DNA of 64,000 bases. Origin: Armatimonadota bacterium. GTDB taxonomy: Bacteria; Armatimonadota; DTGP01; JAKQQT01. This document shows, piece by piece, positions 1 through 64,000 of the stretch (position 1 is its first letter; every line of letters begins with the position of its first letter). The DNA is taken from assembly GCA_036504095.1 (NCBI GenBank), contig DASXVS010000032.1, positions 18,690 through 82,689 of the forward strand, written 5' to 3'. Position numbers and translations under genes: made by a program. The notes below the pieces were generated by a model. That model was given only the letters and a program-made list of their open reading frames with translations, did not search any database and was not told the origin of the DNA.

Positions 1-567
1 TCCATCGACGAAACCGCAAACCCCGCCACAGCCGGCTCGGATCACAACCTGACAACCCGATGGGGTACGGACCTGGGCGCACAGGTTCGACCGGGAGTTG
101 GCAGCACCATGTCGTTTGTGTACGACCTCGGTACCCCGAAGACGTTCAACCAGGCGAACATAATCTGGGAATACGGCTTCGGAGGCTGGTACCTGATCGA
201 GACATCGGCTGACGCCACCAACTGGACCACCATCCTGACCAATCACTCCAACTACAGCGGCTACACGCTTGGTGCGGGCAAGTTCGTTGACGTTCAGACC
301 CTGCCGTTGACGACAGCGCAATATGTGCGCATCCACGTCGAGTGGAATGAAACGCAGTGGACGAGTATCTGGGAGCTCCAACTTGCGAACGTCACGGCTA
401 ATCCGCCGGTGCCGTTCACCCTCACCAAACAAGCCCTGAAGATCGCTGCCGGCCTTTTGAAGGCCGCCAGCACGGACATGACCCCGCTCAACGTGGTTAC
501 CACCGGCACGTCCGCCACCGTCATCGATATGGCGGATGTCGTCGCACTTGCCAAGCAGGCCAAGTAA
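1..567 (+). CDS. C-terminal fragment of a secreted F5/8 type C (discoidin) domain protein. It is 5'-partial and continues upstream of the window.
   Basis: Frame 1 is open from nt 1 with no stop and reads SIDETANPATAGSDHNLTTRWGTDLGAQV... into the listed ORF 109..567. The pattern W..DLG...WEYGF...YVRIHVEWNETQW is typical of galactose-binding-like discoidin domains. Confidence 0.6.
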   Translation, partial: SIDETANPATAGSDHNLTTRWGTDLGAQVRPGVGSTMSFVYDLGTPKTFNQANIIWEYGFGGWYLIETSADATNWTTILTNHSNYSGYTLGAGKFVDVQTLPLTTAQYVRIHVEWNETQWTSIWELQLANVTANPPVPFTLTKQALKIAAGLLKAASTDMTPLNVVTTGTSATVIDMADVVALAKQAK

Positions 568-680
568 ACGAGCCTCGGCCACCCGGAGGGGCCCATCAGG
601 GTCCCTCCGGGGAAGACGTGAAAACGCGCCGCCCGGTTGGGTGGCGCGTTTTCACGTCTGAAGCCTGCCGCGGGCGGCGC

Positions 681-1757
681 TCAGCGCGGCGGAATCCCGC
701 AGGAGGCTCGAACGATCAGCGTGGGCTCCAGAACATGGTCGATCACATCCGGAACGCCGCCGTCGAGAAGCGACTGCAATGCCTCAATGGCGTATTGGCC
801 CTGCTCCCTGCGGGGGTGGCGGACCGTAGTAAGCGCCGGCTCTATACTGGCGGCTTCGCCGATGTCATCGTAACCACAGATGGATAGATCGTGCGGGACG
901 GCCACGCCGGTGCGCTTGCAGTGCGTCAACAGGTGCATCGCCAGATAGTCCGAGCTGCAGACGATGGCGGTCGGTCGCGACGCGAGCGACATCAAGGCGT
1001 CCATGGCCCGGGCGTGTTCGGCGGCATCCACCGGGTCCGTTTCGCGGATGAGAACCGGGTCAATGGGCAGGCGGTTCTGAGCCAGCCCGCGTCTGTATCC
1101 CAGCATGCGCGGCTCGAACCAGGCGGAGGTTGTCGGTCCCACATAAGCGATCCGCGTATGACCCATTTGGGCGAGATAGTTCGCCGCCAGAAAACCGCCC
1201 TGCTCCATGTCAACGCGTACGCAGGGGTGCCCTGGCGCGGGTGAGTTCACGAGCACGAAGGGAGCGTGGTGTTGCTGCGCGTAGCGTACACCCATCTCGT
1301 AATCCATCGGATTCAGGCCCACGATCAGATAGCCGGTATTCGGGGGCGGGGGTGGCAGGTTGTCGAAACCGTTGGTGGACACCTTTTCCACATTGCATCC
1401 CGCCTCGGTCGCCGCGACAGTGATTCCGGCAAGGATGTCATAGGTCTCGTGGTACCACTCGATCGGGGTTTTCTGCAGGTCCGCGCCGCCGATGAAGAGC
1501 ACGCGCACGGACATGGTCGCGAGGCGCTTGATGGCAAACGTGCCCTGGCCGCGGCCGCGGCGCTTGATGATGAGGCCCTTGCGCTGAAGATCGGCCAGCG
1601 CGCGTCGCACGGTTGCGCTGCTGACGCCGTACATCACGCACAGGTCGGGCAGGGACGGCAGCCGATCCAGATACCGGATCTCTCCGGTATCGATCTTCCG
1701 CTCCAGATCATCGTAAACCATCTGATAAAGTGTTTCTGCGCCGCGCAGTTCAACCAT
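681..1757 (-). CDS. AraR-like transcriptional regulator: GntR-type winged-helix N-terminus fused to a LacI/PBP-type sugar-binding domain.
   Basis: The N-terminus LPSLPDLCVMYGVSSATVRRALADLQRKGLIIKRRGRGTFA is a GntR HTH. The C-terminal ~270 aa resemble a LacI-family periplasmic-binding-fold effector domain (VLFIGG... SICGYDD). The architecture matches B. subtilis AraR. Confidence 0.7.
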   Translation of the reverse strand: MVELRGAETLYQMVYDDLERKIDTGEIRYLDRLPSLPDLCVMYGVSSATVRRALADLQRKGLIIKRRGRGQGTFAIKRLATMSVRVLFIGGADLQKTPIEWYHETYDILAGITVAATEAGCNVEKVSTNGFDNLPPPPPNTGYLIVGLNPMDYEMGVRYAQQHHAPFVLVNSPAPGHPCVRVDMEQGGFLAANYLAQMGHTRIAYVGPTTSAWFEPRMLGYRRGLAQNRLPIDPVLIRETDPVDAAEHARAMDALMSLASRPTAIVCSSDYLAMHLLTHCKRTGVAVPHDLSICGYDDIGEAASIEPALTTVRHPRREQGQYAIEALQSLLDGGVPDVIDHVLEPTLIVRASCGIPPR

Positions 1758-1987
1758 TTTGACACATCCAGTTAATTCTGCATTCAGTTTAAGTGAAGTG
1801 CTAGGATGAAATCAACGAAATCGGTGGGAGCCCCTGCGACTCCTGGTCTTGGGCCGCCCGCCGGCGACCCCGGCAACCGGCTTCGATTCCTGCAAACGGC
1901 GCGCATGTACCGGGCGCCGCACGGAGGCTTGGCGCATCCAACCGCGTCACTACGCTCCCACAATGGCCGTGGAGGGCCATCGTTCTC

Positions 1988-4798
1988 ATGAATGACCAAA
2001 CGAAACGGCAGGCTATGCCGCGCAGAGAGTTCCTCGGCTCCGCCGCCAAAACGATGGGCGCGGCCGCCTTGTCCGGAATAGCGGCATCCTCAGGCGCCGC
2101 AGCGCCGGTGTCCGCAGCTCGGCGCGAAGCCGGATTACCCGCCGATAACGCCGACGGTACGGCAATCTTCTGCCGCCCCGACCATGAAAGCGGGATCCCG
2201 CTGGGTGGGATCGGCGCCGGAAGCATCGAAATCCGTCCCGATGGCTATTTTCACGACTGGCTGATCTTCAATAACGGCGGCTGGGCCGGCGGACAGCCCG
2301 ATCACGAACGCGGCGGAGGTCCGGGCATGCCGCCGTCAGCCTTCAGTTTTCTCCTTCGAACGCGCCAGGGCGGCGCGGAACCACAGGTCCGCCGACTAGG
2401 CGTTCGTCCGGACCAGAACGAGCTCTACTCCCGTTCATGGGTGCAAAGCGTAGAGGCGATCCGGTATGACGGCCGATTCCCTGCGGCAACGCTTACATAT
2501 GTGGACGGTACTTTGCCGGTAGAGGTGACAGGCGTTTTCTTCTCACCGTTCACGCCCCACGATGCCCGCGCCAGCGGCACCCCGGGGTTTCACGCGGTAT
2601 TCCGGGTGAAGAACCGGTCCCGTAAGCGCGTCGAAGTCTCGCTGCTGGGCACGCTTCGCAATCCCCTCGCGTGGGGCGCGGCGGACCGGAAACTGCACAA
2701 TGCCGTTCGCGAGGATGGCGGTACCACGTTCCTGACGATGCGCACCGATGCGGATTCCCCGCGTAAGGCGACACTGGGCTCCATCGGCCTCTCGGTAACG
2801 GGCGGTAAATCGAGCTGGATCGCCGGGGAGTTCGAAGACTATCTCAGCAACGGCGGCTGGCTATCCACCCGACAGGGCAGCACCGTGCCGTCATTCCTCA
2901 CGGATTTTCGCGAACAGGGCCGGCTGCCCCGCCTGTCGGGGGCGGAAACTCCGCAGAGCCTGCTGAAGATGAACAATCAGCAGATCGCCGGCCTTCAGCT
3001 CGACGAGAAGAAGGCGCTGGCCGAGCGCCTGTGCGCGTACGCTTCCTTCGCGGCCGCCCGGCGGCGCGTTGAGCGGGTCATGGGAGACGCCCTGGCCACC
3101 CCCGAATCCCTCACAACGTTTCTCCAGGAGTGTGCCGCCGCGCTGAACGCGTGGTCGGGTGAAGACCGCGCGCGCCAGGACTGGGGCGCCGGCGCTCTTT
3201 GCTCCACGCTGACTCTTGCGGCCGGCGAGGAGCGCGAGATCCGCTTCACTCTGGGATGGCATTTCCCGCACCACTTCAGCGAGACGGACGCGGAGATGGG
3301 CCATCAGTACGAGGCCTGGTTTGACGACGCCGAAGCCGTGAACCGCTTCCTCGTGCGCCAATACGACGCTCAACGCTCGCAATCGCTGGGATTTGCCAAC
3401 GCCATGTTCGATACCACACTCGGGACAGCCATGGCCATGGCGTGGTCCGCCCAACTCTCCACACTGGTCAAATGCACGTGGTGGACGCGCGACGGCCGGT
3501 TCGCCGTGTGGGAGGGGCTCGGCTGCTGCGGCTTCCACACCACCGACATCACCTACCAGGGCTCGTTCGGCATCCTCGCGCTCTTCCCGGAACTCCAGAA
3601 GGGCCAGATGAAGATGGGCGCGGAGTTCCAGCGCGCCGACGGACGCGTTCACCACTTCTTCACCCCGGACCTCTTCCACGTGGACAACGGGTTCGACAGG
3701 GTGGATATGAACCCGCAGTTTGTCATGCTCGTATGTCGCGACTTCTTGTGGACCGGCGACAAGCAGTACCTTGCCGCCATGTGGCCGCACGTTCAGCGGG
3801 CGATGGCCAGCACGGCGCTTCTGGACGGCGATGGCGATGGGCTGCCCGACCGCGATACGCGGCGCAACACCTACGACCAGTGGAATTTCTCCGGCACCCC
3901 GGCCTATATCGCCAGCCTGTGGCTCGGAGCCCTTCGCGCAGGCGTGCGGATCGCTACCGAAATCGGAGATGACGCAACCGCCCGCAAATGGGATGACGGC
4001 TTGCAACGGGGCATGGCCAGTTTCCACAAGACCCTGTGGAATGGCGAGTATTACAGCCTGCAGGTGGCATCCGATCATCGCGACGAGTGCTGCATGTCCG
4101 ATCAGTTGAGCGGCGAGTGGTTCACCCACCTGATGGGTGTTGGTCCCGGAATGCCCGACAAGAGGGTGGTCGCCGCGTTGACCGCCATCGTCCGGCGCAA
4201 TTTCACGCCGGAACAGGGCCTCGTGAACGCTTCGTTCCCGGACGCCAGGCCCGCGTACTTCGCCACGTATCAAAACGCCCAGGCGACGGCGAACTGGACA
4301 GGCATTGAGTACGCGGTGGCGTCCATGCTCATCGACTACGGCCTCGTCGCGGAAGGCAGGAGGATCGTGGAGAGCGTGCACCAACGCTACCTCCGGGCCG
4401 GCCGAATTTGGAATCACACGGAGTGCGGTGACCATTACTATCGCGCGATGAGTAGTTGGGCCGTCCTGCTGGCGGCCACCGGCTTCAAGGTCGATGCCTC
4501 CGTGGGGATGCTGACGATCGCGCCGCCGCGCCGCCAGGCCGAAATCCGGGCGCCCTGGGTTTCCTCGACCGCGTGGGGCGCGATGGTTCAGAAGCCGCGT
4601 CGGTTGGATGTTTCGCTCCATAGCGGTGAACTGGCGCTGGAACGCCTGCGCGTGTCACTGACCGGCAGCGGCATACGGGTTCGCGTAAACGGCAAGCCGG
4701 TAGCAGCGACGGTGGCGGTCCAGGACGGTCTGACGACGCTTCGCTTTGCCGCGCCGATTCGGTTGCGATCGGGCGATACGATCGTTGTGACTGCATAG
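1988..4798 (+). CDS. Secreted glycoside hydrolase family 116-like enzyme (GBA2-type beta-glucosidase fold). Carries a Tat-type signal.
   Basis: The N-terminus RREFLGSAAKTMGAAALSG is a twin-arginine signal. The motif GIPLGGIGAGSIEIRPDGYFHDWLIFNN matches the GH116 N-terminal domain, and the ~900-aa length fits GH116 with a C-terminal (alpha/alpha)6 region. Confidence 0.6.
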   Translation: MNDQTKRQAMPRREFLGSAAKTMGAAALSGIAASSGAAAPVSAARREAGLPADNADGTAIFCRPDHESGIPLGGIGAGSIEIRPDGYFHDWLIFNNGGWAGGQPDHERGGGPGMPPSAFSFLLRTRQGGAEPQVRRLGVRPDQNELYSRSWVQSVEAIRYDGRFPAATLTYVDGTLPVEVTGVFFSPFTPHDARASGTPGFHAVFRVKNRSRKRVEVSLLGTLRNPLAWGAADRKLHNAVREDGGTTFLTMRTDADSPRKATLGSIGLSVTGGKSSWIAGEFEDYLSNGGWLSTRQGSTVPSFLTDFREQGRLPRLSGAETPQSLLKMNNQQIAGLQLDEKKALAERLCAYASFAAARRRVERVMGDALATPESLTTFLQECAAALNAWSGEDRARQDWGAGALCSTLTLAAGEEREIRFTLGWHFPHHFSETDAEMGHQYEAWFDDAEAVNRFLVRQYDAQRSQSLGFANAMFDTTLGTAMAMAWSAQLSTLVKCTWWTRDGRFAVWEGLGCCGFHTTDITYQGSFGILALFPELQKGQMKMGAEFQRADGRVHHFFTPDLFHVDNGFDRVDMNPQFVMLVCRDFLWTGDKQYLAAMWPHVQRAMASTALLDGDGDGLPDRDTRRNTYDQWNFSGTPAYIASLWLGALRAGVRIATEIGDDATARKWDDGLQRGMASFHKTLWNGEYYSLQVASDHRDECCMSDQLSGEWFTHLMGVGPGMPDKRVVAALTAIVRRNFTPEQGLVNASFPDARPAYFATYQNAQATANWTGIEYAVASMLIDYGLVAEGRRIVESVHQRYLRAGRIWNHTECGDHYYRAMSSWAVLLAATGFKVDASVGMLTIAPPRRQAEIRAPWVSSTAWGAMVQKPRRLDVSLHSGELALERLRVSLTGSGIRVRVNGKPVAATVAVQDGLTTLRFAAPIRLRSGDTIVVTA

Positions 4799-4983
4799 AG
4801 CGGCCGGGCGGCGTCCCAATGGGACACCAGCGGAACGCCGCCCGGAATTCGCGCCGCCGCAGGCCGGGTACCAATGCCTTTGCCCGGACGGCCCATTGCG
4901 CGTTCATAATGCTTTGGGGGGCCGGCGAAAACCGGCCTGTCGTGGGTGATCTGCCAAGGCCGGAATGAGTCCGGCGCCTGAGC

Positions 4984-7425
4984 ATGCGGACCCCTCATCA
5001 AACTGGAGCCCTAATGAAAGCACCCTCAAGGCGCCGTCCCGGCCGGATCGCGGCCGGCCTTCCGTTGCTGGCCGCAGTGTTCTTCCTCGTGTCCGTTCGG
5101 GCGCAGGCGCAGGTGGCTTATGCATCGCGCTTCGCGACCGGCGCCGGGCCGGAATGGTCCAGCCCTAGAACGGAAAAAGCGCCGAACGGCTCCACCACAT
5201 ACCTGGGCCGGTTCAGCAACGAATCCGTGCGCCTCTCCCTGTCATCGCTTCCCGCGCATACCTACGCCGCCGTCACGTTCGACGCATACGCCATACAGAA
5301 CTGGGACGGCAACGGCGCATTGAACGGCCCGGATATGTTCACGGTCCAGGTAGCGGACGGCCTTACGCTCCTCCAGACGAGCTTCAGCAACACGGCAACG
5401 CATCAATCCTATCCCGAGGTCTGCCCCTACAGCGATTACGCACCGCGGACGGGCTACTCCTGGGCCAACAGCCTGGGCTTCGCCTCGCCGGGTGACACGG
5501 CCTATCGGATCACGCGGACCTTTCCGCACCGAGGCGACAGCCTGGCGCTGGATTTCGCCGTTCAGGGCTTGTCCGGGACCGCGAGTTGGGCGCTCGGAAA
5601 CGTACGGGTAACCCTCTACTCCACCGACCCGGGAAGCACGCTCAGCAACGGGGATTTCGAGCTTCCGGCAGTAAGCTCCTCCGGCACGTACAGCCCGCCC
5701 TCCACCCTGTCCGGATGGGCGGTGGCCTCCGGAACCGTCACCTTGCGGAAGGCGTGGCAGACCGTGAGCGGGGAGCAGTGCATCGACCTCTCCGGCGCCA
5801 TCCAGCAGGATATCCCGGTATCTCCCAACCAGCAGTACGACCTGCGGTTCAGCCTCTCCGGCAATCCGCTCACCACGCCGGCGGTGAAACAGGTGCAGGT
5901 GCTATGGGGGACGGCTGTTCTCGACACCCTCTCCTTTGATACCACGGGCCATACCATGCAGAGCCTTGGGTGGCAGCCACACCAATACCTCGTCGTTGCC
6001 CCGGCGTCCGGGAGCACCGTCAGGCTGACGTTCCAGCCCGTCACGGCGGGGACCAGCGGGCCAATGCTGGATGGAGTCTCGGTGAGTCCCGTCACGCCGG
6101 GTGACGTGAACGATGACGGCGTGACGGATATTCAGGATACCGTCGCCACTGCGAGGCTGCTCACGGGTCTCAACGGGTCCGACCCGCTTGCGCGCACGCG
6201 GGCGGACGTCTACCCGTACACAGGCACGGCCGGCCATCAGCACGGCGATGGCGCGCTCTCCTTCTCCGACGTGTTGACATCGCTCAGGCTGGCGAGCGGC
6301 GGAGTGGGCTATCTGGACGTCGCCCAGGCAGCCGTGAATGACCTTTACACGCATTTCTGGGTAGGAACCGCCGCAACGGGTCACGTATTGCCCACTTGGG
6401 GCGGGCAGTACAACACCAGTTTCCCGAACGGGAGCATGTGGGAACACGCCCAGATGCTCCGGACACTGATGGACCTTTACCGGGTCGCGCCGGATCCGGT
6501 GCTGCTGCAGAGGATCACCAGCGACTGGTCGTGGGTGTTGGGCAAATTCAGCGCGGCCACCCTCACCAGCGTTGGCGCCGGCACGAACATGAACTGGTCG
6601 GACGACGCCGGGTGGTCCATGCTCATGTACCTGGATGTCTACCGCGCCAACCACAACGCCGCCGCGCTTACCGACGCGCAGAATCTGTTCAACAACTGTT
6701 ACGCGCGGTGGGCGGACAGCACGTACGGGGGAGGCTTGTGGTACACCGACGAGCACCTCCAGAAATCGGTCTACCAGATCGCCCAGATCCTGGCCGGGCT
6801 GCGTCTGTACGACATCACAGGCACGACGTCCTACAAGGATAAAGCCGTGTTGCTCTACAACTGGGTCGCCTCCCACCTCGAGCGGGGAACCGGCCTCTAT
6901 TACGTTGATTACAACGTGAACGGACCCGCCAGGAACAACGCGCCGCCCAGACAGGCCAGCAGCGACACGATGCTGGCGGGAAACATGGCGATGGCGGTAG
7001 CGGCTGCCCGCCTGTACCGCGCCACGAATGACGTAACGTACCTGAACAAGGCCATCCTCACCGCCAATGCCATTCTGGCGGTCGAGAACGACGGCGGCGG
7101 CCTGCTGATGAACGACCGGGACGCCAACGTGGAAGGGTTTTACATGGCGGACTGGGTCGCGGAAGTGCTCACGCTGCCGGGTATCGGGCCGGAACACGCC
7201 GACGCCCTACGCCGTACCGCCTCATCGATCTACACGGCGGCCCGCACGCCGGACGGCTATTACAGCGGCAACTGGAGCGGCCCCGCGCAGGGCCCGCTCG
7301 CCGTATGGGGCTCGGGAACCAGCTTCATACCGCAGCAGATCGTCATCAGCTCCAACTCGGTGCACGTCATCGTCGGAGCGGCCGGCATCGGCGTCCTCCG
7401 TCCCGAGCCGGCAAGAGCGTTCTAG
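4984..7425 (+). CDS. Secreted multidomain protein: signal peptide, DUF642 carbohydrate-binding-like domain, internal dockerin-like calcium-binding repeats, and a C-terminal GH76-like (alpha/alpha)6 glycoside hydrolase domain.
   Basis: Hydrophobic N-terminus. DUF642-like SNGDFELP...SGWAVASGTVTL...EQCIDLSG. Dockerin-like GDVNDDGVTDIQD...HGDGALSFSDVLTSLRLASG. The C-terminus (HFWVGTA...NWSDDAGWSMLMYLD...) resembles alpha-1,6-mannanase GH76. Confidence 0.55.
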   Translation: MRTPHQTGALMKAPSRRRPGRIAAGLPLLAAVFFLVSVRAQAQVAYASRFATGAGPEWSSPRTEKAPNGSTTYLGRFSNESVRLSLSSLPAHTYAAVTFDAYAIQNWDGNGALNGPDMFTVQVADGLTLLQTSFSNTATHQSYPEVCPYSDYAPRTGYSWANSLGFASPGDTAYRITRTFPHRGDSLALDFAVQGLSGTASWALGNVRVTLYSTDPGSTLSNGDFELPAVSSSGTYSPPSTLSGWAVASGTVTLRKAWQTVSGEQCIDLSGAIQQDIPVSPNQQYDLRFSLSGNPLTTPAVKQVQVLWGTAVLDTLSFDTTGHTMQSLGWQPHQYLVVAPASGSTVRLTFQPVTAGTSGPMLDGVSVSPVTPGDVNDDGVTDIQDTVATARLLTGLNGSDPLARTRADVYPYTGTAGHQHGDGALSFSDVLTSLRLASGGVGYLDVAQAAVNDLYTHFWVGTAATGHVLPTWGGQYNTSFPNGSMWEHAQMLRTLMDLYRVAPDPVLLQRITSDWSWVLGKFSAATLTSVGAGTNMNWSDDAGWSMLMYLDVYRANHNAAALTDAQNLFNNCYARWADSTYGGGLWYTDEHLQKSVYQIAQILAGLRLYDITGTTSYKDKAVLLYNWVASHLERGTGLYYVDYNVNGPARNNAPPRQASSDTMLAGNMAMAVAAARLYRATNDVTYLNKAILTANAILAVENDGGGLLMNDRDANVEGFYMADWVAEVLTLPGIGPEHADALRRTASSIYTAARTPDGYYSGNWSGPAQGPLAVWGSGTSFIPQQIVISSNSVHVIVGAAGIGVLRPEPARAF

Positions 7426-7583
7426 GCATCGGCGCGCTTCGGTTCCCGGCCATCAGTAGGGCCATAATCCGGCCTATTCACCCGTTGCGTCCGCAGGCTG
7501 TTGTCTGATAACATCGAAACACATACGATCCGCAAGCTGATTACCGGCTTCGGAATCCGCGCCATGCGCAAAGGAGCACATGC

Positions 7584-8699
7584 ATGTTATCACTCTCCAG
7601 GGTTCAACGAATCCTCCTCGCAGCGTCCGCGGGTCTTTCCGCGACAGTGGTCTTTGCCGCGCCTCCCGCGGGGTGGGAGGCCCATCCGCCGCATCACGTG
7701 AAATCGAACGCCACTTCCGGTCCCACGGGGTTCACTCCTCTCCAGATCTGGACCGCGTACGGGATCAAAGGAGACGGAAAGGGCCAGACGATTGCCATCG
7801 TAGACGCCTACGACGACCCCAGCGCTCTCAGTGACGTCAATGTATTCAGCACGACGTTCAGCAGCCCCCTTCCACAGTTCAACGTCGGCGGGCCTACTTT
7901 CACAAAGGCCACCCCGCAAGGCAAACCGCGAACCGATTCCGGATGGGCGCTCGAAATCTCGCTCGACGTTCAGTGGGCGCATGCGATAGCGCCCCAGGCC
8001 AATATCCTTCTGGTGGAGGCCAAGTCGGCCAGTTTCGCGAACCTGCTCTCCGCGTGTGACTATGCCGTCGCACACGGCGCCGGAGTCGTATCCTGCAGTT
8101 GGGGCGGTGGCGAGTTCAGCAGCGAAACGCAGTACGACTCTCATTTCAACAGGACCGGCGTCAGCTTTACGGTTTCATCCGGTGACAGCGGAGCAGGGGC
8201 GCAGTACCCCGCGGCCTCCCCGTACGTTGTTGCGGTGGGCGGAACCACGCTGATCACACAGTCGGGCGGTACATACGTCAGCGAATCGGGTTGGAGCGGC
8301 AGCGGCGGCGGGACCAGCGCATATGAAGCGGTCCCGTCGTTCCAGTCATCGCTCCGGTACGGGCGCCGGAGCATCCCGGACGTGGCCTTGGTGGCGGACC
8401 CGAACACGGGTGTCTCGGTTTACGACACCACGGGTTACAACGGGCAGAAGGGCTGGTTCACCGTAGGAGGCACGAGCGCCGGCGCGCCGATGTGGGCCGG
8501 CATCATCGCCATCGCCAATTCCCAGCGCGCCAGCACGCTCAACGGCGTCAACACGGCCTTGTACAGTCTGAGTGGCACCGACTTCCACGATATCACATCC
8601 GGCAGCAACGGCCTGCCCACCGGCGCCGGCTACGACCAGGTGACCGGCATCGGCAGCCCGAAGGCGGATCTCCTTATCCCGCACCTCGCGGCCTACTGA
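7584..8699 (+). CDS. S53 (sedolisin/kumamolisin-like) serine-carboxyl peptidase, catalytic domain only.
   Basis: Signal peptide, then a mature-type start (TPLQIWTAYGI...GQTIAIVDAYDDP). E/D motif ALEISLDVQW. The GGTSAGAPMWAG serine motif is typical of the S8/S53 clan. No ~190-aa propeptide precedes it. Confidence 0.75.
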   Translation: MLSLSRVQRILLAASAGLSATVVFAAPPAGWEAHPPHHVKSNATSGPTGFTPLQIWTAYGIKGDGKGQTIAIVDAYDDPSALSDVNVFSTTFSSPLPQFNVGGPTFTKATPQGKPRTDSGWALEISLDVQWAHAIAPQANILLVEAKSASFANLLSACDYAVAHGAGVVSCSWGGGEFSSETQYDSHFNRTGVSFTVSSGDSGAGAQYPAASPYVVAVGGTTLITQSGGTYVSESGWSGSGGGTSAYEAVPSFQSSLRYGRRSIPDVALVADPNTGVSVYDTTGYNGQKGWFTVGGTSAGAPMWAGIIAIANSQRASTLNGVNTALYSLSGTDFHDITSGSNGLPTGAGYDQVTGIGSPKADLLIPHLAAY

Positions 8700-8772
8700 A
8701 TCCGTGAGGATGGACAGGGCCGCCGGAACCTCTTCCGGCGGCCCTGACTCCATTGTGCCGAAACCGCGCACT

Positions 8773-9957
8773 CTATCGGCTGATGGTTGACAGCTCCCGC
8801 TCAAGCCGGCGAACAAGAATGCCCCAGTCGTAGCGCTCCTCCACCAACGCGCGCGCGGAGCGTGCCAGAGAGGCGGCCAGCGCGTCGTCGCGCAGTATCT
8901 GCAAGATGCTCTCCGCGAAGTCGGATGAGGTATCGGCGATGAGAAGGTGCTCCCTGTCGCGGGTTTCGAGCCCCTCGGCGCCCAGCGACGTGGATACGAC
9001 GGGGCGCCCCGCCGCCATCGCTTCCAGAATCTTCAGGCGTGTGCCGCCGCCCGATAGCAGCGGGACGATGCAGACGCGCGCCGCGTCGAAGTACGGCTGC
9101 ACTTTCGGCACCAGACCCGTAACGGTGACGGGGCCGCCGTGATGGGCGGTAACCGCCTCCGAAGGCGCCTGCCCCACGATGGCCAGCGTGGCATCCGGGT
9201 TGCCGGCGCGTACCAGAGGCCAGACGTCGTTCAGAAAGTACAGGATGCCTTCCTCGTTTGGCTGATAGTTCATCGTGCCCGTGAAGAGGATGCGAGGCAA
9301 CTGGGGGATCGGAACGGGATCGTAAGCGCCGGTATCCACACCGTTGTCTATGTTGACGACGTTGGGATGGGCGAACAGGCGGATGACTTCCTCGCGCTCT
9401 TTGGAGGAGACGGGAAAGACGGCGGCGCAACGTTCGAACACGCTCCGTTCATAGGCCAGCATCTTTTCCCATTGGATCCGGTCGGCTTCCTCGCCCGATC
9501 GCTCCCACGCGCGTTGCTGCACCAGCGTTTCCAGGTTCCAGAGGTCCACGGCCGCCGCCACGTTGAGGCCGGCCGGCAGGAATTGGCCCATCATCGAGGT
9601 GATCACATAGACCGCATCGTACCGCGCCGTAGAAAGGGCTTCGTCCATCCGCGCCTGCATCTCCTCCGATTCGAAGTAGGCCGGCAGAAGCGGCAGATCG
9701 GATGCGCGCTCCACGTCCTCAGGGTCAGCCCCTTCATACAGCGCGGCGTACACCGGTGGCATGGTCCATAGCACAGGCGTAATTCCGGCCCACTGCCGCA
9801 CATCCTTCAGAAGTTTCCGCTCTGAAGGATCGTGAAGAAAGCAGAGGATGTCGAGCGTGTGCCGTTCGGCCAGGCCGCGGAGCAGATGGTAGGCGCGGAG
9901 TTTGCCGCCCCCCACGGGCGGATAGGGAAGCTCCGGGGCCAGGACGAGGATCCTCAT
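8773..9957 (-). CDS. Glycosyltransferase family 4 (GT-B fold).
   Basis: MRILVLAPELPYPPVGGGKLRAYHLL... and C-terminal EAMAAGRPVVSTSLGAEGLE are GT4 hallmarks. The listed 608-aa ORF carries an Arg-rich N-terminal extension that I reject. The start at MRIL overlaps the upstream stop as ATGA. Confidence 0.85.
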   Translation of the reverse strand: MRILVLAPELPYPPVGGGKLRAYHLLRGLAERHTLDILCFLHDPSERKLLKDVRQWAGITPVLWTMPPVYAALYEGADPEDVERASDLPLLPAYFESEEMQARMDEALSTARYDAVYVITSMMGQFLPAGLNVAAAVDLWNLETLVQQRAWERSGEEADRIQWEKMLAYERSVFERCAAVFPVSSKEREEVIRLFAHPNVVNIDNGVDTGAYDPVPIPQLPRILFTGTMNYQPNEEGILYFLNDVWPLVRAGNPDATLAIVGQAPSEAVTAHHGGPVTVTGLVPKVQPYFDAARVCIVPLLSGGGTRLKILEAMAAGRPVVSTSLGAEGLETRDREHLLIADTSSDFAESILQILRDDALAASLARSARALVEERYDWGILVRRLERELSTISR

Positions 9958-11096
9958 TCGATTCCGGCCTTGTCGAGAAGCCGGCGAAGCACGAGGTCGT
10001 GCCGCAAATGTTCTGTCGCGACGGCTTTGGCGGCGGACGCGTGGTGGCGAAGGTCGCTCGCGCAACGGGCCAGCGCATCGACGGCGGAGGCAGCGTCGGA
10101 GAACTGGAAGAGTCCGTCGCCGGTCGGAAGGTGATCGGCAAAACCCGTATCCTGCAAGACGACGGGCCGCCCGCTGGCGAGGTATGCCGCGCTGCGGTCG
10201 CTGAACCAGCCGCTCCGCGTTTTGACGTACGCTTCCTTGGCGACGGAGAACTCCCCGCGCGAGCCGGCGATGTACTCCCCATAGGAATCGAGCGATCGGC
10301 TTGCGGCAACGGCGTCCGTGACGGCCCATCCGTTGTCGCGCAGCGTCTTCTGCACATTCTCCGGCGCGTTGATGGCAACCTCCAGAGATTGCCATGTGCG
10401 CCGCGGCAGGTCGATGACCCGCCGGAACTCGACGTCCTTTTGCCCGTATTCCACGCCGTCCAGGGTGACGTTGGCGTAGCTGGTCCAGTTCATCAGCGTC
10501 GTCCAGCGTTCTCCGGGCGGGGCCTGATTCTCCCAGAGGTCGAGGACGATGGGCTGGCGAGTTGGGACCCAGTCCATCCCGCATGTGGGGAGGAGGCACC
10601 CGGGCTTTCCGATGCTCTCGCCATAAGTGGCATGTACGGTATAGCGGTCCATGACGGCCCTCAGATCGGAGTCGCCGCCCGCGAGGCCGATCTGCGGGAA
10701 CGCGGGGTCTTCGTCAATGTAAACGCGGACCGGGCATTTCTCGAACTCGGGGAGCCACGTGACGTCGGACAGGCTGATGAGCGGCGCTTCGGGGGCAAGG
10801 CGGGCTATCGTGTCGCGGGGCGCGCCGGAAACGCTGCCGTGAACGTCCACGAAGGTCCAGCGTCCATCCAGCCCGTGGCGCCTGAAGAGGCCGGCGATGA
10901 TGTCCGCACCGGTGGCGGGATCGTCACCCGAAACACCTTGCCGGGGATCGAAGCAGGCGTTCTCCCAACCGGCGTTCTCGACGAAGAACACGTCGTAACC
11001 CATGCGCGCCAGTCCCAGGACGTACTGAAGATGCGCGGCGATCTGCCCGCCCAAAGGGTAGCGGATCATATACCCGGCCACGAAAATCGGTTTCAC
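9954..11096 (-). CDS. Putative GT-B-like glycosyltransferase, paralog A of the adjacent gene.
   Basis: Aligns along its full length with the ORF 11093..12232 product (VKPIFVAGYMIRYPLGGQIAAHLQYVLGLARMGYDVFFVEN versus MRILVTGIIGQYPVAGVTLCYLQYVLGLRDLGHDVFYVED). The probable GTG start overlaps the upstream stop (GTGA). The C-terminal SDRSAAYLASGRPVVLQDTGF resembles the GT4 E..G..PV motif. Confidence 0.5.
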   Translation of the reverse strand: MKPIFVAGYMIRYPLGGQIAAHLQYVLGLARMGYDVFFVENAGWENACFDPRQGVSGDDPATGADIIAGLFRRHGLDGRWTFVDVHGSVSGAPRDTIARLAPEAPLISLSDVTWLPEFEKCPVRVYIDEDPAFPQIGLAGGDSDLRAVMDRYTVHATYGESIGKPGCLLPTCGMDWVPTRQPIVLDLWENQAPPGERWTTLMNWTSYANVTLDGVEYGQKDVEFRRVIDLPRRTWQSLEVAINAPENVQKTLRDNGWAVTDAVAASRSLDSYGEYIAGSRGEFSVAKEAYVKTRSGWFSDRSAAYLASGRPVVLQDTGFADHLPTGDGLFQFSDAASAVDALARCASDLRHHASAAKAVATEHLRHDLVLRRLLDKAGIE

Positions 11097-12232
11097 GCCA
11101 TGCACCGTTCCAGCATCGGCGGCAGGACGACCGAAGCGCTCAGGTATTCTTCCGCGATCTCCCGCGCGCGGCGACAGTGGAATGCGTAATCGCCGTTGAT
11201 CGCCTCGATGCCCGCCAGGCATTCCTCCATCGTTCGGAAGGCGACGAAACCTTCCGTCGCCGGGATATTCTCGCTAAAACCCGTGTCCTGGCTGAGGACC
11301 GGCTTCCCGGCGGCGAGATAGTTGGCATCCCGTTCGCTGACCCACCCGCTCCACGTCTTGGCGTAGGCGTTCTTCGCGACGCTCCATTCCCCGCGCGATT
11401 GCGCGATGTACTCCTGGAACGTGGGGATGTCGCGCGTCACGTCACGGGGGTCTGTCACGATCCAGCCGTGTTCGCGCAGCAGGGCCTGCACATCCTCAAA
11501 AGCGGCAATGGCCAGTTCCAGCGGCTGCGACGTGCGGCGCGGCAGGTCCAGGAAACGGCGCAGTTCTATGTCCTTCTGGCCGTAGGTCTCACCATTGTAC
11601 TCGGTCGGCTCGTAGGCGCTCCAGTTCGTCACCGTCGTCAGAGTCGTGGCATCGGGGCGGTGATCCGGCGTCCAGAGCGGAAGGTACACGGGCTGACGGC
11701 ATGGCTGCCACGCAAAATGATCGCCGGGCACCGAGCAGTTCGGCCGCCCGATGTTCTCGGCGTATGTGAGATAGACGTTGTGGGCGCCGATGAAGTCGAT
11801 GGTGTCCGCGTCGCCTTTCGCCACGGCGATCTGCTGAAAGCCGGGGTCGGTATCCACGAAGGCGCGTCGAGGTATCTGCATGTGCTCTTCGCGCAGTACG
11901 GTGGCGCCCGAGAGGTTCAGCCAGAGGTCCGCGGTGCGGTACAGCTCATCCACGGCCGGTTTCGGCAAACCGAAGAATCCGTGCTCGTAGTCCATGTAGG
12001 CCCAACGGTCACCCAATCCCACGGACTCCATGGCCTTTGCGAGATAGGGCAGGCTGTACGAGTAGTCGATGTCTACATTCTGGGTCACGGGGTTGTACGG
12101 AGGCGTGCCGTTGTCCTCCACATAGAACACGTCGTGGCCAAGATCTCGAAGGCCCAGCACGTACTGCAGATAGCACAATGTGACGCCTGCGACGGGGTAT
12201 TGTCCGATGATGCCGGTAACGAGGATACGCAT
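11093..12232 (-). CDS. Putative GT-B-like glycosyltransferase, paralog B.
   Basis: The N-terminal Rossmann-like MRILVTGIIGQYP...GHDVFYVED and C-terminal ...YLAAGKPVLSQDTGF resemble the two GT-B domains. The stop overlaps the start of paralog A. Confidence 0.5.
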   Translation of the reverse strand: MRILVTGIIGQYPVAGVTLCYLQYVLGLRDLGHDVFYVEDNGTPPYNPVTQNVDIDYSYSLPYLAKAMESVGLGDRWAYMDYEHGFFGLPKPAVDELYRTADLWLNLSGATVLREEHMQIPRRAFVDTDPGFQQIAVAKGDADTIDFIGAHNVYLTYAENIGRPNCSVPGDHFAWQPCRQPVYLPLWTPDHRPDATTLTTVTNWSAYEPTEYNGETYGQKDIELRRFLDLPRRTSQPLELAIAAFEDVQALLREHGWIVTDPRDVTRDIPTFQEYIAQSRGEWSVAKNAYAKTWSGWVSERDANYLAAGKPVLSQDTGFSENIPATEGFVAFRTMEECLAGIEAINGDYAFHCRRAREIAEEYLSASVVLPPMLERCMA

Positions 12233-12311
12233 GGTAGGTTAAGGGTGCTGTCAGGCTGGCGCGAAAAGGTGCGAGGCGGGCCGTGCGCCGGGTTGGCCCG
12301 CCTTTGCGCTG

Positions 12312-13034
12312 CTACTCCGGGAGGTTCGCCCCGGGGTCGGTATTGTTCGAGATGACGCCCAGCGGGTCGTGCTTGTTTCCGCAGTATGCCACAGGCCAGT
12401 AGCCGTGGGAGTCCACATTGGGGAAACGGTATGCGAAGGGCCCGCTATCCGTTTTGGACCAGGCGACGTGTCCATCGGTGTAGGCGAAGTTCTTTCCCTC
12501 GCCATGCGGGTACGTTTTCAGATTGTCGTCCTCCGCCCACATTTGTGAGAAAAACTCGGCGGTGGAGTCGTTCCAGTCGAAAACGAGTTGTGCGCCCTTC
12601 TCGAACAAGAGGACAGTGTCCGCCGGGCGCTTGAGTTCGGTAACGGCGAGGCCGGACACATTGCGCGGAAAGGCATACCCCCGGATCGTTCCGCCTATCG
12701 GAATCTGCAGCCGTGCCGAGTTCGCGGGGCAGTCGAACGCTTTCACGCTCTTCACCTGGGCGAAAATGGCAGCGTCCCAGGTGGTTTCGGAATCCTGAAA
12801 CCACCACCTGGGAAGGTGCGAGTCGTTGTCATCGGCATACGCGGTCATCGCATCGGTTAGCTGGTGCAGATTGGAGACACACGTCGTGGCGTACGCCCTT
12901 CGCTTCACAAGCGCAAAGACCGGGAACAGGATGGCGGCCAGAACGGCGATAATGGCGATGACCACCAGCAGTTCCAGCAGCGTGAAGCCCGGCCCGGCCA
13001 GTCGGCTCTTGCGGCAGTAGTAGTCCAACCTCAT
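12312..13034 (-). CDS. Prepilin-type N-terminal cleavage/methylation domain protein with a DUF1559-like C-terminal region.
   Basis: [28 protein letters not shown] is the class-III signal (G|FTLLE). [11 protein letters not shown]... and the [11 protein letters not shown] tail are typical of the DUF1559 family abundant in Planctomycetota. Confidence 0.8.
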
Positions 13035-13184
13035 CTTGCTTCCTCGTTAGTTATCGCGGGTCGGTCACTCGCCCGCGGAATGTCCGGCTCAACCATGTCT
13101 ACCATGGATGAATCCGCATCCATCAGGTGTATCAATATCACTTATGCGAGACTCTGCAGCCGGCGCATCTGTTCCACATGAGCC

Positions 13185-15437
13185 TCATGGCAGCGAGTCC
13201 AAACCGTGCACCGCGCGCAGAACGCGCAAGGCGTCAAGGATGCTGATGCTGCCATCTCCATACCCGGAAGGAGACGACGAAGGCTTGGGCGCCATATCTC
13301 CGGCCGCGATCATCAGTCCGTTCGCCGGTGTAAGACCCGCGGCGGCTGCCAGGAGCGCCGCGACATCGTGAATGGTGACGGCGCCGTCACCGTCCACGTC
13401 GCCCGGCAGGTAAACCGTTACGCTGCGGGACGCCTGAGCCGTGTTTCCGGCCTTATCCACGGCGGTCAGCCGAAGGGTATACACGCCCGGCGACAGCAGG
13501 GACGTGTTCCACGCGCCAAGCGAACCGCTGGAGACCGGCGAGGACAGCGTGGAAATCGTCGTGTAACTTGAAGGACTCGCTCCGGCCCCCGATTCCAGCG
13601 TGGCGTGATCGAAATGCGCGTCAGAGACCGTCCCGGTCACTGCGACGTTCCCCATCACGAAGGCGCCGACCGCGGGCGCAGCAATATTGACTGTGGGAGG
13701 CGTGTTATCGATCACCAGCGCGCTCGATGCGCCGGTGCTGGTGAGGCCAACGCCGTTGGTTGCCCTCACGGCAACGTAGTAGCTGCCCTCGGCAAGCCCG
13801 GCCGTGGACAGCGAGGTGGACGTTGCCGTCCCCATCGCCGTGAACGCTTTCACGTCTGTCGCGCCGGACGTTGTGCCAACCCCGTATTCATACCCGCTTA
13901 TCCCGGACTCCGGGTCGGTGGATGACCACGAGATGGTGACGGACGACGCATTGTTCGCGTAGCCCGCGGAGAGCGTTACGATCGGCGTTGTCGGCGGAGT
14001 TGTGTCAGGACCGCCGGAGGCGTCGGCTATCCGCTGCGCATAGACCTGTCCGGCGCTGATATCGTGCCAATCTTCCCAAGCTACGATCGCTCCGCCGGCC
14101 CCGTCGGTCACCACACAAGGAGACTGTTCGTAGTACACCGATGCGGCTACCGGAGAGCCGTTGTCAGGCCACAACATTCCGCCTGTGCCGGTGAAATGCT
14201 GCACGTAGACGTCGGGGCTGTTCGTCCGGCTGTCCTGCCAGCCGGTAATGACCCCGGCGGCCCCATCGGACGCCGCCGACGGCGCTGTCTGGTCACCAAT
14301 CGCATTGCAAATGGGCTTTCCGGTCCAGGACACGGCGCCCGCTGAGGACACCTTCGCGCCCAACACATCTACACCGTTGCCGGCGGCCAGGTATTCCAGT
14401 TCGGCGCTGCCGTCGCCGTTCGGGATCAGTATCGGTTCGTACTCGTCGAACGTTTCTGTCGCCACGCCGAGGCCGTTCGCCCCCCATTGAGGGGCCAGCG
14501 AAGCGTTCATTCGCTGGGCATAAACGTCGGCGTTCGTTGTCCCGTTGCGGTAGTCGTACCACGCGAAAAGGTATCCGCCCTGTCCATCCGGCTTCAGGTC
14601 GTTAAGCACCTGGTCGCCGGCCGCGTTGCACACAATCACGTGGGAACCGGCAGACCCCGTGGCCGACACCTCGGCCGCTTTCACGTCGGCCACGTTGGTG
14701 GTCCCGTTATCGGTCCAGCCGACGATGGCGCCGCCGCCAGCCTGGCTGACGATCAGAGGGCCGAAGTGTACTCCGGCCGCTTTCATCACGGCCACGCCCT
14801 CCGGCGTCCAGCTCATCGAGCCGTCGGCAAGGACGCGCTGAGCGTAGATGTCCTCTTCGGTGATCGGCCCCAGGGAAGACCGGAAATCCTCCCAGGCGAC
14901 GATGGCGCCGTGCGCCCCGTCGGTGCAGATGACCGGGTGTTGCTGGATGTTGAGCGCAGAACAGACCGGCACGCCGTTCGCTATCCACTGAGGGCTGCCG
15001 TCCGACAGAATGCGCTGGGCGTAGATATTGGTGTCTGTGGCCCCCGCCCGGGAATCCGCCCACGCGACGATGATCCCGCCCGCGCCGTCACTCGCCGCGG
15101 TCGGACTGTCCTGTTCGCCATCGGCTGCGCACACTGCCACGCCGGACGCGCCCCACAACGGATTGCCGTTTTTGTCCAGATGCTGCGCCCTGATGTCGCC
15201 GCCCGTCCAACCTATGCTCGGAGTATAGTGCGCATACTCCGTCCACACCAGGAACACACCGCTCGCCCCGTCCGGTAGTGCCTTGATGCCGCCCTGGTAG
15301 AGCCCGGGAGATGGCGCGGCAATGACGCCGCCGGCCGTCCACAGGGATTGGAAGTCAGCGAGTGCGCCGGATGCCAACCCGGCCAGCAGAGAGGCGGCGG
15401 CCAATCCCTGCAACAAACTCGAAATCGTCGCCTTCAT
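13185..15437 (-). CDS. Secreted repeat protein: signal peptide, ~8 tandem ~48-aa repeats (propeller-like), FN3/Ig-like modules, C-terminal dockerin-like domain.
   Basis: The repeat unit G[VA].VC.A...Q..P....DG.GGAIVAW.D.R......DIYAQR[IV] recurs about 8 times. The FN3-like segment is TTPPTTPIVTLS...ISWSSTDPESGISGYEY. The C-terminus GDVDGDGAVTIHDVAALL...GYGDGSISILDALRVLRAVHGL is dockerin-like. Confidence 0.6.
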   Translation of the reverse strand: MKATISSLLQGLAAASLLAGLASGALADFQSLWTAGGVIAAPSPGLYQGGIKALPDGASGVFLVWTEYAHYTPSIGWTGGDIRAQHLDKNGNPLWGASGVAVCAADGEQDSPTAASDGAGGIIVAWADSRAGATDTNIYAQRILSDGSPQWIANGVPVCSALNIQQHPVICTDGAHGAIVAWEDFRSSLGPITEEDIYAQRVLADGSMSWTPEGVAVMKAAGVHFGPLIVSQAGGGAIVGWTDNGTTNVADVKAAEVSATGSAGSHVIVCNAAGDQVLNDLKPDGQGGYLFAWYDYRNGTTNADVYAQRMNASLAPQWGANGLGVATETFDEYEPILIPNGDGSAELEYLAAGNGVDVLGAKVSSAGAVSWTGKPICNAIGDQTAPSAASDGAAGVITGWQDSRTNSPDVYVQHFTGTGGMLWPDNGSPVAASVYYEQSPCVVTDGAGGAIVAWEDWHDISAGQVYAQRIADASGGPDTTPPTTPIVTLSAGYANNASSVTISWSSTDPESGISGYEYGVGTTSGATDVKAFTAMGTATSTSLSTAGLAEGSYYVAVRATNGVGLTSTGASSALVIDNTPPTVNIAAPAVGAFVMGNVAVTGTVSDAHFDHATLESGAGASPSSYTTISTLSSPVSSGSLGAWNTSLLSPGVYTLRLTAVDKAGNTAQASRSVTVYLPGDVDGDGAVTIHDVAALLAAAAGLTPANGLMIAAGDMAPKPSSSPSGYGDGSISILDALRVLRAVHGLDSLP

Positions 15438-15471
15438 GTGTCTTGCATCCCACTTTTGTGCTTGCGATTGG

Positions 15472-16644
15472 TCAGCTCAGCACGGCGATGCGCACGGCCG
15501 ACACCACGTCCTCCACGTCTCCCTCCGTCAGTTTCGCTGAAAGCGGCAGCGACAGCGTGCGGTCCGAGATCATCCGAGACACGGGGAAATCCTCCGGCCG
15601 GAAGCCGAACCGCTCCTGGTAGTACGGATGTAGGTGTAACCCTATATAATGAATGCCCGTTCCGATGTTCATCTCGTGAAGCCGCTCCTGGAACTCATCG
15701 CGCGTGAAATCCACTTCATCGAGCTTCAATAGAACCTGGAAGAGGTGGCGGGCGTGGGTAGTGTCCGGGTCTTCCGGGGCCGGCAGGTCCAGAGGCAGGT
15801 CCGCGAAAGCCTCCTTGTAACGGGCCCAGATCTCCCGGCGACGCACCGCCCAGTCATCCACTTTCCGCAGCTGGTGAATGCCGATGGCGGCCTGGAGGTC
15901 CATCATGTTGTACTTGAAGCCGGGCGCCACGACCTGGTAGTGCTTGTAGCCCGAGTCGCTGTAACGCTGCCATGCGCCCCGGCTCAAGCCGTGCAGGCCC
16001 CAAATCTCGAGGTCCCTTGCCCAATCCTCGCGATCGGTGGTGACCATGCCGCCTTCGCCGGTCGTCACGTTCTTGGTGGCGTAGAAACTGAAGCAGCCCA
16101 TGTCGCCGATCGTCCCGCATTTGCGACCGTGATACACGCTTTCGATAGCGTGCGCGCAGTCCTCGATCACCCTGAGTCCGTGTTTGCGGGCGATGGCCAT
16201 GATCGCATCCATGTTGCAGGGGCGGCCGGCAAAGTGGACCGGCACGATGGCTTTGGTCCTCTCCGTCACAGCGGCGTCGACGGCAGCCGGATTGATGTTT
16301 GAGGACGGCCATTCCACGTCCACGAATACAGGCGTGGCGCCGGTATGGACGACGGCGTTGGCGGTGGCGGCGAACGTCATATCAGGCACGATGACCTCGT
16401 CCCCCGGCCCCACCCCCGCCACCAGCATGGAGAGGTGCAGGCCCGCTGTGCAGCTGTTGAGCGCGTGGGAGTGCTGTGTTCCGACGTATTCGCGAAACAT
16501 CCGCTCGAAGAGGGCGACCTTGGGACCGGTGCCGAGCCAGCACGAACGCAGGCTGTCCACTACCTCGTTGATCTCATCCTCTTCTATACGCGGGCTGCCG
16601 AAAATGAGGTAGTCTGCGCGCAACGGCCTTTGTGTTTCCATCAT
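15472..16644 (-). CDS. DegT/DnrJ/EryC1/StrS-family PLP-dependent sugar aminotransferase.
   Basis: Full-length match to the family pattern (IFGSPRIEEDEI...ALNSCTAGLHL...FSFYATKNVTTGEGGM...). A PLP-Lys context is present. Confidence 0.9.
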   Translation of the reverse strand: MMETQRPLRADYLIFGSPRIEEDEINEVVDSLRSCWLGTGPKVALFERMFREYVGTQHSHALNSCTAGLHLSMLVAGVGPGDEVIVPDMTFAATANAVVHTGATPVFVDVEWPSSNINPAAVDAAVTERTKAIVPVHFAGRPCNMDAIMAIARKHGLRVIEDCAHAIESVYHGRKCGTIGDMGCFSFYATKNVTTGEGGMVTTDREDWARDLEIWGLHGLSRGAWQRYSDSGYKHYQVVAPGFKYNMMDLQAAIGIHQLRKVDDWAVRRREIWARYKEAFADLPLDLPAPEDPDTTHARHLFQVLLKLDEVDFTRDEFQERLHEMNIGTGIHYIGLHLHPYYQERFGFRPEDFPVSRMISDRTLSLPLSAKLTEGDVEDVVSAVRIAVLS

Positions 16645-16692
16645 GATCCCGTGGTCTCCTCTGCACGTACTGTGACGCGAACCGATCCGCTC

Positions 16693-19239
16693 TCAGCCGG
16701 CGTTTCCCGCGGCGGCGCTCTCCGCCGGAACGGGATCCCCGCCGTAGCGAAGGGGCACCCAACCCATTTCGTGGGCGGCCTGGTCCTCCGCGTAGGCGAT
16801 GAGGCGCCGGTAAAGCCGCGCCTGGCCCCACGCCATCAACACGAAGATACCCAGTATGCCGAGATTCACTCCAAGCGCGGCGGCCGGGTCGTCGATGTCG
16901 AAGGTGGTGACGGCAAGGATGGGGCCCAGCAGCAGCCAGAACCATGGAGTGAGCGCCAGGGTAACCCGGGTGCGCAGCACCGTCTGTTCGTGAACTGCGG
17001 TGTCTACATAGGCGGTGACAAACGCGAGGCGGCTGACCTTGAGGTCCCATCGTTCCCACCCGTCACCCGATGACGCGTCCAGATACATCTGCTGAAGATG
17101 GTAGGCGACCTTGTAGAGAAACGCGGGACGGTCGATCCAGGAAGCCCAATACCCATCCGACGGCGTGGCGGCTTTCTTGCGCCGTGCCTGCGTACGGAAC
17201 CGGGTGCCCTTCAGCCGGCCGATGCTTCGGTAGACCGGCTGCAGCAGATGGAGCCGGAAAACGAGCCACCACTGATATGCCTTTTCCCGGTTGCCCCCGC
17301 GCTCGCGGCGGGCGCCGTCGGAGGCGGCCTGGGCTCCCACAAAAATCGTTCCTGCGAGGCCGCACACCGCCACCGAGGCAAACAACAACGCGACGTACGG
17401 AACCACCATGAAGACGCTCGCCGCCAACGCCGCGGCTGCAAGCACAACGGCATACCATTCGGGGGTCAACGCCAGCCCGGCCCAGTTGGTCCAGTGCGGA
17501 TAATAGACTGACTGGAACATCGCCGCGCCGAATTCGCCGTAATGAACGCGCCGGCCCACTTTGAGGCGATGGAGCGGACCGTCGTAAAGGCTTCCCAGCC
17601 ATTTGATGCCGCCAAGCGCGTTAAAGCGATCGGGGTGATTCTCGTGGAGCAATGCCTCGGCGAAGCCATAACCCCTTTGCTGGCCCAGGTATCGCTTCAC
17701 GTTGGGCCGGCGATGGTGCCACACCATGGCGCCATGGTTAAAACCGATACGATAACCGGCGCTTAATACGCGCCAGCACATGTCGACGTCGTCGCCGGCC
17801 GTACGGTAAATGGTGTTGAAGCCGCCCAGAGACCGCAGCACGTCCGTCTTGAACGCCATGTTGCATCCGGGTACGTGCTCCGCTTCCTCATCGTCCATGA
17901 GGACATGGGTTGCGATGCCGGGGCAGCGGTCCACCGCACGCGCCACGGCATTGTCGTTCTCAGGCAGCAGGTTGGGGCCTCCCACCGCGCTCCAATCCCC
18001 CTCGGTGAAACTGGCGGCGAGATAGAAGAGCCAGTGCGGAGGCAGCACGCAGTCGGCATCGGTGTAGGCCACAATCTCGCCCGTCGCGGCGTCCATTCCC
18101 GCATTGCGCGCGAAGCTCAGGCCGCCGCGGCCAGGCTGCAGTAGCCGGATAGGCTCCGCGTAGGTTCCCGCGATCGATGCCGTCTGGTCTGTGGAGCCGT
18201 CGTCGATCACGAGCACCTCATAGTCCGGGTATTCCACGCGAGCGAATGAATCCAGGCACTCCGCGATCGTATCCGACGCATTGTAAGCGGCGATGACAAC
18301 GGAGATGCGGGGGAGGCGCGGCAGCATCGCATACAGCGGCCCGGTGTACAACTGCTGTACCGTCGCGTACGCCGCCTTCGGCCGCCGGGCCTCGTCCACG
18401 ATCCCGAATCTCCAGTCTTCGACCCTTCGATCGCCCACCACCCACTCGTCGGTCCAGCCGAACAGCGTTATGCCGCAAAGGCCCTTCTGGAACACGGCCT
18501 TCACCAGCCATTCGAGGGTCTCCGCCTGTTTCTCCTCGCTGGAGTGCATCGAGTCCAGGCCCGATTCGCCCAGGAGAATGGGTTTGTCACCGGCGAGCGA
18601 CTGCAGTCGCGCCAGGTAACTGCGAAACTCCGGCTCGCGTTCCAGGTAGACGTTGAAGGTGATGACGTCGAGAAAGGAGAGATCCAGGTATTCAGCGGGC
18701 GGATAATTGGCGAAGGTGACGAGCGAGCCGGGATCCTCACGATGCACGAGGTCGGTCAATTCGCGAAGGAAGCCTTCTATAACCGTCTGCCCGTACCAGC
18801 GGATGATGTCCGGCGGCACTTCGTTGCCAATGCAGTACATCAGCACGGCGGGGTGATTACGGCACGCGCGGACCGCTGCGGTCACCTCGGCCTTTGCGGC
18901 GCTCCTGTCCGTCGCGCTGTCGTACATGAGTCGGCGCGCTTCCCAGAACGTGCCGACGATAACGTGCAGCCCGTGCTCGCGCGCGGCGTCCAGCAAATAG
19001 CGGGGGGGGACAGTGTAGGTGCGGATCGTGTTGACGCCGGCTTCGCGCATCAACCGGAAGTCCAGGTGAACCGTGGCCTCATCCGGGAAACGGTACCCGT
19101 CCTCCGATTCCGCGAAAGTGCCGTAGGTGACGCCCTTCACGAGGAACAGCCGGCCGTTGACCCGCAGGAACTTGCCCCACACTTCCGGTCGTGTGTCCTG
19201 GTTCGCGCGCCTGGTTGTTTCGTGAGATGGCAGCATCAC
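16693..19239 (-). CDS. Fused clan GH-A TIM-barrel glycoside hydrolase domain + family 2 glycosyltransferase + multi-pass membrane domain (polysaccharide synthase-like).
   Basis: The N-terminus (GVNTIRTY... CIGNEV ... LGESGLDS) has GH-A acid/base and nucleophile motifs. The middle (ISVVIAAYNASDTI...VLVIDDGSTD...YTDADCV...QQRGYG) is a GT2 module with D,D,D and Q..R motifs. The C-terminus has several TM helices. Confidence 0.7.
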   Translation of the reverse strand: MMLPSHETTRRANQDTRPEVWGKFLRVNGRLFLVKGVTYGTFAESEDGYRFPDEATVHLDFRLMREAGVNTIRTYTVPPRYLLDAAREHGLHVIVGTFWEARRLMYDSATDRSAAKAEVTAAVRACRNHPAVLMYCIGNEVPPDIIRWYGQTVIEGFLRELTDLVHREDPGSLVTFANYPPAEYLDLSFLDVITFNVYLEREPEFRSYLARLQSLAGDKPILLGESGLDSMHSSEEKQAETLEWLVKAVFQKGLCGITLFGWTDEWVVGDRRVEDWRFGIVDEARRPKAAYATVQQLYTGPLYAMLPRLPRISVVIAAYNASDTIAECLDSFARVEYPDYEVLVIDDGSTDQTASIAGTYAEPIRLLQPGRGGLSFARNAGMDAATGEIVAYTDADCVLPPHWLFYLAASFTEGDWSAVGGPNLLPENDNAVARAVDRCPGIATHVLMDDEEAEHVPGCNMAFKTDVLRSLGGFNTIYRTAGDDVDMCWRVLSAGYRIGFNHGAMVWHHRRPNVKRYLGQQRGYGFAEALLHENHPDRFNALGGIKWLGSLYDGPLHRLKVGRRVHYGEFGAAMFQSVYYPHWTNWAGLALTPEWYAVVLAAAALAASVFMVVPYVALLFASVAVCGLAGTIFVGAQAASDGARRERGGNREKAYQWWLVFRLHLLQPVYRSIGRLKGTRFRTQARRKKAATPSDGYWASWIDRPAFLYKVAYHLQQMYLDASSGDGWERWDLKVSRLAFVTAYVDTAVHEQTVLRTRVTLALTPWFWLLLGPILAVTTFDIDDPAAALGVNLGILGIFVLMAWGQARLYRRLIAYAEDQAAHEMGWVPLRYGGDPVPAESAAAGNAG

Positions 19240-19395
19240 TTGACGAAGCGTAATCAGATGAGTGCGGCGGGCGGCGCAGCGGATAGGCTGAATTGGAACA
19301 CTATCAATTCTACCATCGGGACTCTGTCCGTGCCACTCGGTAGGTTGAACGATACATCCTGTACACGTTGGGATCGCGGCTCGGGGCGCCGGCGG

Positions 19396-21183
19396 TCATG
19401 CCGGAGGCTCGTCCGCCGAAGCGATGCTATGCCATTGGGCGAAAAGGCCGGACGCCGCGAGAAGGTCGTGCGGAGTGCCTTCCTCCACGATGCGGCCATC
19501 CTGCACCACGATGATGCGGTCGGCCTCCAACACGGTGCTCAGGCGGTGCGCCACGATGACGGTTGTCCGGCCGCGCATGAGTTCGCGCCACGCCGCCACG
19601 ACCTCCCGCTCCGTGGTTACATCCAGCGCGGACGTTGGCTCGTCCAGTAGCAGCAACGGCGCGGCCTTCAGGAATGAGCGGGCGATGGCGATACGCTGAC
19701 GCTGCCCGCCGCTGAGCCCCGCTCCACCTTCCCCAAGCACCGTCTGGTAGCCCTCCGGCGTGTCTGCGATGAACTGGTCCGCGCTCGCCATCTTCGCCGC
19801 CGCGATGACCTCAGGCAACGTGGCGCTCATCCGCCCGTACCGGATGTTCTCCTCTATCGTACCCGGTACGAGCAGGGTGTCCTGCGTTACCACGGCAATC
19901 GTCTCGCGCAGGGATGTCAGCGTGAGGTCGCGCAGATCCCGGCCGCCAAGGGAGACGCTTCCCTGCTCCGGGTCATAGAAGCGGAGCAGGAGGCTCAGGA
20001 TGGTGCTCTTACCCGCGCCGGTCGGTCCGACGATGGCCACGGTCTCTCCCGGCGCCACCTGAAACGAGAGTCCATGGAGGACTTCGTCGCCGTCCGGGTA
20101 GGTGAAGTGCACATCGTCGAAAACGACCGTTCCGAGCGGCGGTCGCAACGTGGAGGCGTTCGGTTTCTCCACCACTTCGGGGACGCGTTCCAGGACTGCC
20201 CGCACCCGGCGGATGCCGGCCAGGGCGCTCTGCAGCCCACCCACCGTGGAACTGATGGTGTGCAGCGGTTCATAGACCGAGGCCAGGTAAGCGATGACGA
20301 CGAGCAACTGACCGACCGTCATCCGCCCGTTCAGAACGCCGTAGCCGCCCACCGTAATGATCACCGCCGTCCCCGCCGTCAGTACGAGGTCCAGGGTAAC
20401 TGTGAACAGCATCTCGCGCCGCGTGAGGGCGAGGCGTTCCTGCAGAGCCGTCTCTCCGCGCCCCTCGAACCGCTGCTGTTGTTCTCTCTCCCGTGCGAAG
20501 GCGACCACCAGCTTGATGGCGCTGAACGCCTCATGGATGGCGGAGTAAACATCAGATTCCTTTTCCCGCACGCGTTCGGAGTGGGCGGCCAGGTAGTGTG
20601 TGTTGTACCGTATGCAGAACAGGAGGAAAGGGATCACGCCCAGCGCGGCCAGGCTGGTGGAAGGGCTGATGCGAAACAGGACGGTGAACATGACCACAAG
20701 GGTGATGGACGCCGTGACAATCGGCATAATGCCTTCCGTAAGCAGGCTCGCGGGCGCATACGCATCCTCGCCCAGGGAGTACAGCGTGTCTCCAACGCTG
20801 TGCCGCTCGTGAAAGGCGAGCGAGAGCCGCTGAAACTGTTCGAACAGGCGCCGGCGCACGTCAAGGACAAGGCGCTGGTTCAGTTCCACCTGCCTGTAAA
20901 CGGTGATTGTGTTCAATCCGCTCGTCACAAGGCGGATGAGCAGCGTCGCGAGCGCCACGGCAACGACCTGCGCGAACCGGCTTTGGCCAAGGGACCGAAC
21001 GGACGCGGCGAGCCATGCCGGCCACGGGTGCCCGCCGAATACATTGTCCACGAGGAACTTCATCGGCCAGGGCACGAGCAAGCCCAATAACGACGACAGC
21101 ACGAAGAGCGCCGTCAGTGTCAACAGCCTTACCCGGAATGGCCGCAGAAGCCCCATCATCCAGGTTGAGAGGGGTAACTGCAT
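19396..21183 (-). CDS. ABC exporter, fused permease/ATP-binding (MsbA/ABCB-type).
   Basis: Six TM helices in the N-terminal region. Walker A GPTGAGKST, signature LSGGQRQRIAIAR, Walker B LLLLDEPTSALD. Confidence 0.9.
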   Translation of the reverse strand: MQLPLSTWMMGLLRPFRVRLLTLTALFVLSSLLGLLVPWPMKFLVDNVFGGHPWPAWLAASVRSLGQSRFAQVVAVALATLLIRLVTSGLNTITVYRQVELNQRLVLDVRRRLFEQFQRLSLAFHERHSVGDTLYSLGEDAYAPASLLTEGIMPIVTASITLVVMFTVLFRISPSTSLAALGVIPFLLFCIRYNTHYLAAHSERVREKESDVYSAIHEAFSAIKLVVAFAREREQQQRFEGRGETALQERLALTRREMLFTVTLDLVLTAGTAVIITVGGYGVLNGRMTVGQLLVVIAYLASVYEPLHTISSTVGGLQSALAGIRRVRAVLERVPEVVEKPNASTLRPPLGTVVFDDVHFTYPDGDEVLHGLSFQVAPGETVAIVGPTGAGKSTILSLLLRFYDPEQGSVSLGGRDLRDLTLTSLRETIAVVTQDTLLVPGTIEENIRYGRMSATLPEVIAAAKMASADQFIADTPEGYQTVLGEGGAGLSGGQRQRIAIARSFLKAAPLLLLDEPTSALDVTTEREVVAAWRELMRGRTTVIVAHRLSTVLEADRIIVVQDGRIVEEGTPHDLLAASGLFAQWHSIASADEPPA

Positions 21184-21419
21184 CTGAAATTACGCGACGC
21201 CTCGCCTCTACGGCGGATTGGCGTCTGAACCGACTTCATCATTTCATCTTAGACACCGTGCGGGCCGGCCGCGTTCACTCGCTGAGATGTGCCCCTCGCC
21301 CTTATGAACCTAGATCCATGTGACAATGGCGTCCGGAAACCACGGGTCAGGCCGCGTTCGTTTGTCGGCGGCGCCGTGACCGAAATCCGCATCAAGGGGC
21401 CGGTCACGGCGAGACGCTG

Positions 21420-24400
21420 CTAGAAGCTTGCTTCCATCCTGCCCTGAGCCTCCGGCCCGGCCGATTTCTCCAGCCGGCTCAGACGTTCTTCGAGACTCCC
21501 GTTCTGTGACTTCAGCGCCTCGATTTGCTTCTGCTGGTCCTTGATTGCCTCCACAAGGAGGGCATTCACGCGGCTGTAGTCCATTCCGGACACGCTGCCG
21601 TCACCGTTGGAGGCGACGACTTCCGGCAGGACCTTGCCCACCTCCTCGGCGATGAAGCCGATGTCGTGCGCGCCACCCTGCGCCGGCTTCCAGTCATAGT
21701 AAACACCCCGAAGCTTCTCCACCTTGGAAAGGGCATTGTCGATGGTGCGGACGTTGGTCTTCCATTTGGCTGATGAGTACGTGATCCAGCCGTTCGCCTG
21801 GCCCTTGCCGCTCTCATCGGAGATGTTCGGTAACTGAACACGGTAGTTCGGCCACGCGACGCCGAAGCCGGTGAAGCCGTTCCCGGGACGGACCACAACA
21901 CTGGGATCGCTTGCGGTCGTGGATGTGGTCTGGTACGTTCGGAACCAGCAGTCCCAGCCAGCATTGTTACTCGACCGGCCTCCCGGGTAGGTGCTGGTGA
22001 CGTTGGCCCTCCATCGGCCGCTGATATCCGGGTTGACGGAGATGGTATACACGTGTCCGGCCGCCATGGGGACCAGAGTGGCGAGCGGGTAGTATCTCCA
22101 CTCCACGTCGCCCGCGCCGCCGATTGTCTGATCGCTCAGAATGGTCCCAACTGTGCCTTCGCCATCGTAGATGCGCAGGCTGGCGGTCCAATTCGACGAT
22201 CCGTCGTTCGCGCCGAAGAAGATGGCAACTCCCGCGAGGTTGCCCGTGCTCCCGGTCGGCACCGCTGCGGTGAAGGACTGCCAAATGGCGCCGGTACCAT
22301 AGATGTAGCTCGGCAGGAGTGCGTTGTTCTCCTGGTCGAGGGTTACTGGAGTGTGGTAGATGGCGAGCGGGTTAACGACGCCGTCACCTTCGATCTGAAG
22401 GCGAGCCGTCGGATTCGTCAGCCCGATCCCGACGTTTCCATTGCCCTTGAAGCGGACGTTCTCCGTCAGCGCGCTGCTTTGTCCGTAGCCGAACGCGATG
22501 TCCGTGCCGGCGGTCTGGGAGTATATCTGCAGCAGGCTGCCCTGGATACCCAAGCCGTAGTGGTCGCCCGTGTTGCCGTACAGGCTGATCTTGTCGCCCA
22601 GGGTGTTCGGGAAGTTCAGCGGAAATCCTGGCGAACTGGTACCGAGGCCGATGCTGCCGCTCGGGAGAACGGTGAGGCGGCCCGCGTTTGCCGTCTGATC
22701 GACGAAGTTCCAGGAACCGTTGCTGGCGGTGTAGATGCCGTAGTTGCGGCCTGTCGCTGCCGTGTTGGTGAACTGCATGCCGGATCCCCATCCCGCTCCG
22801 GACGATGTGAGCTTCAACGCCAGGTTGTTGGTGGCGGCCTTGTCGATCTCCAGTCCGGCATCGGGAGTCGTAGTGCCGATGCCGATGTTCGTCAAGAGGG
22901 CTGTGGCCGCTCCGGCGGTTACCTTGGCGAGCGATGCTGCGTCTGAAGCGAGTTGTGCGCTGCCCACCGCATTGGCGGCAAGGTCCGCAGCCGCGACCGT
23001 CCCGTCCGCTATCTTGCCTGTGGTCACCGCTGAATCAGCGATCCGGTCGGTGACAACCTTGCCGGCCCCGATGGTGGGGTTAGGATATGTTCCTGTCAGG
23101 TCGCCACCCGCGGTGGCTCCAATGCCAACGGCGGCCGTCGTCTGCGTTTTTCCGTCCGGGAACTTCACGCCACCGATTGTGGCCTCGACCACCCCAGCCA
23201 CTGTTAGTTTGGACGACGGCGTCATCGTGCCGATGCCCACGTTGCCGGTATCGTCACGCACCAGCAGGGAGTGGCTCGGTGCCACACCGGCCGCCACGGT
23301 TACATAGGTTATGAAGTAGAAGTCAAAGTCGGAGGCAACGCCGTCATGATACGGTGTGCCGCGCGGATACGAGTTATCAGAAGACTTATTCGGTAGGACA
23401 AGCAGGCTGTCGATGGTAGTGACGTTGGAGATGTTCCACGTACAAACCTGGCCCAGTGTAACTGCGGGCGGGGTAGTGATCGGAAAGCTGAGATGGCCAA
23501 GGCTGTTTCCGGAGATGCGTTGTGAGGTGAGGAGGGTCCCACCCAGGCCCTCGCCATCATAGATCGAGAGCGTTGCCGACCAGGCTGACCAATCAGTGGT
23601 TCCCAGATAGAGTTCCAACCTTGTGAGTGTCCCTGACATCCCTACCGCGAAGGACTGGCCAAGTGACGCGAAGTTGGATGGAATCAGGTAGTTGCCGCTG
23701 ACCGTCTTCTGGGCCTGATCCTCATATTCCCCGGCCGCCACGTTCGGGTGCGTCACGACGTCCAGCGGGTCCTTCGGATTTGGAGAGGCGATGCCGACGG
23801 CTGACGGCCTCACCGTCATCGTATCCACGCTGTTGGCAGCGAGCCTCAGGATGCCGTCTCCTCCCCAGTTGAGGCCGGTGTCGGTATCGCCGACGGCCAG
23901 CGAAATGGCCGGGGCGGAAACACCAATGCCGACTTTACCGGTCACGGCGGCCATTGCGCCACCGGAAACCTTGAGCAGGGAGGTTTCATCGGTAGCAAGG
24001 TCCGGATTCGGATACGTGCCGGTGAGGTCGCCGCCCGCTGCGCCACTTGGCGGCAGGGTGGTAGGGATAGTCGGCGCGCCGGTCACCTTGCTCCAGGCCA
24101 TCCCAACGATCTTGGCGTCCGTCACCGCTCCGTCGGCGATCTTCGCCGTTGTTACGGCTCCGTCCGCGATGGTAAGGGCGTATGGGACGCTCGCCAGAGG
24201 CAGCCTGGGCGTCATCTCCGGATCGGCACCCATCGAGATACCTACCCAAAGCGGCTGGTTCAGTGGCACCGGAAGCGGGGTGATGGCGCCAAGCGTGGTT
24301 GAGACTATGCCATTGGAGGGAGCCAGTGTCTGTGTCTCGCTCCAGAGCGCGGTGCCGCCGGTCGTAACAGCGTACAGCGAGAAGGTGAAGGGTGCGGGCG

Positions 24401-24534
24401 TCGCCATCGGCTTGTCGGCAGAGGTCTTCACCTGTGCCTGGAAAGGAATCAGGCGCGGCACGTCGGCGCGCGCAAGGGACACGATACCGGGCAGGAGCGC
24501 AAATCCCGCCGCAAGCATGGGACGAAGTTTCATA
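21420..24534 (-). CDS. Secreted tail-fibre-like protein with a C-terminal peptidase S74 / chaperone-of-endosialidase intramolecular chaperone domain.
   Basis: I chose the start at MKLRPMLAAGFALLPGIVSLARA (signal) and rejected the 93-aa upstream extension. Repeated motifs N[VI]GIGT.TP.A.L.V. The C-terminus DNALSKVEKLRGVYYDWK...IGFIAEEVGKVLPEVV...MDYSRVNALLVEAIKDQQKQIEALK matches the S74 autoproteolytic chaperone domain of phage tail spikes. Confidence 0.75.
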
Positions 24535-25081
24535 GAGAACCTCCAGATCGCAATCAGGCGCGAGGAGGTCGTCCCTTTCGATGCCCAGAGTCGCTGGAGG
24601 ACGGCATTCGCGAGGACTGAGACAGATTCTAGCCTGCCCGGCTGCTGGAGGCAAGGTTGGCGGGTCAGTCCCTCGTCAGAGGTCAAAGCGGATGTGAGTC
24701 GATGGGAATTACGCCCTTGGGAAAACTCTCTGAAGGCAACACAAAAATCGTGGCAACAAAGCGCTATAATCGGTGTTCCGACATAAGAGTAACCATTCTG
24801 GCTTATCATTTACGCGTCTCCGAACCCCAGTTTGTGGCCGGTGCACTCCTCTTTCGTCCTGAACCGCTGCCCTCATTCAGCCGGCCGTCGGTCCACTGCG
24901 CGTGCGCCGCCGCGTTCAACGCCAGGCGTACCCGGCGATTGCGGTACCCGTGCGATTGCGGGATCAGTTTCGTCGCGTGACAGTGGGGCAACCAGAGGAC
25001 TTCAGTTCGCGCGCTGGAAGCGCTCAGCGGGGCATTCCCCTTTGAGCAGCCTGGTTCGCGACTGGTATCTATTCCAAGAAA

Positions 25082-28057
25082 GTGAGCTTCCGCATGAAGC
25101 ACTCATACTTTGTGGCGGGTAAGGCCATGGCGGGCCTCATCGTCTCGATGGCCATCGCAACGCCAGGATTTTGCGACGGGTTCCTCAACTTCACCTCCAA
25201 TCATTCCGTAAACGCCTACCCGAACGTTACGAACTCAACGCGGACCAACGGAACGGCATCCTCCAACGTGTGGGCGATCGCCTACATTGAGCCTCCGAAC
25301 GATTTCAACAACGGCTACCAACTCTGGCTCAACTACATCACCAGCGGCGCAAGCGGCGCCTTTACGAGCTTCGACTCCAGGCAGGTGCTGGAAGGCTCCG
25401 ATGCCAGCAATGTAGGCAACCCGGACAAGGCGCCGGCGATCCCCATCGCTCAGGGTGGCAGGATCGTCACGGACACCAACAGCGCGGCCACCCCGCCGAT
25501 CACGTCGCAGCGGCAGACGCTCACGAAGAGCATATACGTCCTTTGGATGGAGAAGAACGGCACCGCATCGCAACTGGTGTGTGCGCTCGTGAACGACGGG
25601 GTGCAGGAGCACCAGGCCGGACCTAACCAGACCAATATCTCTGTCGTCCATACGCTCGTCACGGGCCTCGTGCAGGGAGCGACAACCTTTGGAGCGGCGG
25701 CCCTCCCGGACGGCACGGGTTTCGTCACCATCACCGTCAAGCCGGCCAAGTCGATCTTTACGGTGACGTACTTCAAGTGGAACTCCAGCGTGGACACGTA
25801 TTCGCTGACACAGGCTTACCAGCAGGACTTCAGCCTCCCCGCCGGTCTGACGGCAGCGTACAACGGGAACATCGTCTGCGCGGTTACGCGAAACTACGAC
25901 CGCATGGCGCGCTGGTATCCCTACCGGCTCACGCTGGCTCTGGATCCGTGCGTCACAGGGAATTACGTCCAGACGAGAGATTATCGCCTGAACGACAAAA
26001 TGGTGGCGACATTCTATCCGCGGTATTTCCTCACCGTTGTGCCGAAGGACAACCAATGGCACTCGTTGGGCAATGCGGTGAACAACGGCAACAACGCGAC
26101 GAACCTCATCCCATGCGTAGACGGACGGCTCTTGGCCGCGGTCGGCGAGGCCTCGGGAATGACCCTCTACGCGCGCACCGGGTTCGACACCGGCACACAG
26201 CAGGCGACCTGGCAGGGCGCGGGGCAGGGTGAACTCCTGTTCCCCTACACGGACAGCCTCCCGGCGTTCATATATCGGCCGATGTTTCCCGGCGTCCCGC
26301 CGGCGGAAAACACCGACGTGAAGTTTCCGGTTGTGCGGGACATGATCGTCAAGAACGACGTCGGCAAGTCCGGGGTGGACCCGACGTATCTGGTGGCATA
26401 CGAGAAGAGCACCTCGGAACAAGCGCACCGCCTGCCGCTGTCTCCAACGGCAGGCTCGGTTGCGACCGTGCTTGGCATCGTGGATGGCCCGCCGCCCATA
26501 CCCAACGAGAACTTCCTCGTTGCATCGCCCAGCGATCCCCGGCCGTGGGATTTCGCAAAATCCGACGTTGCCTTCAACTGGACGCGCACCGCGTCCGTCG
26601 CGACCGATTCCGAGTATACGTCCTCGCTGAGCGTGGGTGTGGAGGCCACGGCGGGCGCCGAAGTTGGGGGTTTCTCCGCCGATGTAGAGCTCAGCGGTGA
26701 AGTGGCGTGGACGCACGGCGACTCGTTCTCCCGGAAGACGGGCGACACCGTCGAGCAGTTCGCCAAGTTCGCCAATTCGACAACCACGGACGCCAACGGG
26801 CGTGTCATCGTTACCCCCCTTGGGTCGCTCTATTGCGCCTACCAGACCTTCCGGGGGTACTCATACGAGTTCCTGGATGCCGGAAGCAACCAGATTCCCG
26901 GCGCGCAGGTGTACACGCAGGTATGGCCCGACGGTCCGCCCACCATTCAGGTGCTGGACTACTGGATGAACCCCAACGGGCGCCAGCCCGGACACCTGGA
27001 GAGCTACATCGTGGACGCGGCGTCCCGCAATGCGCTCGTCGCGCAAAACACGGTGAACTTCTCCGGGGCGACCACGACCAGCGATCCGTCCGGCGGCGGT
27101 GGAAACCACCTGTATTTCGGGTACACCGACTCGAACACTGTTGGAGACACGTGGGACCATTTCGTATCGGACGAATCGAAGACATCGGAAGGCATCAAAA
27201 TCGGTGAGGCGATCAAGGTGTCGGCGTCTTACGACTGGGACGTGGTCAAGGTAGGCGGGAGCGTCAGCGTAGCCCACGATTCGGAGACCACCCGATCCCG
27301 GACGACGTCGCAGGATACGAGCACCGGAATCGTTTCGGAGTGCGATGTAACCACAGACCGCGGCGTTCCCAACACCTACTACCACGAGTCATTCGAGACC
27401 TTTCTCCTGAAGGATGACAATCACTACCTTCAGGAACTCCTGAGCGACGATCCGAACGGCATCGGGCTGGTGACGCCAACATGGCCGCCGATCGGCTCCA
27501 CGATGCGCCAGGACAACGAAGCGATCAAGGCGTCCCTGATCCGCACATCCGCGCCGTGGAAGGTGACCTACATCCTCTCGGACACGCCGCTGAAGACGCA
27601 CAGCCTCCTCATTGGCACGGCAGCGCCCGCAGCCAGCGGCCTCGATGCGCCGCTGGTGGCGAAACTTCAGAAGTACGGTGTCACGACCACCGGCCTGGCC
27701 GATCTGCTCATCCAGAAGAAGGAGCAGATGATCGGCAGCGCCCCGCGGCTTATCACCAACCGGCCGTGGTACGAAGTGACCCGCGACGTGGAAGCGAAGG
27801 CCCAACGCCTGAACAGAAACATCCGTCGGTATTTCCCGGACTCCAGAGCCCTGAGTGCGGCTCTGAAGAGCCTGACCGTTGCCGATATCGCAGCGCTCCG
27901 ACGGTACCAGGCAGCATCCGACGCGCGGGACCGGCAGGCATTCCTCAGCGCACACCCTGTCCGCTACCCGGCGTACACTCCGCCGAGCATTATGGCGAAG
28001 CCTGCTATCCGCAACACCGGAGCCAGGTTTACGGAAATACCGCCCGCCGGGCAGTGA
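25082..28057 (+). CDS. Large secreted protein of unknown function (991 aa).
   Basis: Signal-like N-terminus MKHSYFVAGKAMAGLIVSMAIATP. No recognisable catalytic motif. Two Ser/Thr-rich stretches alternate hydrophobic and polar residues (SVGVEATAGAEVGGFSADVELSGEVAWT; IKIGEAIKVSASYDWDVVKVGGSVSVAH). Confidence 0.5.
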   Translation: MSFRMKHSYFVAGKAMAGLIVSMAIATPGFCDGFLNFTSNHSVNAYPNVTNSTRTNGTASSNVWAIAYIEPPNDFNNGYQLWLNYITSGASGAFTSFDSRQVLEGSDASNVGNPDKAPAIPIAQGGRIVTDTNSAATPPITSQRQTLTKSIYVLWMEKNGTASQLVCALVNDGVQEHQAGPNQTNISVVHTLVTGLVQGATTFGAAALPDGTGFVTITVKPAKSIFTVTYFKWNSSVDTYSLTQAYQQDFSLPAGLTAAYNGNIVCAVTRNYDRMARWYPYRLTLALDPCVTGNYVQTRDYRLNDKMVATFYPRYFLTVVPKDNQWHSLGNAVNNGNNATNLIPCVDGRLLAAVGEASGMTLYARTGFDTGTQQATWQGAGQGELLFPYTDSLPAFIYRPMFPGVPPAENTDVKFPVVRDMIVKNDVGKSGVDPTYLVAYEKSTSEQAHRLPLSPTAGSVATVLGIVDGPPPIPNENFLVASPSDPRPWDFAKSDVAFNWTRTASVATDSEYTSSLSVGVEATAGAEVGGFSADVELSGEVAWTHGDSFSRKTGDTVEQFAKFANSTTTDANGRVIVTPLGSLYCAYQTFRGYSYEFLDAGSNQIPGAQVYTQVWPDGPPTIQVLDYWMNPNGRQPGHLESYIVDAASRNALVAQNTVNFSGATTTSDPSGGGGNHLYFGYTDSNTVGDTWDHFVSDESKTSEGIKIGEAIKVSASYDWDVVKVGGSVSVAHDSETTRSRTTSQDTSTGIVSECDVTTDRGVPNTYYHESFETFLLKDDNHYLQELLSDDPNGIGLVTPTWPPIGSTMRQDNEAIKASLIRTSAPWKVTYILSDTPLKTHSLLIGTAAPAASGLDAPLVAKLQKYGVTTTGLADLLIQKKEQMIGSAPRLITNRPWYEVTRDVEAKAQRLNRNIRRYFPDSRALSAALKSLTVADIAALRRYQAASDARDRQAFLSAHPVRYPAYTPPSIMAKPAIRNTGARFTEIPPAGQ

Positions 28058-28092
28058 TCTGACACCCGCCGGTTGAAACGGAGACAAATCAG

Positions 28093-31000
28093 GTGAAACG
28101 AACTCATAAGAAACTAGGATATCTGGCAGCGTTGGCGGCGGCGTTGACGCTCGGTGGGGTCAGCCGTGCCGCTATTCGCGACATCCCCGGCAGCTACGCC
28201 AGCATCACGGATGCGGTGAATGCCGCCACGCCGGGCGACACGATCCGGTTTTCATCGCCGGGCACATTCCCCTCGATGACCGGAGGCATCACCAAGAACC
28301 TGGCCTTCGCCGGGCCCACGAACGGCCACGTGACTATCACGCCGCCGCTTGCCGGTGGCCGCGTATTCTCGATCGGCGCCGGCGTGACGGTGTCGTTTGA
28401 CCACGTGACCATCGACGGGGGCGTGCTCACGTCAGGCACCGACCGCGGCGCAGGCATATTGAACGCCGGAAACACGACCCTCACAAACTGCACCGTCAGC
28501 CACAACAGCGCGGCGGCATCGGGGGGCGCCATCTACAACAGCGGCGGCGCCGCGCTTTCGATGACGAACTGCACCATCGCCGGCAATACCGTCACCGGTG
28601 GCGCCACCATCGGTGGCGCGGCTATCAGCAACGGCGGGACCGTTGTGCTCGAAAACTGCACGGTCGCGTACAATACCAGCAACGGCGTAGCGGGAGGCCT
28701 GGACAATCGGAACAGCAATTCGTTCACGATCCAGAACACGCTGGTGGCCGGCAACACGGGAGGGAGCAACCCGGACGCCGCGGGGCCTTTCGCATCGCAG
28801 GACTACAACCTGGTGGGCAACGGCACAGGCGTAACGTTCACCGGCGCGACATCGCACAATCAGGTCGGGACAAGCGCGGCCCCCATCGATCCCCGGCTGG
28901 GCCCGCTTCAAGACAACGGTGGCGCCACCTTCACCGTCGCGCTCCTGCCCGGCAGTCCGGCCATCGACGCCATTCCCGGCGCGGCGCCCGCCAATTTCCC
29001 GGCAATTGACCAGAGGGATTCCGCTCGCCCCGTGGATGGTGGCGACGGCGACAACATACCCGAGGGTGATATCGGCGCCTATGAGGCGGATGCGCCCGTT
29101 GCATTCTTCGTTGCCACGACCGGCAGCGACTCCAACACGGGCGTGACGGCGAACCAGCCGCTGCGCAACATCGTGACGGCGATCAACCGGTCCGCTCTAT
29201 CGGGCGTTATCACCATCGCGCCGGGCACGTACACCGAAAACCTTGTGCTCCAAAAATCCGTGGCGCTGCAGGGAACGCCCGGCGCTGCATCCACCACCAT
29301 CATCCAGAGCATCAACGACGCAACGCGAAGGACCACCCTGGTGGTCTTCCCTGTAACGACGGTCTACCTGTCCGACCTCACGATCACCAACGGCCTCGCT
29401 CCAAGTACGGGCATCGGGTCGGGCGGCGGGGTGTTCAACGAGGGAACTCTGACTCTGCATCGGTGCACCGTCACCGGGAATACCGCCGCATACTCCGGCG
29501 GCGGCATCGTCAACTACCTCAATGGCACGATGTACCTCTCGGACTCGACGGTGAGCGGCAATTTCGCCGACCAGGCGGCCGGAATCGAAAACGACGGTCT
29601 CATGGTAATGAGCGGCTGCACCGTGTCCGGAAACAATGCCAACACCGGAGCGGGCGGCGGCATCGGCAACACCGATATCCTCACGATGACCAACTGCACG
29701 CTGAGCGGCAACTCAGCGGGCCAGGGCGGCGGTATCTACGCTGCCACAGGGTCAATCTACCTGCGCAACGTCACCATCAGCGGCAACACCGCCACGGACG
29801 GGGGCGGCATCGCCAATGTATCATCAACCTCCTTCCCGGACTCCGGACTGCTGAGTGATAACAGCGTCATTGCCGCCAACACGGCAACCACAGGGCCGGA
29901 TATCTCGGGAGAGTTCGTGAGCAACCTCGGCTACAATTTCATCGGCAGCCCCAAGGACGCGGTCATCACGTCCAAGCTGGTCGACCAGATCGGGACGGCG
30001 GCGATACCCCTCAAGCCCTATCTCGGGACCCTGGCGGACAATGGAGGGCCGACGCTCACAATCAACCCCCTGGTCGGCAGTCCGTTGATCGATACCGGCC
30101 CGTCGGGAGTTGCCGGCCCGGCGACGTTCCCGGATACGGATCAGAGAGGCGTGCCTCGGCCCATCGGTGCGAAGAGCGACATCGGGGCCGTTGAATATCA
30201 GCCGAGATTCATCGTCACCCGCACGGCCGATGACGCGTCCCCCGGATCGCTCCGCTGGGCGATCGCTCAGGCGAATGCGACTAACAACGCCGTGATCTCG
30301 TTCGCCATCGCGCCGATCGGCAGCGCCGGCGGGGTGAAGACGATTGTGCTCAGCGCAACATATGGCGGGCTGCCGGTGATCACCAGCAAGATATTCATCG
30401 ACGGATGGAGCCAGGGCGGCGTAACGTATTCGGGCACGCCGCTGATCGAGATCAACGGGCAGAACATTCCGTCATCGTTCGGCCTCAACGTTCAGGGTGC
30501 CGGCTGCGTGATCCGGGGCCTGGCGATCAACCGGATGCTGAACGTTTCCGGCAATGCCTTCGGAATCGGCCTGTTTAACTCAGGCACGAACGCCTGGATC
30601 TATGGCTGCGCTCTGGGTACCGATCCGAGCGGGACCATCGCGCTCGGCAACGGCCAGGGCGGAATCTGGGCCGGCGCGGGCGGCGCGTTGATAGGCTCCA
30701 ATATGGATGGCGTCAACGACGCCGCCGAAGCCAACATCATCTCGGGCAACGCGGTCGAGGGAATCCTGGTCACTTCGTCCGGCAACGTGATCGCCGGAAA
30801 TTCCATTGGCACGGACATCACCGGCGCATCCCAACTTGGAAATGGGGTGGGGCTGGCGTATGGCGGCGTGCGGGTGGAGAGCGGCACGGGCAATCGGATC
30901 ACGCAGAACTCAATCGCCTTCAACTACGGCCTCGGAATCGACCTCGGTGGCGACGGTGTCACCTTGAACGACCTCGGCGACGATGACGGAGGCGCCAACA

Positions 31001-31491
31001 CCCTGCAGAACTTCCCCGTGATCACCGGCGCAAGCACCGTACTCGGCGCCACCACCATCACGGGAACTCTCAACAGCACTCCGGGCAGCACATTCACCGT
31101 TGAGCTGTTCCGCAGCGCTTCGAAAGATCCGTCCGGATACGGAGAAGGCCAGCACTATATCGCGACCACCAGTGTGACAACCGACACGTCCGGAAACGGT
31201 TCCTTCTCGGTGTCCGTGCCGGCGCTGGCGACCGGGCAGTGGGTCACAGGGACCGCGACGAACTCCGGCGCCAACACGTCGGAATTCAGCCTGGCCTTTG
31301 CCGTCCCCGGAACGTCGTTCACGCTTGTGGATGCGGTACGGGCTCTGCAACTGGCGGGTGGTCTGACCGCCTACGGCCCTTCAGACAGCCGCCTCAATAC
31401 GGAGACCGGCGGCGCTTCGGCAGGCAAAGTGGATCTGCTTGATGCCAGCCGCATCGTCCGCAAACTGACAGGGCTCGAGCCCAACCCGTAA
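28093..31491 (+). CDS. Secreted right-handed parallel beta-helix repeat protein of the choice-of-anchor-Q type, with a C-terminal dockerin-like tag.
   Basis: Signal peptide. Many NxTxxGNxAxxGGAI-type beta-helix rungs. The DQRG motifs (IDQRDSARPVDGG...DIGAYE and PDTDQRGVPRPIG...DIGAVEY) are the hallmark of choice-of-anchor Q domains. The C-terminus FTLVDAVRALQLAGGL...GKVDLLDASRIVRKLTGLEPNP is dockerin-like. Confidence 0.7.
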   Translation: MKRTHKKLGYLAALAAALTLGGVSRAAIRDIPGSYASITDAVNAATPGDTIRFSSPGTFPSMTGGITKNLAFAGPTNGHVTITPPLAGGRVFSIGAGVTVSFDHVTIDGGVLTSGTDRGAGILNAGNTTLTNCTVSHNSAAASGGAIYNSGGAALSMTNCTIAGNTVTGGATIGGAAISNGGTVVLENCTVAYNTSNGVAGGLDNRNSNSFTIQNTLVAGNTGGSNPDAAGPFASQDYNLVGNGTGVTFTGATSHNQVGTSAAPIDPRLGPLQDNGGATFTVALLPGSPAIDAIPGAAPANFPAIDQRDSARPVDGGDGDNIPEGDIGAYEADAPVAFFVATTGSDSNTGVTANQPLRNIVTAINRSALSGVITIAPGTYTENLVLQKSVALQGTPGAASTTIIQSINDATRRTTLVVFPVTTVYLSDLTITNGLAPSTGIGSGGGVFNEGTLTLHRCTVTGNTAAYSGGGIVNYLNGTMYLSDSTVSGNFADQAAGIENDGLMVMSGCTVSGNNANTGAGGGIGNTDILTMTNCTLSGNSAGQGGGIYAATGSIYLRNVTISGNTATDGGGIANVSSTSFPDSGLLSDNSVIAANTATTGPDISGEFVSNLGYNFIGSPKDAVITSKLVDQIGTAAIPLKPYLGTLADNGGPTLTINPLVGSPLIDTGPSGVAGPATFPDTDQRGVPRPIGAKSDIGAVEYQPRFIVTRTADDASPGSLRWAIAQANATNNAVISFAIAPIGSAGGVKTIVLSATYGGLPVITSKIFIDGWSQGGVTYSGTPLIEINGQNIPSSFGLNVQGAGCVIRGLAINRMLNVSGNAFGIGLFNSGTNAWIYGCALGTDPSGTIALGNGQGGIWAGAGGALIGSNMDGVNDAAEANIISGNAVEGILVTSSGNVIAGNSIGTDITGASQLGNGVGLAYGGVRVESGTGNRITQNSIAFNYGLGIDLGGDGVTLNDLGDDDGGANTLQNFPVITGASTVLGATTITGTLNSTPGSTFTVELFRSASKDPSGYGEGQHYIATTSVTTDTSGNGSFSVSVPALATGQWVTGTATNSGANTSEFSLAFAVPGTSFTLVDAVRALQLAGGLTAYGPSDSRLNTETGGASAGKVDLLDASRIVRKLTGLEPNP

Positions 31492-31506
31492 GGTTAGTGA
31501 GGCTTC

Positions 31507-31540
31507 AAGGGGGCGGCGACGATAGCGTCACCGCCCCCTT
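31507..31540. terminator. GC-rich hairpin between convergent genes (candidate bidirectional terminator).
   Basis: AAGGGGGCGGcgacgatagcgtcaCCGCCCCCTT is a perfect 10-bp stem. It lies between the stop of 28093..31491 (+) and the stop of 31580..32044 (-). Confidence 0.5.
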
Positions 31541-31579
31541 GCTCACGCTCGCGGAGGATCCCCGAGGGCTGTTCAGGCG

Positions 31580-32044
31580 CTAGCCTTCGTCTCCCTGCTT
31601 CGCCGGATCGCCCACCTGCACAACCGTCAGCAGGAACACACTGTCTTCGAGGGCCTCCACACTGTGGGTGATGCCGCCCTCAAGTGACAGCAGATTCCCC
31701 TTCTTCATTTCGATCGACCGCCCGTCGTCCGTCGAGAACACGATCCTCCCGGACACGACCTGAACCGTGATCGGCCCGGAGACCCGATGGTCGTGCAGCT
31801 CGTTGCCGGTATGGAACGCAAAGACAGCCACCCTCAGAGGTCCCTCGTGGATGAGCGTAATCTGACCGTGATCTCCGTCGCGGTATTCCGGCTCCCCATA
31901 GAGCGACCTGACTTCCTCTTCAATCTGGAACTGGTGCAGCGGCCCTTCCATCCGCTGCTTGGCGTTTTCCCGCGTATCCGTTCGCTGTGACATCCAATCT
32001 TCCTTTCCATTCATAAACAGGCCGGCGTGCCAGATGATCGTCAT
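31580..32044 (-). CDS. Cupin-domain protein.
   Basis: GPITVQVVSGRIVFSTDDGRSIEMKKGNLLSLEGGITHSVEALEDSVFL has the cupin two-motif pattern (G.....G ... H..E). The actual start may be an internal Met. Confidence 0.5.
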   Translation of the reverse strand: MTIIWHAGLFMNGKEDWMSQRTDTRENAKQRMEGPLHQFQIEEEVRSLYGEPEYRDGDHGQITLIHEGPLRVAVFAFHTGNELHDHRVSGPITVQVVSGRIVFSTDDGRSIEMKKGNLLSLEGGITHSVEALEDSVFLLTVVQVGDPAKQGDEG

Positions 32045-32101
32045 GCCGGGCGGTGCAGACGGGCGGACGCCGATCGGGTGGCGCCCGCTCCGGCGAAAAA
32101 C

Positions 32102-33307
32102 CTAGTGAATAGCCCCGCGCAGGTTACCGGGTGCAACCGTTTCTCCGGCCCGGATCAGGTTCCTTGCGGCATCCACCTTTTCCCAAACGTTGCACATCAT
32201 CGCGCCGCGTACCTTGCCATCCCTCAGGTAGTAGATGACTCCCGTGACGTTCTCGTCCTGCCAGTCGGCGAACGTCTCAAGGCGGGAATCCACCTCCCCG
32301 ACTGCCTCGTAGCCGAACTCGAACAGGTCGGAGAAGAAGAACGGCATGTAATCGTACGGCTCATCGGCCCCGGCCATGTTCCGTCCCGCCTGTTTCCCCT
32401 GGTTGAGCGCGTTATCCCAGTGTTCCACGCGCGTCCGTATCCCGAGCGCCGTATACGGGAAGCTCGCGTTATCGCCCGCCGCGTAGACGCCCGGGTCCGT
32501 TGTCCGCAGCCTGTCATCCACCACGATCCCATTCTCGACCTTCAGGCCGGCCGCCTGTGCCAGTTCCACGCCCGGGGCGATGCCGATGCCGACGACCACG
32601 ATGTCGGAGGGCAGGTTCTCGCCGTTCCGGGTGTGGGTCACGAACCCCTCGCCGGACTTCTCGATTGACGCGGGCGCATCACCCGCCAGCACTCGTACGC
32701 CGCTGGCGCGGAAGTGGCCCTGAATCGCTCGCCCCAGACCTTCCGGGAAGACCCGCTGCACGAGATTCGCTTCGGGGAAGACCATGGTCACATCCACGGC
32801 ATTCTCATTCAGCGCCGCCGCCATCTCCGAACCGATGAACCCTCCACCGATGACGACCGCCGATTTACCGGCCCCGGCCTGTGCGCGCATGCTCCCGTAG
32901 TCACCCAGCGTGCGGTAATGGGAGAGGCCGGGAAGGTCGCCTCCGGGGATGGAGAGCTTCCTCGGCGCGCCCCCGGTTGCGAGCAGCAGCTTACCGTAAG
33001 AGAACGTGCGGCCATCGGCGAGGTGGACCGCGCTTCCGGCGGGGTCGATGCCCGAGACGGCAGTCCCCAGCGCCATATCCACGCCTTGTCCCTGGTAGAA
33101 CGCCTCGTCGTGGACGAAGATGTCCGATACCTGCTCCTTGCCCAGCCAGAGCCCCTTGGAGAGCGGCGGGCGGTTGTAGGGAAGCGCTGCCTCCGCCGCG
33201 AGGAGCAGGATGGAACCGTCTTTGTCAACCTCGCGGATGCCATCGACCGCCGATGCCCCCGCCAGTCCGCCGCCCACAAGAATGTACCGGTAATTCATCG
33301 CAGTCAT
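32102..33307 (-). CDS. FAD-dependent pyridine nucleotide-disulfide oxidoreductase of the rubredoxin-/ferredoxin-reductase (NorW/AIF-like) type.
   Basis: FAD-binding YILVGGGLAGASAV. NAD-binding AVVIGGGFIGSEMAAAL. The motif AAGDNA near the C-terminus fits this family. It is divergent from the qNOR gene. Confidence 0.8.
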   Translation of the reverse strand: MTAMNYRYILVGGGLAGASAVDGIREVDKDGSILLLAAEAALPYNRPPLSKGLWLGKEQVSDIFVHDEAFYQGQGVDMALGTAVSGIDPAGSAVHLADGRTFSYGKLLLATGGAPRKLSIPGGDLPGLSHYRTLGDYGSMRAQAGAGKSAVVIGGGFIGSEMAAALNENAVDVTMVFPEANLVQRVFPEGLGRAIQGHFRASGVRVLAGDAPASIEKSGEGFVTHTRNGENLPSDIVVVGIGIAPGVELAQAAGLKVENGIVVDDRLRTTDPGVYAAGDNASFPYTALGIRTRVEHWDNALNQGKQAGRNMAGADEPYDYMPFFFSDLFEFGYEAVGEVDSRLETFADWQDENVTGVIYYLRDGKVRGAMMCNVWEKVDAARNLIRAGETVAPGNLRGAIH

Positions 33308-33709
33308 GATCCATGCCTCCTTTCCTTATATCCCCTGAATTCGCGGAATCTATCCGAACCGCCAGGACCTGATGTCTTACCGCAACCCGCTGGGGACGGC
33401 GCCGTTTCACGAAGTGGACAAGAGGTACCGATCACGCGCCCTTCGATCTACGGACGTGGTCGGATGACAAACGTGCGTGGCATGATGGGGTGGGGAGCGC
33501 GCATATGGGGCGGGCGCGGGTGTACCGATGGCAATTCCAGCGCATCCCAGCGGCCCGTGATGGCGGTAGATGGCTGCCATCGCCGGGTTGCAGGAAGCTC
33601 ACCGCGCGATATACAAGCCGGCTCACGCCTGCCTCGTTTCTCAAATCCTAATAACGGCCGCTCCAACCAGGGCGACGCGCCACACGCACGCACGTTGCCC
33701 GCTTAGCGC

Positions 33710-33727
33710 GTGACCAGGCACGGTCAC
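33710..33727. promoter_or_regulatory. Dyad GTGACC-N6-GGTCAC 29 bp upstream of the qNOR start codon (candidate operator).
   Basis: Perfect 6-bp inverted repeat, directly upstream of AGGAGG (33745..33750) and ATG 33756, in the divergent intergenic region. Confidence 0.3.
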
Positions 33728-33755
33728 ACGCACTCGTTTCGCGCAGGAGGTCGCA

Positions 33756-36077
33756 ATGAACGAGCACGTGCGGAGACTCACTGTTCCCACCCCATGGATT
33801 CAGGTCGCTCTACTGACCTTCCTTTTCGGCTTTGCGGTGCTGGGTTTCCTTGCCCGCGCGATCATCACGAACCATCCCCCCGTTCCGCGTCGGATCGTCG
33901 TCGATGGCGGAAGAGTCCTCTTCACGGGCGATGATGTCATGGCCGGGCAGCACATCTTCCAGAAATTGGGACTGATGGAGTTCGGCTCGATCTTCGGCCA
34001 TGGGGCGTATCTGGGGCCGGATTTCACGGCCCAGTATCTGCACCAAGCCGGGCAGGACATGACGTCCTTTTACCTGGCCGCCGGCTTGGACGCCCCATCA
34101 GCCCAGAAACAGGTTCTCACCGACCTAAAGACCAACCGGTATGACCCCGCGACAGGCACGCTCTCGTACACGGCCGCACAGGCTCGCGCATTTGAAACTC
34201 TGGCGGTGTTCTACCGGGACTGGTTCGGGCCATCTTCCGGTCAGGTCGGGCTCCAGCGTCCGCATCTTGCCGACCCGGCCGACGTCCGGCGGCTGACGGC
34301 CTACTTCTCCTGGGCAGCGTGGGCGGCCTCGGCTGCCCGGCCGGGCCGGACGTATTCCTATACCAACAACTGGCCTCCGGAACCGATGGCCGGAAACGCA
34401 CCGACTCCCGAGGCGTTCCTTTGGAGCGCTCTGAGCCTCATCTCGCTGCTTGGCGGAATCGGCTTGATCATGTTCGTCGTGGGGCGTTACGACATTCTGG
34501 GCTGGCATCATGCCGAGGACGAGGATGCAAGCCAGAGGGTTACCTTCCGCCCGCCGGAGGAGGTACGGCTTACCCCATCCCAGCGCGCCACCGCCTGGTA
34601 TTTCCTGGTCGTGGCGGGTCTCTTCCTGGTGCAGGGCCTTCTCGGCGGCGCGAACGCGCACTACCACGTTGAGCCGGCCGGCTTTTACGGGTTGGGAATC
34701 TCCTCGTACTTCCCCTACAATCTCACACGGATGTGGCACCTTCAACTCGCACTCTTCTTCGTCTCGGCCAGTTTCCTCGCCATGGGTATCTTCATCACCC
34801 CGATGATCGCCCGGCGGGAGCCGAAGCATCAGGACAAGCTTGCCATTGCGCTGTTCGCGGCTGTCGTTCTCGTCGTAGTCGGGAGCCTGCTGGGTGAGGC
34901 CGCCAGCCTCAAGGGCTACATCCCGCGCAGTGGCCCCTGGTTCTGGGTCGGCGCGCAGGGCTGGGAATACCTGGACCTGGGCCGGTTCTGGCAGATACTG
35001 CTCGTCATCGGCATGGTCTTCTGGGTCTTCATCCTGGTGCGGGGGCTGCGCAGCCGCCTCGTCCACGAGCATCCGGGCAACCTGCCTTACCTGTTCCTCT
35101 ACAGCGCGCTCTCGATACCGCTTTTCTACGCGGCCGGCATGATGTTCGGCAAGACGGCCAATTTCGCCGTGATGGACTTCTGGCGCTTCTGGGTCGTACA
35201 CCTCTGGGTTGAGGATTTCCTGGAGCTATTCACCACGATCATGGTCGCGTACATCTTCGTCCTGATCGGTGTCGTTCGCCTGCCCACGGCGACCCGCGTG
35301 GTGTACCTGGATATCATCCTCTATTCCGTCGGCGGTGTCATCGGAACAATGCACCATCTCTATTTCTCCGGCGCGCCCGCCATCCATATGTCGCTCGGCG
35401 CTTTCTTCTCGGCCATGGAGGTCATTCCGCTTGTGCTCCTGACGTACGAAGCGTGGCGCTTCATGCGGTTGGGGAGCGCCGAGTCGGCAAACTCGGCGAT
35501 GAACGTAACGAGCCGCGCGTTTCCGCACAAATGGGCGGTGATGTTCCTCATCGCGGTCGGATTCTGGAATTTCCTCGGAGCAGGTGTCTTCGGGTTCCTC
35601 GTGAACCTGCCGATCGTGAGTTACTACGAGATCGGGACGCAGTTCACCGCGAACCATGCCCACGGCGCGATGATGGGCGTCTACGGTATGCTCGCCATCG
35701 GCTTTTTCATGTTCGTGGCCCGCTATTTCATCCCGCCGGACAAGAACTCTGAGCGGGCGATGAAGATCTCGTTCTGGAGCCTGAACATAGGGCTGGCCAT
35801 GATGCTCTTCGTGAACCTCGTGCCGATCGGTATCCTCCAGTTGAACGACAGCTTCACCAACGGCTACTGGCACGCGCGCGAGCCGGCGTTTTTCAGCCAA
35901 CCGATGGTGCGCTTCTTCGAGTGGCTGCGGATGCCGGGAGACATGCTCTTCATCGTGGGTGGAATATTGCCCATCGTCTATCTCGCGCTGCGGATGTTCG
36001 CGGCCCGGGGGCGCTACGCCATACTCCCACCGGAAACCGAAACGGAGGAGTTCACGGAATCCTACAGGACAGCCTGA
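33756..36077 (+). CDS. norZ: Quinol-dependent nitric oxide reductase (qNOR, NorZ-type), heme-copper oxidase superfamily.
   Basis: 773 aa with ~12-14 TM helices. The N-terminal NorC-like extension has no CxxCH. Conserved His ligands are in helices (HHLYFSG, WVVHLW, HAHGAMMGVYG). The length is typical of qNOR rather than the cNOR NorB. Confidence 0.85.
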   Translation: MNEHVRRLTVPTPWIQVALLTFLFGFAVLGFLARAIITNHPPVPRRIVVDGGRVLFTGDDVMAGQHIFQKLGLMEFGSIFGHGAYLGPDFTAQYLHQAGQDMTSFYLAAGLDAPSAQKQVLTDLKTNRYDPATGTLSYTAAQARAFETLAVFYRDWFGPSSGQVGLQRPHLADPADVRRLTAYFSWAAWAASAARPGRTYSYTNNWPPEPMAGNAPTPEAFLWSALSLISLLGGIGLIMFVVGRYDILGWHHAEDEDASQRVTFRPPEEVRLTPSQRATAWYFLVVAGLFLVQGLLGGANAHYHVEPAGFYGLGISSYFPYNLTRMWHLQLALFFVSASFLAMGIFITPMIARREPKHQDKLAIALFAAVVLVVVGSLLGEAASLKGYIPRSGPWFWVGAQGWEYLDLGRFWQILLVIGMVFWVFILVRGLRSRLVHEHPGNLPYLFLYSALSIPLFYAAGMMFGKTANFAVMDFWRFWVVHLWVEDFLELFTTIMVAYIFVLIGVVRLPTATRVVYLDIILYSVGGVIGTMHHLYFSGAPAIHMSLGAFFSAMEVIPLVLLTYEAWRFMRLGSAESANSAMNVTSRAFPHKWAVMFLIAVGFWNFLGAGVFGFLVNLPIVSYYEIGTQFTANHAHGAMMGVYGMLAIGFFMFVARYFIPPDKNSERAMKISFWSLNIGLAMMLFVNLVPIGILQLNDSFTNGYWHAREPAFFSQPMVRFFEWLRMPGDMLFIVGGILPIVYLALRMFAARGRYAILPPETETEEFTESYRTA

Positions 36078-36095
36078 TCGAAATTCCCCGTGGAA

Positions 36096-36130
36096 CGCCC
36101 GCCGTGTGTAATCCCACGGCGGGCGTTTCG
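36096..36130 (+). terminator. Rho-independent-type terminator hairpin after qNOR.
   Basis: ACGCCCGCCGTGtgtaatccCACGGCGGGCGTttcg is a 12-bp GC stem followed by a short T run, 19 bp after the stop. Confidence 0.55.
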
Positions 36131-36220
36131 CGCGGCGGGCGATGAGACCTGAGAGCGGCCGCGGGCGTCCGCGGCCCGGAACGGGGCTGTTACTCCTCGG
36201 GTTATCCCACTGCCGGCGGG

Positions 36221-37072
36221 ATGCACTCCAGGCAGGGGTCCGGCCCGTCGGCGCGCACTCATGCGGCGTGGCCCCAGGGGGCTCACCGTCGCCCGGAGAG
36301 ACGTGAATTGACGCGAACCGCACCCATCGCTATAGGGATTGCCGGTGGACGCCCCGGCGCGGGCCGCAGGACGATTGCCATCAACCTTGCGGCTGCCGTG
36401 GCCGCCACCGGCCGGCGTGTGGGCCTCACGGGCACCGATCCCCGTGGGCCAATCATCCCGGAAATGCTTGGCGCCGCTGAACCTCGATGGCGGGACGGAA
36501 GGCTGGTCCCCGTCGAGAGATACGGCATCCAGGTGACGGCTCTCGCGTACCTGGTCAGCGAAGAGGAACGATCGGATGGCCGGCGGCCGTCCGGCGCCGA
36601 CCTGGCTGACCGGTTCGCGCACCTGGTCGCATGGGACAATCTGGACATACTGTTCGTCGAGCTGCCTTCCCTGAAAGAAGCCGCGGCGTTGCTGATCCAA
36701 CGGCTTGAGCTGGAAGGTACTGTGATAGTCGCCACGCCTCAGGGCGCGCAGGAAGGCGTAACCGAGGCCGCCGTCGCTGACTTCGGGCAACTCGGCGTGC
36801 CCATCCTTGGCCTTATCGAGAACCTGAGCTACTACCAATGCCGCCATTGCGGGCAGCGGAACGCTGCGGAAGCGTCCGGCGCGGTCCCGGCTCTGGCCCG
36901 GCGCCTTGGCGTTCGCTATCTCGGAGAGGTGCCGATCTCAATTGCCCTCCGGGACTGTACGGACGAGAACCGCCCGGCGGTCGCATGTGTACCGAAACCG
37001 CCGGAAGCGGCACTGTTCGAACATATGGCGGTCACGCTGTTGGCCGCCCTGGACGAGCGGGCGGGGAAGTGA
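36221..37072 (+). CDS. Mrp/NBP35/ApbC-family protein with a deviant Walker A.
   Basis: The Mrp core is conserved (TGTDPRGPIIPEMLG; VIVATPQ; C-terminal CxxC in YYQCRHCGQ). The Walker A reads GGRPGAGRRT instead of GKGGVGKST, so both lysines are arginines. A likely alternative start is TTG 36308, with RBS GGAGAG. Confidence 0.6.
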   Translation: MHSRQGSGPSARTHAAWPQGAHRRPERRELTRTAPIAIGIAGGRPGAGRRTIAINLAAAVAATGRRVGLTGTDPRGPIIPEMLGAAEPRWRDGRLVPVERYGIQVTALAYLVSEEERSDGRRPSGADLADRFAHLVAWDNLDILFVELPSLKEAAALLIQRLELEGTVIVATPQGAQEGVTEAAVADFGQLGVPILGLIENLSYYQCRHCGQRNAAEASGAVPALARRLGVRYLGEVPISIALRDCTDENRPAVACVPKPPEAALFEHMAVTLLAALDERAGK

Positions 37073-37083
37073 AACGAGAAGCC

Positions 37084-38400
37084 ATGGCAGTCAACACAAT
37101 GAGCATCAAAAAGACCACTCCGGGGGGGAAAAGTCCACAGAAGGTGGTGATCCTCGGGAGCGGGTTCGGCGGGCTGTACACGGCCCTTCACCTCAAGAGC
37201 CGCCTCAAGCCCGGGGAGGCGGAGATCCACCTCGTCAGCCGCGAGGACCATTTCCTCTTCACCCCGCTGCTGCACGAAGTGGCGGCGGGTTTGCTGGAGC
37301 CATACGAGGTCGCGAGACCTGTCTCCACCCTCGTGGGGAAAGATATTGAATTCCACAACGCCACGGTCGAAAGTCTGGACCTGGACGCGCGCGTGGTGGC
37401 GCTGGATGGCGGCCCGCTGCCATATGACACCCTCGTCCTCGCGCTGGGCAGCGAAGCAAACTACTACGGTCTGCCCAACGTCCAGGCGGAGAGCATGCCG
37501 TTGAAGACGCTCGACGACGCGTTGAAGATGCACGACCACTTCCTGAGCCTTTTCGAGCGCGCCCGCCGCGAAACGGACCCGGACGCGCGGCGCCGCCTCC
37601 TGACGATCGTGCTTGCCGGCGCCGGATGCACCGGCGTCGAGCTTGTCAGCGAGCTCCACCATCTGATCATGCACGGCGTGCGGCAGAAATACCCCGAGCT
37701 CGACCCGGTGCGGGACATCGAGCTGGTGGTTGTGGAGGCGAGCGATCACGTTCTATGCCCCCATGACGAGGCCCTCGCCGCCAGTGTGATGGACGCCTTC
37801 CGTCGCCGCCATATCCGGGTGATGCTGCACACGGCGGTAACGGGTCGGGAGCCGGGCGCCATCCTCGTCAAAGACCTGCCCAGCGGCCGGACAGGCCGGA
37901 TCTCGGCCGAAATGCTGATCTGGACCGCCGGCATCCAGCCGAACGATCTGGTTCGGGGGCTTCCACTCTCGAAAGACCCGCGCGGCAGCCTCCTTGTGGA
38001 CGAGAGCCTCCAGGTGAAAGGGCATCCCGACATCTACGCGCTGGGCGACTGCGCGGCAGCGCCCTGGGAGGGAGAACAGTTCGTGCCCTGGACGGCCCAG
38101 GCTGCGCTGCAGGAAGCGCGAACCGTCGCGGCGAACATCGTGGGAGGGATTCGCGGCGGCCCCCTGGTCGCGTTCCGTTACAAGCATCTGGGCGAGGTAG
38201 CCACGCTCGGCGGCGCTGAAGGGGTGTCGGAGTTCCTGGGACTGAAGCTGAGGGGGCTCCCCGGCTGGCTTGCCGCGCGCATGGCGCATCTGGCCCGGCT
38301 GCCCGACTGGTCGGACCGCGTCCGGGTGGTTGTCGAATGGGGCGCCGATTTCCTGGGCCCGCGGGAAGTGGAAGAAGAATCCCGCACGTTGGCCCACTGA
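37084..38400 (+). CDS. ndh: Type II NADH dehydrogenase (NDH-2) / FAD-dependent pyridine nucleotide-disulfide oxidoreductase.
   Basis: KVVILGSGFGGLYTA dinucleotide fold. Second fold in LAGAGCTGVELVSEL. The ALGDCAA motif is typical of NDH-2. I chose the start at ATG 37084 (MAVNTMSIKK) and rejected the overlapping 5' extension. Confidence 0.8.
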   Translation: MAVNTMSIKKTTPGGKSPQKVVILGSGFGGLYTALHLKSRLKPGEAEIHLVSREDHFLFTPLLHEVAAGLLEPYEVARPVSTLVGKDIEFHNATVESLDLDARVVALDGGPLPYDTLVLALGSEANYYGLPNVQAESMPLKTLDDALKMHDHFLSLFERARRETDPDARRRLLTIVLAGAGCTGVELVSELHHLIMHGVRQKYPELDPVRDIELVVVEASDHVLCPHDEALAASVMDAFRRRHIRVMLHTAVTGREPGAILVKDLPSGRTGRISAEMLIWTAGIQPNDLVRGLPLSKDPRGSLLVDESLQVKGHPDIYALGDCAAAPWEGEQFVPWTAQAALQEARTVAANIVGGIRGGPLVAFRYKHLGEVATLGGAEGVSEFLGLKLRGLPGWLAARMAHLARLPDWSDRVRVVVEWGADFLGPREVEEESRTLAH

Positions 38401-38434
38401 CCCTTCAAGGGGGGCTCCGGTTGCGGGCGTGCTG

Positions 38435-38709
38435 TTATGGCCACGCGCTGGCGTCCAGCATGACCTCGTCCACGTAGCACCAACCCCAGTCCTCCCCGGG
38501 TTCGAAAGACTTGATGATGGGGTGTCCCGTGGAGTGGAAGTGCTTGGTCGCGTGCTTGTTCTTGGAGTTGTCGCAGCACCCGACGTGGCCGCAGGTCTCG
38601 CATAACCGCAGGTGGACCCATTGGTCGCCCATCTCCAGGCACTCCTTGCAGCCGTCGCCGCTCGGGGTGACCGCCTGAATCTGATTCACATGTGCGCACT
38701 GTTTCGCCA
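38435..38709 (-). CDS. UBP-type zinc-finger (zf-UBP) domain protein.
   Basis: The Cys/His pattern CAHV...C.EC...W.HLRLCETCGHVGCC...H...H is that of the bacterial zf-UBP family. Start chosen at MAKQCAHV. Confidence 0.7.
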
Positions 38710-38744
38710 TTGCACTGCCCCTTTCATCACGGACCGGACGCAAT

Positions 38745-39731
38745 TCAGTCCCCCGTCCCCCCCGCCATCAGTTCACGGGCGTTCGGATCCTCCAGCGCCG
38801 CGCGATCCCAGCCCGCGAGATCCGCCGCCGCTTCGTAGGCGCTCTGGGCGAACGCCAGGAGCGTCGCGTCCGGGTTCGCCGCGGTGCGAACGATTTCGTA
38901 GGGTAAAACGAACTCTCCGAGCGCCGGGCTGAAGAAGGCCCCCTCCGGTTCCACTTCCGCATCCGCATACCCCGACGGCGTGGGGTAAACGTAGCTGTAG
39001 AACGCGGGGTCCTCATATCCATACCCGCCCGGCCAGAATCCAACACTGCACACCTCGTGGGAGTAAGCGGGAACGGTTATCCGGTCGGACATCACCGGCA
39101 CATTGGGATGCCGCGGCGCGGGGCGCCCGGAGAAACGGCTCACGGTCAGGTCGAAGCTGCCCCAGAAGAAATGGACGGGGCTCGACTTGCCCGTAAAGCG
39201 GGCGCGAAATTCGCTGAGGACGCGAAATGCCTGCTGCAGGATGCGCGAATGCCGGTTTGCCGCGTCCGGATCGTAAGACGAGTGCACGCGATCGCGTTTG
39301 AAGGGGATAGGGTCCGGGATCTCAACCGGTACGGGCCACATATGCGGCCGGATGTCCAGCGCCTCGAGAGCGCCTATAACCTGATCGTAGAAATCGGCGC
39401 ACGCACAGGGCTGGAGGCCGAGGGTGCGCGCCTCCCCGGTGCTGGACTCGATCCGCAGGACGTGGTCGATGAAATCAAAATCAATCTGGCAGAGACGCGT
39501 GCCGGACGGCATCGGCGAAGTGGTGAGGCCCCGGCATGTCACGTAAAGCGGCACCTGCCACCAGTGATTCATCTTCGGCGCCAGCGCGAGCCGGACTTTT
39601 CCTACGACCTGCGTCCACATGTGGAGTGTGGCGTAAGTGTCCTTCCAGTCGGAAAGCGGCAGCGGCGGCCAGGTTTCGTCCCGGGAAGCGTCCGTGTTCC
39701 CCGTCGCGGCCTGTGAATCTGTCATCTCCAT
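38745..39731 (-). CDS. Conserved hypothetical protein (DUF5996-like).
   Basis: WPPLPLSDWKDTYATLHMWTQVVGKVRLALAPKMNHWWQVPLYVTCRGLTT resembles a conserved bacterial family of unknown function. Start chosen at MEMTDSQ, downstream of AGGAGGA. Confidence 0.45.
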   Translation of the reverse strand: MEMTDSQAATGNTDASRDETWPPLPLSDWKDTYATLHMWTQVVGKVRLALAPKMNHWWQVPLYVTCRGLTTSPMPSGTRLCQIDFDFIDHVLRIESSTGEARTLGLQPCACADFYDQVIGALEALDIRPHMWPVPVEIPDPIPFKRDRVHSSYDPDAANRHSRILQQAFRVLSEFRARFTGKSSPVHFFWGSFDLTVSRFSGRPAPRHPNVPVMSDRITVPAYSHEVCSVGFWPGGYGYEDPAFYSYVYPTPSGYADAEVEPEGAFFSPALGEFVLPYEIVRTAANPDATLLAFAQSAYEAAADLAGWDRAALEDPNARELMAGGTGD

Positions 39732-39770
39732 CCCTCTTTCCTCCTGCAGCCCCACCCGGGAAAGCTGCGC

Positions 39771-41720
39771 TCATCGCCCCGGCAGACTGTCGATGGCCGC
39801 GCTGGTCGGCCGGCCATAGGCTTCCGGGGTCAGATACCGTCCGCGGTCGCCCGCGGGTTTATCCACCTCTGGAACGGTCCGGTGCCCCTGCGCCCAGGCG
39901 TCTTTCCGGATTCCGGTGACTTGCCAGGAGACCTCCATCCCGGGTATTCCCCCCGCGATACGGAAAGTATTCCCCTGAACTCTGCTGGCGATGAAGAGGT
40001 TGGGCGCCGGGGCGCCGATGGCGGTCAATTGGTACCGGAAGTCCATATTGAGCGCCTCGAAATACCCCGGAAGGTGAACATCGGCCTGGCCTCCAGCATC
40101 CAGGACAGCGATACCGTCGTACAGGTTCTTCATGTCCGGACTCTCGACAGACGTGTGGTAAAGGTACTTGTTGGCGGGATCCAGCGGGTGGTCGATCCTG
40201 AAGTTCTTCGTGAGGGCGTTAAGGGTACCGTTGATCTGAACTTCCCCTTCAAACCGCCCGGCGAGTCCGCCGTTGACCCCTTGTCCGGCGACTCCCACCC
40301 CGGTTTTCGAACCGCTGGGTGCGACGAGATAGCCGCCGAGGAAGCCGAAACTGCCGCCCTGACCCGATACTCCGGCCACCGCGGGCCCATTGGTGCTGAA
40401 CCCGTACACACCATCCCCATTGACGCTCACACCAGAGACGCCCACGGCGCTGTTGCCGGGGATGCCGCTCGTATCCGCCGACGCGTCGTTGTAACCGAAG
40501 ACGCCGTAGTTGTGGCCATTTGTGCCGGGACCGTCGTGCCCGTAGCCGTAGACGCCGTACTGACCGGCGCCGGAGACCCCGACGCCGTAGGGCGTGAGTG
40601 AGTTCGGCGGTCCGGGGCTGATGACCGTACCAAGCCAGCCCCAGCTCTGCGTCAACGCGTTGTAACCCGTTACACCTGTGCCGGACATCTCATTGCGACC
40701 GAAAACTCCACTGTCCGCCGAGCTGGACGTCTGGCCGAAGACCCCGTTGTGAACGCCGTGTCCCCACACCCCCGCGTACCCCTGCGTGCTTTCGCCAATC
40801 ACTCCATACGCGCCCTGCTCCGACAAACCGTAGACGCCCGTACCGGCGCCCGAGTCGCCCCAGACGCCGACGTGCGCGCCGCTGCCCCAGACGCCGTCAC
40901 CCGCTGAATTGTCGTTCTGGCCATAGATAGCCGGTAATCCGCCGGCGTGCCCCACGCCGTTTACCGCCTCGTAGCTTGCGCTTTCGCCATACACCCCGGC
41001 GCTGCTCGTGCTGATCCCGTAGACGCCGTAACTCTTGGAACTGCTGCCGTAGAGGCCGATGCCGTTGGTGCTGCTGCCCTGGGTTCCGACACCGTCCGTA
41101 CTCGTGCCGAACACGCCTTTGTTGCTCGTGCTGCCTCCCCGGATGCCGTTGCCGGTGGTCGAATACCCGGCAACCGCATCGTAGTTGATGCTCAATCCGA
41201 GGATCCCGCTGTTGTTGTCCGACGAGCCTTCAATGGCCGCCCCGGTCCCGGAGTTGCGCACGTACATCGCGTTGTCCGGAGACGCAACGCTGGCCGTGCC
41301 CGAAAGCGGCAGGCTCAGGGTGGCCGAGGGTGTGTTCAGTGCGTACGGGACGCTCGCCAGAGAGTATCGCGGCGCCATTGCAGACGCTTCCCCGGCAATC
41401 TGAACCTCCACGAAATACGGCTTGTCGAACGCCAGCGATCCGAACGGGGTGGGAACCCCAAGCTGCGTCGTAAAGAGGCCGTGGCTGCCGGTCAACGTCA
41501 CCGGCTTGGCTGCCTCGGTCCACAGCGGGCTGCCGCCACTGGCTACGTCATACAGCCGGAATGTGATGTTGTACGTACCGGCAGGCTTTGGCTGGCCCGC
41601 CGCGTTGACAAGAATCCCCTCAAACGAGATGGCCTGCGGGATTGCCGCGCTAATGGGCGCCGCCAGCCAGGCGGCAAACGACACTGCGCCTAACGCCGCA
41701 GATAATCCGTGCTTCAACAC
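39771..41720 (-). CDS. Secreted tail-fibre-like protein, paralog of 21420..24534 in its N-terminal domain. It has a Gly/Tyr-rich short-repeat stalk and a distinct C-terminal domain.
   Basis: Putative GTG start before the signal LKHGLSAALGAVSFAAWLAAPISA. The N-terminal ~120 aa align with the other tail-fibre-like protein (I.F.G.L...G.P..G.Y...F.LY....GG..LW.E ... PR..LASVPYAL). The stalk has ~30 degenerate G[VI][YWF]G-type repeats. The C-terminus FRIDHPLDPANKYLYHTSVESPDMKNLYDG... has unknown function. Confidence 0.6.
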   Translation of the reverse strand: MLKHGLSAALGAVSFAAWLAAPISAAIPQAISFEGILVNAAGQPKPAGTYNITFRLYDVASGGSPLWTEAAKPVTLTGSHGLFTTQLGVPTPFGSLAFDKPYFVEVQIAGEASAMAPRYSLASVPYALNTPSATLSLPLSGTASVASPDNAMYVRNSGTGAAIEGSSDNNSGILGLSINYDAVAGYSTTGNGIRGGSTSNKGVFGTSTDGVGTQGSSTNGIGLYGSSSKSYGVYGISTSSAGVYGESASYEAVNGVGHAGGLPAIYGQNDNSAGDGVWGSGAHVGVWGDSGAGTGVYGLSEQGAYGVIGESTQGYAGVWGHGVHNGVFGQTSSSADSGVFGRNEMSGTGVTGYNALTQSWGWLGTVISPGPPNSLTPYGVGVSGAGQYGVYGYGHDGPGTNGHNYGVFGYNDASADTSGIPGNSAVGVSGVSVNGDGVYGFSTNGPAVAGVSGQGGSFGFLGGYLVAPSGSKTGVGVAGQGVNGGLAGRFEGEVQINGTLNALTKNFRIDHPLDPANKYLYHTSVESPDMKNLYDGIAVLDAGGQADVHLPGYFEALNMDFRYQLTAIGAPAPNLFIASRVQGNTFRIAGGIPGMEVSWQVTGIRKDAWAQGHRTVPEVDKPAGDRGRYLTPEAYGRPTSAAIDSLPGR

Positions 41721-41938
41721 AGCCTCCCATTGATAGCAGTTGGGCCGCGAAAGGTTGGCGGACGGCGGCACCATCCGATTCCTGCGGACTGACAGACGCC
41801 GGCCATGGACCTGCAAGCCGTCGCCTCTTCGCGGAAGAGATGATGAATTACAATTGGAACAATCCGGGATGCGCATGCGTTTCCTTTGGCGTCCACCATC
41901 TTGATTGCGACGCCTGATGGCGTGAGGAGGAGACACTG

Positions 41939-43222
41939 ATGCCGACCATGCCGGTCATCGAAAGGCCCGTGGCAACCGCCGGAACAATGGCAGCGCGCTA
42001 CCGCGAGGTCCGGGACTTCACCGAGCGACTGTGCGAACCGCTGGAAACCGAAGACTACGTCATCCAGTCCATGCCGGACGCCAGCCCCACGAAGTGGCAC
42101 CTCGCGCACACCAGCTGGTTCTTCGAAACCTTCGTCCTCTCGCCGTTCCTTGCCGGCTATCGCTCCCCGGATCCGCTGTACGAATACCTGTTCAATTCCT
42201 ACTACAACGCCGTCGGCGAGCGCCACCCGCGGCCGAAGCGTGGGCTGCTCTCCCGCCCGACGGTGGCGGAGGTCTATGGTTACCGCGCGCATGTGGACGA
42301 AGCGATGCGCGACCTCCTGGCGATCTCGGAGGGCGAATTGGTGGAGCGCTTGGCGCCGGTCCTCACCCTCGGCCTGCACCACGAACAACAGCACCAGGAG
42401 TTGATTCTCACCGACCTGAAAAACGCGCTGGCGGGTAACCCGATTCGGCCCGCGTACCGGGACCGATCGAGGGAATCCCATGCTGAGGCGCCGCCCCTGA
42501 AGTGGGTTCACTTCCCGGCCGGCATCGCGTGGATCGGGCACGATGGCGGCGGATTTGCCTTCGACAATGAGGGCCCGCGCCATCGGGAATACCTGGAGGG
42601 CTTCGCCCTGGCCACGCGCCTCGTCACCAACGCGGAGTACATCGCCTTTGTGGAGGCCGGCGGCTACCGGCAGCCGCAGTGGTGGCTCTCATCCGGTTGG
42701 AACGCGGTGCAGGACGCGGGCTGGAGTGCGCCGTTGTACTGGGAGGAGCGCGACGGCCGCTGGTGGCATTTCACGCTTTCCGGGATGCGCCCGGTGGACG
42801 AAGATGAACCGGTCTGTCACGTCAGTTATTACGAGGCGGACGCCTATGCGCGCTGGGCAGGCGCCCGGCTCCCATCGGAAGCGGAGTGGGAGCAAGCGGC
42901 GGCCGGCCTGCCGGTGACCGGGAGCTTCGCGGAGTGCGGCCGCTTCCATCCGGCGCCCGCCGGCAGGGATGCCGGCCTGAGCCAGATGTACGGGGACGCA
43001 TGGGAGTGGACCCGGAGCTCCTACGCCCCGTATCCAGGCTACGCGCCGGACGAGGGGGCTCTCGGCGAGTACAACGGCAAGTTCATGTGTAACCAGTACG
43101 TTCTGCGGGGCGGTTCGTGCGCCACGCCGGAGAGCCACATCCGCGCAACCTATCGCAACTTCTTCCCGCCGGACGCCCGATGGCAGTTCACCGGCATCCG
43201 CCTCGCGAAGGACGCCTCATGA
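41939..43222 (+). CDS. egtB: Ergothioneine biosynthesis sulfoxide synthase EgtB (DinB-like N-terminus + FGE-sulfatase-like C-terminus).
   Basis: DinB_2-like HLAHTSWFFETFVL. FGE-like C-terminus ending ...CNQYVLRGGSCATPESHIRATYRNFFPPDARWQFTGIRLAKD. Confidence 0.85.
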   Translation: MPTMPVIERPVATAGTMAARYREVRDFTERLCEPLETEDYVIQSMPDASPTKWHLAHTSWFFETFVLSPFLAGYRSPDPLYEYLFNSYYNAVGERHPRPKRGLLSRPTVAEVYGYRAHVDEAMRDLLAISEGELVERLAPVLTLGLHHEQQHQELILTDLKNALAGNPIRPAYRDRSRESHAEAPPLKWVHFPAGIAWIGHDGGGFAFDNEGPRHREYLEGFALATRLVTNAEYIAFVEAGGYRQPQWWLSSGWNAVQDAGWSAPLYWEERDGRWWHFTLSGMRPVDEDEPVCHVSYYEADAYARWAGARLPSEAEWEQAAAGLPVTGSFAECGRFHPAPAGRDAGLSQMYGDAWEWTRSSYAPYPGYAPDEGALGEYNGKFMCNQYVLRGGSCATPESHIRATYRNFFPPDARWQFTGIRLAKDAS

Positions 43223-44238
43223 CCGCGATAATGCACCACGCCCCCCTGCTGGATTTCCACCCGGACACGGAATCCTTCCTCGATGATGTGCTCCACGGGC
43301 TGTCGCTGGCGCCCAAGACCCTTCCGTGCAAGTACTTCTACGACGAGGAAGGGTCCCGGCTCTTCGATGAGATCTGCGGCCTGGAAGAGTACTATCCCAC
43401 GCGGACCGAGACGGCGCTGATGGAGGCGCACGCCGGCGAAATGGCCACTCTCCTGGGGCGGGACGTGGTTCTGGTGGAGTATGGCAGCGGGAGCAGCACC
43501 AAGAGCCGCATCCTGCTCGATAACCTGCCGGACCTTGAAGCCTACGTTCCGATCGACATCTCGCGCGAACACCTCTGCCGGTCGGCCGACTGTCTCGCCT
43601 GCGAATACGCCGGTCTGCCGGTTCATCCGGTCTGTGCGGATTACACGGCGCCGTTCCGCCTGCCCACGTTCGGCCGGGGGAATGCCCGGTGGTCCGTCTA
43701 CTTCCCGGGTTCCACAATCGGGAATTTCCACAGACCCGAGGCGGTCCGGTTCTTGCGGCAGATAGCCCGGGTGGTCGGGCCCGGCGGCGCCCTCCTCATC
43801 GGGGTGGACCTGAGGAAAGACACACAGGTCCTGGAGGCCGCCTATAACGACCGCCGGGGCGTCACCGCGGCCTTCAATATGAACCTCCTCCGCCGGATCA
43901 ACAGGGAACTTGGAGCGGATTTCAACCTGGACCGGTTCCGGCACCACGCCTTCTACAACGAGGATCGCGGCCGGATCGAGATGCACCTTCAAAGCCTGGC
44001 AAACCAGACGGTGCGCATCGACCGGGACGACGTGTCTTTCAGTGAGGGCGAGACCATTTTCACGGAGTGCTCCTACAAGTACAGCCTGGAAGGCTTCGCC
44101 GGCCTGGCAGCCGAAGCCGGATTCACCGTCCGCAGGGTCTGGACCGACGCGGCCCGCCTGTTCAGCGTTCAATACCTTGTCGCCACGAAGGTGGACCAGC
44201 CACCGGAACGGCCATATCAACACGGAGGTGTTACTTGA
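43219..44238 (+). CDS. egtD: L-histidine N-alpha-methyltransferase EgtD.
   Basis: Start MTAIMHH overlaps the egtB stop (ATGA). YFYDEEGSRLFDEICGLEEYYPTRTE and VEYGSGSSTKSRILL are EgtD SAM-methyltransferase motifs. I rejected the 34-aa upstream extension of the listed ORF. Confidence 0.85.
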   Translation: MTAIMHHAPLLDFHPDTESFLDDVLHGLSLAPKTLPCKYFYDEEGSRLFDEICGLEEYYPTRTETALMEAHAGEMATLLGRDVVLVEYGSGSSTKSRILLDNLPDLEAYVPIDISREHLCRSADCLACEYAGLPVHPVCADYTAPFRLPTFGRGNARWSVYFPGSTIGNFHRPEAVRFLRQIARVVGPGGALLIGVDLRKDTQVLEAAYNDRRGVTAAFNMNLLRRINRELGADFNLDRFRHHAFYNEDRGRIEMHLQSLANQTVRIDRDDVSFSEGETIFTECSYKYSLEGFAGLAAEAGFTVRRVWTDAARLFSVQYLVATKVDQPPERPYQHGGVT

Positions 44239-44840
44239 AAATCATCGTAATCGGTGCCACCGGCACCATCGGCAAAGCAGTGGTTCAGGCGCTCTCACCG
44301 CGCCATCAAATCGTTCCCGTGGCTCGCTCCAGTGGAGAGCATCGCGCGGACATCACATCGAACGAATCCCTTCAAACCCTGTTCAAACAGGTCGCGCCGT
44401 TTGACGCCGTCGTCATCGCGGCGGGCGAGGGGAGGTTCAAGCCGCTCGAGGAGCTTTCCGACGAGGATTTCCAGTTCTGCCTCTCCAACAAGCTGATGGG
44501 GCAGGTGAACGCGGTCCGTATCGCCATGGGGCTCATCAACGACGGAGGCAGCATCACTCTGACGAGCGGGGTTCTCGCCGGCGAGCCGACGCCCGGCAGC
44601 GCGGCCATTAGCATGGTGGGTGCGGCTCTGGAAGGCTTCGCCCGGGCGGCCGCCCTTGAGGCGCCGCGCGGCATCCGCGTGAACATCGTCAGCCCTCCCT
44701 GGGTGAGCGAGACCCTGGCCGCAATGGGAATGGACCCGTCGGGCGGGATGCCGGCCGCGGAGGTTGCGGGAGCCTACGTGGCAAGCGTTGAAGGAGTTGA
44801 GACCGGAAGCGTCCTCGATGCGCGGGTCTTCACCTTCTGA
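44235..44840 (+). CDS. Short-chain dehydrogenase/reductase-like NAD(P)-binding protein, coupled to egtD.
   Basis: TTG start (LKIIVIGATGTIGKAV) overlaps the egtD stop (TTGA), with GGAGGTG eight nt upstream. The Rossmann G.TG.IG motif is present. Confidence 0.6.
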   Translation: MKIIVIGATGTIGKAVVQALSPRHQIVPVARSSGEHRADITSNESLQTLFKQVAPFDAVVIAAGEGRFKPLEELSDEDFQFCLSNKLMGQVNAVRIAMGLINDGGSITLTSGVLAGEPTPGSAAISMVGAALEGFARAAALEAPRGIRVNIVSPPWVSETLAAMGMDPSGGMPAAEVAGAYVASVEGVETGSVLDARVFTF

Positions 44841-44923
44841 GGCACGGCCCCGGATCGATGCCTGATCGACGTCCGCCCTGCTATTTTTGGCGGGGCGGAC
44901 GGTTGAAGCGAGGCGCTGCGGCG

Positions 44924-45303
44924 TCAGAACATCGTGTTGCCGTTTGCGGATGTGGCGGGGACCCGTTGCAGCACATCCCAGTGCTCGACGATCTTGCCAT
45001 CTTCCAGTCGGAAAATGTCGATGCCCGCCCAGTCGGCGTCGCCCGGCCACTCCTGGCGGCAATGCACGGCCACGAAGTTCGCCTCCGCGATCACCCTCTC
45101 GAAGTGGACCCGCTTTCCGGGGTACTCCGCAGCCATCCGCGTGAAGTACTCGATGAACGCCTCTTTGCCGTCGGGGACGGTGGGGTTGTGTTGAATGTAC
45201 TCCGCTCCCACATACCGTTCCACCGCCTCGCGCGGTTCGCATCGGTTGAACATCAAATCATAGAAGCCCGTAACGGCCTCTTTGTTGCGGTCAAGCTCGG
45301 ACA
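44924..45303 (-). CDS. SnoaL-like (NTF2-fold) ester cyclase family protein.
   Basis: [20 protein letters not shown]...YIQHNP...[12 protein letters not shown] matches the SnoaL-like polyketide cyclase pattern. The long N-terminal extension of the listed ORF is rejected. Confidence 0.65.
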
Positions 45304-45320
45304 TCGGTGCTCCTTGCCTT

Positions 45321-46817
45321 TCAGCTTCGAAGGCGCAGGCCGCGCGGGATGACGACGCGGTCGAGGAGGTCGAACCCGCCCTGGACAAGCAGGGCGAGGA
45401 CAGCCACCGGTATGGCGCCCTGGAGGATGAGGTTGTTGTCCCGCAGGGCAATGCCCTGGAGGATGGGGTTGCCAAGGCCGCCGGCGCCGATCAGCGCGGC
45501 CAGTGTCGCCGTGCCGACGTTGATGACGGCGCTGGTCTTGATGCCGGCCATGATGGAGGGCGTGGCCATCGGAAGGAGAACCCGCACCAGCCGCGCCATC
45601 GGAGACAGGCCCAGCGCCTCCGCCGCTTCGGAAAGGTTGGCGGGGATGGTCGAGAGGCCTGTGTAGGTATTGCGAACGATGGGCAGCAGGCTGTACAGGA
45701 AGAGCGCCACGAGCGAAGGCACGATGCCGATGCGGTGAAAGAGCGCGATGAGGAAGGCGAGAAGCGCGAGCGAGGGGATCGTCTGGAGCAGGCCGGCGCC
45801 GGAAAGCGTGAGCCCGGCGAGGAAGCGGGAGCGGGCCGCCAGTATCCCGAGCGGTACGCCCACGAGGATCGCAGCCAGTAGCGACACGGCCACGAGTTCC
45901 ATATGCGTGAGAGTGTTCCGGGCGATGTCCCGCGCCACGCTGGAAACGGGCGCCGCGCCGGTGTCCTGGCCCAGCGTATCGCGCAAGAGCGCCGCGGCGG
46001 CGTCCTCCGAGGTGCGCTTCCCCAGGACGACCGCGGCGTTCGCCCGTATCATGGCCGCTTCATCCACGTGGCCGGCGAGCCGTCCCATGGCGGCGAAAAC
46101 GGCGGGCGCGCGGCGCGGCAGTTCCAGCCGGTAGAGGAGGACGGCATCGTACCGGGGGAAGAAGCCCCGATCGTCTTCCAGCACCCTGAGGTTCAGTTTC
46201 GCGATCTGGGCGTCCGTGGTGTAGATGTCCATCACATCCGCCTCGCCGTTGGCGAGCGCGCCATAGGCCAGGTCGTGCTGAATGCCCCGCACGTCGCGCA
46301 TGTGCAGCCCGTAGACGCCGGCGAGGCCGGGAAAGCCGTCCTTGCGGCCGATGAACTCGTGCGAAAGCGCGAGGCGAAGGTCCGGGTGCGCGGCGAGGTC
46401 CGAAAGCTTGTAGAGGCCGTATTTCTTCTGTGTACCCGGCAGCACGGCGAGCGCGTACCCGTCGTTGAACCCGAGGGAATCGCTTACGCCGATGCCGCGC
46501 GGCTTCAGAAAAGCGCGCATTTCGGCGACGGATGGCCTTCCGCGGGACTTCATGAGCACCTCGGCGATCGTGCCGGTGTACTCTGGATAGATATCGATGC
46601 CGCCGGACTTGAGCGCCTGGTACACGATCTCCGTGCCGCCCAGGTTCTTTCGGTGTTCCACCTCCGCCGACCCGGTTTGCCGCGCGAGCTGGGCCAGCGC
46701 ATCGCCCAGTATCCACGATTCCGCGAACGCCTTCGAGCCGATGGTCACCGCCGGCCGCGCGTGGGCGCCGGCGGCGCCGAGCAGAAGCCACAGCAGAAGC
46801 GCCGCGGTGCGCCTCAT
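45321..46817 (-). CDS. OpuC/OpuB-type ABC transporter, fused substrate-binding domain + permease (glycine betaine/choline/ergothioneine-type family).
   Basis: Start at [20 protein letters not shown] (signal) overlaps the ATPase stop (ATGA). An OpuAC-like SBP domain is followed by an OpuCB-like permease with EAA-loop-like [10 protein letters not shown]. The upstream part of the listed 770-aa ORF is a shadow of the ATPase gene. Confidence 0.8.
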
Positions 46818-47569
46818 CCGGCAGCCTCCGCGGTATCGCTCCAGAGCGGGCGCTGGGCACGGATGAACTCCGTGACGAACGGGTCCGCCGGCTGCTCCAG
46901 CAAATCCCTGACGGCCCCGCGCTGAACGATGCGACCGTCCCGCATCATCGCGATCTCGTCCCCCAGGTAGCCCGCCTCGCCCATATCGTGCGTCACGAAG
47001 AGGACCGTCTTGTTCAAGCGCTGAAAGATCGCCTTCAGGTCCTCCTGGAGGCCGGAGCGGACGATGGGGTCCAGCGCGCCCAGAGGCTCGTCCATCAGAA
47101 GCGCCTTCGGGTCCAGCATCAAGGCGCGCATCAGGCCCACGCGCTGGCGCTGTCCGCCGGAGAGTTGCACGGGGTAGCGGTCCAGAAGGTACGGCTCGAT
47201 GCGCGCCAGGTCGCACAACTCCGATAGGCGCTGGCCGATGCGTTGCTCGTCCCAGCCTAGGTGCCTGGCGACGAGGGCGATGTTGCCGGCGGCCGTGAGG
47301 TGGGGGAACAGTCCGCCGTCCTGTATCACATAGCCGATACGCCGTCGCAGCGCCATGCGTGTCTTCTCCGTCATCGCCGCACCGTCGACCGCGACGGCGC
47401 CGGAATCGGGCGTGAGGAGGCCCACCACGAGGCGCAGCAATGTGGATTTTCCGCACCCGCTCGGACCGATGAGCACAAGCGTGCGCTGCGGCGGAACCTC
47501 CAGAGTGGTGTTGGCGAGGGCAACCTTGCCGTCGAAGGACTTGCTTACGTTGTTGAGCGATATTTGCAT
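46814..47569 (-). CDS. ABC transporter ATP-binding protein of the OpuCA/EgtV-type.
   Basis: MQISLNNVSKSF start. Walker A GPSGCGKST, signature LSGGQRQRVGLMRAL, Walker B LLMDEPLGALD. Confidence 0.9.
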   Translation of the reverse strand: MQISLNNVSKSFDGKVALANTTLEVPPQRTLVLIGPSGCGKSTLLRLVVGLLTPDSGAVAVDGAAMTEKTRMALRRRIGYVIQDGGLFPHLTAAGNIALVARHLGWDEQRIGQRLSELCDLARIEPYLLDRYPVQLSGGQRQRVGLMRALMLDPKALLMDEPLGALDPIVRSGLQEDLKAIFQRLNKTVLFVTHDMGEAGYLGDEIAMMRDGRIVQRGAVRDLLEQPADPFVTEFIRAQRPLWSDTAEAAG

Positions 47570-47731
47570 GGCATGAGGCAAAACCCTTTCGGGTCTTGCC
47601 TGAGTATGCCACGCGCGCTTCGCCGGCTTCCACTTACCCCGCATGAAACGGGGGCGGTTGCTATTGGCTGGGTAAGCCCAGGCTCAACGCCCACTTCACC
47701 GCCGGCACGACTGAGAGCCGCCCGCGCGGCT

Positions 47732-48928
47732 CTAGAAGCGATACTGCCCCTGGAGCGTGAGAAGATCGTCGGTGCGGGAGCGACCCTGCTGCAACGCCCG
47801 GTCATAAAGGGTGAGCTTCGGTGACTCCCAGGCCACTGTCAAGCGGATATGGTCGTCCACATCCTGAATCGCGGCGATTCCCCAGCTCCGAATCTCCCCG
47901 TCCCCATCGAGCCGGAATCTGTTATCCGTGTCCGGATCGAATGAGGCGTACCGCGCGGCCAGCGAAAGGCTGTTGGACAGAGGGTGTTCGTAAGAGGCGA
48001 ACCAGGCCCGCGCCGGAGCCGTGCCGTATGGGTCCCCCTCCCCAAGGTTGAGCGCCATATCGCGCGCACCGATGTACTCGGCCCGGGCTTCGCCGCCTGC
48101 GACATCTTCCGCATGGGCCGCCACTGCCCATCGCTTGCGGTCGATGTGCATCCCGGACACGGTTTGCTGGCCCTGGTAAAGCGATATCGACGCCTCAGCC
48201 CGGGGGTTGAGCGAGTGGTGGATTCGGGCTATGAGGTCTTTGTAGTTGTCGGTATCCTGAAGCCGTCCGGCCTGACGGACCGACCTCCCGTTCGTGATCG
48301 CCAGGTCGAAATCCGTCGTCCTGGACAGTCCTCGGGAGACATTGAAGCCCTGATCACGTGTGTGGGGGAACAGCGTGGACCATCCCGCGGGGAGTTCCGG
48401 GAATTCCCGGTCAGCCGAAGACCGCTCGATCTCCGCGCCGAAGGGATATAGAAACTGGCCGCTGCGCAGGGTCCAACCAGCAACGTGGTTCCGGCGCGGC
48501 GTGATGTGCCAGTCGAAGTAGGCATCTCGCACCTTCGTATTATTCTGGCCACCATCAAGAGACAGGACGAAGCGCCCGTTCTCCGTCCGATGGCTGATAC
48601 GCAGGCGCGCCCTTCGCACGAGGAAATTGCTGGAGGGCTGAACGTTCTTTTGAAACGTCGCGCGGGCCTGGATGTACCCGGTGATGGTTGTGCGGTTCTG
48701 GCCGGCGGCGGCCGCGCCCCCCACTGCTCCGACGGGAGCTTCTGCGCTCGCGTGGGCAGACGCAACCTCCTTCAGGGCATCGGCGCGAATCGCGTCCGCG
48801 TCGGTCTGCGTGATGATACCGCGCCTCACCAGGCCGCGGAGGATGGCTTCGCCCATCTCATCCGCCCGCGCGGCCGTTCCGGCCCCTGCCAATATTCCAA
48901 TAACGAGGATCGCCAGCAATCTCTTCAT
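47732..48928 (-). CDS. Outer-membrane beta-barrel porin-like protein.
   Basis: Signal MKRLLAILVIGILAGAGTAARA. Alternating amphipathic beta strands. The C-terminal ...LTLQGQYRF ends in Phe, as in OM beta-barrels. Confidence 0.6.
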   Translation of the reverse strand: MKRLLAILVIGILAGAGTAARADEMGEAILRGLVRRGIITQTDADAIRADALKEVASAHASAEAPVGAVGGAAAAGQNRTTITGYIQARATFQKNVQPSSNFLVRRARLRISHRTENGRFVLSLDGGQNNTKVRDAYFDWHITPRRNHVAGWTLRSGQFLYPFGAEIERSSADREFPELPAGWSTLFPHTRDQGFNVSRGLSRTTDFDLAITNGRSVRQAGRLQDTDNYKDLIARIHHSLNPRAEASISLYQGQQTVSGMHIDRKRWAVAAHAEDVAGGEARAEYIGARDMALNLGEGDPYGTAPARAWFASYEHPLSNSLSLAARYASFDPDTDNRFRLDGDGEIRSWGIAAIQDVDDHIRLTVAWESPKLTLYDRALQQGRSRTDDLLTLQGQYRF

Positions 48929-49108
48929 TGTTCGTCTCCAGTGTTCAATCGCGTTTCTGCCGCATATGGTCAGTCTACAGCCCGTCAACCGGGAAACACA
49001 CCGTCGAAATGCCTCATGGAACATACATCGTCCCATTGGTGTCGAAAATATAGAGAATACTGAATATTGATGAGGGAGGTCATCGAAGGAGCAGACGTCG
49101 CATCCCGG

Positions 49109-49260
49109 TTTGGGCTGTCCACACTGGGCCGTTTCGTTGACACCGCTTTCGTGGCGGTAGGCTACTCAGCTTGGGCTGTAGATCGTCCGTCAGTTAGACG
49201 TATGGGCTTCCCCCAGACCATTTCAGCTCTCCAATGAACGGCCAAACATTCCTGGGCTGT
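49109..49260. repeat. Three direct copies of the 9-mer (T/C)TGGGCTGT in the intergenic region upstream of gene 49295.
   Basis: TTGGGCTGT at 49109, TTGGGCTGT at 49171 and CTGGGCTGT at 49252, spaced 62 and 81 bp apart. Confidence 0.4.
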
Positions 49261-49294
49261 CTGCACGCAATAGTTCGATTTTAGGAGGACCCGT

Positions 49295-50389
49295 ATGATT
49301 CATCTCGATAGTGAGACACAAAGGAAGATCAAAGTACCCTACGCCCTTCGCCGCGTACCTGCCGAATGCCTCTCAACCGTGCTCCCGCTTCCCCTCAAGA
49401 TCAATGCGGGGGACATCGCGTTGGCGGAGGTGGAGACGATCGGCAAGAACAACCGTCTGGAACTCACGTCGGGGCGCAACGCAATGCTCCACGTGGGGGA
49501 TCGGATTGCGGTTGTATTCGGCAACAGATACGCCACCCAACAATTCGAGGGTTACGCCGGCAAAACATCAAAGGGCTGTGACCTGATGTCCATCGGCGGC
49601 CTCTGCGGCCAGGTAAAGAGCAAGCACGCGGGCGTATCCGGCCCAACCAAGCTCCGACTACTTGGACTGCTTGGCGACTCGGTCGGCTATCCCTCCTCGC
49701 TTCGGCACTTCCCGGTTGAGCCGACTTACGACGGCCCAAGACCCCGCGTCGTCGTCGTATGCGGATCGGCGATGGATTCCGGGAAGACGCATGCCGCCAT
49801 GAGCCTGGTCATCGGCCTCAAAAAGACGCACGAAGTGGCAGGTGTGAAACTCACAGGAACCGCCGCCGGCAAAGATACCTGGCACCAACTGGACGCCGGA
49901 GCATGCGTCGCTTTGAATCACGTAGATGGCGGCTTCGAGTCCACCTACATGTGTTCACTGGACGAGCTGCTGGATCTGAACCACCGCTTGGTCGCCGAGG
50001 CGGCCGCCCACGGGGCGGAGTGGGTGGTCATGGAGATCGCCGACGGCCTCTTCGAGCGTGAAACAGCCGCGCTGCTTCAGTCGCACTGCTTTACATCAAC
50101 CGTGGACGCGTGGATATTCTCCGCCGGCGACCCCCTGGCCGTACACGGTGGCGTTGGGATTATGCACGGGTGGGGGCTGAAACCAGTCGCGGTTTCCGGG
50201 CTGGTTTCAATGAGCCCTCTCGGTATCCAGGAAGCGGAGGCAGCGACGGGTCTGCGGTGTCTCACCGCCCAGGAACTCCAGGCCGGGGTACTGAATGACA
50301 CCCTCCTGTCCCTGCCTCGCGCCATGGTACCCCATGGTGGTCGCGTTGAGTGCGACGACTCCCCTCGGCACGAGCTTCTGGCCGTATGA
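49295..50389 (+). CDS. Hypothetical P-loop NTPase-like protein (possibly DUF1611/BioD-like).
   Basis: Walker-A-like VVVVCGSAMDSGKTHAAMSLVIGL in the C-terminal half. The N-terminal ~140 aa are beta-rich. No confident family assignment. Confidence 0.5.
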   Translation: MIHLDSETQRKIKVPYALRRVPAECLSTVLPLPLKINAGDIALAEVETIGKNNRLELTSGRNAMLHVGDRIAVVFGNRYATQQFEGYAGKTSKGCDLMSIGGLCGQVKSKHAGVSGPTKLRLLGLLGDSVGYPSSLRHFPVEPTYDGPRPRVVVVCGSAMDSGKTHAAMSLVIGLKKTHEVAGVKLTGTAAGKDTWHQLDAGACVALNHVDGGFESTYMCSLDELLDLNHRLVAEAAAHGAEWVVMEIADGLFERETAALLQSHCFTSTVDAWIFSAGDPLAVHGGVGIMHGWGLKPVAVSGLVSMSPLGIQEAEAATGLRCLTAQELQAGVLNDTLLSLPRAMVPHGGRVECDDSPRHELLAV

Positions 50390-52809
50390 GCCGCGGCCGC
50401 GTGTACGAATGGGCTCCCGACGCCACCCGACCGCTCGGCGGTCGAGTGGCGTCGGCCATCGTGCGTCTTCCCCGGCTGGAACCCTCTCAGGAAGGGCGCC
50501 CACGCCTGTGGGGTCGATACGTGCGAGTAAGGAACGCGAGCTGGCTGAACGTAAGCGGGCCCGATGGGGAATCCTATCGACCGGAACCTGTCGGCTGCGC
50601 GCAACCGGACGCCGACGGGGATTTCCTGTACGAGCCGGTGCGGGGAGGCGGACGGGTAGACAAGATGCCGGTCCCGGGGCCACTCCGCCGGGCCCGCTAC
50701 ATCGAAGCGTCCCGCTTCGGTGAGGTGAACACCTATTATCACCTGGACCTCATCGCTGGGTACATGGACGGCTTGCTTCACGAATTGGGCATGCCATCCC
50801 TGCCGCCCATCGTTGCGGTGGTCAACGCCCATCATGCGGCGACAGAGACGGATCTGGTTCGCGACGGAGTGCTGAAGAGCAAAGGTTGGCTGCCTTTTCA
50901 GGGCGGACACTACCGGCTGCCCAGCCGAACGTTCGACATCCAGGAATACGAACCCGTATCCCCTGATGGTGAGATACATCTCGGTCCCGGCTGGCAGTTG
51001 TGGACACACGGGGCTTTGCCGGATTGCGCCGGCACCGCGTACCGTGCCAACGCCTCGCACAACGCCGGGATACTGTACCACGAATACGGCCACCATCTGA
51101 CAAGGCATACCGCCGATTTCCGGGCGAATTCGTTGCGTGCGCCGGATAACCAGAACAACCGAAAGTCGGCGATGGACGAGGGAACGTGCGACTACTGGGC
51201 CGCCGTGATGCTTCAAACGCCCCACATCTGGGCGTGGCACCGCCGGCACGACGAACAGGAGGTTCACGCCCGAAGCCTTGTTTCCTCCGCGACAATGGCC
51301 GATTTTGACGCGTCACCGACCGCCGACGCGCATGCGAACGGCACGATCTGGGGAACGGCGCTTTGGGATTTCCGAACGGCCGTCGCCCTCGCCGAGGCCG
51401 GGGACGGCCGTCGCGCCGACCGTCTTGTCCTGCAAGCGCTCCACCTTATGGGGCGCTGGTACGGGGAGAAGGAAAGGGCAACCGTGAAAGGCGTATGCAG
51501 GGCCAGACAGGAGTTCGCGACAGGGCTTGCCGCTCTGCTTCAGGCCGACAACGATCTGTATGGTGGTGCGTATCGCGACAGCCTCCTCTCCGCGTTCGCC
51601 CGGCGCGGGATCACTCCCGATCCGGGCTGGAACGCTCCCGCGAGAGACGTACTGCTTCGCGCCCGCCTGCATGCGTCCGAGGAGGGCGGGCAGCCTGAAT
51701 CCGCAGTTTCGCCGATAGACAAACTCCGGAAGCACGTGCCTGCAGACGAAATCCCCTGCGACGGGGATCTGCTTTCGGCGGAGGGCCTGGCGGACCGTTT
51801 GGCACGCTGGGAGGATCCACCGTTGTCCCTTCTCGCCGGCGGTGACGTGATGCTGGGCGGACGAGCCAAATCGGTACTCCAGACCGGCGGGTTCGACCAC
51901 CCGTTCGCCGCCGTGCTCCCGCTCCTGCGCCGCTCCCCCGTCGTTCTGGCCAATCTGGAGGGGCCGCTGGCGCGAAAGGCGCAGAAGCAGTCGCGCAACT
52001 ACTCCTATAAGGCGAACCCACGCTCGGGATCCGCCCTCGCACGGGCCGGCATAAACGTCGTTACTGTTGCGAACAATCACCTGACGGATTGCGGCCGGGA
52101 AGGCATCCTGGAGACCCTGGATGCGCTCGAATCGGCAGGGGTGGCGCCCCTCGGCGGCGGAAGGGATGCCGAAGCCGCGCACCTGCCCGTAGTCATGGAT
52201 TCGGGCGACATCACCATCGGGCTGCTCGGCTATTATTGGAACCGACGATGCGCCGCCATAGGTGATCTCCCCGGCGGCGCCATGGACACGCCGGAATCGC
52301 TGGAGGATGATATACGGCGCCTCCGAGGGCGTGTTGACCGCGTGGTCGTGGCGTTCCACTGGGGCGTACCCTACGAGCGGGAGCCATTGGCGGAAGACCG
52401 CGCCAAGGCGCAATTCGTCATCGACTGCGGCGCCGACGCCGTCATCGGCTGCCATCCACACGTCCTCCAGCCATTCGAGGTCTACCGGGACCGGCCCATT
52501 TTCTACAGCGTCGGAAACTTTGCGTTCGGATCCGGCAACAGCAAGGGTGAAGGTCTGCTGGTGGGGCTGCGGTTCGATCCGACTTCTACCACCGTATCGG
52601 TGTATCCGCTCTACGTGAAGAATCGCGATCCCCGAGTAGACTACCAGCCCAAGGTGCTGACAGGCGCGGGCGCCGAGAGCGTGCTGCGACGGCTTAAGGG
52701 GATTTCAGGAACCGCGGGGCAAATGCTCAACATCGAGGGTGGCCGCGGCGTTCTTCGTCTCCCGTTCGATACCGCCATAACGAAAGAGGCATCCGTGAAT
52801 GCTGCGTAG
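50386..52809 (+). CDS. Fusion protein: N-terminal zincin-like HExxH domain + C-terminal CapA/PGA_cap-family metallophosphoesterase-like domain.
   Basis: Start ATG 50386 overlaps the upstream stop (ATGA). HEYGHHLTRH is an HExxH motif. The C-terminal half (LLAGGDVMLGGR...ANLEGPL...NVVTVANNHLTDCG...GCHPHVLQP...) matches the CapA family. Confidence 0.6.
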   Translation: MSRGRVYEWAPDATRPLGGRVASAIVRLPRLEPSQEGRPRLWGRYVRVRNASWLNVSGPDGESYRPEPVGCAQPDADGDFLYEPVRGGGRVDKMPVPGPLRRARYIEASRFGEVNTYYHLDLIAGYMDGLLHELGMPSLPPIVAVVNAHHAATETDLVRDGVLKSKGWLPFQGGHYRLPSRTFDIQEYEPVSPDGEIHLGPGWQLWTHGALPDCAGTAYRANASHNAGILYHEYGHHLTRHTADFRANSLRAPDNQNNRKSAMDEGTCDYWAAVMLQTPHIWAWHRRHDEQEVHARSLVSSATMADFDASPTADAHANGTIWGTALWDFRTAVALAEAGDGRRADRLVLQALHLMGRWYGEKERATVKGVCRARQEFATGLAALLQADNDLYGGAYRDSLLSAFARRGITPDPGWNAPARDVLLRARLHASEEGGQPESAVSPIDKLRKHVPADEIPCDGDLLSAEGLADRLARWEDPPLSLLAGGDVMLGGRAKSVLQTGGFDHPFAAVLPLLRRSPVVLANLEGPLARKAQKQSRNYSYKANPRSGSALARAGINVVTVANNHLTDCGREGILETLDALESAGVAPLGGGRDAEAAHLPVVMDSGDITIGLLGYYWNRRCAAIGDLPGGAMDTPESLEDDIRRLRGRVDRVVVAFHWGVPYEREPLAEDRAKAQFVIDCGADAVIGCHPHVLQPFEVYRDRPIFYSVGNFAFGSGNSKGEGLLVGLRFDPTSTTVSVYPLYVKNRDPRVDYQPKVLTGAGAESVLRRLKGISGTAGQMLNIEGGRGVLRLPFDTAITKEASVNAA

Positions 52810-54649
52810 ATGGACAAGAGGCGACCCGGCGACTCCGTGGTGGTGGGACCTCCTCCCGCTGCTGCGGCCTTTTCGGCGCCCCTTATTCTGGGCGGGACTC
52901 GCGATGGTGGGCGACGCGATGGTCACGGCGCTGCGCCCGTGGCCGCTTAAGGTAGTCACCGACCGTGTTCTCTCCCACAGAGCCACCCGTGTGCCGTTCA
53001 TCGGCCACTGGCTCCAGCATGCTCCTCTTGACAGGATGCACATCCTGTATGGCGCGTGCGCTACAACCCTCCTGATCGCTCTGACTACCGGGGTCTTGAC
53101 ATACCTCTATACCCGCTCGATGGGCGATATCGGCCAACGATTCGGCTACATTTTGAGGCGGGATCTCTTCGCCCATATGCAGCGCCTCTCGCTCCGGTTC
53201 CACGATCGGCAGCGAACGGGGGACCTGATCACGCGCATCACATCCGATGTGCGGTCCATCCAGGACCTGGTGGAGAACGGCGCGATCACGCTCATGAGCA
53301 ATGCCTGCCTGCTGGCCGGGATGCTCGTGTTGATGTTCTGGCTGAACTGGCGCTTCGCCCTGGCGGCGCTTTCCGTGGCGCCACTGCTGTTCTGGACGGT
53401 GTTCCGCTACACCCGCAGGATCAAGATCGCCGCGCGCCAGGGTCGCATCAGCGACGGCCTGCTCGCCTCGGTTGCCCAGGAAACCCTGGCGTCGATCCGT
53501 GTGGTGCAGGGATTGGCCCAGGAAGAGCAGCAGGACGAAAGATTCCGCATCCAGAGCGAAAACAGCCTGGAAGCCTACAGAGTAGGCGTTTACTACCAGG
53601 CGAAAGTTGCTCCCTATGTGGATATGCTCGCCGCCATTGGGCTCGCCGTCGTTATGTGGTACGGGGCCACGCGGGTGCTGAGCGGTGAGCTGACCACCGG
53701 GGACGTGATTGTGTTCTTCGCCTATGTTACGAACCTCTACAGCCCCATGAAAGCGCTTTCGCGTCTGTCTTATTCCTTCAACAAGGCCAGTGTTGGCGGC
53801 GAAAGGGTTGCGGACGTGCTGCGCACCCAGCGCGAAGTGACCGATCACAAGGGCGCTCATCCCGCGCCTCGCCTGCGGGGCTCCATCGAATTTCAGGACG
53901 TCTGCTTCGAGTACATTCCGGGCCGCCCAGTGCTCAACCATATCAACCTCTGCATACAGCCGGGAGAGCGGGTGGCCATTGTTGGATCAACCGGGGGCGG
54001 AAAGAGCACGTTGGTCAGCCTGCTTCCACGCCTCTACGATCCGACCTCCGGATCCGTGCTGATCGACGGCGAAGATATCCGGAAGTACCAGCTTAACACA
54101 TTGAGGGAACAGATCAGCATGGTCCTTCAGGACTCGCTGCTGTTCCGCGGCACCGTTCGGGAGAACATTGCCTTTGCGCGGCCCGATGCGACCGATGCGG
54201 AGATCAAAGCGGCGGCGGTTATTGCGAGCGCGGACGAGTTCATCAGCCGTCTGCCTGAAGGGTATGAAACGATGGTGGCCGAACGTGGCAGCACGCTCTC
54301 CGGAGGGCAAAAGCAGCGCATCGCCATCGCCCGGGCGATCGTGCGAGACGCGCCGGTTCTCATTCTGGATGAACCCACAAGCGGCCTGGACGCGAGTTCC
54401 GAGCGCATCGTCATCGAGGCGCTTGAAAGGGCCGCGATGGGACGCACAACCCTCATCATCGCGCACCGACTTACAACGGTGCGCTTCGCGGATCGGATCA
54501 TAGTGCTGGACCGCGGCCGCATAGCCGAGGCGGGGACGCCGGAGGACTTGCTGGCAATGAACGGACACTATGCGAAATTACATCGGCTTCAGTTTGGGGC
54601 CAAATCTGCCGGCGTGGCTGTGCCGGCCCCCCCGGCCCCGTTACCCTGA
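52799..54649 (+). CDS. ABC exporter, fused permease/ATPase.
   Basis: TM region, then Walker A GSTGGGKST, LSGGQKQRIAIARA, ILILDEPTSGLD. The start may lie slightly downstream, since it overlaps the previous gene by 11 nt. Confidence 0.85.
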   Translation: MLRRWTRGDPATPWWWDLLPLLRPFRRPLFWAGLAMVGDAMVTALRPWPLKVVTDRVLSHRATRVPFIGHWLQHAPLDRMHILYGACATTLLIALTTGVLTYLYTRSMGDIGQRFGYILRRDLFAHMQRLSLRFHDRQRTGDLITRITSDVRSIQDLVENGAITLMSNACLLAGMLVLMFWLNWRFALAALSVAPLLFWTVFRYTRRIKIAARQGRISDGLLASVAQETLASIRVVQGLAQEEQQDERFRIQSENSLEAYRVGVYYQAKVAPYVDMLAAIGLAVVMWYGATRVLSGELTTGDVIVFFAYVTNLYSPMKALSRLSYSFNKASVGGERVADVLRTQREVTDHKGAHPAPRLRGSIEFQDVCFEYIPGRPVLNHINLCIQPGERVAIVGSTGGGKSTLVSLLPRLYDPTSGSVLIDGEDIRKYQLNTLREQISMVLQDSLLFRGTVRENIAFARPDATDAEIKAAAVIASADEFISRLPEGYETMVAERGSTLSGGQKQRIAIARAIVRDAPVLILDEPTSGLDASSERIVIEALERAAMGRTTLIIAHRLTTVRFADRIIVLDRGRIAEAGTPEDLLAMNGHYAKLHRLQFGAKSAGVAVPAPPAPLP

Positions 54650-54717
54650 CCGACTATCGCCACCTGGATCAGGCTGGCTCTCCCGGGCGTCCGGGCTCTC
54701 TGAACGAAGGGACTCCA

Positions 54718-56121
54718 ATGAGCACATACATGAAGCACCTGACCATCGCGATGGCGGTGGTGGCAGGCTGCATACTGCAGACTCGGATCGCGCGCGCAGA
54801 AACCGTTGTCGCCACCGTTACCGTGGGCGCGGCGCCGCACTCCGTGACGGTGGATTCGGTCACGAACCGCGCCTACGTGACCAACTACGGCACAACCGCG
54901 CTGCCCGGGACTACGGTGTCCGTAATCGATGGCGCAACGACAACAGACACCGTCATGAAGACAATCTCCGTAGGGATTCACCCCCGCTCCGTCTCGGTGA
55001 ATGCCGCGACGCATATGGTGTACGTGACAAACTACTTCGGCGACAGCGTATCAGTGATCAACGGAGACCCGAGCAGCCCCACCTACAACACTGTCCTCAC
55101 AACCATCGCCGTCGGGCCGCATCCGCGCACGATTAAGGTCAACCCCGCGACAAACCGCGTGTACGTGGCGAACTACGGTACCACGAGCGTGCCGGGGACA
55201 ACCGTCTCCGTGATCGACGGCAGTCCGGGCAGCGCGACATTCCACACGGTGGTCAAGACCATTATCGTGGAATCCAACCCACGGCATATCACCCTCAATC
55301 CGACGACGAATACCCTCTATGTCGCAAACGAAGGAAGCGCGAGCGTAACCGTCATCAATGGCGCCAACGACACCTTTGTCAAGACCATCCCCGTCGGTCT
55401 GAATCCGTATGACATCGCGGCCGACACGACGACTAACCAGGTCTACGTCGCCGATGCCGGAACAGACACGAATATCAGCAACAGCATCTCCGTGATCGAC
55501 GGCAACCCAGGCAGTTCCACGCTCAACACCGTGGTAAAGACCATACCGGTGGGCATCCAGCCCCGGTCCATCGCCGTGAACTCCAGGACCAACACGTTGT
55601 ACGCGGCGAATTACGGGACGGCCAATACTCCGGGGAACACTGTCTCCGTAATCAATGCAGACCCATTGAGCCCCGGGTACAACACGGTGGTGAAGACGCT
55701 GGGCGTCGGACTGAACCCTCATGCCGTCCAGGTGAACGGTTCCACTAATCGCATCTATGTCGCCAATTACGGAAGCGACACCGTTTCTGTCATCGATGGC
55801 GCTACCAATACCATCTTGCCGGTAAACCTTCCGACAGGGACCAATCCGTACGCGGTGGCTCTCAATACCACCACCGGCCGTATCTTCGTCGCAAACTACA
55901 CAAGTGACAATGTGACGATCATCCAGGGGCCGCAACCATTGCAGCCGTTCACGATCGCCGACGCTGTACTGGCGCTGAAAGCCGCGGGCGGCCTTTCACC
56001 CACCACTCCGTCAGAAGTATTGCGCTTGAACGTGGTGGACGGTTCGCCCGCCGGCGTAGTCGATTTCTTGGACGCCGTCCGCATCGCGCGCAAGGTGGCG
56101 GGGCTGGAGGCAAACCCCTGA
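54718..56121 (+). CDS. Secreted YVTN-family beta-propeller repeat protein with a C-terminal dockerin-like tag.
   Basis: About 8 repeats of ...RVYVANYG...VSVIDG...N.V..TI.VG..P. The C-terminus FTIADAVLALKAAGGLSPTTPSEVLRLNVVDGSPAGVVDFLDAVRIARKVAGLEANP is homologous to the tail of 28093..31491. Confidence 0.8.
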   Translation: MSTYMKHLTIAMAVVAGCILQTRIARAETVVATVTVGAAPHSVTVDSVTNRAYVTNYGTTALPGTTVSVIDGATTTDTVMKTISVGIHPRSVSVNAATHMVYVTNYFGDSVSVINGDPSSPTYNTVLTTIAVGPHPRTIKVNPATNRVYVANYGTTSVPGTTVSVIDGSPGSATFHTVVKTIIVESNPRHITLNPTTNTLYVANEGSASVTVINGANDTFVKTIPVGLNPYDIAADTTTNQVYVADAGTDTNISNSISVIDGNPGSSTLNTVVKTIPVGIQPRSIAVNSRTNTLYAANYGTANTPGNTVSVINADPLSPGYNTVVKTLGVGLNPHAVQVNGSTNRIYVANYGSDTVSVIDGATNTILPVNLPTGTNPYAVALNTTTGRIFVANYTSDNVTIIQGPQPLQPFTIADAVLALKAAGGLSPTTPSEVLRLNVVDGSPAGVVDFLDAVRIARKVAGLEANP

Positions 56122-56143
56122 AGGGAAATGGGAAGTTCTAATT

Positions 56144-56172
56144 GATGAACGCCGGACATCCTGCGTTCATCG
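56144..56172 (+). terminator. Hairpin after the YVTN gene.
   Basis: TGATGAACGCcggacatcctGCGTTCATCgtctt is a 10-bp stem followed by a T-containing tail. Confidence 0.45.
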
Positions 56173-56336
56173 TCTTAGCGGCATAGCGTCGCGGGCCCGA
56201 GGACGGTCCGTGGCGCGCAATACGGCACGTGACCACGCCGGGCGGCGGTACACCGAGTGCTGCGGGGACCTTGAACAAGGGTGTCAACCCCAATGGTGTT
56301 GCCCGAAATAGCGCGGTGGGCGAAGGCGTGATCCGC

Positions 56337-57041
56337 TCAGATGATTCCGGCGAAGGCTTTCACGAGGTTCACGCCCAGGTCCGCCGTGTCCAGCCAGCGG
56401 TTCATATGCGTTTCGGCCTTCTGGTTCTGCGTCCTTCGGAGGCGCCACTCGGTATATGTGGGCTCGCTCCCCGCCTCGGTGTATGCGTCTTCCCGTTCGA
56501 TAACGATGTGCGGGTAACGGGTACCGAATAGCTGGGTTTCGACCAGACCCGTGCGCGTCTCGCGCTGGTAGATGGGCCCACCGGGCGAGGTGTCGCGCAC
56601 AAACTCGAGTGTTGCGCAGAGGATTTGCTCAACCATATGCCGCCGCAGGCCGGACCGGTCAACGCTCTTTCCGGCCGGCAGCATAGCCAACTTGTCGTCC
56701 TTGTGGTACCGGCGCATCAGGACGATCTCCCGGGTGCTAGCCTCCAGCAGATTCCCCAGCGTGTCCTGGACCATCTGGCTGTACTGGCGTTCTGCCGGCG
56801 TATATGGCGTTTCGCGACGGGTTGCGAATAGATCGTTTTGGCGAACGGGCGCCGCTGCACCGGTCAGGATGCCGGTGTTGCCGCCGTTGATGCCGCTATC
56901 GTCCGACCTGTTGGCGGCATGCACTGAAAACGATGGGATAGCGGAAAGGCGGCCGCGGTCAGCGGCGATTGTGCGACCGTTCCGCCGGGCCGAAGTTACC
57001 TTATGGTCGGTGCCTGCCCTATTTGGGTATAGTTCTGTCAT
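56337..57041 (-). CDS. Hypothetical protein.
   Basis: ORF with no recognisable motif. The start is uncertain (TTG at 57086 or ATG at 57041). Coding status rests only on length and on not being a shadow of an opposite-strand gene. Confidence 0.35.
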   Translation of the reverse strand: MTELYPNRAGTDHKVTSARRNGRTIAADRGRLSAIPSFSVHAANRSDDSGINGGNTGILTGAAAPVRQNDLFATRRETPYTPAERQYSQMVQDTLGNLLEASTREIVLMRRYHKDDKLAMLPAGKSVDRSGLRRHMVEQILCATLEFVRDTSPGGPIYQRETRTGLVETQLFGTRYPHIVIEREDAYTEAGSEPTYTEWRLRRTQNQKAETHMNRWLDTADLGVNLVKAFAGII

Positions 57042-57167
57042 ATTGCTTTGCGGCGGGCAAGAACGCGCCTTTCGCCGCTCCCACAATTAAGATACCACCA
57101 TCGACGGGCTGGGGGAACAGGCATAAGCAATGCTTAATCGGTTCTTAGGCAGCCCAGGCCGGTCGCA

Positions 57168-57686
57168 GTGACGCAAGGAATAATGATGACCGATACCTAC
57201 GTAATGGAGCTTGCCCATGCCATGCCGGGGAGGATCCGGCTGCGCTGGCGCGGCGACGACGCGCCCCCTCATCCCTTCCTGGCCCGGTTGGAGGCGCTTC
57301 CACACGTCAGTGAGGTACAGTGTCGTTTCGCCACGCGCTCCGTGTTGCTGCTCGGGGATTCGTCCCTCACGGCGGACACTGTGAGGGCGGCCACCGCCAA
57401 ACTTGGCGTGACGATTGTAGACCCGCCGCCGCCAAAGCCCGTATTTGAGCCGAAGCCCAGGCGCTCGGATGACGCCAAAGACGCTCTGTGGCAGGATGTT
57501 GAAGCCGCGCTACTTATTGTGGTGATGCTGTCGTGGGTTCGAGACCTTCTCGTAAATCGCGTGTTTCGATTGAGCACGGTGCTGCTCATCGTGATCACCG
57601 CGATGGACCTGTACCGCCACTGGCTTCGCCGTCAGGCGGACGCGAAAAGCGATGACGCATCGACGCTTGAGACCGTGGGGGTATAA
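57168..57686 (+). CDS. Small membrane-anchored protein with an HMA-like ferredoxin-fold domain (PGRIRLRW motif, no CxxC).
   Basis: MELAHAMPGRIRLRW...VQCRFATRSVLLLGD is followed by a C-terminal TM helix. It is a paralog of three other domains within 5 kb. Confidence 0.55.
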   Translation: MTQGIMMTDTYVMELAHAMPGRIRLRWRGDDAPPHPFLARLEALPHVSEVQCRFATRSVLLLGDSSLTADTVRAATAKLGVTIVDPPPPKPVFEPKPRRSDDAKDALWQDVEAALLIVVMLSWVRDLLVNRVFRLSTVLLIVITAMDLYRHWLRRQADAKSDDASTLETVGV

Positions 57687-57689
57687 CGC

Positions 57690-58178
57690 GTGGCAACCCA
57701 TGGGGGCAAGCCGGCGCCGGTCACCGAGGATTGGAAGCGCGTTTTCGCCAAAGTCCTGATCCGAATGCCGAACTACGTCCGCCTCGGCTGGAAATTGGCG
57801 CGCTCAAGCGAGATCCCGAGACGGCACAAAGCGGGGCTCCTCGGTGGCGTGCTCTACCAGTTGGCGCCCGTCGACCTGGTTCCGAACATTATACCGGTTC
57901 TGGGGCAACTGGATGACGTTGGTGTCCTGCTGTATGGCATCCGGTCGGCGCTTCGGCACTGCCCTCCAGACCTGGCAGCACAGCTGATGTCTGAATACGG
58001 CGTATCCGAGGCGCAGCTGAACAGGGACATCTCCGCGATGAATACCGTGGCGCGGGGGTTCGGACGCCTCATCGCCCGCGGCGCCTGGCGCGGTGGAAAG
58101 GCGACCGCGCGAGTGCTGGGCCGCGGCGTCGCCGCGGGCGCGACCCTGGCGTGGGCCGCCTACCGGAGACACAGGTGA
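57690..58178 (+). CDS. DUF1232 (YkvA-like) membrane protein.
   Basis: LYQLAPVDLVPNIIPVLGQLDDVGVLLYGI is the DUF1232 signature. GTG start. Confidence 0.7.
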   Translation: MATHGGKPAPVTEDWKRVFAKVLIRMPNYVRLGWKLARSSEIPRRHKAGLLGGVLYQLAPVDLVPNIIPVLGQLDDVGVLLYGIRSALRHCPPDLAAQLMSEYGVSEAQLNRDISAMNTVARGFGRLIARGAWRGGKATARVLGRGVAAGATLAWAAYRRHR

Positions 58179-61100
58179 TAAACGGACACGCCAACCTGCT
58201 GGAGAAAGCACATCAATCGCCGGGGCGCTTGCGCTTGCGCTGGGCCGGCGCCGGCGCGCCTCCGGAAAGCTTCCTCGACGGGGTCCGCTCGGCGGAGGGC
58301 GTCCAACTGGTAGAGTATCGCGAGACAAGCCGAAGCCTTGTCGTACATTGCGCCGTGGGCTTCGACGATGCCGTCCTCCGGGATATCGCCGTCGAGCACG
58401 GCTTGCTGGTAGGCGAACCAACGCCGCCGCAGCCCGTTCACGTGAGGATTCCGAATCCCGACAACGGTGGCGCTCGCCGCCCCGGCCATTCGAACCCTTC
58501 GTCCACGCTTCACGCCTCTGAAGCCGTGCATGTGGAACTCATCCACGCCGCCGTCCCCGGCCGCGCCCGCTTCCGCATCCAATGGCTACGCCGCCGGCCC
58601 AAGGCGGCCGCACGGCTTGGCGAAGGGCTCGTATCCGTGCACGGCGTTCGCGAGGTTCAAGTTAACACGGCCCTGTGCACCGTGCTGATTGAGTTTGATC
58701 CGGTTGAACAGACCATCCGCACGCTGGTGCGGGCCATGGGAGAGCTCCTCGACGAGCCCGTGGACCTGGTGATTGCGCCGGGCCAAACCCTTGCGCCGGG
58801 ATGGGACCGATCGTCGCCGCGCCGCGCTGGAAGGGCGAGGCGCCGCCCGCCGCGGGAGACATACCAGTGGGCCGCCGCCGCCTCTGTTCCGGATGTGCTG
58901 CTCGAGATGGACGTGCGCGGGCAGACCGGGCTTGCTCCCGAGGAAGCCGCACGGCGCCTGGCGGCCCAGGCGAATAACGCCCTGGATATCGGCAGGCGGC
59001 GGCCATCCGGCGAGATACTCAAGGAGCAGTTCATATCGGTCCCGACGGTGCTGCTGGGCGGCGCGGCGGGCCTCGCTGCCGCCACCGGTTTCGCGGCGGA
59101 TGCGCTGGCGATCGGGGCCGTGCTCTTGATCAACGGCATCATCGGCTACGTTACGGAGCGTTACGCCGAAGGCGCGATCGAGGCTCTCCGCAAACTCGGA
59201 TTCCCGCAGGCGCATGTCGTCCGCAACGGCGAGCGTAAGGTGGTGCCTGCCACTGGGTTGGCGCCGGGGGACATCATTCGTCTGCGGGCCGGCTTCATCG
59301 TTCCCGCGGACGCGCGGCTGATTGAGGGCCATGTGCTCGTCAACGAGGCAATGCTCACCGGCGAAGGCGAGCCAGTGGCTAAGCACAGCCATACGACTGC
59401 GCCGCCGAAGCACGTCCACGAGTTTCAGAACGTTGTGTTCCAGGGAACGTCCGTGATTGACGGCCGCGGGCGGGCGGTGGTCCTGGCTACCGGAAAAGAC
59501 ACGGAGCTGGGGCGGATTCAGGGGATGGTGCAGGAGGCTGTAACGCCACGGACGCACCTGCAGGACGAACTCGATCGTTTGGGCAAAGTGCTCTCCATCG
59601 GCGCCATGGGGGTTTCTTTCGGCCTCCTGGCAATCGCCCTGCTGCGCCGGCTGCCACCCTTCCAGACGATCCAGACCGTTATCTCGCTTGCGGTCTCGGC
59701 GGTTCCGGAAGGTCTTCCGGCAACCGCAACAACGGCGCTGGCCGTCGGCATGAGCCGCATGCTCCGGCGGAAGGCGATCATCAGAAGGCTGCCCGCCGTC
59801 GAGTCTCTTGGCAGCGTCACGGTCCTGTGCGTCGACAAGACCGGCACGATCACGCTGAATCGTATGACCGCGTCGTGCTACTGGTGGGAAGACTGCGTCT
59901 TCCGCTACCGCAATGGGGACGCTGCCGGTGAGTTTTCGCTGGACGGCCATCGCGTAGACCCGCAATCGCAAACGCCATTGGATGCGATGCTGCGGGTCGG
60001 CGTCCTCTGCAATGAGGCCAAACTGTGGAACGCTCCGGACGGGGTCAAGGTCAGCGGCAGCTCTACCGAGGGCGCGCTTCTGCTGGCCGCGCATGCGGCG
60101 GGGTACTGGTATAAGGACCTGCGCTCATCGTATCCGCTCGCACTTGCGCCGCGCCGCGAGCCCGGGCAAACGCGTATGACGAGCGTGCACAAGGACCCGC
60201 AAGGCCGGTTGCTGGTTGCTGTAAAGGGAGCGCCCGAGTCGGTACTCGCCCTTTGCACCCACAAAATGGATAGTTCCGGGGCGCCGGTTCCCCTTTCGCC
60301 GGACGACAGGGACCGATACCGAGCCGCGAACCGCAGCATGGCGGAAAATGGCCTCCGTGTCCTGGCCTTCGCTCAAGGCGGCCTGCCCGCCGACGCGTCT
60401 CCGGATGCAGAACCGCGTGACCTTGTCTGGCTCGGTCTCGTGGGCCTGGAGGATCCGATCCGCCCCGGGGTCATCGAAGCCATCCAGCGCAGCCGCGCGG
60501 CAGGCATCCGAACCATCATCCTGACCGGCGACCAGCGCGGGACTGCACTGTCGGTGGCGCGCAGCCTGGGCCTCACCGAGGGCAGGCAAGCCGTGATGGA
60601 AGCGCACGAACTGGAGACCATGTCCGCGGAGGAGATCACCGCCGCCGTTGGGCGCGTCGCGGCATTCGCGCGCGTGTCTCCCGCGGACAAGCTGCGGATA
60701 GTCCGAGCGCTTCAGGCCAGCGGGCACATAGTTGCGATGACGGGAGACGGCATCAACGACGGCCCGGCGTTGAAAGCCGCGGACATTGGGATCGCCATGG
60801 GCGAAGGCAGCAGCGACGTCGCAAAGGAACTGGCCGACGTCGTGCTAACCCAGAACGATTTCGGTTCGATCCTGGCAGCGATTGAACAAGGCCGGGCCAT
60901 CTTCGTCAACATCCGCCGCGCCTTGAGCTACCTTGTCGCGTCCAACGTTTCGGAGCTTATTGTCGCAGCGGTGGCCCTGCTGGTCGGCATCCCGTTCCCG
61001 TTCGTCCCGATCCAGATTCTCTGGATGAACCTGATTTCGGATGTCTTCCCGGCGCTGGCCCTCGTCCTGGAACCGACGGACAAGGATGTGATGCGCCAGC

Positions 61101-61573
61101 CCCCGCGTGCCCCGGGTACGCCGCTCATCGGGCGGCACGAGGGGAAACGATTGATGCAGGACGCGGGCGTCCTGGCTGCCTGCACACTCTCGGCTTTCCT
61201 CGCCGCCGCGAGTATCCACGGTTATGGCATCGCCGCCACAACGACGGCTTTCGCCGCTGTGACCATCGGAGAGGCTTTATATGCAGCGGTCTGGAGCGCG
61301 TCGTCGGAGAAAGACAACATCCGCCGGCACGGCGCCCTCTGGGGCACCATCGGCGCGACCGTGGCCCTTCAAATCGGCGTCAACCACTTCGGCCCATCGC
61401 AGCGCCTGTTGCATGTGGCGCCGCTCGGACTGGTGGATTACGCGATCGCAGCCGTTGCCGCTGTTTTGCCGACCGTCTGGGGGCTCGGCCGGTCGCGCGG
61501 GATTACGCTGCCCGTACTGCGCCATCAGGACGCCTGGGCGGCGCATAAGCCAAGCCTGGGCTGGGAGGCGTAA
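58175..61573 (+). CDS. P2-type (Ca2+-ATPase-like) cation-transporting P-type ATPase with an unusual ~300-aa N-terminal extension carrying two HMA-like PGR[LA]R domains.
   Basis: [41 protein letters not shown]4 [10 protein letters not shown] and TM6 [19 protein letters not shown] are SERCA/PMCA-like. The N-terminus has SPGRLRLRW and [11 protein letters not shown] domains. The probable GTG start overlaps the DUF1232 stop (GTGA). Confidence 0.85.
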
Positions 61574-61578
61574 GGGCG

Positions 61579-62148
61579 CTACTCGCCCTCGGTCAACACG
61601 GCCAGTTCTTCCAGGAGCGCGTCGTCTTCCGGCGCATTGGGCTCGGTTTCATCGCGGAACATGAAGATCGTCTGCACGGAATGGTAGAAGGCCGTGTACC
61701 AAGGCAGGGCTGCCACGTCGGGGTTGATCGCCAACTGCCGCATTCCAACGAACATGAAAAGCCAGGGCAGGGTGGAGCGGAGGTCAACCTTTCCGGAAGA
61801 GGCGCCGGCCAGCCGATGGTCCGCGTGCGTCCAGAACCGCCGAACAGCGTGGATCATCTCGGCGCCGACAGGCATCTCCGGCGGACGGGCCGCGTGCGGT
61901 CGGCGCCGAACGTGAGCGTGCCGCCGCAGCGATTCCACAAAATGGTGGGGCGATGTCTCTTCGAGGCTGTACTGAAAGACGACCGACCCGGTCATCGCTC
62001 GTATGGAGACACCTTCAATCCCGGGAAGCACATCGGCCATCGAAGCGATACTCTCCGCCAACGATGGGTTACCCTTCAGCCCCACACATTGGAGCCGGAT
62101 CCGCCCGGGAACTTCGTGTTCGACTATCAGCGAAATGAGGTCGGGCAT
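61579..62148 (-). CDS. HMA-like domain protein (fourth PGRIRL-motif paralog) with a hydrophobic C-terminal region.
   Basis: LIVEHEVPGRIRLQCVGL...VSIRAMTGSVVFQY shares the motif with 57168 and the ATPase N-terminus. Confidence 0.5.
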   Translation of the reverse strand: MPDLISLIVEHEVPGRIRLQCVGLKGNPSLAESIASMADVLPGIEGVSIRAMTGSVVFQYSLEETSPHHFVESLRRHAHVRRRPHAARPPEMPVGAEMIHAVRRFWTHADHRLAGASSGKVDLRSTLPWLFMFVGMRQLAINPDVAALPWYTAFYHSVQTIFMFRDETEPNAPEDDALLEELAVLTEGE

Positions 62149-62272
62149 GGTAGTTGTCCGTAGATAATACGTTGGGGCATAGAGTTGCCCCGATCAGTCG
62201 CCGCGGGTTGCCGGCGCGCGAATACGGGTCGTGAACGCGAACCGCGCCCACGACCCGATGCCGGAAGAACTC

Positions 62273-62644
62273 TCACGCCGGTTCGGTGTGCAGTTCCTCC
62301 GGAGTTTCCTCTTTCGCCTTGATGAACCGGCCTTTGACGCGCGGCCGGCGGGCTGCAGGCTTCGGGGCGGGCTCGGGTTCCAGCGTCATCATTTCGGCGC
62401 CGTTGTCGCCCTGCTCATGCTCGGCCTTAGCCTCCGCCACCAGGTCCTGCCACTGCTCACCCGTCTCGGCAAACCATTCGCGAGCCTTCTCCGTGGCCGT
62501 GAAGTATCCCTTCACCGCCTTCTTGGCTGCCGGGCGCAGATGCTTGGCGACAGCCGGAACCGCCGGCGCCAGGATCACGCCGCCGATGAGCAGCCCCAAC
62601 CACCCTTTTCCTTCGAGGCGCTCTCCAACTTCTTCCAATGCCAT
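62273..62644 (-). CDS. Small membrane protein of unknown function.
   Basis: Start MALEEVG preceded by GGAGGAAAACA. One TM helix (GWLGLLIGGVILAPAVPAVA) and a charged C-terminal tail. Confidence 0.45.
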   Translation of the reverse strand: MALEEVGERLEGKGWLGLLIGGVILAPAVPAVAKHLRPAAKKAVKGYFTATEKAREWFAETGEQWQDLVAEAKAEHEQGDNGAEMMTLEPEPAPKPAARRPRVKGRFIKAKEETPEELHTEPA

Positions 62645-62910
62645 TGTTTTCCTCCAGTTCAGATCATCGCGCCCGCGGGTACGCCCGCAAGCTTCGGACA
62701 TCGTAATAGCCATCATAGCCGCGCGCGTAAAAAGATGACCTTAAGGTTCGCCGGGTTCGCTTCGGCAGGTCGCAGTAGCGCCATGTCTTCGTGATCGCGC
62801 CCTCGTCGCGCAGTGGGCGCACCGTACAGTTGCAGGCCGGCAAATCGGACCGCCGGTAACGCCGGGTGAGCTTCGCAGGGGCCAGGATGACGAATCTTTG
62901 TCCTCGTCAG

Positions 62911-62962
62911 CTATAAAGTATATAGTATCAGGAATAGGGTATGGTTCGCTATCCGATACTTT
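62911..62962. promoter_or_regulatory. AT-rich island with direct and inverted AGTAT repeats upstream of the E2-like operon.
   Basis: ctatAAAGTATatAGTATCagg ... ccGATACTTTc. AAAGTAT and ATACTTT are reverse complements, and there are two direct AGTAT copies. GC content here is far below the ~65% window average. The island lies ~165-210 bp upstream of ATG 63124. Confidence 0.4.
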
Positions 62963-63123
62963 CAATTTCCCCTGGGACATACGGACCCTTGACGCAGGAA
63001 GCGTGAGACCGGGACCGCCGTGTGTTTCTGACGCGATGGCGTCGCCTCCTGAGTGAGGTCCGGACATCACGATGAATGGCCGTCCGTTCGTAGACGGTCC
63101 GCTTAGCACGGGGCGACGAGTAT

Positions 63124-63645
63124 ATGAGCATCGACGCAAGGATGCGGCGCCTTCAGGCGGATTTCCAGCGGCTGCTGGAGCTATCGCGCCGCAGTCCGTC
63201 CATAGCAGTACGGCCGCTCAACACTGTGCCGGACCGTTACGAGGTGACGTTCCGCTGTCGCGGTCTCGTATGGCCGCCCGGTGATCCGGCGCCCTCAATT
63301 ACGACCGTGCACCGCATGGAGATATACCTCCACCTGGACTACCCGCGCCTGCCCCCGCGCCTCCTGTGGCTCACCCCCATCTTTCACCCGAATATCCTCC
63401 CACCGGACCACAACGGCGGCGTCTGCATCGGCCAATGGACTCCGTCGGAAACGTTGGACCAGCTATTGCTTCGTATCAGCGAGATGGTTCAGTACCGTAA
63501 TTACAGCGCCGCGGACGCACTGGATACCCGCGCGGCCCAGTGGGCGGAGCAGAACCGCGCCATGCTGCCTGTGGACCTCACGCCACTAATCCCGCCGGAG
63601 ACGAACGACCTGGACCTGGGCAACATTCCGGGAGGTCCGACATGA
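63124..63645 (+). CDS. Ubiquitin-conjugating enzyme (UBC) E2-like protein with the catalytic Cys in an HPN motif.
   Basis: Alignable to canonical E2s over the whole fold. Helix 1 RRLQADFQRLLE. The beta-sheet ends in HLDYPRLPPRLLWLTPIFHPNILPPDHNGGVCIGQW (E2 consensus FP.DYPF.PP.V.F.T.I.HPNI...G.ICLDIL). Then TPSETLDQLLLRISEMV, as in SPA.TI..VLLSI..LL. Confidence 0.8.
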   Translation: MSIDARMRRLQADFQRLLELSRRSPSIAVRPLNTVPDRYEVTFRCRGLVWPPGDPAPSITTVHRMEIYLHLDYPRLPPRLLWLTPIFHPNILPPDHNGGVCIGQWTPSETLDQLLLRISEMVQYRNYSAADALDTRAAQWAEQNRAMLPVDLTPLIPPETNDLDLGNIPGGPT

Positions 63646-64000
63646 ATCGAGGGCGCTCTCTCCTGCTGATCGTTACGGCGCTTTACTCTCTGCCTGCCTG
63701 CGCCGAAAGGCGCGATGTCGTGTCGAACGCACCGCGATTCGTCCGCGGCCAGATATACATCCAGACGGATGCCGCGCTCAAGACCGCAGACTGTGGGGGA
63801 CCGCTGCTGAATGAGCGGGCGGATGTTATTGGCATTCGCACATTTGTCAATACGAATGGGGAAAGGATGGGGTTCGCCGTTCCCATCAATGCGGCATATC
63901 CCATGCTGCGGCACGCCGGAATCGATCTCTCCGGCGCTTCGGCAAGTCGCGCCGCCGGTCCGGCGCCGGCGCTAGAACACGGAACACGCTCGCAATGGGT
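63642..64000 (+). CDS. 3'-partial gene: hydrophobic N-terminus followed by the C-terminal beta-barrel half of a trypsin/HtrA-like fold, with Cys replacing the nucleophilic Ser.
   Basis: ATG 63642 overlaps the E2 stop (ATGA). MNRGRSLLLIVTALYSLPACA is signal- or lipobox-like. YIQTDAALKTADCGGPLLNERADVIGIRTF...GFAVPI aligns with HtrA IQTDAAINPGNSGGPL...IGIN...GFAIP, with the Ser position now Cys. No His/Asp half is present. The frame has no upstream extension. Confidence 0.5.
   Translation, partial: MNRGRSLLLIVTALYSLPACAERRDVVSNAPRFVRGQIYIQTDAALKTADCGGPLLNERADVIGIRTFVNTNGERMGFAVPINAAYPMLRHAGIDLSGASASRAAGPAPALEHGTRSQW

Follow-up and report, generated by a model that had tools for sequence, protein, structure and literature searches.

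Probable distant members of the mosaic adhesive trimer (MAT) class of surface fibres, encoded by two genes in the chromosome of an uncultured Armatimonadota bacterium

A bacterial gene that ends in a phage-type S74 chaperone domain raises the question of whether its product is a remnant of a phage particle or a fibre of the cell's own surface. Such a gene (gene A) lies in the 64,000-nucleotide stretch analysed here (the window), together with a second gene (gene B) that has a related beginning and a different end. In both, a Sec signal peptide is followed by a beta-rich N domain of about 100 aa, a long repetitive shaft and a tip, and both tip modules also occur in phage tail fibres. We consider it probable that A and B both belong to a family of bacterial surface fibres of the MAT type (mosaic adhesive trimer) and that this uncultured Armatimonadota bacterium carries them in its chromosome. 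The coordinates of their parts are collected in Table 1.

Table 1. Features of genes A and B, in positions of the window; signal peptides were read from the sequence.
Gene	Feature	Position	Strand	Residues	Remarks
A	Open frame	21420..24809	-		
A	Supported gene	21420..24533	-	1037 aa	Stop codon 21420-21422
A	Signal peptide (Sec)	24465..24533	-	aa 1-23	MKLRPMLAAGFALLPGIVSLARA; predicted cleavage after ARA
A	N-terminal MAT-like domain	24171..24464	-	aa 24-121	Ends ...LASVPYALT
A	Shaft segment 1	23733..24170	-	aa 122-267	
A	Beta-sandwich insert 1	23286..23732	-	aa ~268-416	
A	Shaft segment 2	22368..23285	-	aa 417-722	Beta-helix-type repeats
A	Beta-sandwich insert 2	21894..22367	-	aa ~723-880	Jelly-roll; resembles carbohydrate-binding modules
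A	Pre-S74 segment	21777..21893	-	aa 881-919	GNGFTGFGVAWPNYRVQLPN...WITY
A	S74 intramolecular chaperone/autoprotease domain and C-terminal helix	21423..21776	-	aa 920-1037	
A	Dyad codon Ser920	21774-21776	-	aa 920	
A	Dyad codon Lys925	21759-21761	-	aa 925	
B	Gene	39771..41720	-	649 aa	NCBI model 648 aa
B	Signal peptide (Sec)	41646..41720	-	aa 1-25	...AWLAAPISA/A
B	N-terminal MAT-like domain	41331..41645	-	aa 26-130	
B	Gly/Ser/aromatic stalk	40221..41330	-	aa 131-500	
B	C-terminal tip domain	39774..40220	-	aa 501-649	FRIDHPLDPANKYLYH...VSWQVTGIRKD; beta-sandwich

For gene A the sequence supports a start at the ATG at 24533 (not 24534), with a GGAGG ribosome-binding site 6 nt before it (24540-24544). 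The 1037-aa product is an exact match to NCBI protein HEY3412722.1, and an exact look-up finds no record of the 1129-aa long form that the open frame would allow. NCBI names it a 'tail fiber domain-containing protein'. Gene B starts with the GTG at 41720 or with the next codon, and its product (P0121) is 100% identical to HEY3412732.1. Like B itself, most relatives of B are annotated as 'hypothetical', and one from JGI bears the label of a trimeric autotransporter adhesin.

The first-pass annotation had read the C-terminus of A as an S74 chaperone domain, and this is borne out. Pfam Peptidase_S74 (PF13884) matches aa 920-973 with 53.9 bits (gathering cut-off 22; E=2.2e-14), covering positions 1-57 of the 58 in the profile; PHROG tail-fibre families match aa ~903-1020 with E-values down to 6.5e-25, and tblastn with the last 127 aa finds 903 phage records, most of them tail fibres, with identities of up to 48%. 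Because the Pfam match covers the core of the domain, with its catalytic residues, and lies upstream of the helix at aa ~986-1024, the similarity amounts to more than a coiled coil. The Ser-Lys dyad is present as S920 and K925, spaced five residues apart where the domain begins and followed by a helix, as in the S74 fibres and tailspikes of phages (endosialidase K1F, T5 pb1, S16 gp37 6F45). S920 and K925 align with the S-D-x3-K of phage S16 gp37, and K925 aligns with K592 of MyRF, which by register puts S920 at MyRF S587, in a sequence likeness to MyRF that is weak (E=0.017). S920, S921 and K925 are unchanged in eight aligned relatives. A departs from the consensus, and from the Bdellovibrio MATs, in having Ser for Asp at the +1 position (SSxxxK rather than SDxxxK), a point that counts against our explanation.

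Upstream of the domain, the pre-S74 segment is predicted to form the last turns of a triple beta-helix, with the scissile bond predicted between Tyr919 and Ser920. The A3 profile aligns this segment with two fibre-tip chains of Bdellovibrio MATs, 8OJN (E=6.4e-4), which we take to be Bd3182, and 8OND (Bd2133). A monomeric AF2 model has low confidence both in this segment and in the S74 part, where the pLDDT is 30-50.

The shaft of A also combines MAT-like and phage-like elements. Segment 1 contains IADGAVTxAKI repeats, the sequence GGDLTGTYPNP at aa 167, two capping-loop-like motifs VGIGxxxPxxxL (aa 201 and 246), and the motif GDTDTGLNWGGDG, which T-even gp37 also has; residues 209-235 of the segment match the long tail fibre of phage S16 (6F45), and a match to DUF5907, obtained with Pfam on isolated segments, is weak and non-significant. 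Segment 2 carries further capping-loop motifs at aa 432, 550, 628 and 701, a second GGDLTGTYPNP at aa 476, PHROG tail-fibre matches at aa 464-580, 489-563 and 616-719, and a match of aa 420-475 to the Bd2133 fibre (8OND; E=6.8e-10). The six capping-loop motifs have the form [VI]G[IL]Gxx(x)PxxxL, and the motif published for MATs is V-G-G/N-pi-x-x-P-x-x-x-L (PMC10769870); the motifs GDTDTGLxWGGDG and GGDLTGTYPNP are shared with the S74 fibres of phages.

Two beta-sandwich inserts interrupt the shaft. A targeted comparison of the segments shows them to be 36% identical over 94 aa (E=1e-10); self-BLAST of A reveals no internal repeat. The match of insert 1 to DUF4082, again with Pfam on isolated segments, is weak and non-significant (E=0.079). 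Insert 2 is modelled by AF2 with a pLDDT of 75-92 across most of its length and lower at both ends, and a Foldseek search of the PDB returns a baseplate protein of phage phi812, PHR domains, CBM4 and CBM16. With E-values from 7e-5 to 5e-3 and low TM-scores the likeness to carbohydrate-binding modules is weak, which also weighs against the preferred explanation.

The N domain ties A and B together and relates both to the MATs. The N-terminal ~120 aa of the two proteins had been called homologous from the sequence alone, and the comparison agrees (37% identity over 128 aa, E=7e-15), with the common part ending there. A family profile recognises the domain in A at E=3.7e-38 and in B at E=2.5e-40, and a six-frame profile scan finds it in the window in these two genes only; at least one further gene of this kind is present in the genome (P0125, with the same locus-tag prefix), giving three or more. 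Pfam has no model for the domain. NCBIfam NF053851 (Bdello_MAT_N) is matched at E<=0.01 by 19 of 21 family members, the best at E=2.9e-11; B scores 23 bits (E=5.6e-5), below the curated cut-off of 60, A alone has no match, and a genuine MAT protein, of B. bacteriovorus s4, scores 233.6 bits. Compared directly with the family profile, in which A and B are included, that same protein is recovered by hhalign (probability 97.5%, E=6.2e-12, 108 columns) and by hmmsearch (E=7e-12), and it has extra residues within the aligned region relative to the A/B family, whose N domain, at ~100 aa, is shorter than the ~160 positions of the Bdellovibrio model. Since NF053851 describes a Bdellovibrio subfamily, A and B are distant relatives and not members of that subfamily, and judged by sequence they belong to the MATs at the level of a distant superfamily.

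This N-domain family is large and cellular. It numbers at least 71,296 clusters at 50% identity (E<=1e-10), the domain occurs in more than 100,000 clusters, and its carriers span many phyla in which no predators are known (Bacteroidota, Verrucomicrobia, Phycisphaerae, Ignavibacteria, Anaerolineae). Of 240 relatives, the N domain is present in 196, of which 38 also have an S74 domain, 94 a B-type tip and 64 other ends, and none has S74 and the B-type tip together. Tblastn with two N-domain sequences against 50,697 phage genomes yields nothing at E<=0.01, in a search for which the S74 region of A, with its 903 records, served as the positive control. Fragments of Bd2133 taken from the PDB alignment recovered no Bdellovibrio proteins from a database of 5.8 billion proteins; searching genome contigs with a Bd2133 fragment did recover them.

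Gene B keeps the N domain and changes everything beyond it. The Gly/aromatic microrepeat stalk recognised in the first-pass annotation is confirmed by composition, autocorrelation and a listing of the repeats: Gly makes up 25% of it, and a unit of ~10 aa, GV[YFW]GxSxxxx, recurs about 20 times. The same annotation held the C-terminus of B to be unrelated to that of A, which stands insofar as Pfam finds no S74 domain there; the tip is nevertheless itself a domain that a few phage tail proteins also carry at their C-terminus, with BFVD matches to a minor tail protein of Arthrobacter phage Mufasa8 (E=5.9e-11) and a tail fibre-like protein of P-SSM2 (E=2.6e-7) and tblastn matches in eight phage records. 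It is well conserved (mean column identity 65% in a 28-sequence alignment) and is modelled by AF2 with a pLDDT of 82.7. A structure search of the PDB gives the tip no match at E<=1e-3, and a sequence search of the PDB gives no match to B. A and B resemble trimeric autotransporter adhesins of the YadA type in being repetitive, Gly-rich and, by prediction, trimeric surface fibres, but they differ in lacking both a C-terminal membrane-anchor beta-barrel and Pfam YadA matches, and their polarity is reversed, the presumed anchor being N-terminal and conserved and the variable head C-terminal. The reading of B as a trimeric autotransporter was rejected on the absence of the C-terminal barrel anchor.

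The closest comparison is with Bdellovibrio bacteriovorus, in which the MATs fall into an S74 subfamily (e.g. Bd3182) and a non-S74 subfamily (e.g. Bd2133 and Bd1334; Caulton et al. 2024, PMC10769870). By their sequences, A corresponds to the former and B to the latter. Like the Bdellovibrio MATs, both have a signal peptide with a conserved beta-rich N domain directly after it, a length of ~650-1000 aa and a repetitive shaft, which is a beta-helix with capping loops in A only; they end either in S74 (A) or in an unrelated beta-sandwich (B), they are paralogues of one genome with a common N-terminus and different tips, their genes are scattered in the chromosome, and A matches the solved fragments 8OND and 8OJN. 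Besides the shorter N domain and the altered dyad motif, they differ from the Bdellovibrio MATs in the two jelly-roll inserts of the A shaft, in the Gly-rich 10-residue-repeat stalk of B, in a B tip that lies outside the six MAT tips solved, and in an Armatimonadota host with no predatory habit known. A non-viral, cellular use of a self-cleaving trimerisation domain, predicted here for A, is also familiar from the ICA domain of MyRF and Dictyostelium MrfA; MyRF, however, is a membrane-tethered transcription factor whose cleavage frees the N-terminal part, and it has no fibre or adhesin role.

That A is instead a tail fibre left over or domesticated from a prophage, tailocin or contractile injection system, working within a particle, is suggested by its NCBI name and by the strong resemblance of its C-terminal ~120 aa and parts of its shaft to phage tail-fibre families, but we regard this as very improbable. 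A has a Sec signal peptide and no virion-attachment domain, and its N domain, which more than 70,000 protein clusters contain, was not found by tblastn in the 50,697 phage genomes. Its gene lies outside any phage structural module, as the first-pass annotation had stated for both genes: the ~30 ORFs of the window scanned with Pfam and PHROGs include no phage structural genes around A or B, with no matches to baseplate, sheath, tube, capsid, terminase or integrase, and the adjacent 991-aa protein has no PHROG matches. A prophage or tailocin origin was rejected on this absence of structural genes. The neighbours of A and B are those of an ordinary chromosome, metabolic and cell-envelope in character (an ABC exporter, glycosyltransferases, an aminotransferase, glycoside hydrolases, NorB, EgtB/EgtD and a P-type ATPase), and a porin gene in the window bears on the presence of an outer membrane. 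A close relative of A, P0005, likewise sits amid ordinary chromosomal genes, and its context shares no clearly matching neighbours with that of A except an unrelated-looking beta-helix protein, so that nothing in this comparison points to an operon partner. The signal peptides, the distribution of the N domain and this neighbourhood uphold the earlier proposal of host-encoded fibres.

Two further readings accept the MAT likeness of A and dispute what follows from it. The S74 domain might act as a trimerisation chaperone only, the change from SDxxxK to SSxxxK leaving the chain uncleaved and the C-terminal domain in place as a distal cap; the Ser at the +1 position in A and all eight aligned relatives speaks for this, yet the Ser and Lys that mutagenesis has shown to be indispensable (PMC8326128) are both present and invariant, the reaction-centre aromatics Y615 and Y617 of MyRF have counterparts in A (Y946 and W948) in the alignment, and SS...K does not vary between two S74 subtypes, which speaks for selection at this site, so that we think this reading improbable. 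Somewhat less credible still is that the fibres serve predation or epibiotic attack, as in Bdellovibrio, with the Armatimonadota host an unrecognised predator and the fibres no general adhesins. All MATs characterised so far act in prey recognition, those published from outside Bdellovibrio were drawn from predator-associated taxa (PMC10769870), and the presence of three or more such genes in this genome would fit. Against it stand the occurrence of the N domain in more than 100,000 clusters, across many phyla without known predators, and a window rich in glycoside hydrolases and sugar-related genes, a content typical of a saccharolytic lifestyle. That MATs have been characterised only in a predator must equally be held against the MAT-type explanation that we prefer; to our knowledge, no predators are known among the Armatimonadota.

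A plausible scenario for the MAT-type fibres is that the Ser920/Lys925 dyad cuts between Tyr919 and Ser920 and so frees a chaperone fragment of 118 residues, which would leave aa 24-919 as the mature A fibre, with the N domain, the presumed cell-surface anchor, fixing it to the cell. Such a fibre would display two jelly-roll domains per chain, similar to carbohydrate-binding modules, which would probably bind a glycan of another cell or of a substrate. B would place the same anchor under a Gly-rich stalk of 10-residue repeats and a non-cleaving beta-sandwich tip, and A and B would thus be alternative heads on one attachment module. We infer the trimerisation, self-cleavage, surface display and ligand of these fibres from analogues, namely the Bdellovibrio MATs, endosialidase, T5 pb1 and MyRF, and there is precedent for the mechanism of S74 cleavage (PMC8326128, PMC10769870).

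The fibre class itself was described in 2024, and what is new here is that A and B are distant members of it from a phylum without any known predatory habit. The architecture of the Bdellovibrio prey-recognition fibres, in which phage-type tips are interchanged on a conserved cellular N domain, also occurs outside predators, in a very large and mostly unannotated family, and chromosomal genes named for a tail fibre domain need not be prophage remnants. The N domain offers a handle for finding the surface element or export route that holds such fibres on the cell, and the mixture of modules points to a pool of receptor-binding domains common to phages and to their hosts' own surface fibres. On balance we lean towards the broader view that MAT-type fibres may be no speciality of predators and may rank among the largest classes of bacterial surface fibres that have gone unrecognised, in which a purely cellular N-terminal anchor is combined, in many phyla, with shafts and tips that are traded with phage tail fibres, and of which A and B may be typical examples, serving adhesion to glycans or cells in a saccharolytic non-predator.

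The minus-strand open frame of gene A spans 21420..24809 in the ORF list of the window, and three features favour the ATG at 24533 as its start: a GGAGG ribosome-binding site lies six bases before it, the N-terminus is then a typical Sec signal peptide (MKLRPMLAAGFALLPGIVSLARA), and the product is exactly HEY3412722.1, named generically in NCBI as 'tail fiber domain-containing protein [Armatimonadota bacterium]'. The gene placed by the first-pass annotation at 21420-24534 is thus present, but starts one base from the position claimed. Pfam identifies the expected phage-type Peptidase_S74 (S74) domain at residues 920-973 (profile positions 1-57 of 58, E=2.2e-14, 53.9 bits; cut-off 22 bits). The similarity is not confined to a coiled coil, as had been a concern; the match lies upstream of a long C-terminal helix (residues ~986-1024 in the model) and so is not a coiled-coil artefact.

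Features of genes A and B and of their surroundings (aa, residues of the product; other positions are those of the window)
Feature	Position	Strand	Content
Gene A	21420..24533	-	1037 aa
A signal peptide	aa 1-23
A N domain	aa 24-121
A shaft 1	aa 122-267		IADGAVTxAKI repeats, GGDLTGTYPNP, two VGIGxxxPxxxL motifs, GDTDTGLNWGGDG motif
A beta-sandwich insert 1	aa ~268-416
A shaft 2	aa 417-722		four further capping-loop motifs
A beta-sandwich insert 2	aa ~723-880
A short pre-S74 segment	aa 881-919
A S74 domain and helix	aa 920-1037
Gene B	39771..41720	-	649 aa
B signal peptide	aa 1-25
B N domain	aa 26-130
B stalk	aa 131-500		25% Gly, about 20 repeats of ~10 residues, GV[YFW]GxSxxxx
B tip	aa 501-649		strongly conserved
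Prepilin-type protein	12312..13034	-	N-terminal methylation motif; beside Ig-like protein
750-aa protein	13185..15437	-	bacterial Ig-like domains
848-aa fusion	16693..19239	-	GH2-like TIM-barrel region and family-2 glycosyltransferase
991-aa protein	25082..28057	+	signal-peptide-like N-terminus; divergent from A
1132-aa protein	28093..31491	+	right-handed beta-helix repeats, choice-of-anchor Q domain (NF041518, E=5e-37)
EgtB-like, then EgtD-like genes	41939..44238	+	DinB_2 and FGE-sulfatase; histidine methyltransferase
819-aa fusion, unusual, one ORF	50350..52809	+	M36 fungalysin-type metallopeptidase region, then PGA_cap (poly-gamma-glutamate capsule synthesis)

Ser920, Ser921 and Lys925 of A are invariant across an alignment of eight relatives that includes two S74 subtypes. 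A profile of the relatives' alignment places S920-S921-x3-K925 on S-D-x3-K of phage S16 gp37 (6F45, E=3.7e-11), and a phmmer alignment with MyRF (7DC3) places K925 on K592 and hence S920 on S587; the MyRF cleavage site lies between P586 and S587, and the MyRF residues S587/K592 are equivalent to S911/K916 of endoNF (PMC8326128). From this invariance and these alignments, the Ser/Lys dyad that had been named as the feature to look for is present in A as the pair S920/K925, and the one deviation from the S74 consensus SDxxxK is a Ser in place of Asp at +1. Cleavage is predicted between Tyr919 and Ser920 and would release 118 residues. The S74 part is poorly modelled as a monomer by AF2, as expected if it folds as a trimer. 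In an alignment of relatives of A residues 720-1037, two distinct S74 subtypes, SSAKWKTN...DIGFIAEE and SSRRYKENITPL...EIGYIAE, occur among close relatives that have the same jelly-roll domain; in the latter subtype ~12 additional residues precede the cleavage site. This pattern suggests swapping among fibres that extends even to the chaperone domain.

The GDTDTGLNWGGDG motif of A is also found in the S16 long tail fibre, shaft 2 matches the Bd2133 fibre structure 8OND (E=6.8e-10), and the pre-S74 segment aligns with fibre-tip chain 8OJN of a Bdellovibrio mosaic adhesive trimer (MAT; E=6.4e-4). The two inserts are 36% identical (E=1e-10), and insert 2 (pLDDT 75-92 for most of its length) is similar to jelly-roll domains, with matches (E=7e-5 to 5e-3) that include a phage phi812 baseplate protein, PHR domains, CBM4 and CBM16.

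Gene B, on record as the 'hypothetical protein' HEY3412732.1, has no Pfam match, and its Gly/aromatic microrepeat stalk is as first described. The tip is a predicted beta-sandwich (AF2, pLDDT 82.7) with no match among PDB structures at E<=1e-3. It matches the predicted structures of the Arthrobacter phage Mufasa8 minor tail protein (E=5.9e-11) and the Prochlorococcus phage P-SSM2 tail fibre-like protein (E=2.6e-7), as well as eight phage records by tblastn, and the B C-terminus is therefore a module in common with phage tail proteins. The description of this C-terminus as unrelated holds in that only the N-termini of A and B are significantly alike, but the tip is itself phage-shared. In an alignment of 28 tips the mean column identity is 65%, unusually high for a presumed receptor-binding end, and 20 columns are invariant across phyla, including D31, P33, D35, P36 and H43 of the FKIDHPLDPxNKYLxH motif. 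Such conservation might reflect a conserved ligand, metal site or folding role, rather than variable specificity.

The proposed N-terminal homology is clear, with 37% identity over 128 aa (E=7e-15), and in a six-frame scan of the window the N-domain profile matches just A and B. B weakly matches NCBIfam NF053851 ('Bdello_MAT_N, mosaic adhesive trimer family chimeric fiber protein'; E=5.6e-5), its 23 bits falling below the cut-off of 60. In a 21-sequence N-domain alignment built from A, B and relatives, 19 members match NF053851 at E<=0.01 (best 2.9e-11) and none of the 21 matches any Pfam family. The alignment also matches, across the whole domain, the N-terminus of a 1072-aa protein of B. bacteriovorus strain s4 whose NF053851 score is 233.6 bits (hhalign probability 97.5%, E=6.2e-12, 108 columns; plain hmmsearch E=7e-12). 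MATs are defined as proteins of ~1000 aa forming a trimeric fibre that ends in an S74 domain (13 members, SDxxxK) or in other tips (eight 'NS74' members); self-cleavage has been shown for Bd3182, and microscopy has shown surface location (Caulton et al. 2024, PMC10769870). As distant relatives, A corresponds to the S74 subfamily and B to the NS74 subfamily.

An exhaustive HMMER search of 1.84 billion representatives with the N-domain alignment matches 104,318 proteins at E<=1e-3 (a count that may be inflated because the profile takes in the signal peptide), 71,296 at E<=1e-10 and 3,166 at E<=1e-30; among the best 150 the domain is nearly always at residues ~1-130. Named relatives are from Armatimonadota, Chlorobi/Ignavibacteria, Bacteroidota, Phycisphaerae, Verrucomicrobia, Anaerolineae and Gammaproteobacteria. 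The domain is present in 196 of the best 240 relatives of A and B, with S74 in 38 of the 196, a B-type tip in 94 and other ends in 64; none of the 240 combines S74 with a B-type tip. A Verrucomicrobia MAG carries two N-domain fibre genes in tandem (L010, 122..5795, plus strand; frames of 807 and 926 aa), an arrangement that points to local duplication, with diversification of the tips, in other phyla.

The window sequence lies within a 314-kb metagenomic contig (JGI 3300035523) and an NCBI Armatimonadota MAG. No phage genes were found among about 30 ORFs of the window scanned around A and B, in agreement with the earlier observation that phage structural genes do not flank them, and the neighbours are ordinary: an ABC exporter, the GH2-like/GT2 fusion, a DegT aminotransferase, the Ig-domain protein, the secreted 991-aa protein and the beta-helix protein near A, and DUF5996 and EgtB/EgtD near B. 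A close relative of A, P0005, has a different, equally ordinary neighbourhood, and the genes thus appear to stand alone. The 991-aa protein has no match in Pfam, NCBIfam or PHROGs, and its gene is also called beside A on other assemblies with A's sequence, probably from the same organism. The 1132-aa protein just downstream is probably another surface protein; a large beta-helix protein likewise lies near P0005. The 848-aa fusion, ABC exporter and DegT aminotransferase may form an exopolysaccharide or glycan locus, and the Egt-like genes, adjoining B and divergent from it, look like an ergothioneine biosynthesis pair. GH116, GH76, NorB, a porin and a P-type ATPase are encoded elsewhere in the window, and the host looks saccharolytic. 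With regard to the prepilin-type protein, a possible interplay of MAT fibres with type IV pili has been raised (PMC10769870).

In 50,697 phage genomes the N domain has no tblastn match at E<=0.01 (queried with B and one more consensus-like family member). The C-terminal 127 aa of A have matches in 903 phage records, most of which are annotated as tail fibres, with identity reaching 48%; the S74 region and portions of the shaft are also hit by PHROG tail-fibre families. A and B are therefore chimeric, joining a cellular N-terminal module to modules in common with phage fibres. The Sec signal, the N domain not found in phage genomes and the lack of phage genes nearby favour the host-encoded fibre first proposed; the feature is real and that interpretation is supported.

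The sequences contain a Sec signal, a homologous N domain, a phage-type shaft, and either S74 with its dyad or an alternative tip. A plausible scenario, by analogy with Bd3182, endoNF, T5 pb1 and MyRF, is that the protein would be exported, its C-terminus would nucleate trimerisation and shaft folding, and the chain would self-cleave at Y919/S920. By similar analogy the fibre would be anchored on the cell surface by the N domain, and the jelly-roll inserts and exposed distal end would bind a ligand, probably a glycan. The published list of MATs outside Bdellovibrio is limited to predator-associated taxa, Armatimonadota not among them (PMC10769870, Supplementary Table S3). A and B are new, distant members of the kind described in 2024, and go modestly beyond the literature consulted: the family is very large and has no Pfam model, its N domain is apparently missing from phages, and it occurs in a phylum in which no predators are known.

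Follow-up and report, generated by a model that had tools for sequence, protein, structure and literature searches.

The window, which is the whole 64,000-nucleotide stretch of DNA that was analysed, contains an uncharacterised three-gene operon whose core is a real pair of genes, encoding a P-loop enzyme (A) and a fusion of a zinc peptidase with a CapA-like domain (B), and whose third gene encodes an ABC exporter (C). No member of the family has been characterised to date. A porin-like gene is transcribed divergently from the operon, and the features of the locus are the following.

47735..48928, minus strand: Porin_O_P-like outer-membrane channel gene, divergent from the operon (Pfam Porin_O_P, 1.5e-7)
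48929..49294, no strand: divergent intergenic region between the porin gene and A, with three exact TGGGCTGT copies
49295..50389, plus strand: gene A, soluble two-domain P-loop protein, 364 aa
49763..49789, plus strand: extended P-loop GSAMDSGKT, A residues 157-165, G-x5-GKT as in dethiobiotin synthetase GTDTEVGKT
50386..52809, plus strand: gene B, soluble M36/M4 peptidase and PGA_cap fusion, 807 aa
51079..51096, plus strand: HEYGHH zinc-binding and catalytic motif, B residues 232-237
51829..52530, plus strand: PGA_cap core with MslH-type active site, B residues 482-715
52799..54649, plus strand: gene C, half-size ABC exporter (ABC_membrane and ABC_tran)

The initial annotation described A and B as coupled through an ATGA overlap, and the junction bears this out: the TGA stop of A occupies 50387-50389, the ATG of B lies at 50386 and the sequence across them reads ggccgtATGAgc; the overlap is therefore real and the two genes form a genuine translationally coupled unit. 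That description was nonetheless incomplete, since it missed the third overlapping gene, C, whose start overlaps the last 11 nt of B. The start of B was placed at 50386, and not at an upstream GTG or at that of the shorter 762-aa NCBI call, because its N-terminal GRVYxWxPD is kept in homologues. B has no signal peptide or transmembrane segment and A no hydrophobic segment; as judged from their sequences, both proteins are located in the cytoplasm.

Upstream of A, three evenly spaced copies of a 9-mer had been reported. Three copies are indeed present on the plus strand (49111-49118, 49172-49179 and 49253-49260), but the exact repeat unit is the 8-mer TGGGCTGT, each 9-mer extension being common to two of the three copies only, and the spacing is uneven (61 and 81 nt). 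These are the only exact copies on either strand of the window, and the triple is weakly significant in statistical terms. Evidence for a function of the repeats, such as the suggested role as transcription-factor sites, which is possible, is weak because such triples are commonplace: per 64 kb, Markov-1 sequence would yield about two cases of an 8-mer with three copies inside 260 nt, and the real window has 13. In 46-47 other loci the region upstream of A contains neither the motif nor comparable repeats, and the intergenic region of the window gave no Rfam match, no sigma-70-like site and no sigma-54-like site. The divergent porin gene probably starts at 48928, because Met37 of the long ORF is the first residue of the signal-peptide-like MKRLLAILVIGILAGAGTAARA. 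Genes of the Porin_O_P and Porin_4 families are found repeatedly within operons of A's sister clade (14 and 9 loci, respectively), and the porin may work with the A-B-C operon; its membership in the system is uncertain because no porin homologue is detectable by BLAST in other A-B-C loci.

B comprises an M36/M4-type zinc endopeptidase (about residues 1-420), a variable linker (about 420-470) and a PGA_cap domain (about 470-795). Pfam places Peptidase_M36 at residues 219-409 (3e-10, above the gathering score), and Foldseek matches the peptidase domain to M36 proteases at 2e-9 over 474 columns and to M4 proteases over about 430 columns. The earlier reading of HEYGHH as a zinc-peptidase-like motif holds, the domain being a complete fungalysin/thermolysin-type enzyme, and the alternative of a non-catalytic linker fails, as H232, E233, H236 and H237, the third zinc ligand E265 (in MDEGTCDYW; fungalysin counterpart MGEGWSDF) and the catalytic His H316 (in AHANGTIW; fungalysin counterpart VHAIGTVW) are invariant in the 29 B homologues aligned. 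Fungalysin (MEROPS M36) and thermolysin/vibriolysin (M4) share with B the HExxH, the Glu in E-x-x-x-D, the catalytic His and the whole mature fold; these known enzymes, however, are secreted proteins made with a signal peptide and a propeptide, neither of which is present in the cytoplasmic, PGA_cap-fused domain of B. This combination of HExxH and PGA_cap, presented initially as unfamiliar, is not rare, and is found in about 300 full-length clusters auto-annotated as 'CapA family protein'.

The C-terminal half of B had been taken for a complete CapA-family metallophosphoesterase-like domain. Its completeness is clear (PGA_cap at residues 482-715, 3e-68, 230 bits, profile positions 2-254 of 255), but it is not a classical phosphoesterase: its nearest solved relative, and its best PDB match by both sequence and fold (6e-21; 8.6e-17), is the peptide epimerase MslH (PDB 8GQ9), a lasso-peptide C-terminal Trp epimerase of PGA_cap/calcineurin-like fold. 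According to the published residue roles, MslH has the catalytic dyads His88/Asp91 and His295/Asp11 and the metal ligands Glu44, Asn87, His259 and His261 (PMC10406935). Seven of these eight residues are kept and invariant in the B family, where D487, E525, N564, H565, D568, H658 and H692 correspond to MslH D11, E44, N87, H88, D91, H259 and H295; H565, D568, H658 and H692 were matched by pairwise alignment, and D487, E525 and N564 were assigned from motif position. The metal ligand H261 is replaced by G660, so that three of the four metal ligands are retained. B further differs from MslH in its fusion to a peptidase, in the absence of lasso-peptide genes or a precursor nearby and in sequence, the identity over the fold alignment being about 20%. 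The domain also belongs to the family of PgsA/CapA, known from the PgsBCA and CapBCA systems, which combine it with an export step and an ATP-dependent amide-forming partner, the role that the partner of B would fill. Deletion of pgsA, the founding PGA_cap gene, which sets the D-Glu content of the polymer, shifts the D/L ratio of poly-gamma-glutamate from 75/25 to 5/95 (PMC6029982), an effect that is consistent with an epimerase role for the PGA_cap family.

The closest characterised relative of B acts on a peptide C-terminus, as would be required if the operon matured a RiPP whose precursor gene lies elsewhere, with the M36 domain removing a leader or follower, the PGA_cap domain epimerising the new C-terminal residue in MslH-like fashion, A adding a modification and C acting as a McjD-like exporter of the peptide. 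RiPP clusters also classically combine a protease and a tailoring enzyme with an ABC exporter. We nevertheless consider this unlikely: across about 60 loci there is no conserved small ORF in the 700 nt preceding A or in the 800 nt following C, the recurrent neighbours include no RiPP recognition element, lasso cyclase or other RiPP core enzyme, and B scores 68.6 on the NCBIfam MslH model against a cut-off of 700.

A was correctly described as a 364-aa protein with a Walker-A-like GSAMDSGKT, and consists of an N-terminal beta-rich domain (about residues 1-145) and a SIMIBI-class P-loop domain of the dethiobiotin-synthetase/CobQ/DUF1611/MobB type. A has more than 1400 homologues. Its residues G157, M160, G163, K164, T165, K185, E247, A249, D250 and G251 are invariant. 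The window's A protein has no Pfam (E<=0.1) or NCBIfam match, its homologues match MobB, CbiA, DUF1611_C and AAA_26 weakly at best, and their hits to Pfam DUF1611 (PF07755) lie around or below the 25-bit gathering score; NCBI names an identical protein 'DUF1611 domain-containing'. For the AF2 model (pLDDT 78), the best PDB folds are dethiobiotin synthetase (1e-5), the DUF1611 structures 2OBN and 2G0T, the DUF1611 N-acetyltransferase DgcN (7XRJ) and CTP synthase, and in a HMMER alignment with M. tuberculosis dethiobiotin synthetase the P-loops align and K185 of A coincides with the Lys of the 'VCKPVQTG' segment. A thereby has the G-x5-GKT, the lysine after strand 2 and the ExxDG Walker-B-like motif in common with dethiobiotin synthetase/CobQ/CobB and DUF1611, but the similarity is marginal (for dethiobiotin synthetase, a TM of about 0.5 that covers the P-loop domain alone, and sequence E 0.04-0.2), and the N-terminal domain is beta-rich in A whereas that of DUF1611 is Rossmann-like. 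No relative of known function was detectable for the N-terminal domain of A. We class A as an orphan P-loop family whose extended P-loop resembles those of dethiobiotin synthetase, CobQ and DUF1611. The initial idea that an ATP-dependent enzyme of synthesis or modification acts together with a hydrolase of peptides or polymers can be reconciled with this P-loop, with the catalytic lysine and with ATP-grasp neighbours elsewhere, the chemistry itself being putative.

Generic SIMIBI NTPases (SRP54, HypB, MobB) score against A about as dethiobiotin synthetase does, and fold matches to ATPase-type HypB, MobB, MinD and GPN GTPases are roughly as strong. A might instead serve, as a SIMIBI NTPase, in the maturation or regulation of B, for instance through metal insertion (cf. 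HypB, UreG, CooC) at the two metal sites of B, which would then carry out the chemistry alone; the conserved C95, C104, H111 and C156 of A, located in a flexible loop, and a minimal conserved pair of A and an M36-only protein would suit such a role. It is quite improbable, however, given that the P-loop of A is of the amidoligase G-x5-GKT type with the dethiobiotin-synthetase lysine, that CxCC and NKxD motifs are absent among the conserved columns of the A alignment, and that in a sister clade A occurs without a metalloenzyme partner and is directly followed by an ABC exporter and an alpha/beta hydrolase.

C is classed from its sequence as an MsbA/HlyB-type ABC exporter, with a transmembrane domain (ABC_membrane), an ATPase (ABC_tran) and no C39 peptidase domain. 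Its best NCBIfam match is MsbA (486 bits, below the cut-off of 602) and its third-best is 'cyanophycin metabolism-associated ABC transporter' (424 against a cut-off of 880); the others are of HepA/HlyB types, and no model reaches its cut-off.

The pair proved syntenic in related genomes, as the initial annotation had anticipated. Among B-containing loci with enough flank to be testable, A lies near B in 58 of 58, from at least ten phyla (immediately upstream in 47), and the ABC exporter is present in 52 of 52: in 39 it directly follows B, in 7 it lies elsewhere in the locus, and in 6 it is a diverged copy. The association holds across three gene orders: A-B-C; A-C-DUF2490-B in Bacteroidota; and, in Alphaproteobacteria, ABC/A divergent from CphA-like-B. 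The flat 53-61% identity shared by at least ten phyla suggests horizontal transfer, the genes flanking the cassette vary in almost every lineage, and two-component and sigma-54 regulators are frequent neighbours, all of which could reflect a detoxification or immunity function in which B degrades or inactivates a toxic peptide inside the cytoplasm, C pumps out the remains and selection for resistance accounts for the patchy phylum spread. Such a function is very improbable, as neither A nor B matches a PADLOC defence family, no resistance-gene context is present, the GC content of the operon matches that of its surroundings, and A and the ligases adjacent to variant clusters would be left unexplained.

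Neighbours of the relatives also include an ATPgrasp_ST protein, a 7TM ATP-grasp protein, alpha/beta hydrolases, S8 peptidases, HlyD and anion porins, and in its sister clades A, the constant component across all related clusters, sits with an exporter, other hydrolases, porins and ATP-grasp ligases. In five alphaproteobacterial loci (L031-L035) a CphA-like 787-aa gene, resembling cyanophycin synthetase (464 bits on PRK14016; 5.5e-102 to 7lgm), overlaps the start of B. This would be the alphaproteobacterial ligase candidate if the operon processed and secreted an amino-acid homopolymer of non-ribosomal origin, comparable to poly-gamma-glutamate or cyanophycin and made by a ligase encoded elsewhere; M36 would trim the polymer, PGA_cap would epimerise chain ends, as PgsA may in PgsBCA, A would prime or modify the chain, and C and an anion porin would export it. 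The further ATP-grasp genes, the kinship with PgsA/CapA and the control of D/L content by pgsA, the third-best match of C, and the anion-type Porin_O_P adjoining the operon here and in the sister clade all agree with this possible but doubtful scheme. Against it, no CphA-, PgsB- (Mur-ligase-like) or PgsC-like gene occurs in the window or within 7 kb of roughly 50 main-type cassettes, the cyanophycin-type match of C is weaker than its MsbA match, and B lacks the membrane anchor of PgsA. Export by an ABC transporter is a further difference from PgsBCA.

We tentatively favour a reading in which A is a cytoplasmic amide-forming enzyme and B a peptidase/C-terminal epimerase, the two together tailoring a peptide-like product that C exports. 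It is supported by the coupling and co-occurrence of the genes, the catalytic sites of B, the P-loop of A, the ligase neighbours of relatives and the cytoplasmic location, and ligase-plus-peptidase pairs such as RimK/RimB (PMC11957051) provide a precedent. Like RimK/RimB, RloABC and cyanophycin synthetase/cyanophycinase, the system would unite an ATP-dependent amino-acid ligase with a dedicated peptidase, and ATP-grasp/CphA-like ligases adjoin its variant clusters, but the protein families differ throughout and the window's cassette has no ATP-grasp gene. A would form or activate an amide linkage on the substrate, either by ATP-dependent carboxylate activation (cf. dethiobiotin synthetase, CobQ) or by acyl transfer (cf. 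DgcN); the zinc endopeptidase of B, with its complete catalytic set, would cleave a peptide bond to give a new C-terminus; the PGA_cap domain, with its MslH His/Asp dyads, would invert the terminal residue from L to D; and C would pump the product over the inner membrane for release through an outer-membrane channel. We infer these steps, their order and the kind of substrate acted on, which would probably be an anionic amino-acid oligomer or short peptide.

Several observations count against the favoured reading: the lack of a conserved small ORF adjoining the cassette and of any known-type ligase in the 64-kb window or within 7 kb of main-type cassettes, the weak likeness of A to dethiobiotin synthetase together with the similar scores of generic SIMIBI NTPases, and the N-terminal domain of A, without a relative of known function. 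To our knowledge, epimerase chemistry has been demonstrated biochemically within the PGA_cap family for MslH only, and its H261 is a Gly in B. Unrelated hydrolases accompany A in its sister clade, and three variant loci (L040, L046, L059) pair A with an M36-only protein and lack PGA_cap and the ABC exporter, so the epimerase and export steps are not obligatory. The conserved A-B-C operon has probably spread horizontally, and its function is most likely to make or trim a peptide-like compound that is then exported.

The locus is a unit of three overlapping genes on the forward strand, in which a P-loop protein (A) is followed by a protein (B) that joins a peptidase M36 domain to a PGA_cap domain, and then by an ABC exporter (C), the third gene being absent from the initial annotation. 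The unit comprises the following features:

49295..50389, forward strand: gene A, 364 aa, from the ORF table and the raw sequence
A residues 157-165: GSAMDSGKT, the P-loop of gene A
50386..52809, forward strand: gene B, 807 aa from the ATG at 50386
B residues 232-237: HEYGHH
52799..54649, forward strand: gene C, the ABC exporter, starting at an ATG within B and overlapping its last 11 nt

The TGA stop of A (50387-50389) overlaps the ATG of B (50386) as ATGA in the raw sequence, so that the coupling of the two genes first proposed is borne out by both the ORF table and the raw sequence, as are the GSAMDSGKT and HEYGHH motifs by the protein sequences. A public entry for the identical B protein, from an Armatimonadota MAG and named 'CapA family protein', is 762 aa long; because the motif GRVYxWxPD at the very N-terminus of B is kept in an alignment of 29 full-length homologues, we take the ATG at 50386 as the right start, and the public start is probably mis-called, 45 codons short (window 50386-50520). 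The operon is similar in GC to its flanks and was rejected as a compositional island. Just 3' of C lies a YVTN-type beta-propeller repeat protein (54718-56121, forward strand) whose N-terminus (MSTYMKHLTIAMAVVAGCIL...) resembles a signal peptide by eye; it does not recur 3' of the cassette in other loci.

The A-B-C cassette is conserved well beyond this genome. A scan of genome collections with the B alignment returned 68 loci, in MAGs of Armatimonadota, Chloroflexota, Acidobacteriota, Gemmatimonadota, Planctomycetota, Verrucomicrobiota, Desulfobacterota, Myxococcota, Eisenbacteria, Bacteroidota/Ignavibacteria and Alphaproteobacteria, and in the cultured carriers Bradyrhizobium embrapense, B. 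tropiciagri and Mesorhizobium strains including Mesorhizobium loti UFLA 01-765. By tblastn, A was found in all 58 loci with enough upstream sequence, directly upstream of B and on the same strand in 47 of them, which upholds the proposed pairing against the possibility that the two genes are not syntenic in related genomes. Of 52 loci searched by tblastn for the exporter, 39 have it directly 3' of B and 7 at another place in the locus; the other 6, all alphaproteobacterial, have a diverged ABC gene adjoining A. C itself fuses ABC_membrane (156.8 bits) to ABC_tran (124.7 bits), the arrangement of an MsbA/HlyB-like type IV exporter, and no NCBIfam equivalog reaches its cut-off (MsbA, 486 vs 602). 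Cassette flanks vary by lineage, with only two-component or sigma-54 regulators and outer-membrane channels recurring. An anti-phage defence role was set aside after PADLOC gave no match for A or B.

The N-terminal part of B matches Peptidase_M36 (PF02128) at residues 219-409 (3e-10, 40.2 bits vs a gathering score of 23.3). Across 29 full-length homologues (53-61% identity), H232, E233, H236 and H237 are invariant, as are E265 and H316; the segment MDEGTCDYW, which holds E265 and D269, corresponds to the third-ligand segment MGEGWSDF of Aspergillus fungalysin, and AHANGTIW, which holds H316, to fungalysin VHAIGTVW. The AlphaFold model (pLDDT 81.6) superposes in Foldseek on mature M36 proteases over ~470 alignment columns (7z6t, 2e-9, TM on target 0.61) and on M4 vibriolysins with a TM on target of 0.65-0.67 (3nqx, 0.67). 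The conserved catalytic residues and the M36/M4 superposition argue that residues 1 to ~420 form a complete thermolysin-type catalytic domain and not a linker, and the HExxH motif, whose conservation had been in question, is kept in every one of the 29 homologues. B thus shares with MEROPS M36 fungalysins and the gluzincin clan MA(E) the HExxH, the downstream Glu, the catalytic His and the thermolysin-like fold. Unlike the secreted M36 zymogens, it has neither signal peptide nor FTP/propeptide, and its conserved N-terminus opens directly with the catalytic domain. No hydrophobic segment was found in B (maximum KD19 1.14), from which the protein is predicted to be cytoplasmic, unlike PgsA/CapA and the secreted fungalysins.

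Nearly the whole of the PGA_cap profile (PF09587, positions 2-254 of 255) is covered by B residues 482-715 (3e-68, 230.5 bits vs a cut-off of 27), in agreement with the complete CapA-family domain first reported. The further label of metallophosphoesterase fares less well. DxH and GDxxDR are the classical phosphoesterase motifs, and in the alignment of 29 homologues GDxM and NLEGP stand in their place, a replacement that, at the level of sequence, indicates a non-phosphoesterase site. The best solved relative is MslH, the lasso-peptide C-terminal Trp epimerase (sequence 6e-21; fold 8.6e-17 in Foldseek, 8gqb), whose catalytic dyads are His88/Asp91 and His295/Asp11 and whose Ca(II) is bound by Glu44, Asn87, His259 and His261 (PMC10406935). 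Pairwise and family alignments place invariant residues of B (H565/D568, H692/D487, E525, N564 and H658) at seven of these eight positions: like MslH, B has the calcineurin-like fold and both dyads (H565/D568 and H692/D487), and E525, N564 and H658 correspond to Ca(II) ligands. Unlike MslH, it has the invariant Gly660 at the His261 position and so lacks one of the four ligands, scores 68.6 bits on the NCBIfam equivalog NF038314 (cut-off 700), and has no precursor or lasso genes nearby. The likeness to MslH brings in a RiPP pathway with a remote precursor as a rival explanation; an all-versus-all comparison of small ORFs (12-120 aa) from ~60 cassettes recovered no conserved precursor peptide, only antisense shadows of neighbouring genes.

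The poly-gamma-glutamate synthetase PgsBCA offers a second comparison. The D/L ratio of B. subtilis poly-gamma-glutamate is 75/25 with pgsA and 5/95 without it (PMC6029982), which by analogy is consistent with an epimerase role for the PGA_cap family. B differs from PgsA/CapA in having no N-terminal membrane anchor, and from the PgsBCA setting in that no PgsB (Mur-ligase-like) or PgsC gene lies nearby, A and the ABC exporter being the only recurrent neighbours (69 loci). The one ligase encountered, restricted to a variant clade, is CphA-like.

Protein A was harder to place. It has >1400 homologues; matches among them to MobB, CbiA, DUF1611_C and AAA_26 are all weak, and the window's own A matches nothing in Pfam (E<=0.1) or NCBIfam. 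Its model (pLDDT 78) has two parts, a beta-rich domain at the N-terminus and a P-loop domain of the SIMIBI class. For the latter the top Foldseek match is dethiobiotin synthetase (1dbs, 1.3e-5), and the best PDB neighbours also include the DUF1611 structures 2obn and 2g0t, the DUF1611 N-acetyltransferase DgcN (7xrj), CTP synthase and the N-terminal domain of Pta. The P-loop is of the extended G-x5-GKT type, and HMMER aligns it and the invariant K185 to the P-loop and the 'VCKPVQTG' Lys of M. tuberculosis dethiobiotin synthetase. A may belong with the BioD/CobQ/CobB amidoligases: the extended P-loop G-x5-GK[TS], the lysine after strand 2 and an acidic Walker-B residue can be aligned in it. However, sequence E values against dethiobiotin-synthetase-like amidoligases are 0.04-0.2, with other SIMIBI NTPases scoring similarly, and against the P-loop domain SRP54, HypB and MinD do about as well as dethiobiotin synthetase. 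A rival reading, in which A serves B as an NTPase or metal chaperone, would accord with these latter scores and is to be weighed against the amide-forming role suggested by the amidoligase-like features. Although 23 of 29 A homologues match DUF1611 (PF07755) weakly (best E 1.1e-5), the bit scores printed for A relatives are 20-23.7, below the 25-bit gathering score, no match to DUF1611_N was found, and the N-terminal domain is modelled as beta-rich; A falls outside DUF1611 proper, DgcN included. Taken together, the weak homologue matches, the fold neighbours and the aligned P-loop and K185 argue for an orphan family on the dethiobiotin-synthetase/CobQ/DUF1611 branch. The N-terminal domain forms ~550 clusters at 50% identity and is essentially always joined to the same P-loop domain. 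Fusions of this domain were discarded as a functional clue, since the longer relatives, probably artefacts of gene calling, have transposase fragments as their sole addition or no further domain at all.

Upstream of A, the initial annotation had described three evenly spaced copies of a 9-mer. Three copies do exist, and the shared unit is the 8-mer TGGGCTGT, any 9-mer extension being common to two copies only; the spacing, at 61 and 81 nt, is uneven. The copies at 49111, 49172 and 49253, all in the intergenic region, are the only exact ones on either strand of the 64-kb window. Triples of an 8-mer within 260 nt are expected ~2 times per 64 kb under a Markov-1 model vs 13 in the real window, and no TGGGCTGT or comparable repeat occurs upstream of A in 46-47 other loci. 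The repeats are real, yet the lead stays weak and unconserved. The intergenic region contains no Rfam match at E<=1 and no sigma-70-like or sigma-54-like site, which rules out a riboswitch, RNA element or promoter recognizable by those searches upstream of A. A 55-aa ORF read by eye (MREVIEGADV..., 49070-49237, forward strand) spans two of the three copies; on comparison with other loci it belongs to no conserved small-ORF cluster. Elsewhere, at 28480-29790, there are dense 8-mers (AACTGCAC, GCAACGGC, GACGGCGA, TGAGCGGC and CAACACCG), each present three times within 260 nt, a cluster that suggests a repeat-containing gene or array.

A shares its divergent promoter region with a Porin_O_P-like gene whose signal peptide begins at Met37, which places the porin gene start at 48928. 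This porin was rejected as a conserved partner of main-type cassettes (those like the window's), as it has no BLAST-detectable homologue in loci L001-L071. Upstream of the porin, two overlapping ORFs (45321-47644, reverse strand) seemingly encode an ABC ATPase and a fused permease/substrate-binding protein, and from a reading of their translations look to be of glycine-betaine/choline type.

Variant clusters show which parts of the cassette can change. The gene order is A-C-DUF2490-B in Bacteroidota and Ignavibacteria. In a diverged alphaproteobacterial clade (L029 and L031-L035; for example L032 1000-12072), A shares its strand with a diverged ABC gene, and the opposite strand carries a 787-aa gene that overlaps the 5' end of the M36-PGA_cap gene. 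This 787-aa gene is cyanophycin-synthetase-like (NCBIfam PRK14016, 464 bits vs a cut-off of 877; PDB 7lgm, 5.5e-102); an ATPgrasp_ST-acylphosphatase fusion lies nearby in L031 and L032 only, and a beta-lactamase-family gene in L029 and L031-L033. A poly-amino-acid pathway that relies on a ligase encoded elsewhere is a rival explanation for which this clade offers a parallel; a CphA-like ligase is confined to it, with none in the window or near main-type cassettes. In three further loci (L040 5907-8248, L046 5132-7622 and L059 4091-6578) A precedes an M36-only protein (415-439 aa) that lacks the PGA_cap domain; there is no ABC exporter, and unrelated housekeeping genes come next (isocitrate lyase or PEP carboxylase). 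In L070 (24-3148) an M36-only protein is followed directly by an ABC gene, a response regulator also being present. These M36-only forms might represent either cassettes in decay or a minimal pair of A and a peptidase.

When metagenomes were scanned with diverged A sequences, 80 loci (L072-L151) of a sister clade came to light, none of which has an M36 or PGA_cap gene. Their operon comprises A, an ABC exporter (42 loci), an alpha/beta hydrolase (34) and Porin_O_P (14) or Porin_4 (9), often with an ECF sigma factor, a putative anti-sigma factor and an S8 subtilase (for example L076 9926-17375 and L095 986-6096), and has the look of an envelope or export system that is still uncharacterised. In one subtype, A, the alpha/beta hydrolase and HlyD are followed by a 7TM_transglut domain fused to a D-Ala-D-Ala-ligase-like ATP-grasp, a pair of domains resembling the poorly understood RloB/RloC system of Pseudomonas; the fused gene is found at:

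L108 9762-11708: 7TM_transglut-ATP-grasp gene
L125 8131-9966: 7TM_transglut-ATP-grasp gene
L135 3528-5477: 7TM_transglut-ATP-grasp gene
L141 13187-15058: 7TM_transglut-ATP-grasp gene

All variants have A, and nearly all an export component (absent in L040, L046 and L059). The hydrolase partner of A is interchangeable; the accessory genes that recur encode ATP-grasp amino-acid ligases and outer-membrane channels. A detoxification module is another rival, one that leaves the ligases of the variant clusters unexplained.

The most economical reading, which we advance tentatively, at somewhat less than an even chance, is that the module tailors a peptide-like, amide-linked product in the cytoplasm and exports it. 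A would form or activate an amide bond, the zinc endopeptidase domain of B would cut, and its MslH-like domain could then epimerise the exposed terminal residue; C would export the product and the porin might complete its exit. Pairs of a ligase with a dedicated peptidase have a precedent in RimK/RimB. Every domain comes from a known superfamily, and the ligase-peptidase/epimerase-exporter logic resembles that of the systems for poly-gamma-glutamate and cyanophycin and of RimK/RimB and MslH; the cassette itself falls outside the definition of each of these. Literature searches turned up no paper on the A family, on the cassette or on a fusion of M36 to PGA_cap, and those on DUF1611, DgcN, PGA_cap with metallopeptidase, and cyanophycin with CapA gave nothing on the architecture of B. 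The cassette is real, widespread and uncharacterised.

A broader proposal, which we consider unlikely, is that the cassette and its sister clusters constitute an unrecognised and very widespread route, independent of NRPSs and ribosomal precursors, to exported D-residue peptide-like molecules or short poly-amino acids, in which A would be a new amide-bond-forming class and the M36-PGA_cap protein the first 'cut-then-epimerise' bifunctional enzyme.

The cultured rhizobial carriers put the cassette within experimental reach. If the tailoring-and-export reading is right, hundreds of bacteria in >10 phyla, from soil and sediment and among the rhizobia, would own a compact, transferable three-gene kit that makes and exports a compound built from amino acids, and the orphan P-loop family of ~550 clusters would gain a function. 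A protease family whose known members are all secreted would gain a cytoplasmic branch, and MslH-type epimerase chemistry would reach well beyond lasso peptides, which would bear on the long-standing uncertainty over the role of PgsA/CapA in poly-gamma-glutamate synthesis.

Follow-up and report, generated by a model that had tools for sequence, protein, structure and literature searches.

A P2A-type cation pump of an Armatimonadota bacterium carries two CoBaHMA domains of different subtypes and lies among genes for small membrane proteins

CoBaHMA domains (Benzerara et al. 2022, PMC8890360), which have been equated with the Pfam family HMA_2, are found as the N-terminal domain of calcyanin, a marker of cyanobacterial amorphous CaCO3 biomineralisation (iACC). 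In Microcystis aeruginosa PCC 7806, the ccyA gene is flanked by two DUF5132 genes, a Ca2+/H+ exchanger gene and two genes for CoBaHMA proteins, one of them with a helical hairpin, and the genes of this neighbourhood are co-expressed (Bruley et al., bioRxiv 10.1101/2024.07.07.602159). The locus described here resembles that of Microcystis in that DUF5132 adjoins a CoBaHMA helical-hairpin protein and a Ca2+ transporter gene; in contrast, Microcystis combines a CAX Ca2+/H+ exchanger devoid of CoBaHMA with calcyanin, whereas the window combines a CoBaHMA-bearing P2A ATPase with no calcyanin-like ORF.

The locus occupies positions 57168-62644 of a 64,000-nt stretch of DNA (the window) from an Armatimonadota bacterium (GCA_036504095.1, contig DASXVS010000032.1, 18,690-82,689 of the forward strand). 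Its four repeated domains belong to the CoBaHMA family, Pfam HMA_2 (PF19991; Gaschignard et al. 2024, doi 10.1002/prot.26668), with which they share an HMA/ferredoxin fold extended by a strand β0, a His before β1, basic β1/β2 residues and the lack of CxxC, as well as the occurrence both in small proteins that end in a helical hairpin and in fusions to membrane proteins. The initial annotation had treated the domain as uncharacterised; it has in fact been described, between 2022 and 2024, under a name of its own, and the copies analysed here are further members of the family and not a variant of it. The description of the family by Gaschignard et al. in 2024 reportedly lists transporter fusions already. 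What distinguishes this locus is that a single P2A pump carries two copies in tandem, each of a different subtype, together with the gene neighbourhood (Table 1).

Table 1. Genes and domains of the CoBaHMA-pump locus (positions in the window)
Feature	Position	Strand	Description
Gene F	56337..56924	-	Protein without a name, conserved core of ~170 aa; divergent from the pump operon
Protein A	57183..57686	+	Free-standing A-type CoBaHMA (aa 1-80), then C-terminal two-helix membrane hairpin
Protein B	57690..58178	+	DUF1232 (YkvA-like) small protein; Pfam PF06803
Pump	58175..61573	+	1132-aa P2A-type cation (Ca2+-like) P-type ATPase; GTG start
C1	58196..58414	+	Outer pump CoBaHMA domain, aa 8-80, A-type
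C2	58526..58774	+	Pump-proximal CoBaHMA domain, aa 118-200, ancestral copy
Protein D	61579..62148	-	D-type CoBaHMA (aa 1-82), helical tail with conserved LPWY motif, acidic C-terminus
Protein E	62273..62644	-	DUF5132: N-terminal TM helix, basic juxtamembrane stretch, conserved acidic helix (AE..E..DLVAEAKAE)

In-frame matches to PGR[ILA]R within real ORFs lie at 57225-57239, 58220-58234 and 58556-58570 on the forward strand and at 62095-62109 on the reverse strand. Each belongs to a domain of ~80 aa with the motif H-x2-3-PGR-x-R, so that 5 kb hold four copies, two free-standing and two in tandem at the N-terminus of the pump. A His precedes PGR-x-R in all of them; the spacing H-x-x-PGR proposed in the initial annotation applies to three, while the fourth, in protein D, reads H-A-A-V-PGR, with the His at -4, the consensus of pump-linked copies. 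PGR-x-R codons are GC-rich, and a six-frame scan of the 64-kb window returned ten further matches to the bare pentapeptide, which could suggest that GC-rich coding sequence has produced the repeat by chance or through low complexity. These ten matches, however, fall in non-coding frames and have neither the His nor a surrounding domain. Furthermore, pairwise Smith-Waterman scores among the four domains lie 4.4 to 18.4 sd above those of shuffled sequences, and a profile of 146 family members detects exactly four domains in the window at E ~1e-16 to 1e-27 (1.4e-18 for protein A, 9.2e-16 for C1), the next best match having E 0.03. With the confidently predicted folds and the conservation of the repeat in orthologues, these scores rule out a chance or low-complexity origin, to which we assign a negligible probability. 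The Pfam HMA_2 model (gathering score 30 bits) recognizes protein D (57.6 bits, profile positions 9-141 of 154) and C2 (37.8 bits), scores protein A below its cut-off (16.5 bits) and does not report C1.

The AF2 models of C1, C2 and D all present the topology β0-β1-α1-β2-β3-α2-β4, with the strands and helices of C1 assigned by DSSP to E8-15/E18-23/H31-39/E43-49/E54-59/H65-74/E78-80 and equivalent elements in the other two. Model confidence (pLDDT) is 84-95 for C1, 80-90 for C2 and 74-91 for the domain of D, the tail of which is of low confidence; protein A is 30% identical to C1 (z = 18). The best structural matches of the D model are the HMA domains of MerP, RAN1/HMA7 and PacS, plus the KipI N-domain. 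The suggestion of a common ferredoxin-like HMA fold without CxxC is thus borne out by the models and by Pfam, and also by the family as a whole, in which CxxC occurs in 0/146 domains and the GMxCxxC loop that follows β1 in classical HMA domains is missing. Conservation falls instead on R15 and R17 (99-100% of the 146 domains) and, to a lesser degree, on the His (77%). CoBaHMA is a branch of the HMA fold that lost the CxxC metal site and gained β0, the His being conserved in this strand and Arg-x-Arg invariant on β1.

The layout of the locus is reminiscent of P1B pumps and their CopZ/Atx1 partners, which share the same superfold, carry one to several N-terminal copies on flexible linkers (the pump linkers here, aa 84-115 and 201-225, are predicted by AF2 to be disordered) and have free-standing proteins of the same fold nearby. 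It is conceivable that the domains are cation chaperones or metal-binding domains delivering the ion to the pump, with His or carboxylate ligands in place of Cys, a reading that the metallochaperone fold, the CopZ/CopA-like combination of on-pump domains and free-standing proteins of the same fold, and the frequent His would favor. In contrast to the P1B systems, however, the locus has neither CxxC nor metal ligands, its pump is of P2A type and its partners are membrane-associated instead of soluble. A profile of 36 CoBaHMA domains matches the HMA domains of CopA, ATP7B, ZntA, MerP and CopZ only from α1 to α2 (profile positions ~28-78 against solved HMA domains), leaving out the region of the metal-binding loop, and none of the invariant residues (Arg, Gly and Pro) is a cation ligand. 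The label of chaperone in the initial annotation is thus unsupported, because the invariant arginines do not bind cations, and we consider cation delivery very unlikely. Ca2+ pumps are not known to require chaperones.

The two tandem domains on the pump differ in their affinities. C1 shares 38% identity with free-standing A-type domains, as opposed to 21-25% with other types, and presents their 3-residue deletion; in a search of 1.84 billion representative proteins, it matches best to free-standing ones of ~170 aa. C2 clusters with the CoBaHMA domain of homologues that have only one (35% identity), and its residues G129, R130 and R132 are invariant across 33 CoBaHMA-ATPases. By these sequence relationships, C2 is the ancestral copy, common to a large clade of P2A pumps, and C1 is a fused version of the free-standing gene type found upstream, an A-type copy having been added in front of the ancestral one in this Armatimonadota lineage.

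The presence of both domains at the N-terminus of a P2-type ATPase is backed by the AF2 models, the family profile and, for C2, Pfam. The extension they form is shorter than the ~300 aa first estimated, spanning ~225-230 aa, since Cation_ATPase_N begins at aa 244 of the 1140-aa ORF, equivalent to aa 236 of the 1132-aa protein also called by two independent gene callers. The pump contains the Pfam domains E1-E2_ATPase, Cation_ATPase_N, Cation_ATPase_C and Hydrolase and the motifs DKTGT, TGE and PEGLP, the last of them in TM4. A phmmer search of the PDB matches it to SPCA1 and LMCA1 (E 1e-130, aa 235-1089), and its AF2 model (pLDDT 80.8) retrieves SPCA1/SERCA with Foldseek at E 1e-57. The proposed P2 assignment therefore stands. 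A P1B heavy-metal ATPase was rejected on the presence of PEGLP instead of CPx and on a TIGR01525 score of 243.9 bits, below the cut-off of 346.25. The pump is a P2A-type (SPCA/LMCA1/SERCA-like) ATPase, an assignment supported at the level of class and not of exact subtype, as the best NCBIfam models, PMR1-type (557.7 bits, cut-off 798.3) and SERCA-type (468.5, cut-off 703.4), are both missed.

The residues of the pump at TM5 (Asn/Glu), TM6 (Asn/Ser/Asp) and TM8 (Glu) occupy what we take to be the Ca2+-site positions of SERCA, and the clade of 33 pumps shows no variation at E512, N924, N952 and D956 and keeps E927 in 31/33. The transported ion is thus probably Ca2+. It is doubtful that the pump moves another cation (Mn2+, Mg2+, K+ or Na+), in which case the Ca2+-type label would be wrong and the reading of the module might still hold. 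Such an ion would be consistent with scores below the NCBIfam equivalog cut-off of every named subtype, with the TM8 Glu, which is Gln in 21/33 relatives, and with the overlap of the pump gene with metK in proteobacterial relatives, MetK being an enzyme that requires Mg2+ and K+. The best matches in both sequence and fold are nevertheless the Ca2+/Mn2+ pumps SPCA1, LMCA1 and SERCA, and the residues of TM4, TM5 and TM6, presumed SERCA sites, vary little or not at all within the clade.

The remaining genes of the locus encode small proteins, and the soluble parts of all its products are predicted to face the cytoplasm. Protein A (AAGGA before its ATG; 166 or 167 aa according to gene callers) is hydrophobic over aa 105-123 and 121-139, with Kyte-Doolittle values of 1.94 and 1.83. 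The tail of protein D reaches a maximum of only 1.16 and ends in a segment, aa 166-189, of net charge -10. Hence, of the two standalone proteins described as membrane-anchored, one on each strand, the first is clearly so and the second weakly. The DUF1232 assignment of protein B is well above threshold (41.9 bits, cut-off 23), and its stop overlaps the GTG start of the ATPase in GTGA at 58175-58178, with GGAGA 5 nt upstream; the translational coupling proposed for the whole operon holds at this junction, whereas the protein A and DUF1232 genes are separated by a 3-nt gap. The interval contains a fifth gene, absent from the initial annotation: protein E, a DUF5132 protein (Pfam PF17195, 36 bits, cut-off 25) with GGAGGA before its ATG at 62644 and a TM segment at aa 15-33 (Kyte-Doolittle 2.04). 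Its helix motif is conserved in an alignment of 29 homologues, in which E63, D67, E71 and E75 are invariant; spaced i, i+4, these residues lie on one face of the helix. Gene F, outside this interval, was called at 195 or 234 aa, its longest ORF reaching 57086, and searches of Pfam, NCBIfam and PDB sequences returned no match. It is 51-62% identical and holds the same divergent position beside an A-type gene in 4/4 Armatimonadota loci (the window, L100, L003 and L004), and is possibly an accessory part. Among the fetched loci, DUF1232 appears only in the window and in L100, the closest related locus; both DUF1232 and gene F are lineage-specific additions.

The association between these domains and P2 ATPases extends across genomes: of the close pump homologues, almost all those exceeding ~960 aa have one or two CoBaHMA domains at the N-terminus. 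In 16 independent loci with CoBaHMA-pumps, DUF5132 lies nearby in 13/16 and a free-standing CoBaHMA gene in 12/16, compared to 0/76 for both in loci of plain P2 pumps (Fisher p ~5e-12, a value that overstates independence because the loci are phylogenetically clustered). Conversely, searches starting from DUF5132 reveal an adjoining CoBaHMA ORF in 12/14 metagenome contigs, and DUF5132 and the D-type gene frequently overlap by 1-8 nt. The DUF5132→CoBaHMA pair is found beside CoBaHMA-pumps in Armatimonadota, Desulfobacterota, Proteobacteria and Bacillota, and a locus with a 65%-identical pump shows exactly the same arrangement of five genes. Thus, the widely conserved partner gene is DUF5132 and not DUF1232. 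Three loci with two-domain or long pumps (L101, L102 and L079) present no free-standing CoBaHMA gene within the sequence available, and the partners are therefore either not obligatory or encoded elsewhere.

Alternatively, the locus might belong to an intracellular calcium-sequestration or biomineralisation system akin to iACC, in which the pump would supply a Ca-accumulating compartment organized by CoBaHMA proteins and DUF5132. The first identification of CoBaHMA in calcyanin and the Microcystis ccyA neighbourhood, which offers the same parts list with an exchanger in place of the Ca-type pump, would both agree with this. Calcyanin, however, has a triple glycine-zipper C-terminal domain, and a pattern scan of the window and of locus L001, covering every ORF of 100 aa or more, found no long glycine zipper. 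Moreover, DUF5132 accompanies CoBaHMA-pumps in many phyla from which iACC formation is not known, and CoBaHMA is also found on lipid enzymes such as PAP2, hinting at a more general role. We therefore regard an iACC-like system as unlikely.

The most likely role of the CoBaHMA domains is that of a cytoplasmic regulatory or targeting module of the pump, acting through their basic face. The pump gene is ringed by genes for small membrane proteins: the A-type protein with its TM hairpin, DUF1232 and the convergent DUF5132→D-type pair. The domains, on flexible tethers, would serve as regulatory or targeting domains whose basic β-sheet face binds an anionic partner. The isolated domains have a net charge of 0 or -3, and the basic patch is therefore only local. 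One candidate partner is anionic lipid head groups, as proposed by those who described the family; another is the conserved line of acidic residues along the DUF5132 helix, or the acidic tail of protein D, a charge argument that rests on the acidic residues of DUF5132 sharing one helix face and R-x-R one face of β1. Binding might shift the pump from an inhibited to an active state and back or, alternatively, keep it in complex with the small membrane proteins.

This logic resembles that of P1B-pump HMA domains with their same-fold partners and that of known regulators of P2 pumps. By functional analogy only, phospholamban and sarcolipin on SERCA may offer a parallel for small single-pass membrane proteins that accompany a P2 pump, and the autoinhibitory termini of PMCA and plant ACA pumps one for a terminal extension in a class usually short at the N-terminus; in sequence and fold, the locus has no kinship to these regulators. 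A regulatory role is plausible in light of the conserved gene neighbourhood. Overall, the locus is best explained, with a probability of roughly 0.6, as encoding a CoBaHMA-bearing P2A pump accompanied by small membrane proteins, in which the CoBaHMA domains would have a regulatory or targeting function.

The initial annotation had described a domain with a PGR[ILA]R motif recurring four times around a P-type ATPase gene, and this repeat was borne out. The motif lies in frame at 57225, 58220 and 58556 on the forward strand and at 62095-62109 on the reverse strand; pairwise Smith-Waterman alignments of the four ~80-aa domains scored 4.4 to 18.4 standard deviations over shuffled sequences; and a profile of 146 family domains picked out these four and no others across the window (E 1e-16 to 1e-27; best remaining hit, E 0.03). 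A chance repeat is excluded. The motif spacing is shared by the four copies, save that in the fourth the His is displaced upstream by one residue, as it usually is in pump-linked copies. Two domains stand in tandem at the pump N-terminus (C1, outer; C2, pump-proximal), and the other two form the free-standing proteins A and D. The N-terminal extension of the pump, put previously at ~300 aa, measures ~225-230 aa, and the membrane anchoring proposed for the free-standing copies is uncertain for D, because its tail is only weakly hydrophobic.

The interval so annotated does contain five genes, including E, a DUF5132 gene that had gone unnamed. The GTG start codon of the pump shares GTGA (58175-58178) with the TGA stop codon of the DUF1232 gene B and is preceded, 5 nt away, by GGAGA; on the source contigs the same pump length was obtained from each of two independent gene callers. 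The window belongs to a metagenome contig of 314 kb, and the pump sequence is identical to that of a protein in NCBI from an Armatimonadota MAG. The convergent pump and D genes leave 5 nt between their ends (61573-61579), with no terminator-like hairpin there, and in another Armatimonadota locus (L003) the pump and D-type genes overlap by ~70 nt. No Rfam family or riboswitch matched in 56000-63300, and promoter and terminator scans gave results at chance level. On the far side of E, a UQ_con (E2-like) gene opens a ubiquitin-like conjugation operon that runs past the window end (L001 1251-9025) and also encodes a 169-aa protein, a YukD-like ubiquitin fold, a ThiF E1, two JAB peptidases, Prok-RING_1, a second UQ_con and an FHA protein; against PADLOC it gave only generic E1-E2, JAB and BilD-level matches.

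Coordinates of the genes of the pump locus in the window and of features in comparison loci (L numbers)
Feature	Coordinates	Strand	Description
A	57183-57686	+	167 aa, free-standing CoBaHMA protein
B	57690-58178	+	162 aa, Pfam DUF1232 (41.9 bits)
Pump	58175-61573	+	1132 aa, P-type ATPase
D	61579-62148	-	189 aa, Pfam HMA_2 (57.6 bits)
E	62273-62644	-	123 aa, Pfam DUF5132 (36 bits)
F	56337-56924 (longest ORF to 57086)	-	conserved core ~170 aa, divergent from A
UQ_con	63124-63645	+	E2-like
metK, L005	9574-10779		pump, then metK
metK, L103	7951-9087		pump, then metK
metK, L104	7969-9105		pump, then metK
metK, L105	7921-9054		pump, then metK
metK, L106	8012-9199		pump, then metK
L095	2185-2951		two tandem DUF5132 genes
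L097	4409-5143		two tandem DUF5132 genes
L098	7416-8144		two tandem DUF5132 genes
L079	4970-9598		giant pump variant
L087	1111-4236		P-type ATPase, two N-terminal CoBaHMA

Pfam already models the repeated domain as HMA_2 (PF19991). This profile corresponds to CoBaHMA, for 'Conserved Basic residues HMA' (Bruley et al., bioRxiv 10.1101/2024.07.07.602159), a domain first described at the N-terminus of calcyanin in cyanobacteria forming intracellular amorphous calcium carbonate (iACC; PMC8890360) and marked by an HMA/ferredoxin fold, an extra β0 strand with a conserved His, conserved basic residues on β1/β2 and no CxxC. AF2 models of C1 (pLDDT 84-95), C2 (80-90) and D (74-91) have the topology β0-β1-α1-β2-β3-α2-β4. 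CxxC is found in 0/146 domains, and G14, R15 and R17 are conserved in 97-100%, P13 in 90% and His9 in 77% of them. A 36-domain profile recognises HMA domains of known structure from CopA, ATP7B, ZntA, MerP and CopZ (E to 2e-19, for multi-domain chains), with matches spanning α1 to α2 only, outside the metal-loop region. Ranked by probability, the structures most like the D model were domains of MerP, RAN1/HMA7 and PacS (61-64 residues superposed at rmsd 2.5-2.9 Å), together with the KipI N-domain; in this Foldseek search against the PDB no match reached E < 1e-3, because the low-confidence tail of D dilutes the score, so that the HMA matches are usable by ranking and rmsd only. The earlier structural reading, HMA-like without CxxC, thus agrees with both the predicted topology and the CxxC count. 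From the fold, the conserved residues and the lack of CxxC, we conclude that the four domains are members of this known and already named family. A heavy-metal-binding HMA domain was rejected, given the count of 0/146 with CxxC and a profile match that leaves out the metal-loop region.

Over residues 235-1089 the pump matches SPCA1 and LMCA1 (E 1e-130) as well as SERCA (E 1e-113), and Foldseek fits its AF2 model (pLDDT 80.8) to structures of SPCA1/SERCA with E 1e-57. The sequence carries the motifs DKTGT, TGE, GDGIND and PEGLP. The pump is P2A-type and clearly not P1B; the latter was rejected on the presence of PEGLP and on the closest relationship, by sequence and fold, to SPCA1, LMCA1 and SERCA. 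Residues E512, N924/E927, N952/S955/D956 and E1033, which we take by motif matching to be the counterparts of the SERCA1a Ca2+ sites, are invariant or nearly so in 33 relatives, save for 955 (Ser/Thr) and 1033 (Gln in 21/33). The protein falls below every NCBIfam equivalog cut-off, and Ca2+ is our best guess for the transported ion, which may also be another.

Among the closest pump relatives (36-86% identity), almost all those above ~960 aa carry an N-terminal CoBaHMA and those of ~900 aa carry none, with one domain at ~970-1050 aa and two at ~1070-1140 aa. Among the matches listed from a near-random sample of species genomes, also our control set, CoBaHMA occurs on 4/80 P2 pumps. C2, whose G129, R130 and R132 are invariant in an alignment of 33 CoBaHMA-pumps, clusters with the lone domain of pumps that have one copy (35% identity). 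C1 falls among free-standing A-type proteins (38% vs 21-25%), with which it shares a 3-residue deletion. When 1.84 billion representatives were searched exhaustively, C1 found its best matches in free-standing ~170-aa proteins, and the whole two-domain extension was matched by the pump's own cluster only; a word-indexed homology search with the first 302 aa of the pump returned a single match, a PAP2-CoBaHMA protein. These groupings and matches indicate that C2 is the ancestral pump domain and that C1 arose later, when an A-type gene was fused to the pump.

Giant variants of the pump also occur (P0018, P0030, P0035, P0047, P0048, P0094 and a Bacillus ORF in L079). P0018 (1707 aa) joins in a single chain a CoBaHMA, a complete short P-type ATPase (E1-E2 + Hydrolase) and a full P2 pump; in P0094 and the L079 ORF (~1540 aa), ~550 residues between CoBaHMA and pump have no assignment, and a DUF5132 gene lies directly 3' of the latter. 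The L087 ATPase has a C-terminal HTH_11 match and lacks Cation_ATPase_N and Cation_ATPase_C; DUF5132 and a 180-aa CoBaHMA protein are encoded 5' of it.

Our own CoBaHMA and DUF5132 profiles, and protein B as query, were run against the ORFs of every locus fetched. In 16 independent CoBaHMA-pump loci (the window, L003, L004, L005, L006, L010, L062, L079, L086 and L100-L106), including Armatimonadota, Syntrophobacteraceae, Desulfovibrio, Proteobacteria, Humitalea and Bacillus, DUF5132 is nearby in 13 and at least one free-standing CoBaHMA gene in 12, compared with 0/76 plain P2-pump loci having either (Fisher p ~5e-12, a value inflated because the loci are related to one another). Starting from DUF5132 in metagenomes, with a four-sequence alignment (a six-sequence one was too divergent), a CoBaHMA ORF adjoined it in 12/14 contigs, of which four, short as they are, carried a P-type ATPase as well. 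The common order is DUF5132 followed by a D-type CoBaHMA protein, often with a 1-8 nt overlap. In the closest related locus, L100, the pump is 65% identical and the five genes are the same in kind and order as in the window. DUF1232 is found in these two loci only, among those fetched, and a literature search on DUF1232/YkvA yielded nothing functional. Each of the four Armatimonadota loci with an A-type gene (window, L100, L003, L004) has gene F divergent beside it, at 51-62% identity, and the sequence of F matched nothing in Pfam, NCBIfam or the PDB.

Other arrangements were also observed. The SAM synthetase gene metK lies 3' of the CoBaHMA-pump in five loci, one from the alphaproteobacterium Humitalea rosea. 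In L103-L106 it overlaps or abuts the pump stop codon and a convergent DUF5132→CoBaHMA pair comes next; in L005 a small phosphatase gene intervenes. In some metagenome loci (L095, L097, L098), two tandem DUF5132 genes follow a CoBaHMA protein whose domain is C-terminal (aa 121-227), not N-terminal.

P-type pump N-termini are cytoplasmic, and C1 and C2, with linkers predicted to be disordered in the AF2 model, therefore face the cytoplasm; A and D, we infer, lack signal peptides. In DUF5132 an acidic N-terminus is followed by a single TM helix and a basic stretch next to the membrane, a charge layout that, by the positive-inside rule, would place its long helix in the cytoplasm. The invariant R-x-R of CoBaHMA lies on one face of β1, the invariant E63, D67, E71 and E75 of DUF5132 share one helix face (i, i+4 spacing), and the D tail has a net charge of -10. 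To our knowledge, CoBaHMA function has so far been a matter of hypothesis only (anionic-lipid binding). A role as cation chaperone conflicts with the nature of the invariant CoBaHMA residues. Most likely the domains have a regulatory or targeting role and would bind an anionic surface, either membrane lipids, as the family's describers suggested, or the acidic stripe of DUF5132, and binding would change the activity or position of the pump. A biomineralisation or compartment role for the gene set is suggested by the parts list beside the calcyanin gene ccyA in Microcystis, which matches that of the locus (Bruley et al., bioRxiv 10.1101/2024.07.07.602159), but a pattern scan found no glycine-zipper/calcyanin-like ORF in the window or L001, and the module extends far beyond the known iACC formers. 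A more far-reaching reading, to which we give a probability of roughly one in five, is that DUF5132, D-type CoBaHMA and pump CoBaHMA form a widespread, hitherto unrecognised regulatory complex of bacterial P2A Ca2+-type pumps, in which the acidic stripe, possibly in a Ca2+-sensitive manner, would engage the Arg-x-Arg face and gate or position the pump. Such a complex would be a bacterial counterpart of phospholamban/sarcolipin or of metal-binding-domain/chaperone systems, with parts common to the cyanobacterial calcium-carbonate machinery.

The domain family, with its Pfam model and name, is the known part, to which the locus adds a member with an extra fused copy. Most worth pursuing is the cross-phylum link of CoBaHMA-pumps with the DUF5132→CoBaHMA pair. 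We know of no regulators of bacterial Ca2+-type P2A pumps, and the locus and its relatives make up a small set of parts amenable to experiment: a pump to which one or two CoBaHMA domains are tethered, a pair of free-standing proteins of the same fold and a small acidic-helix membrane protein, DUF5132, that travels with CoBaHMA-pumps across phyla. If these parts interact, CoBaHMA would gain a concrete role, and the genes of cyanobacterial calcium-carbonate biomineralisation would be tied to a more general calcium-handling module.
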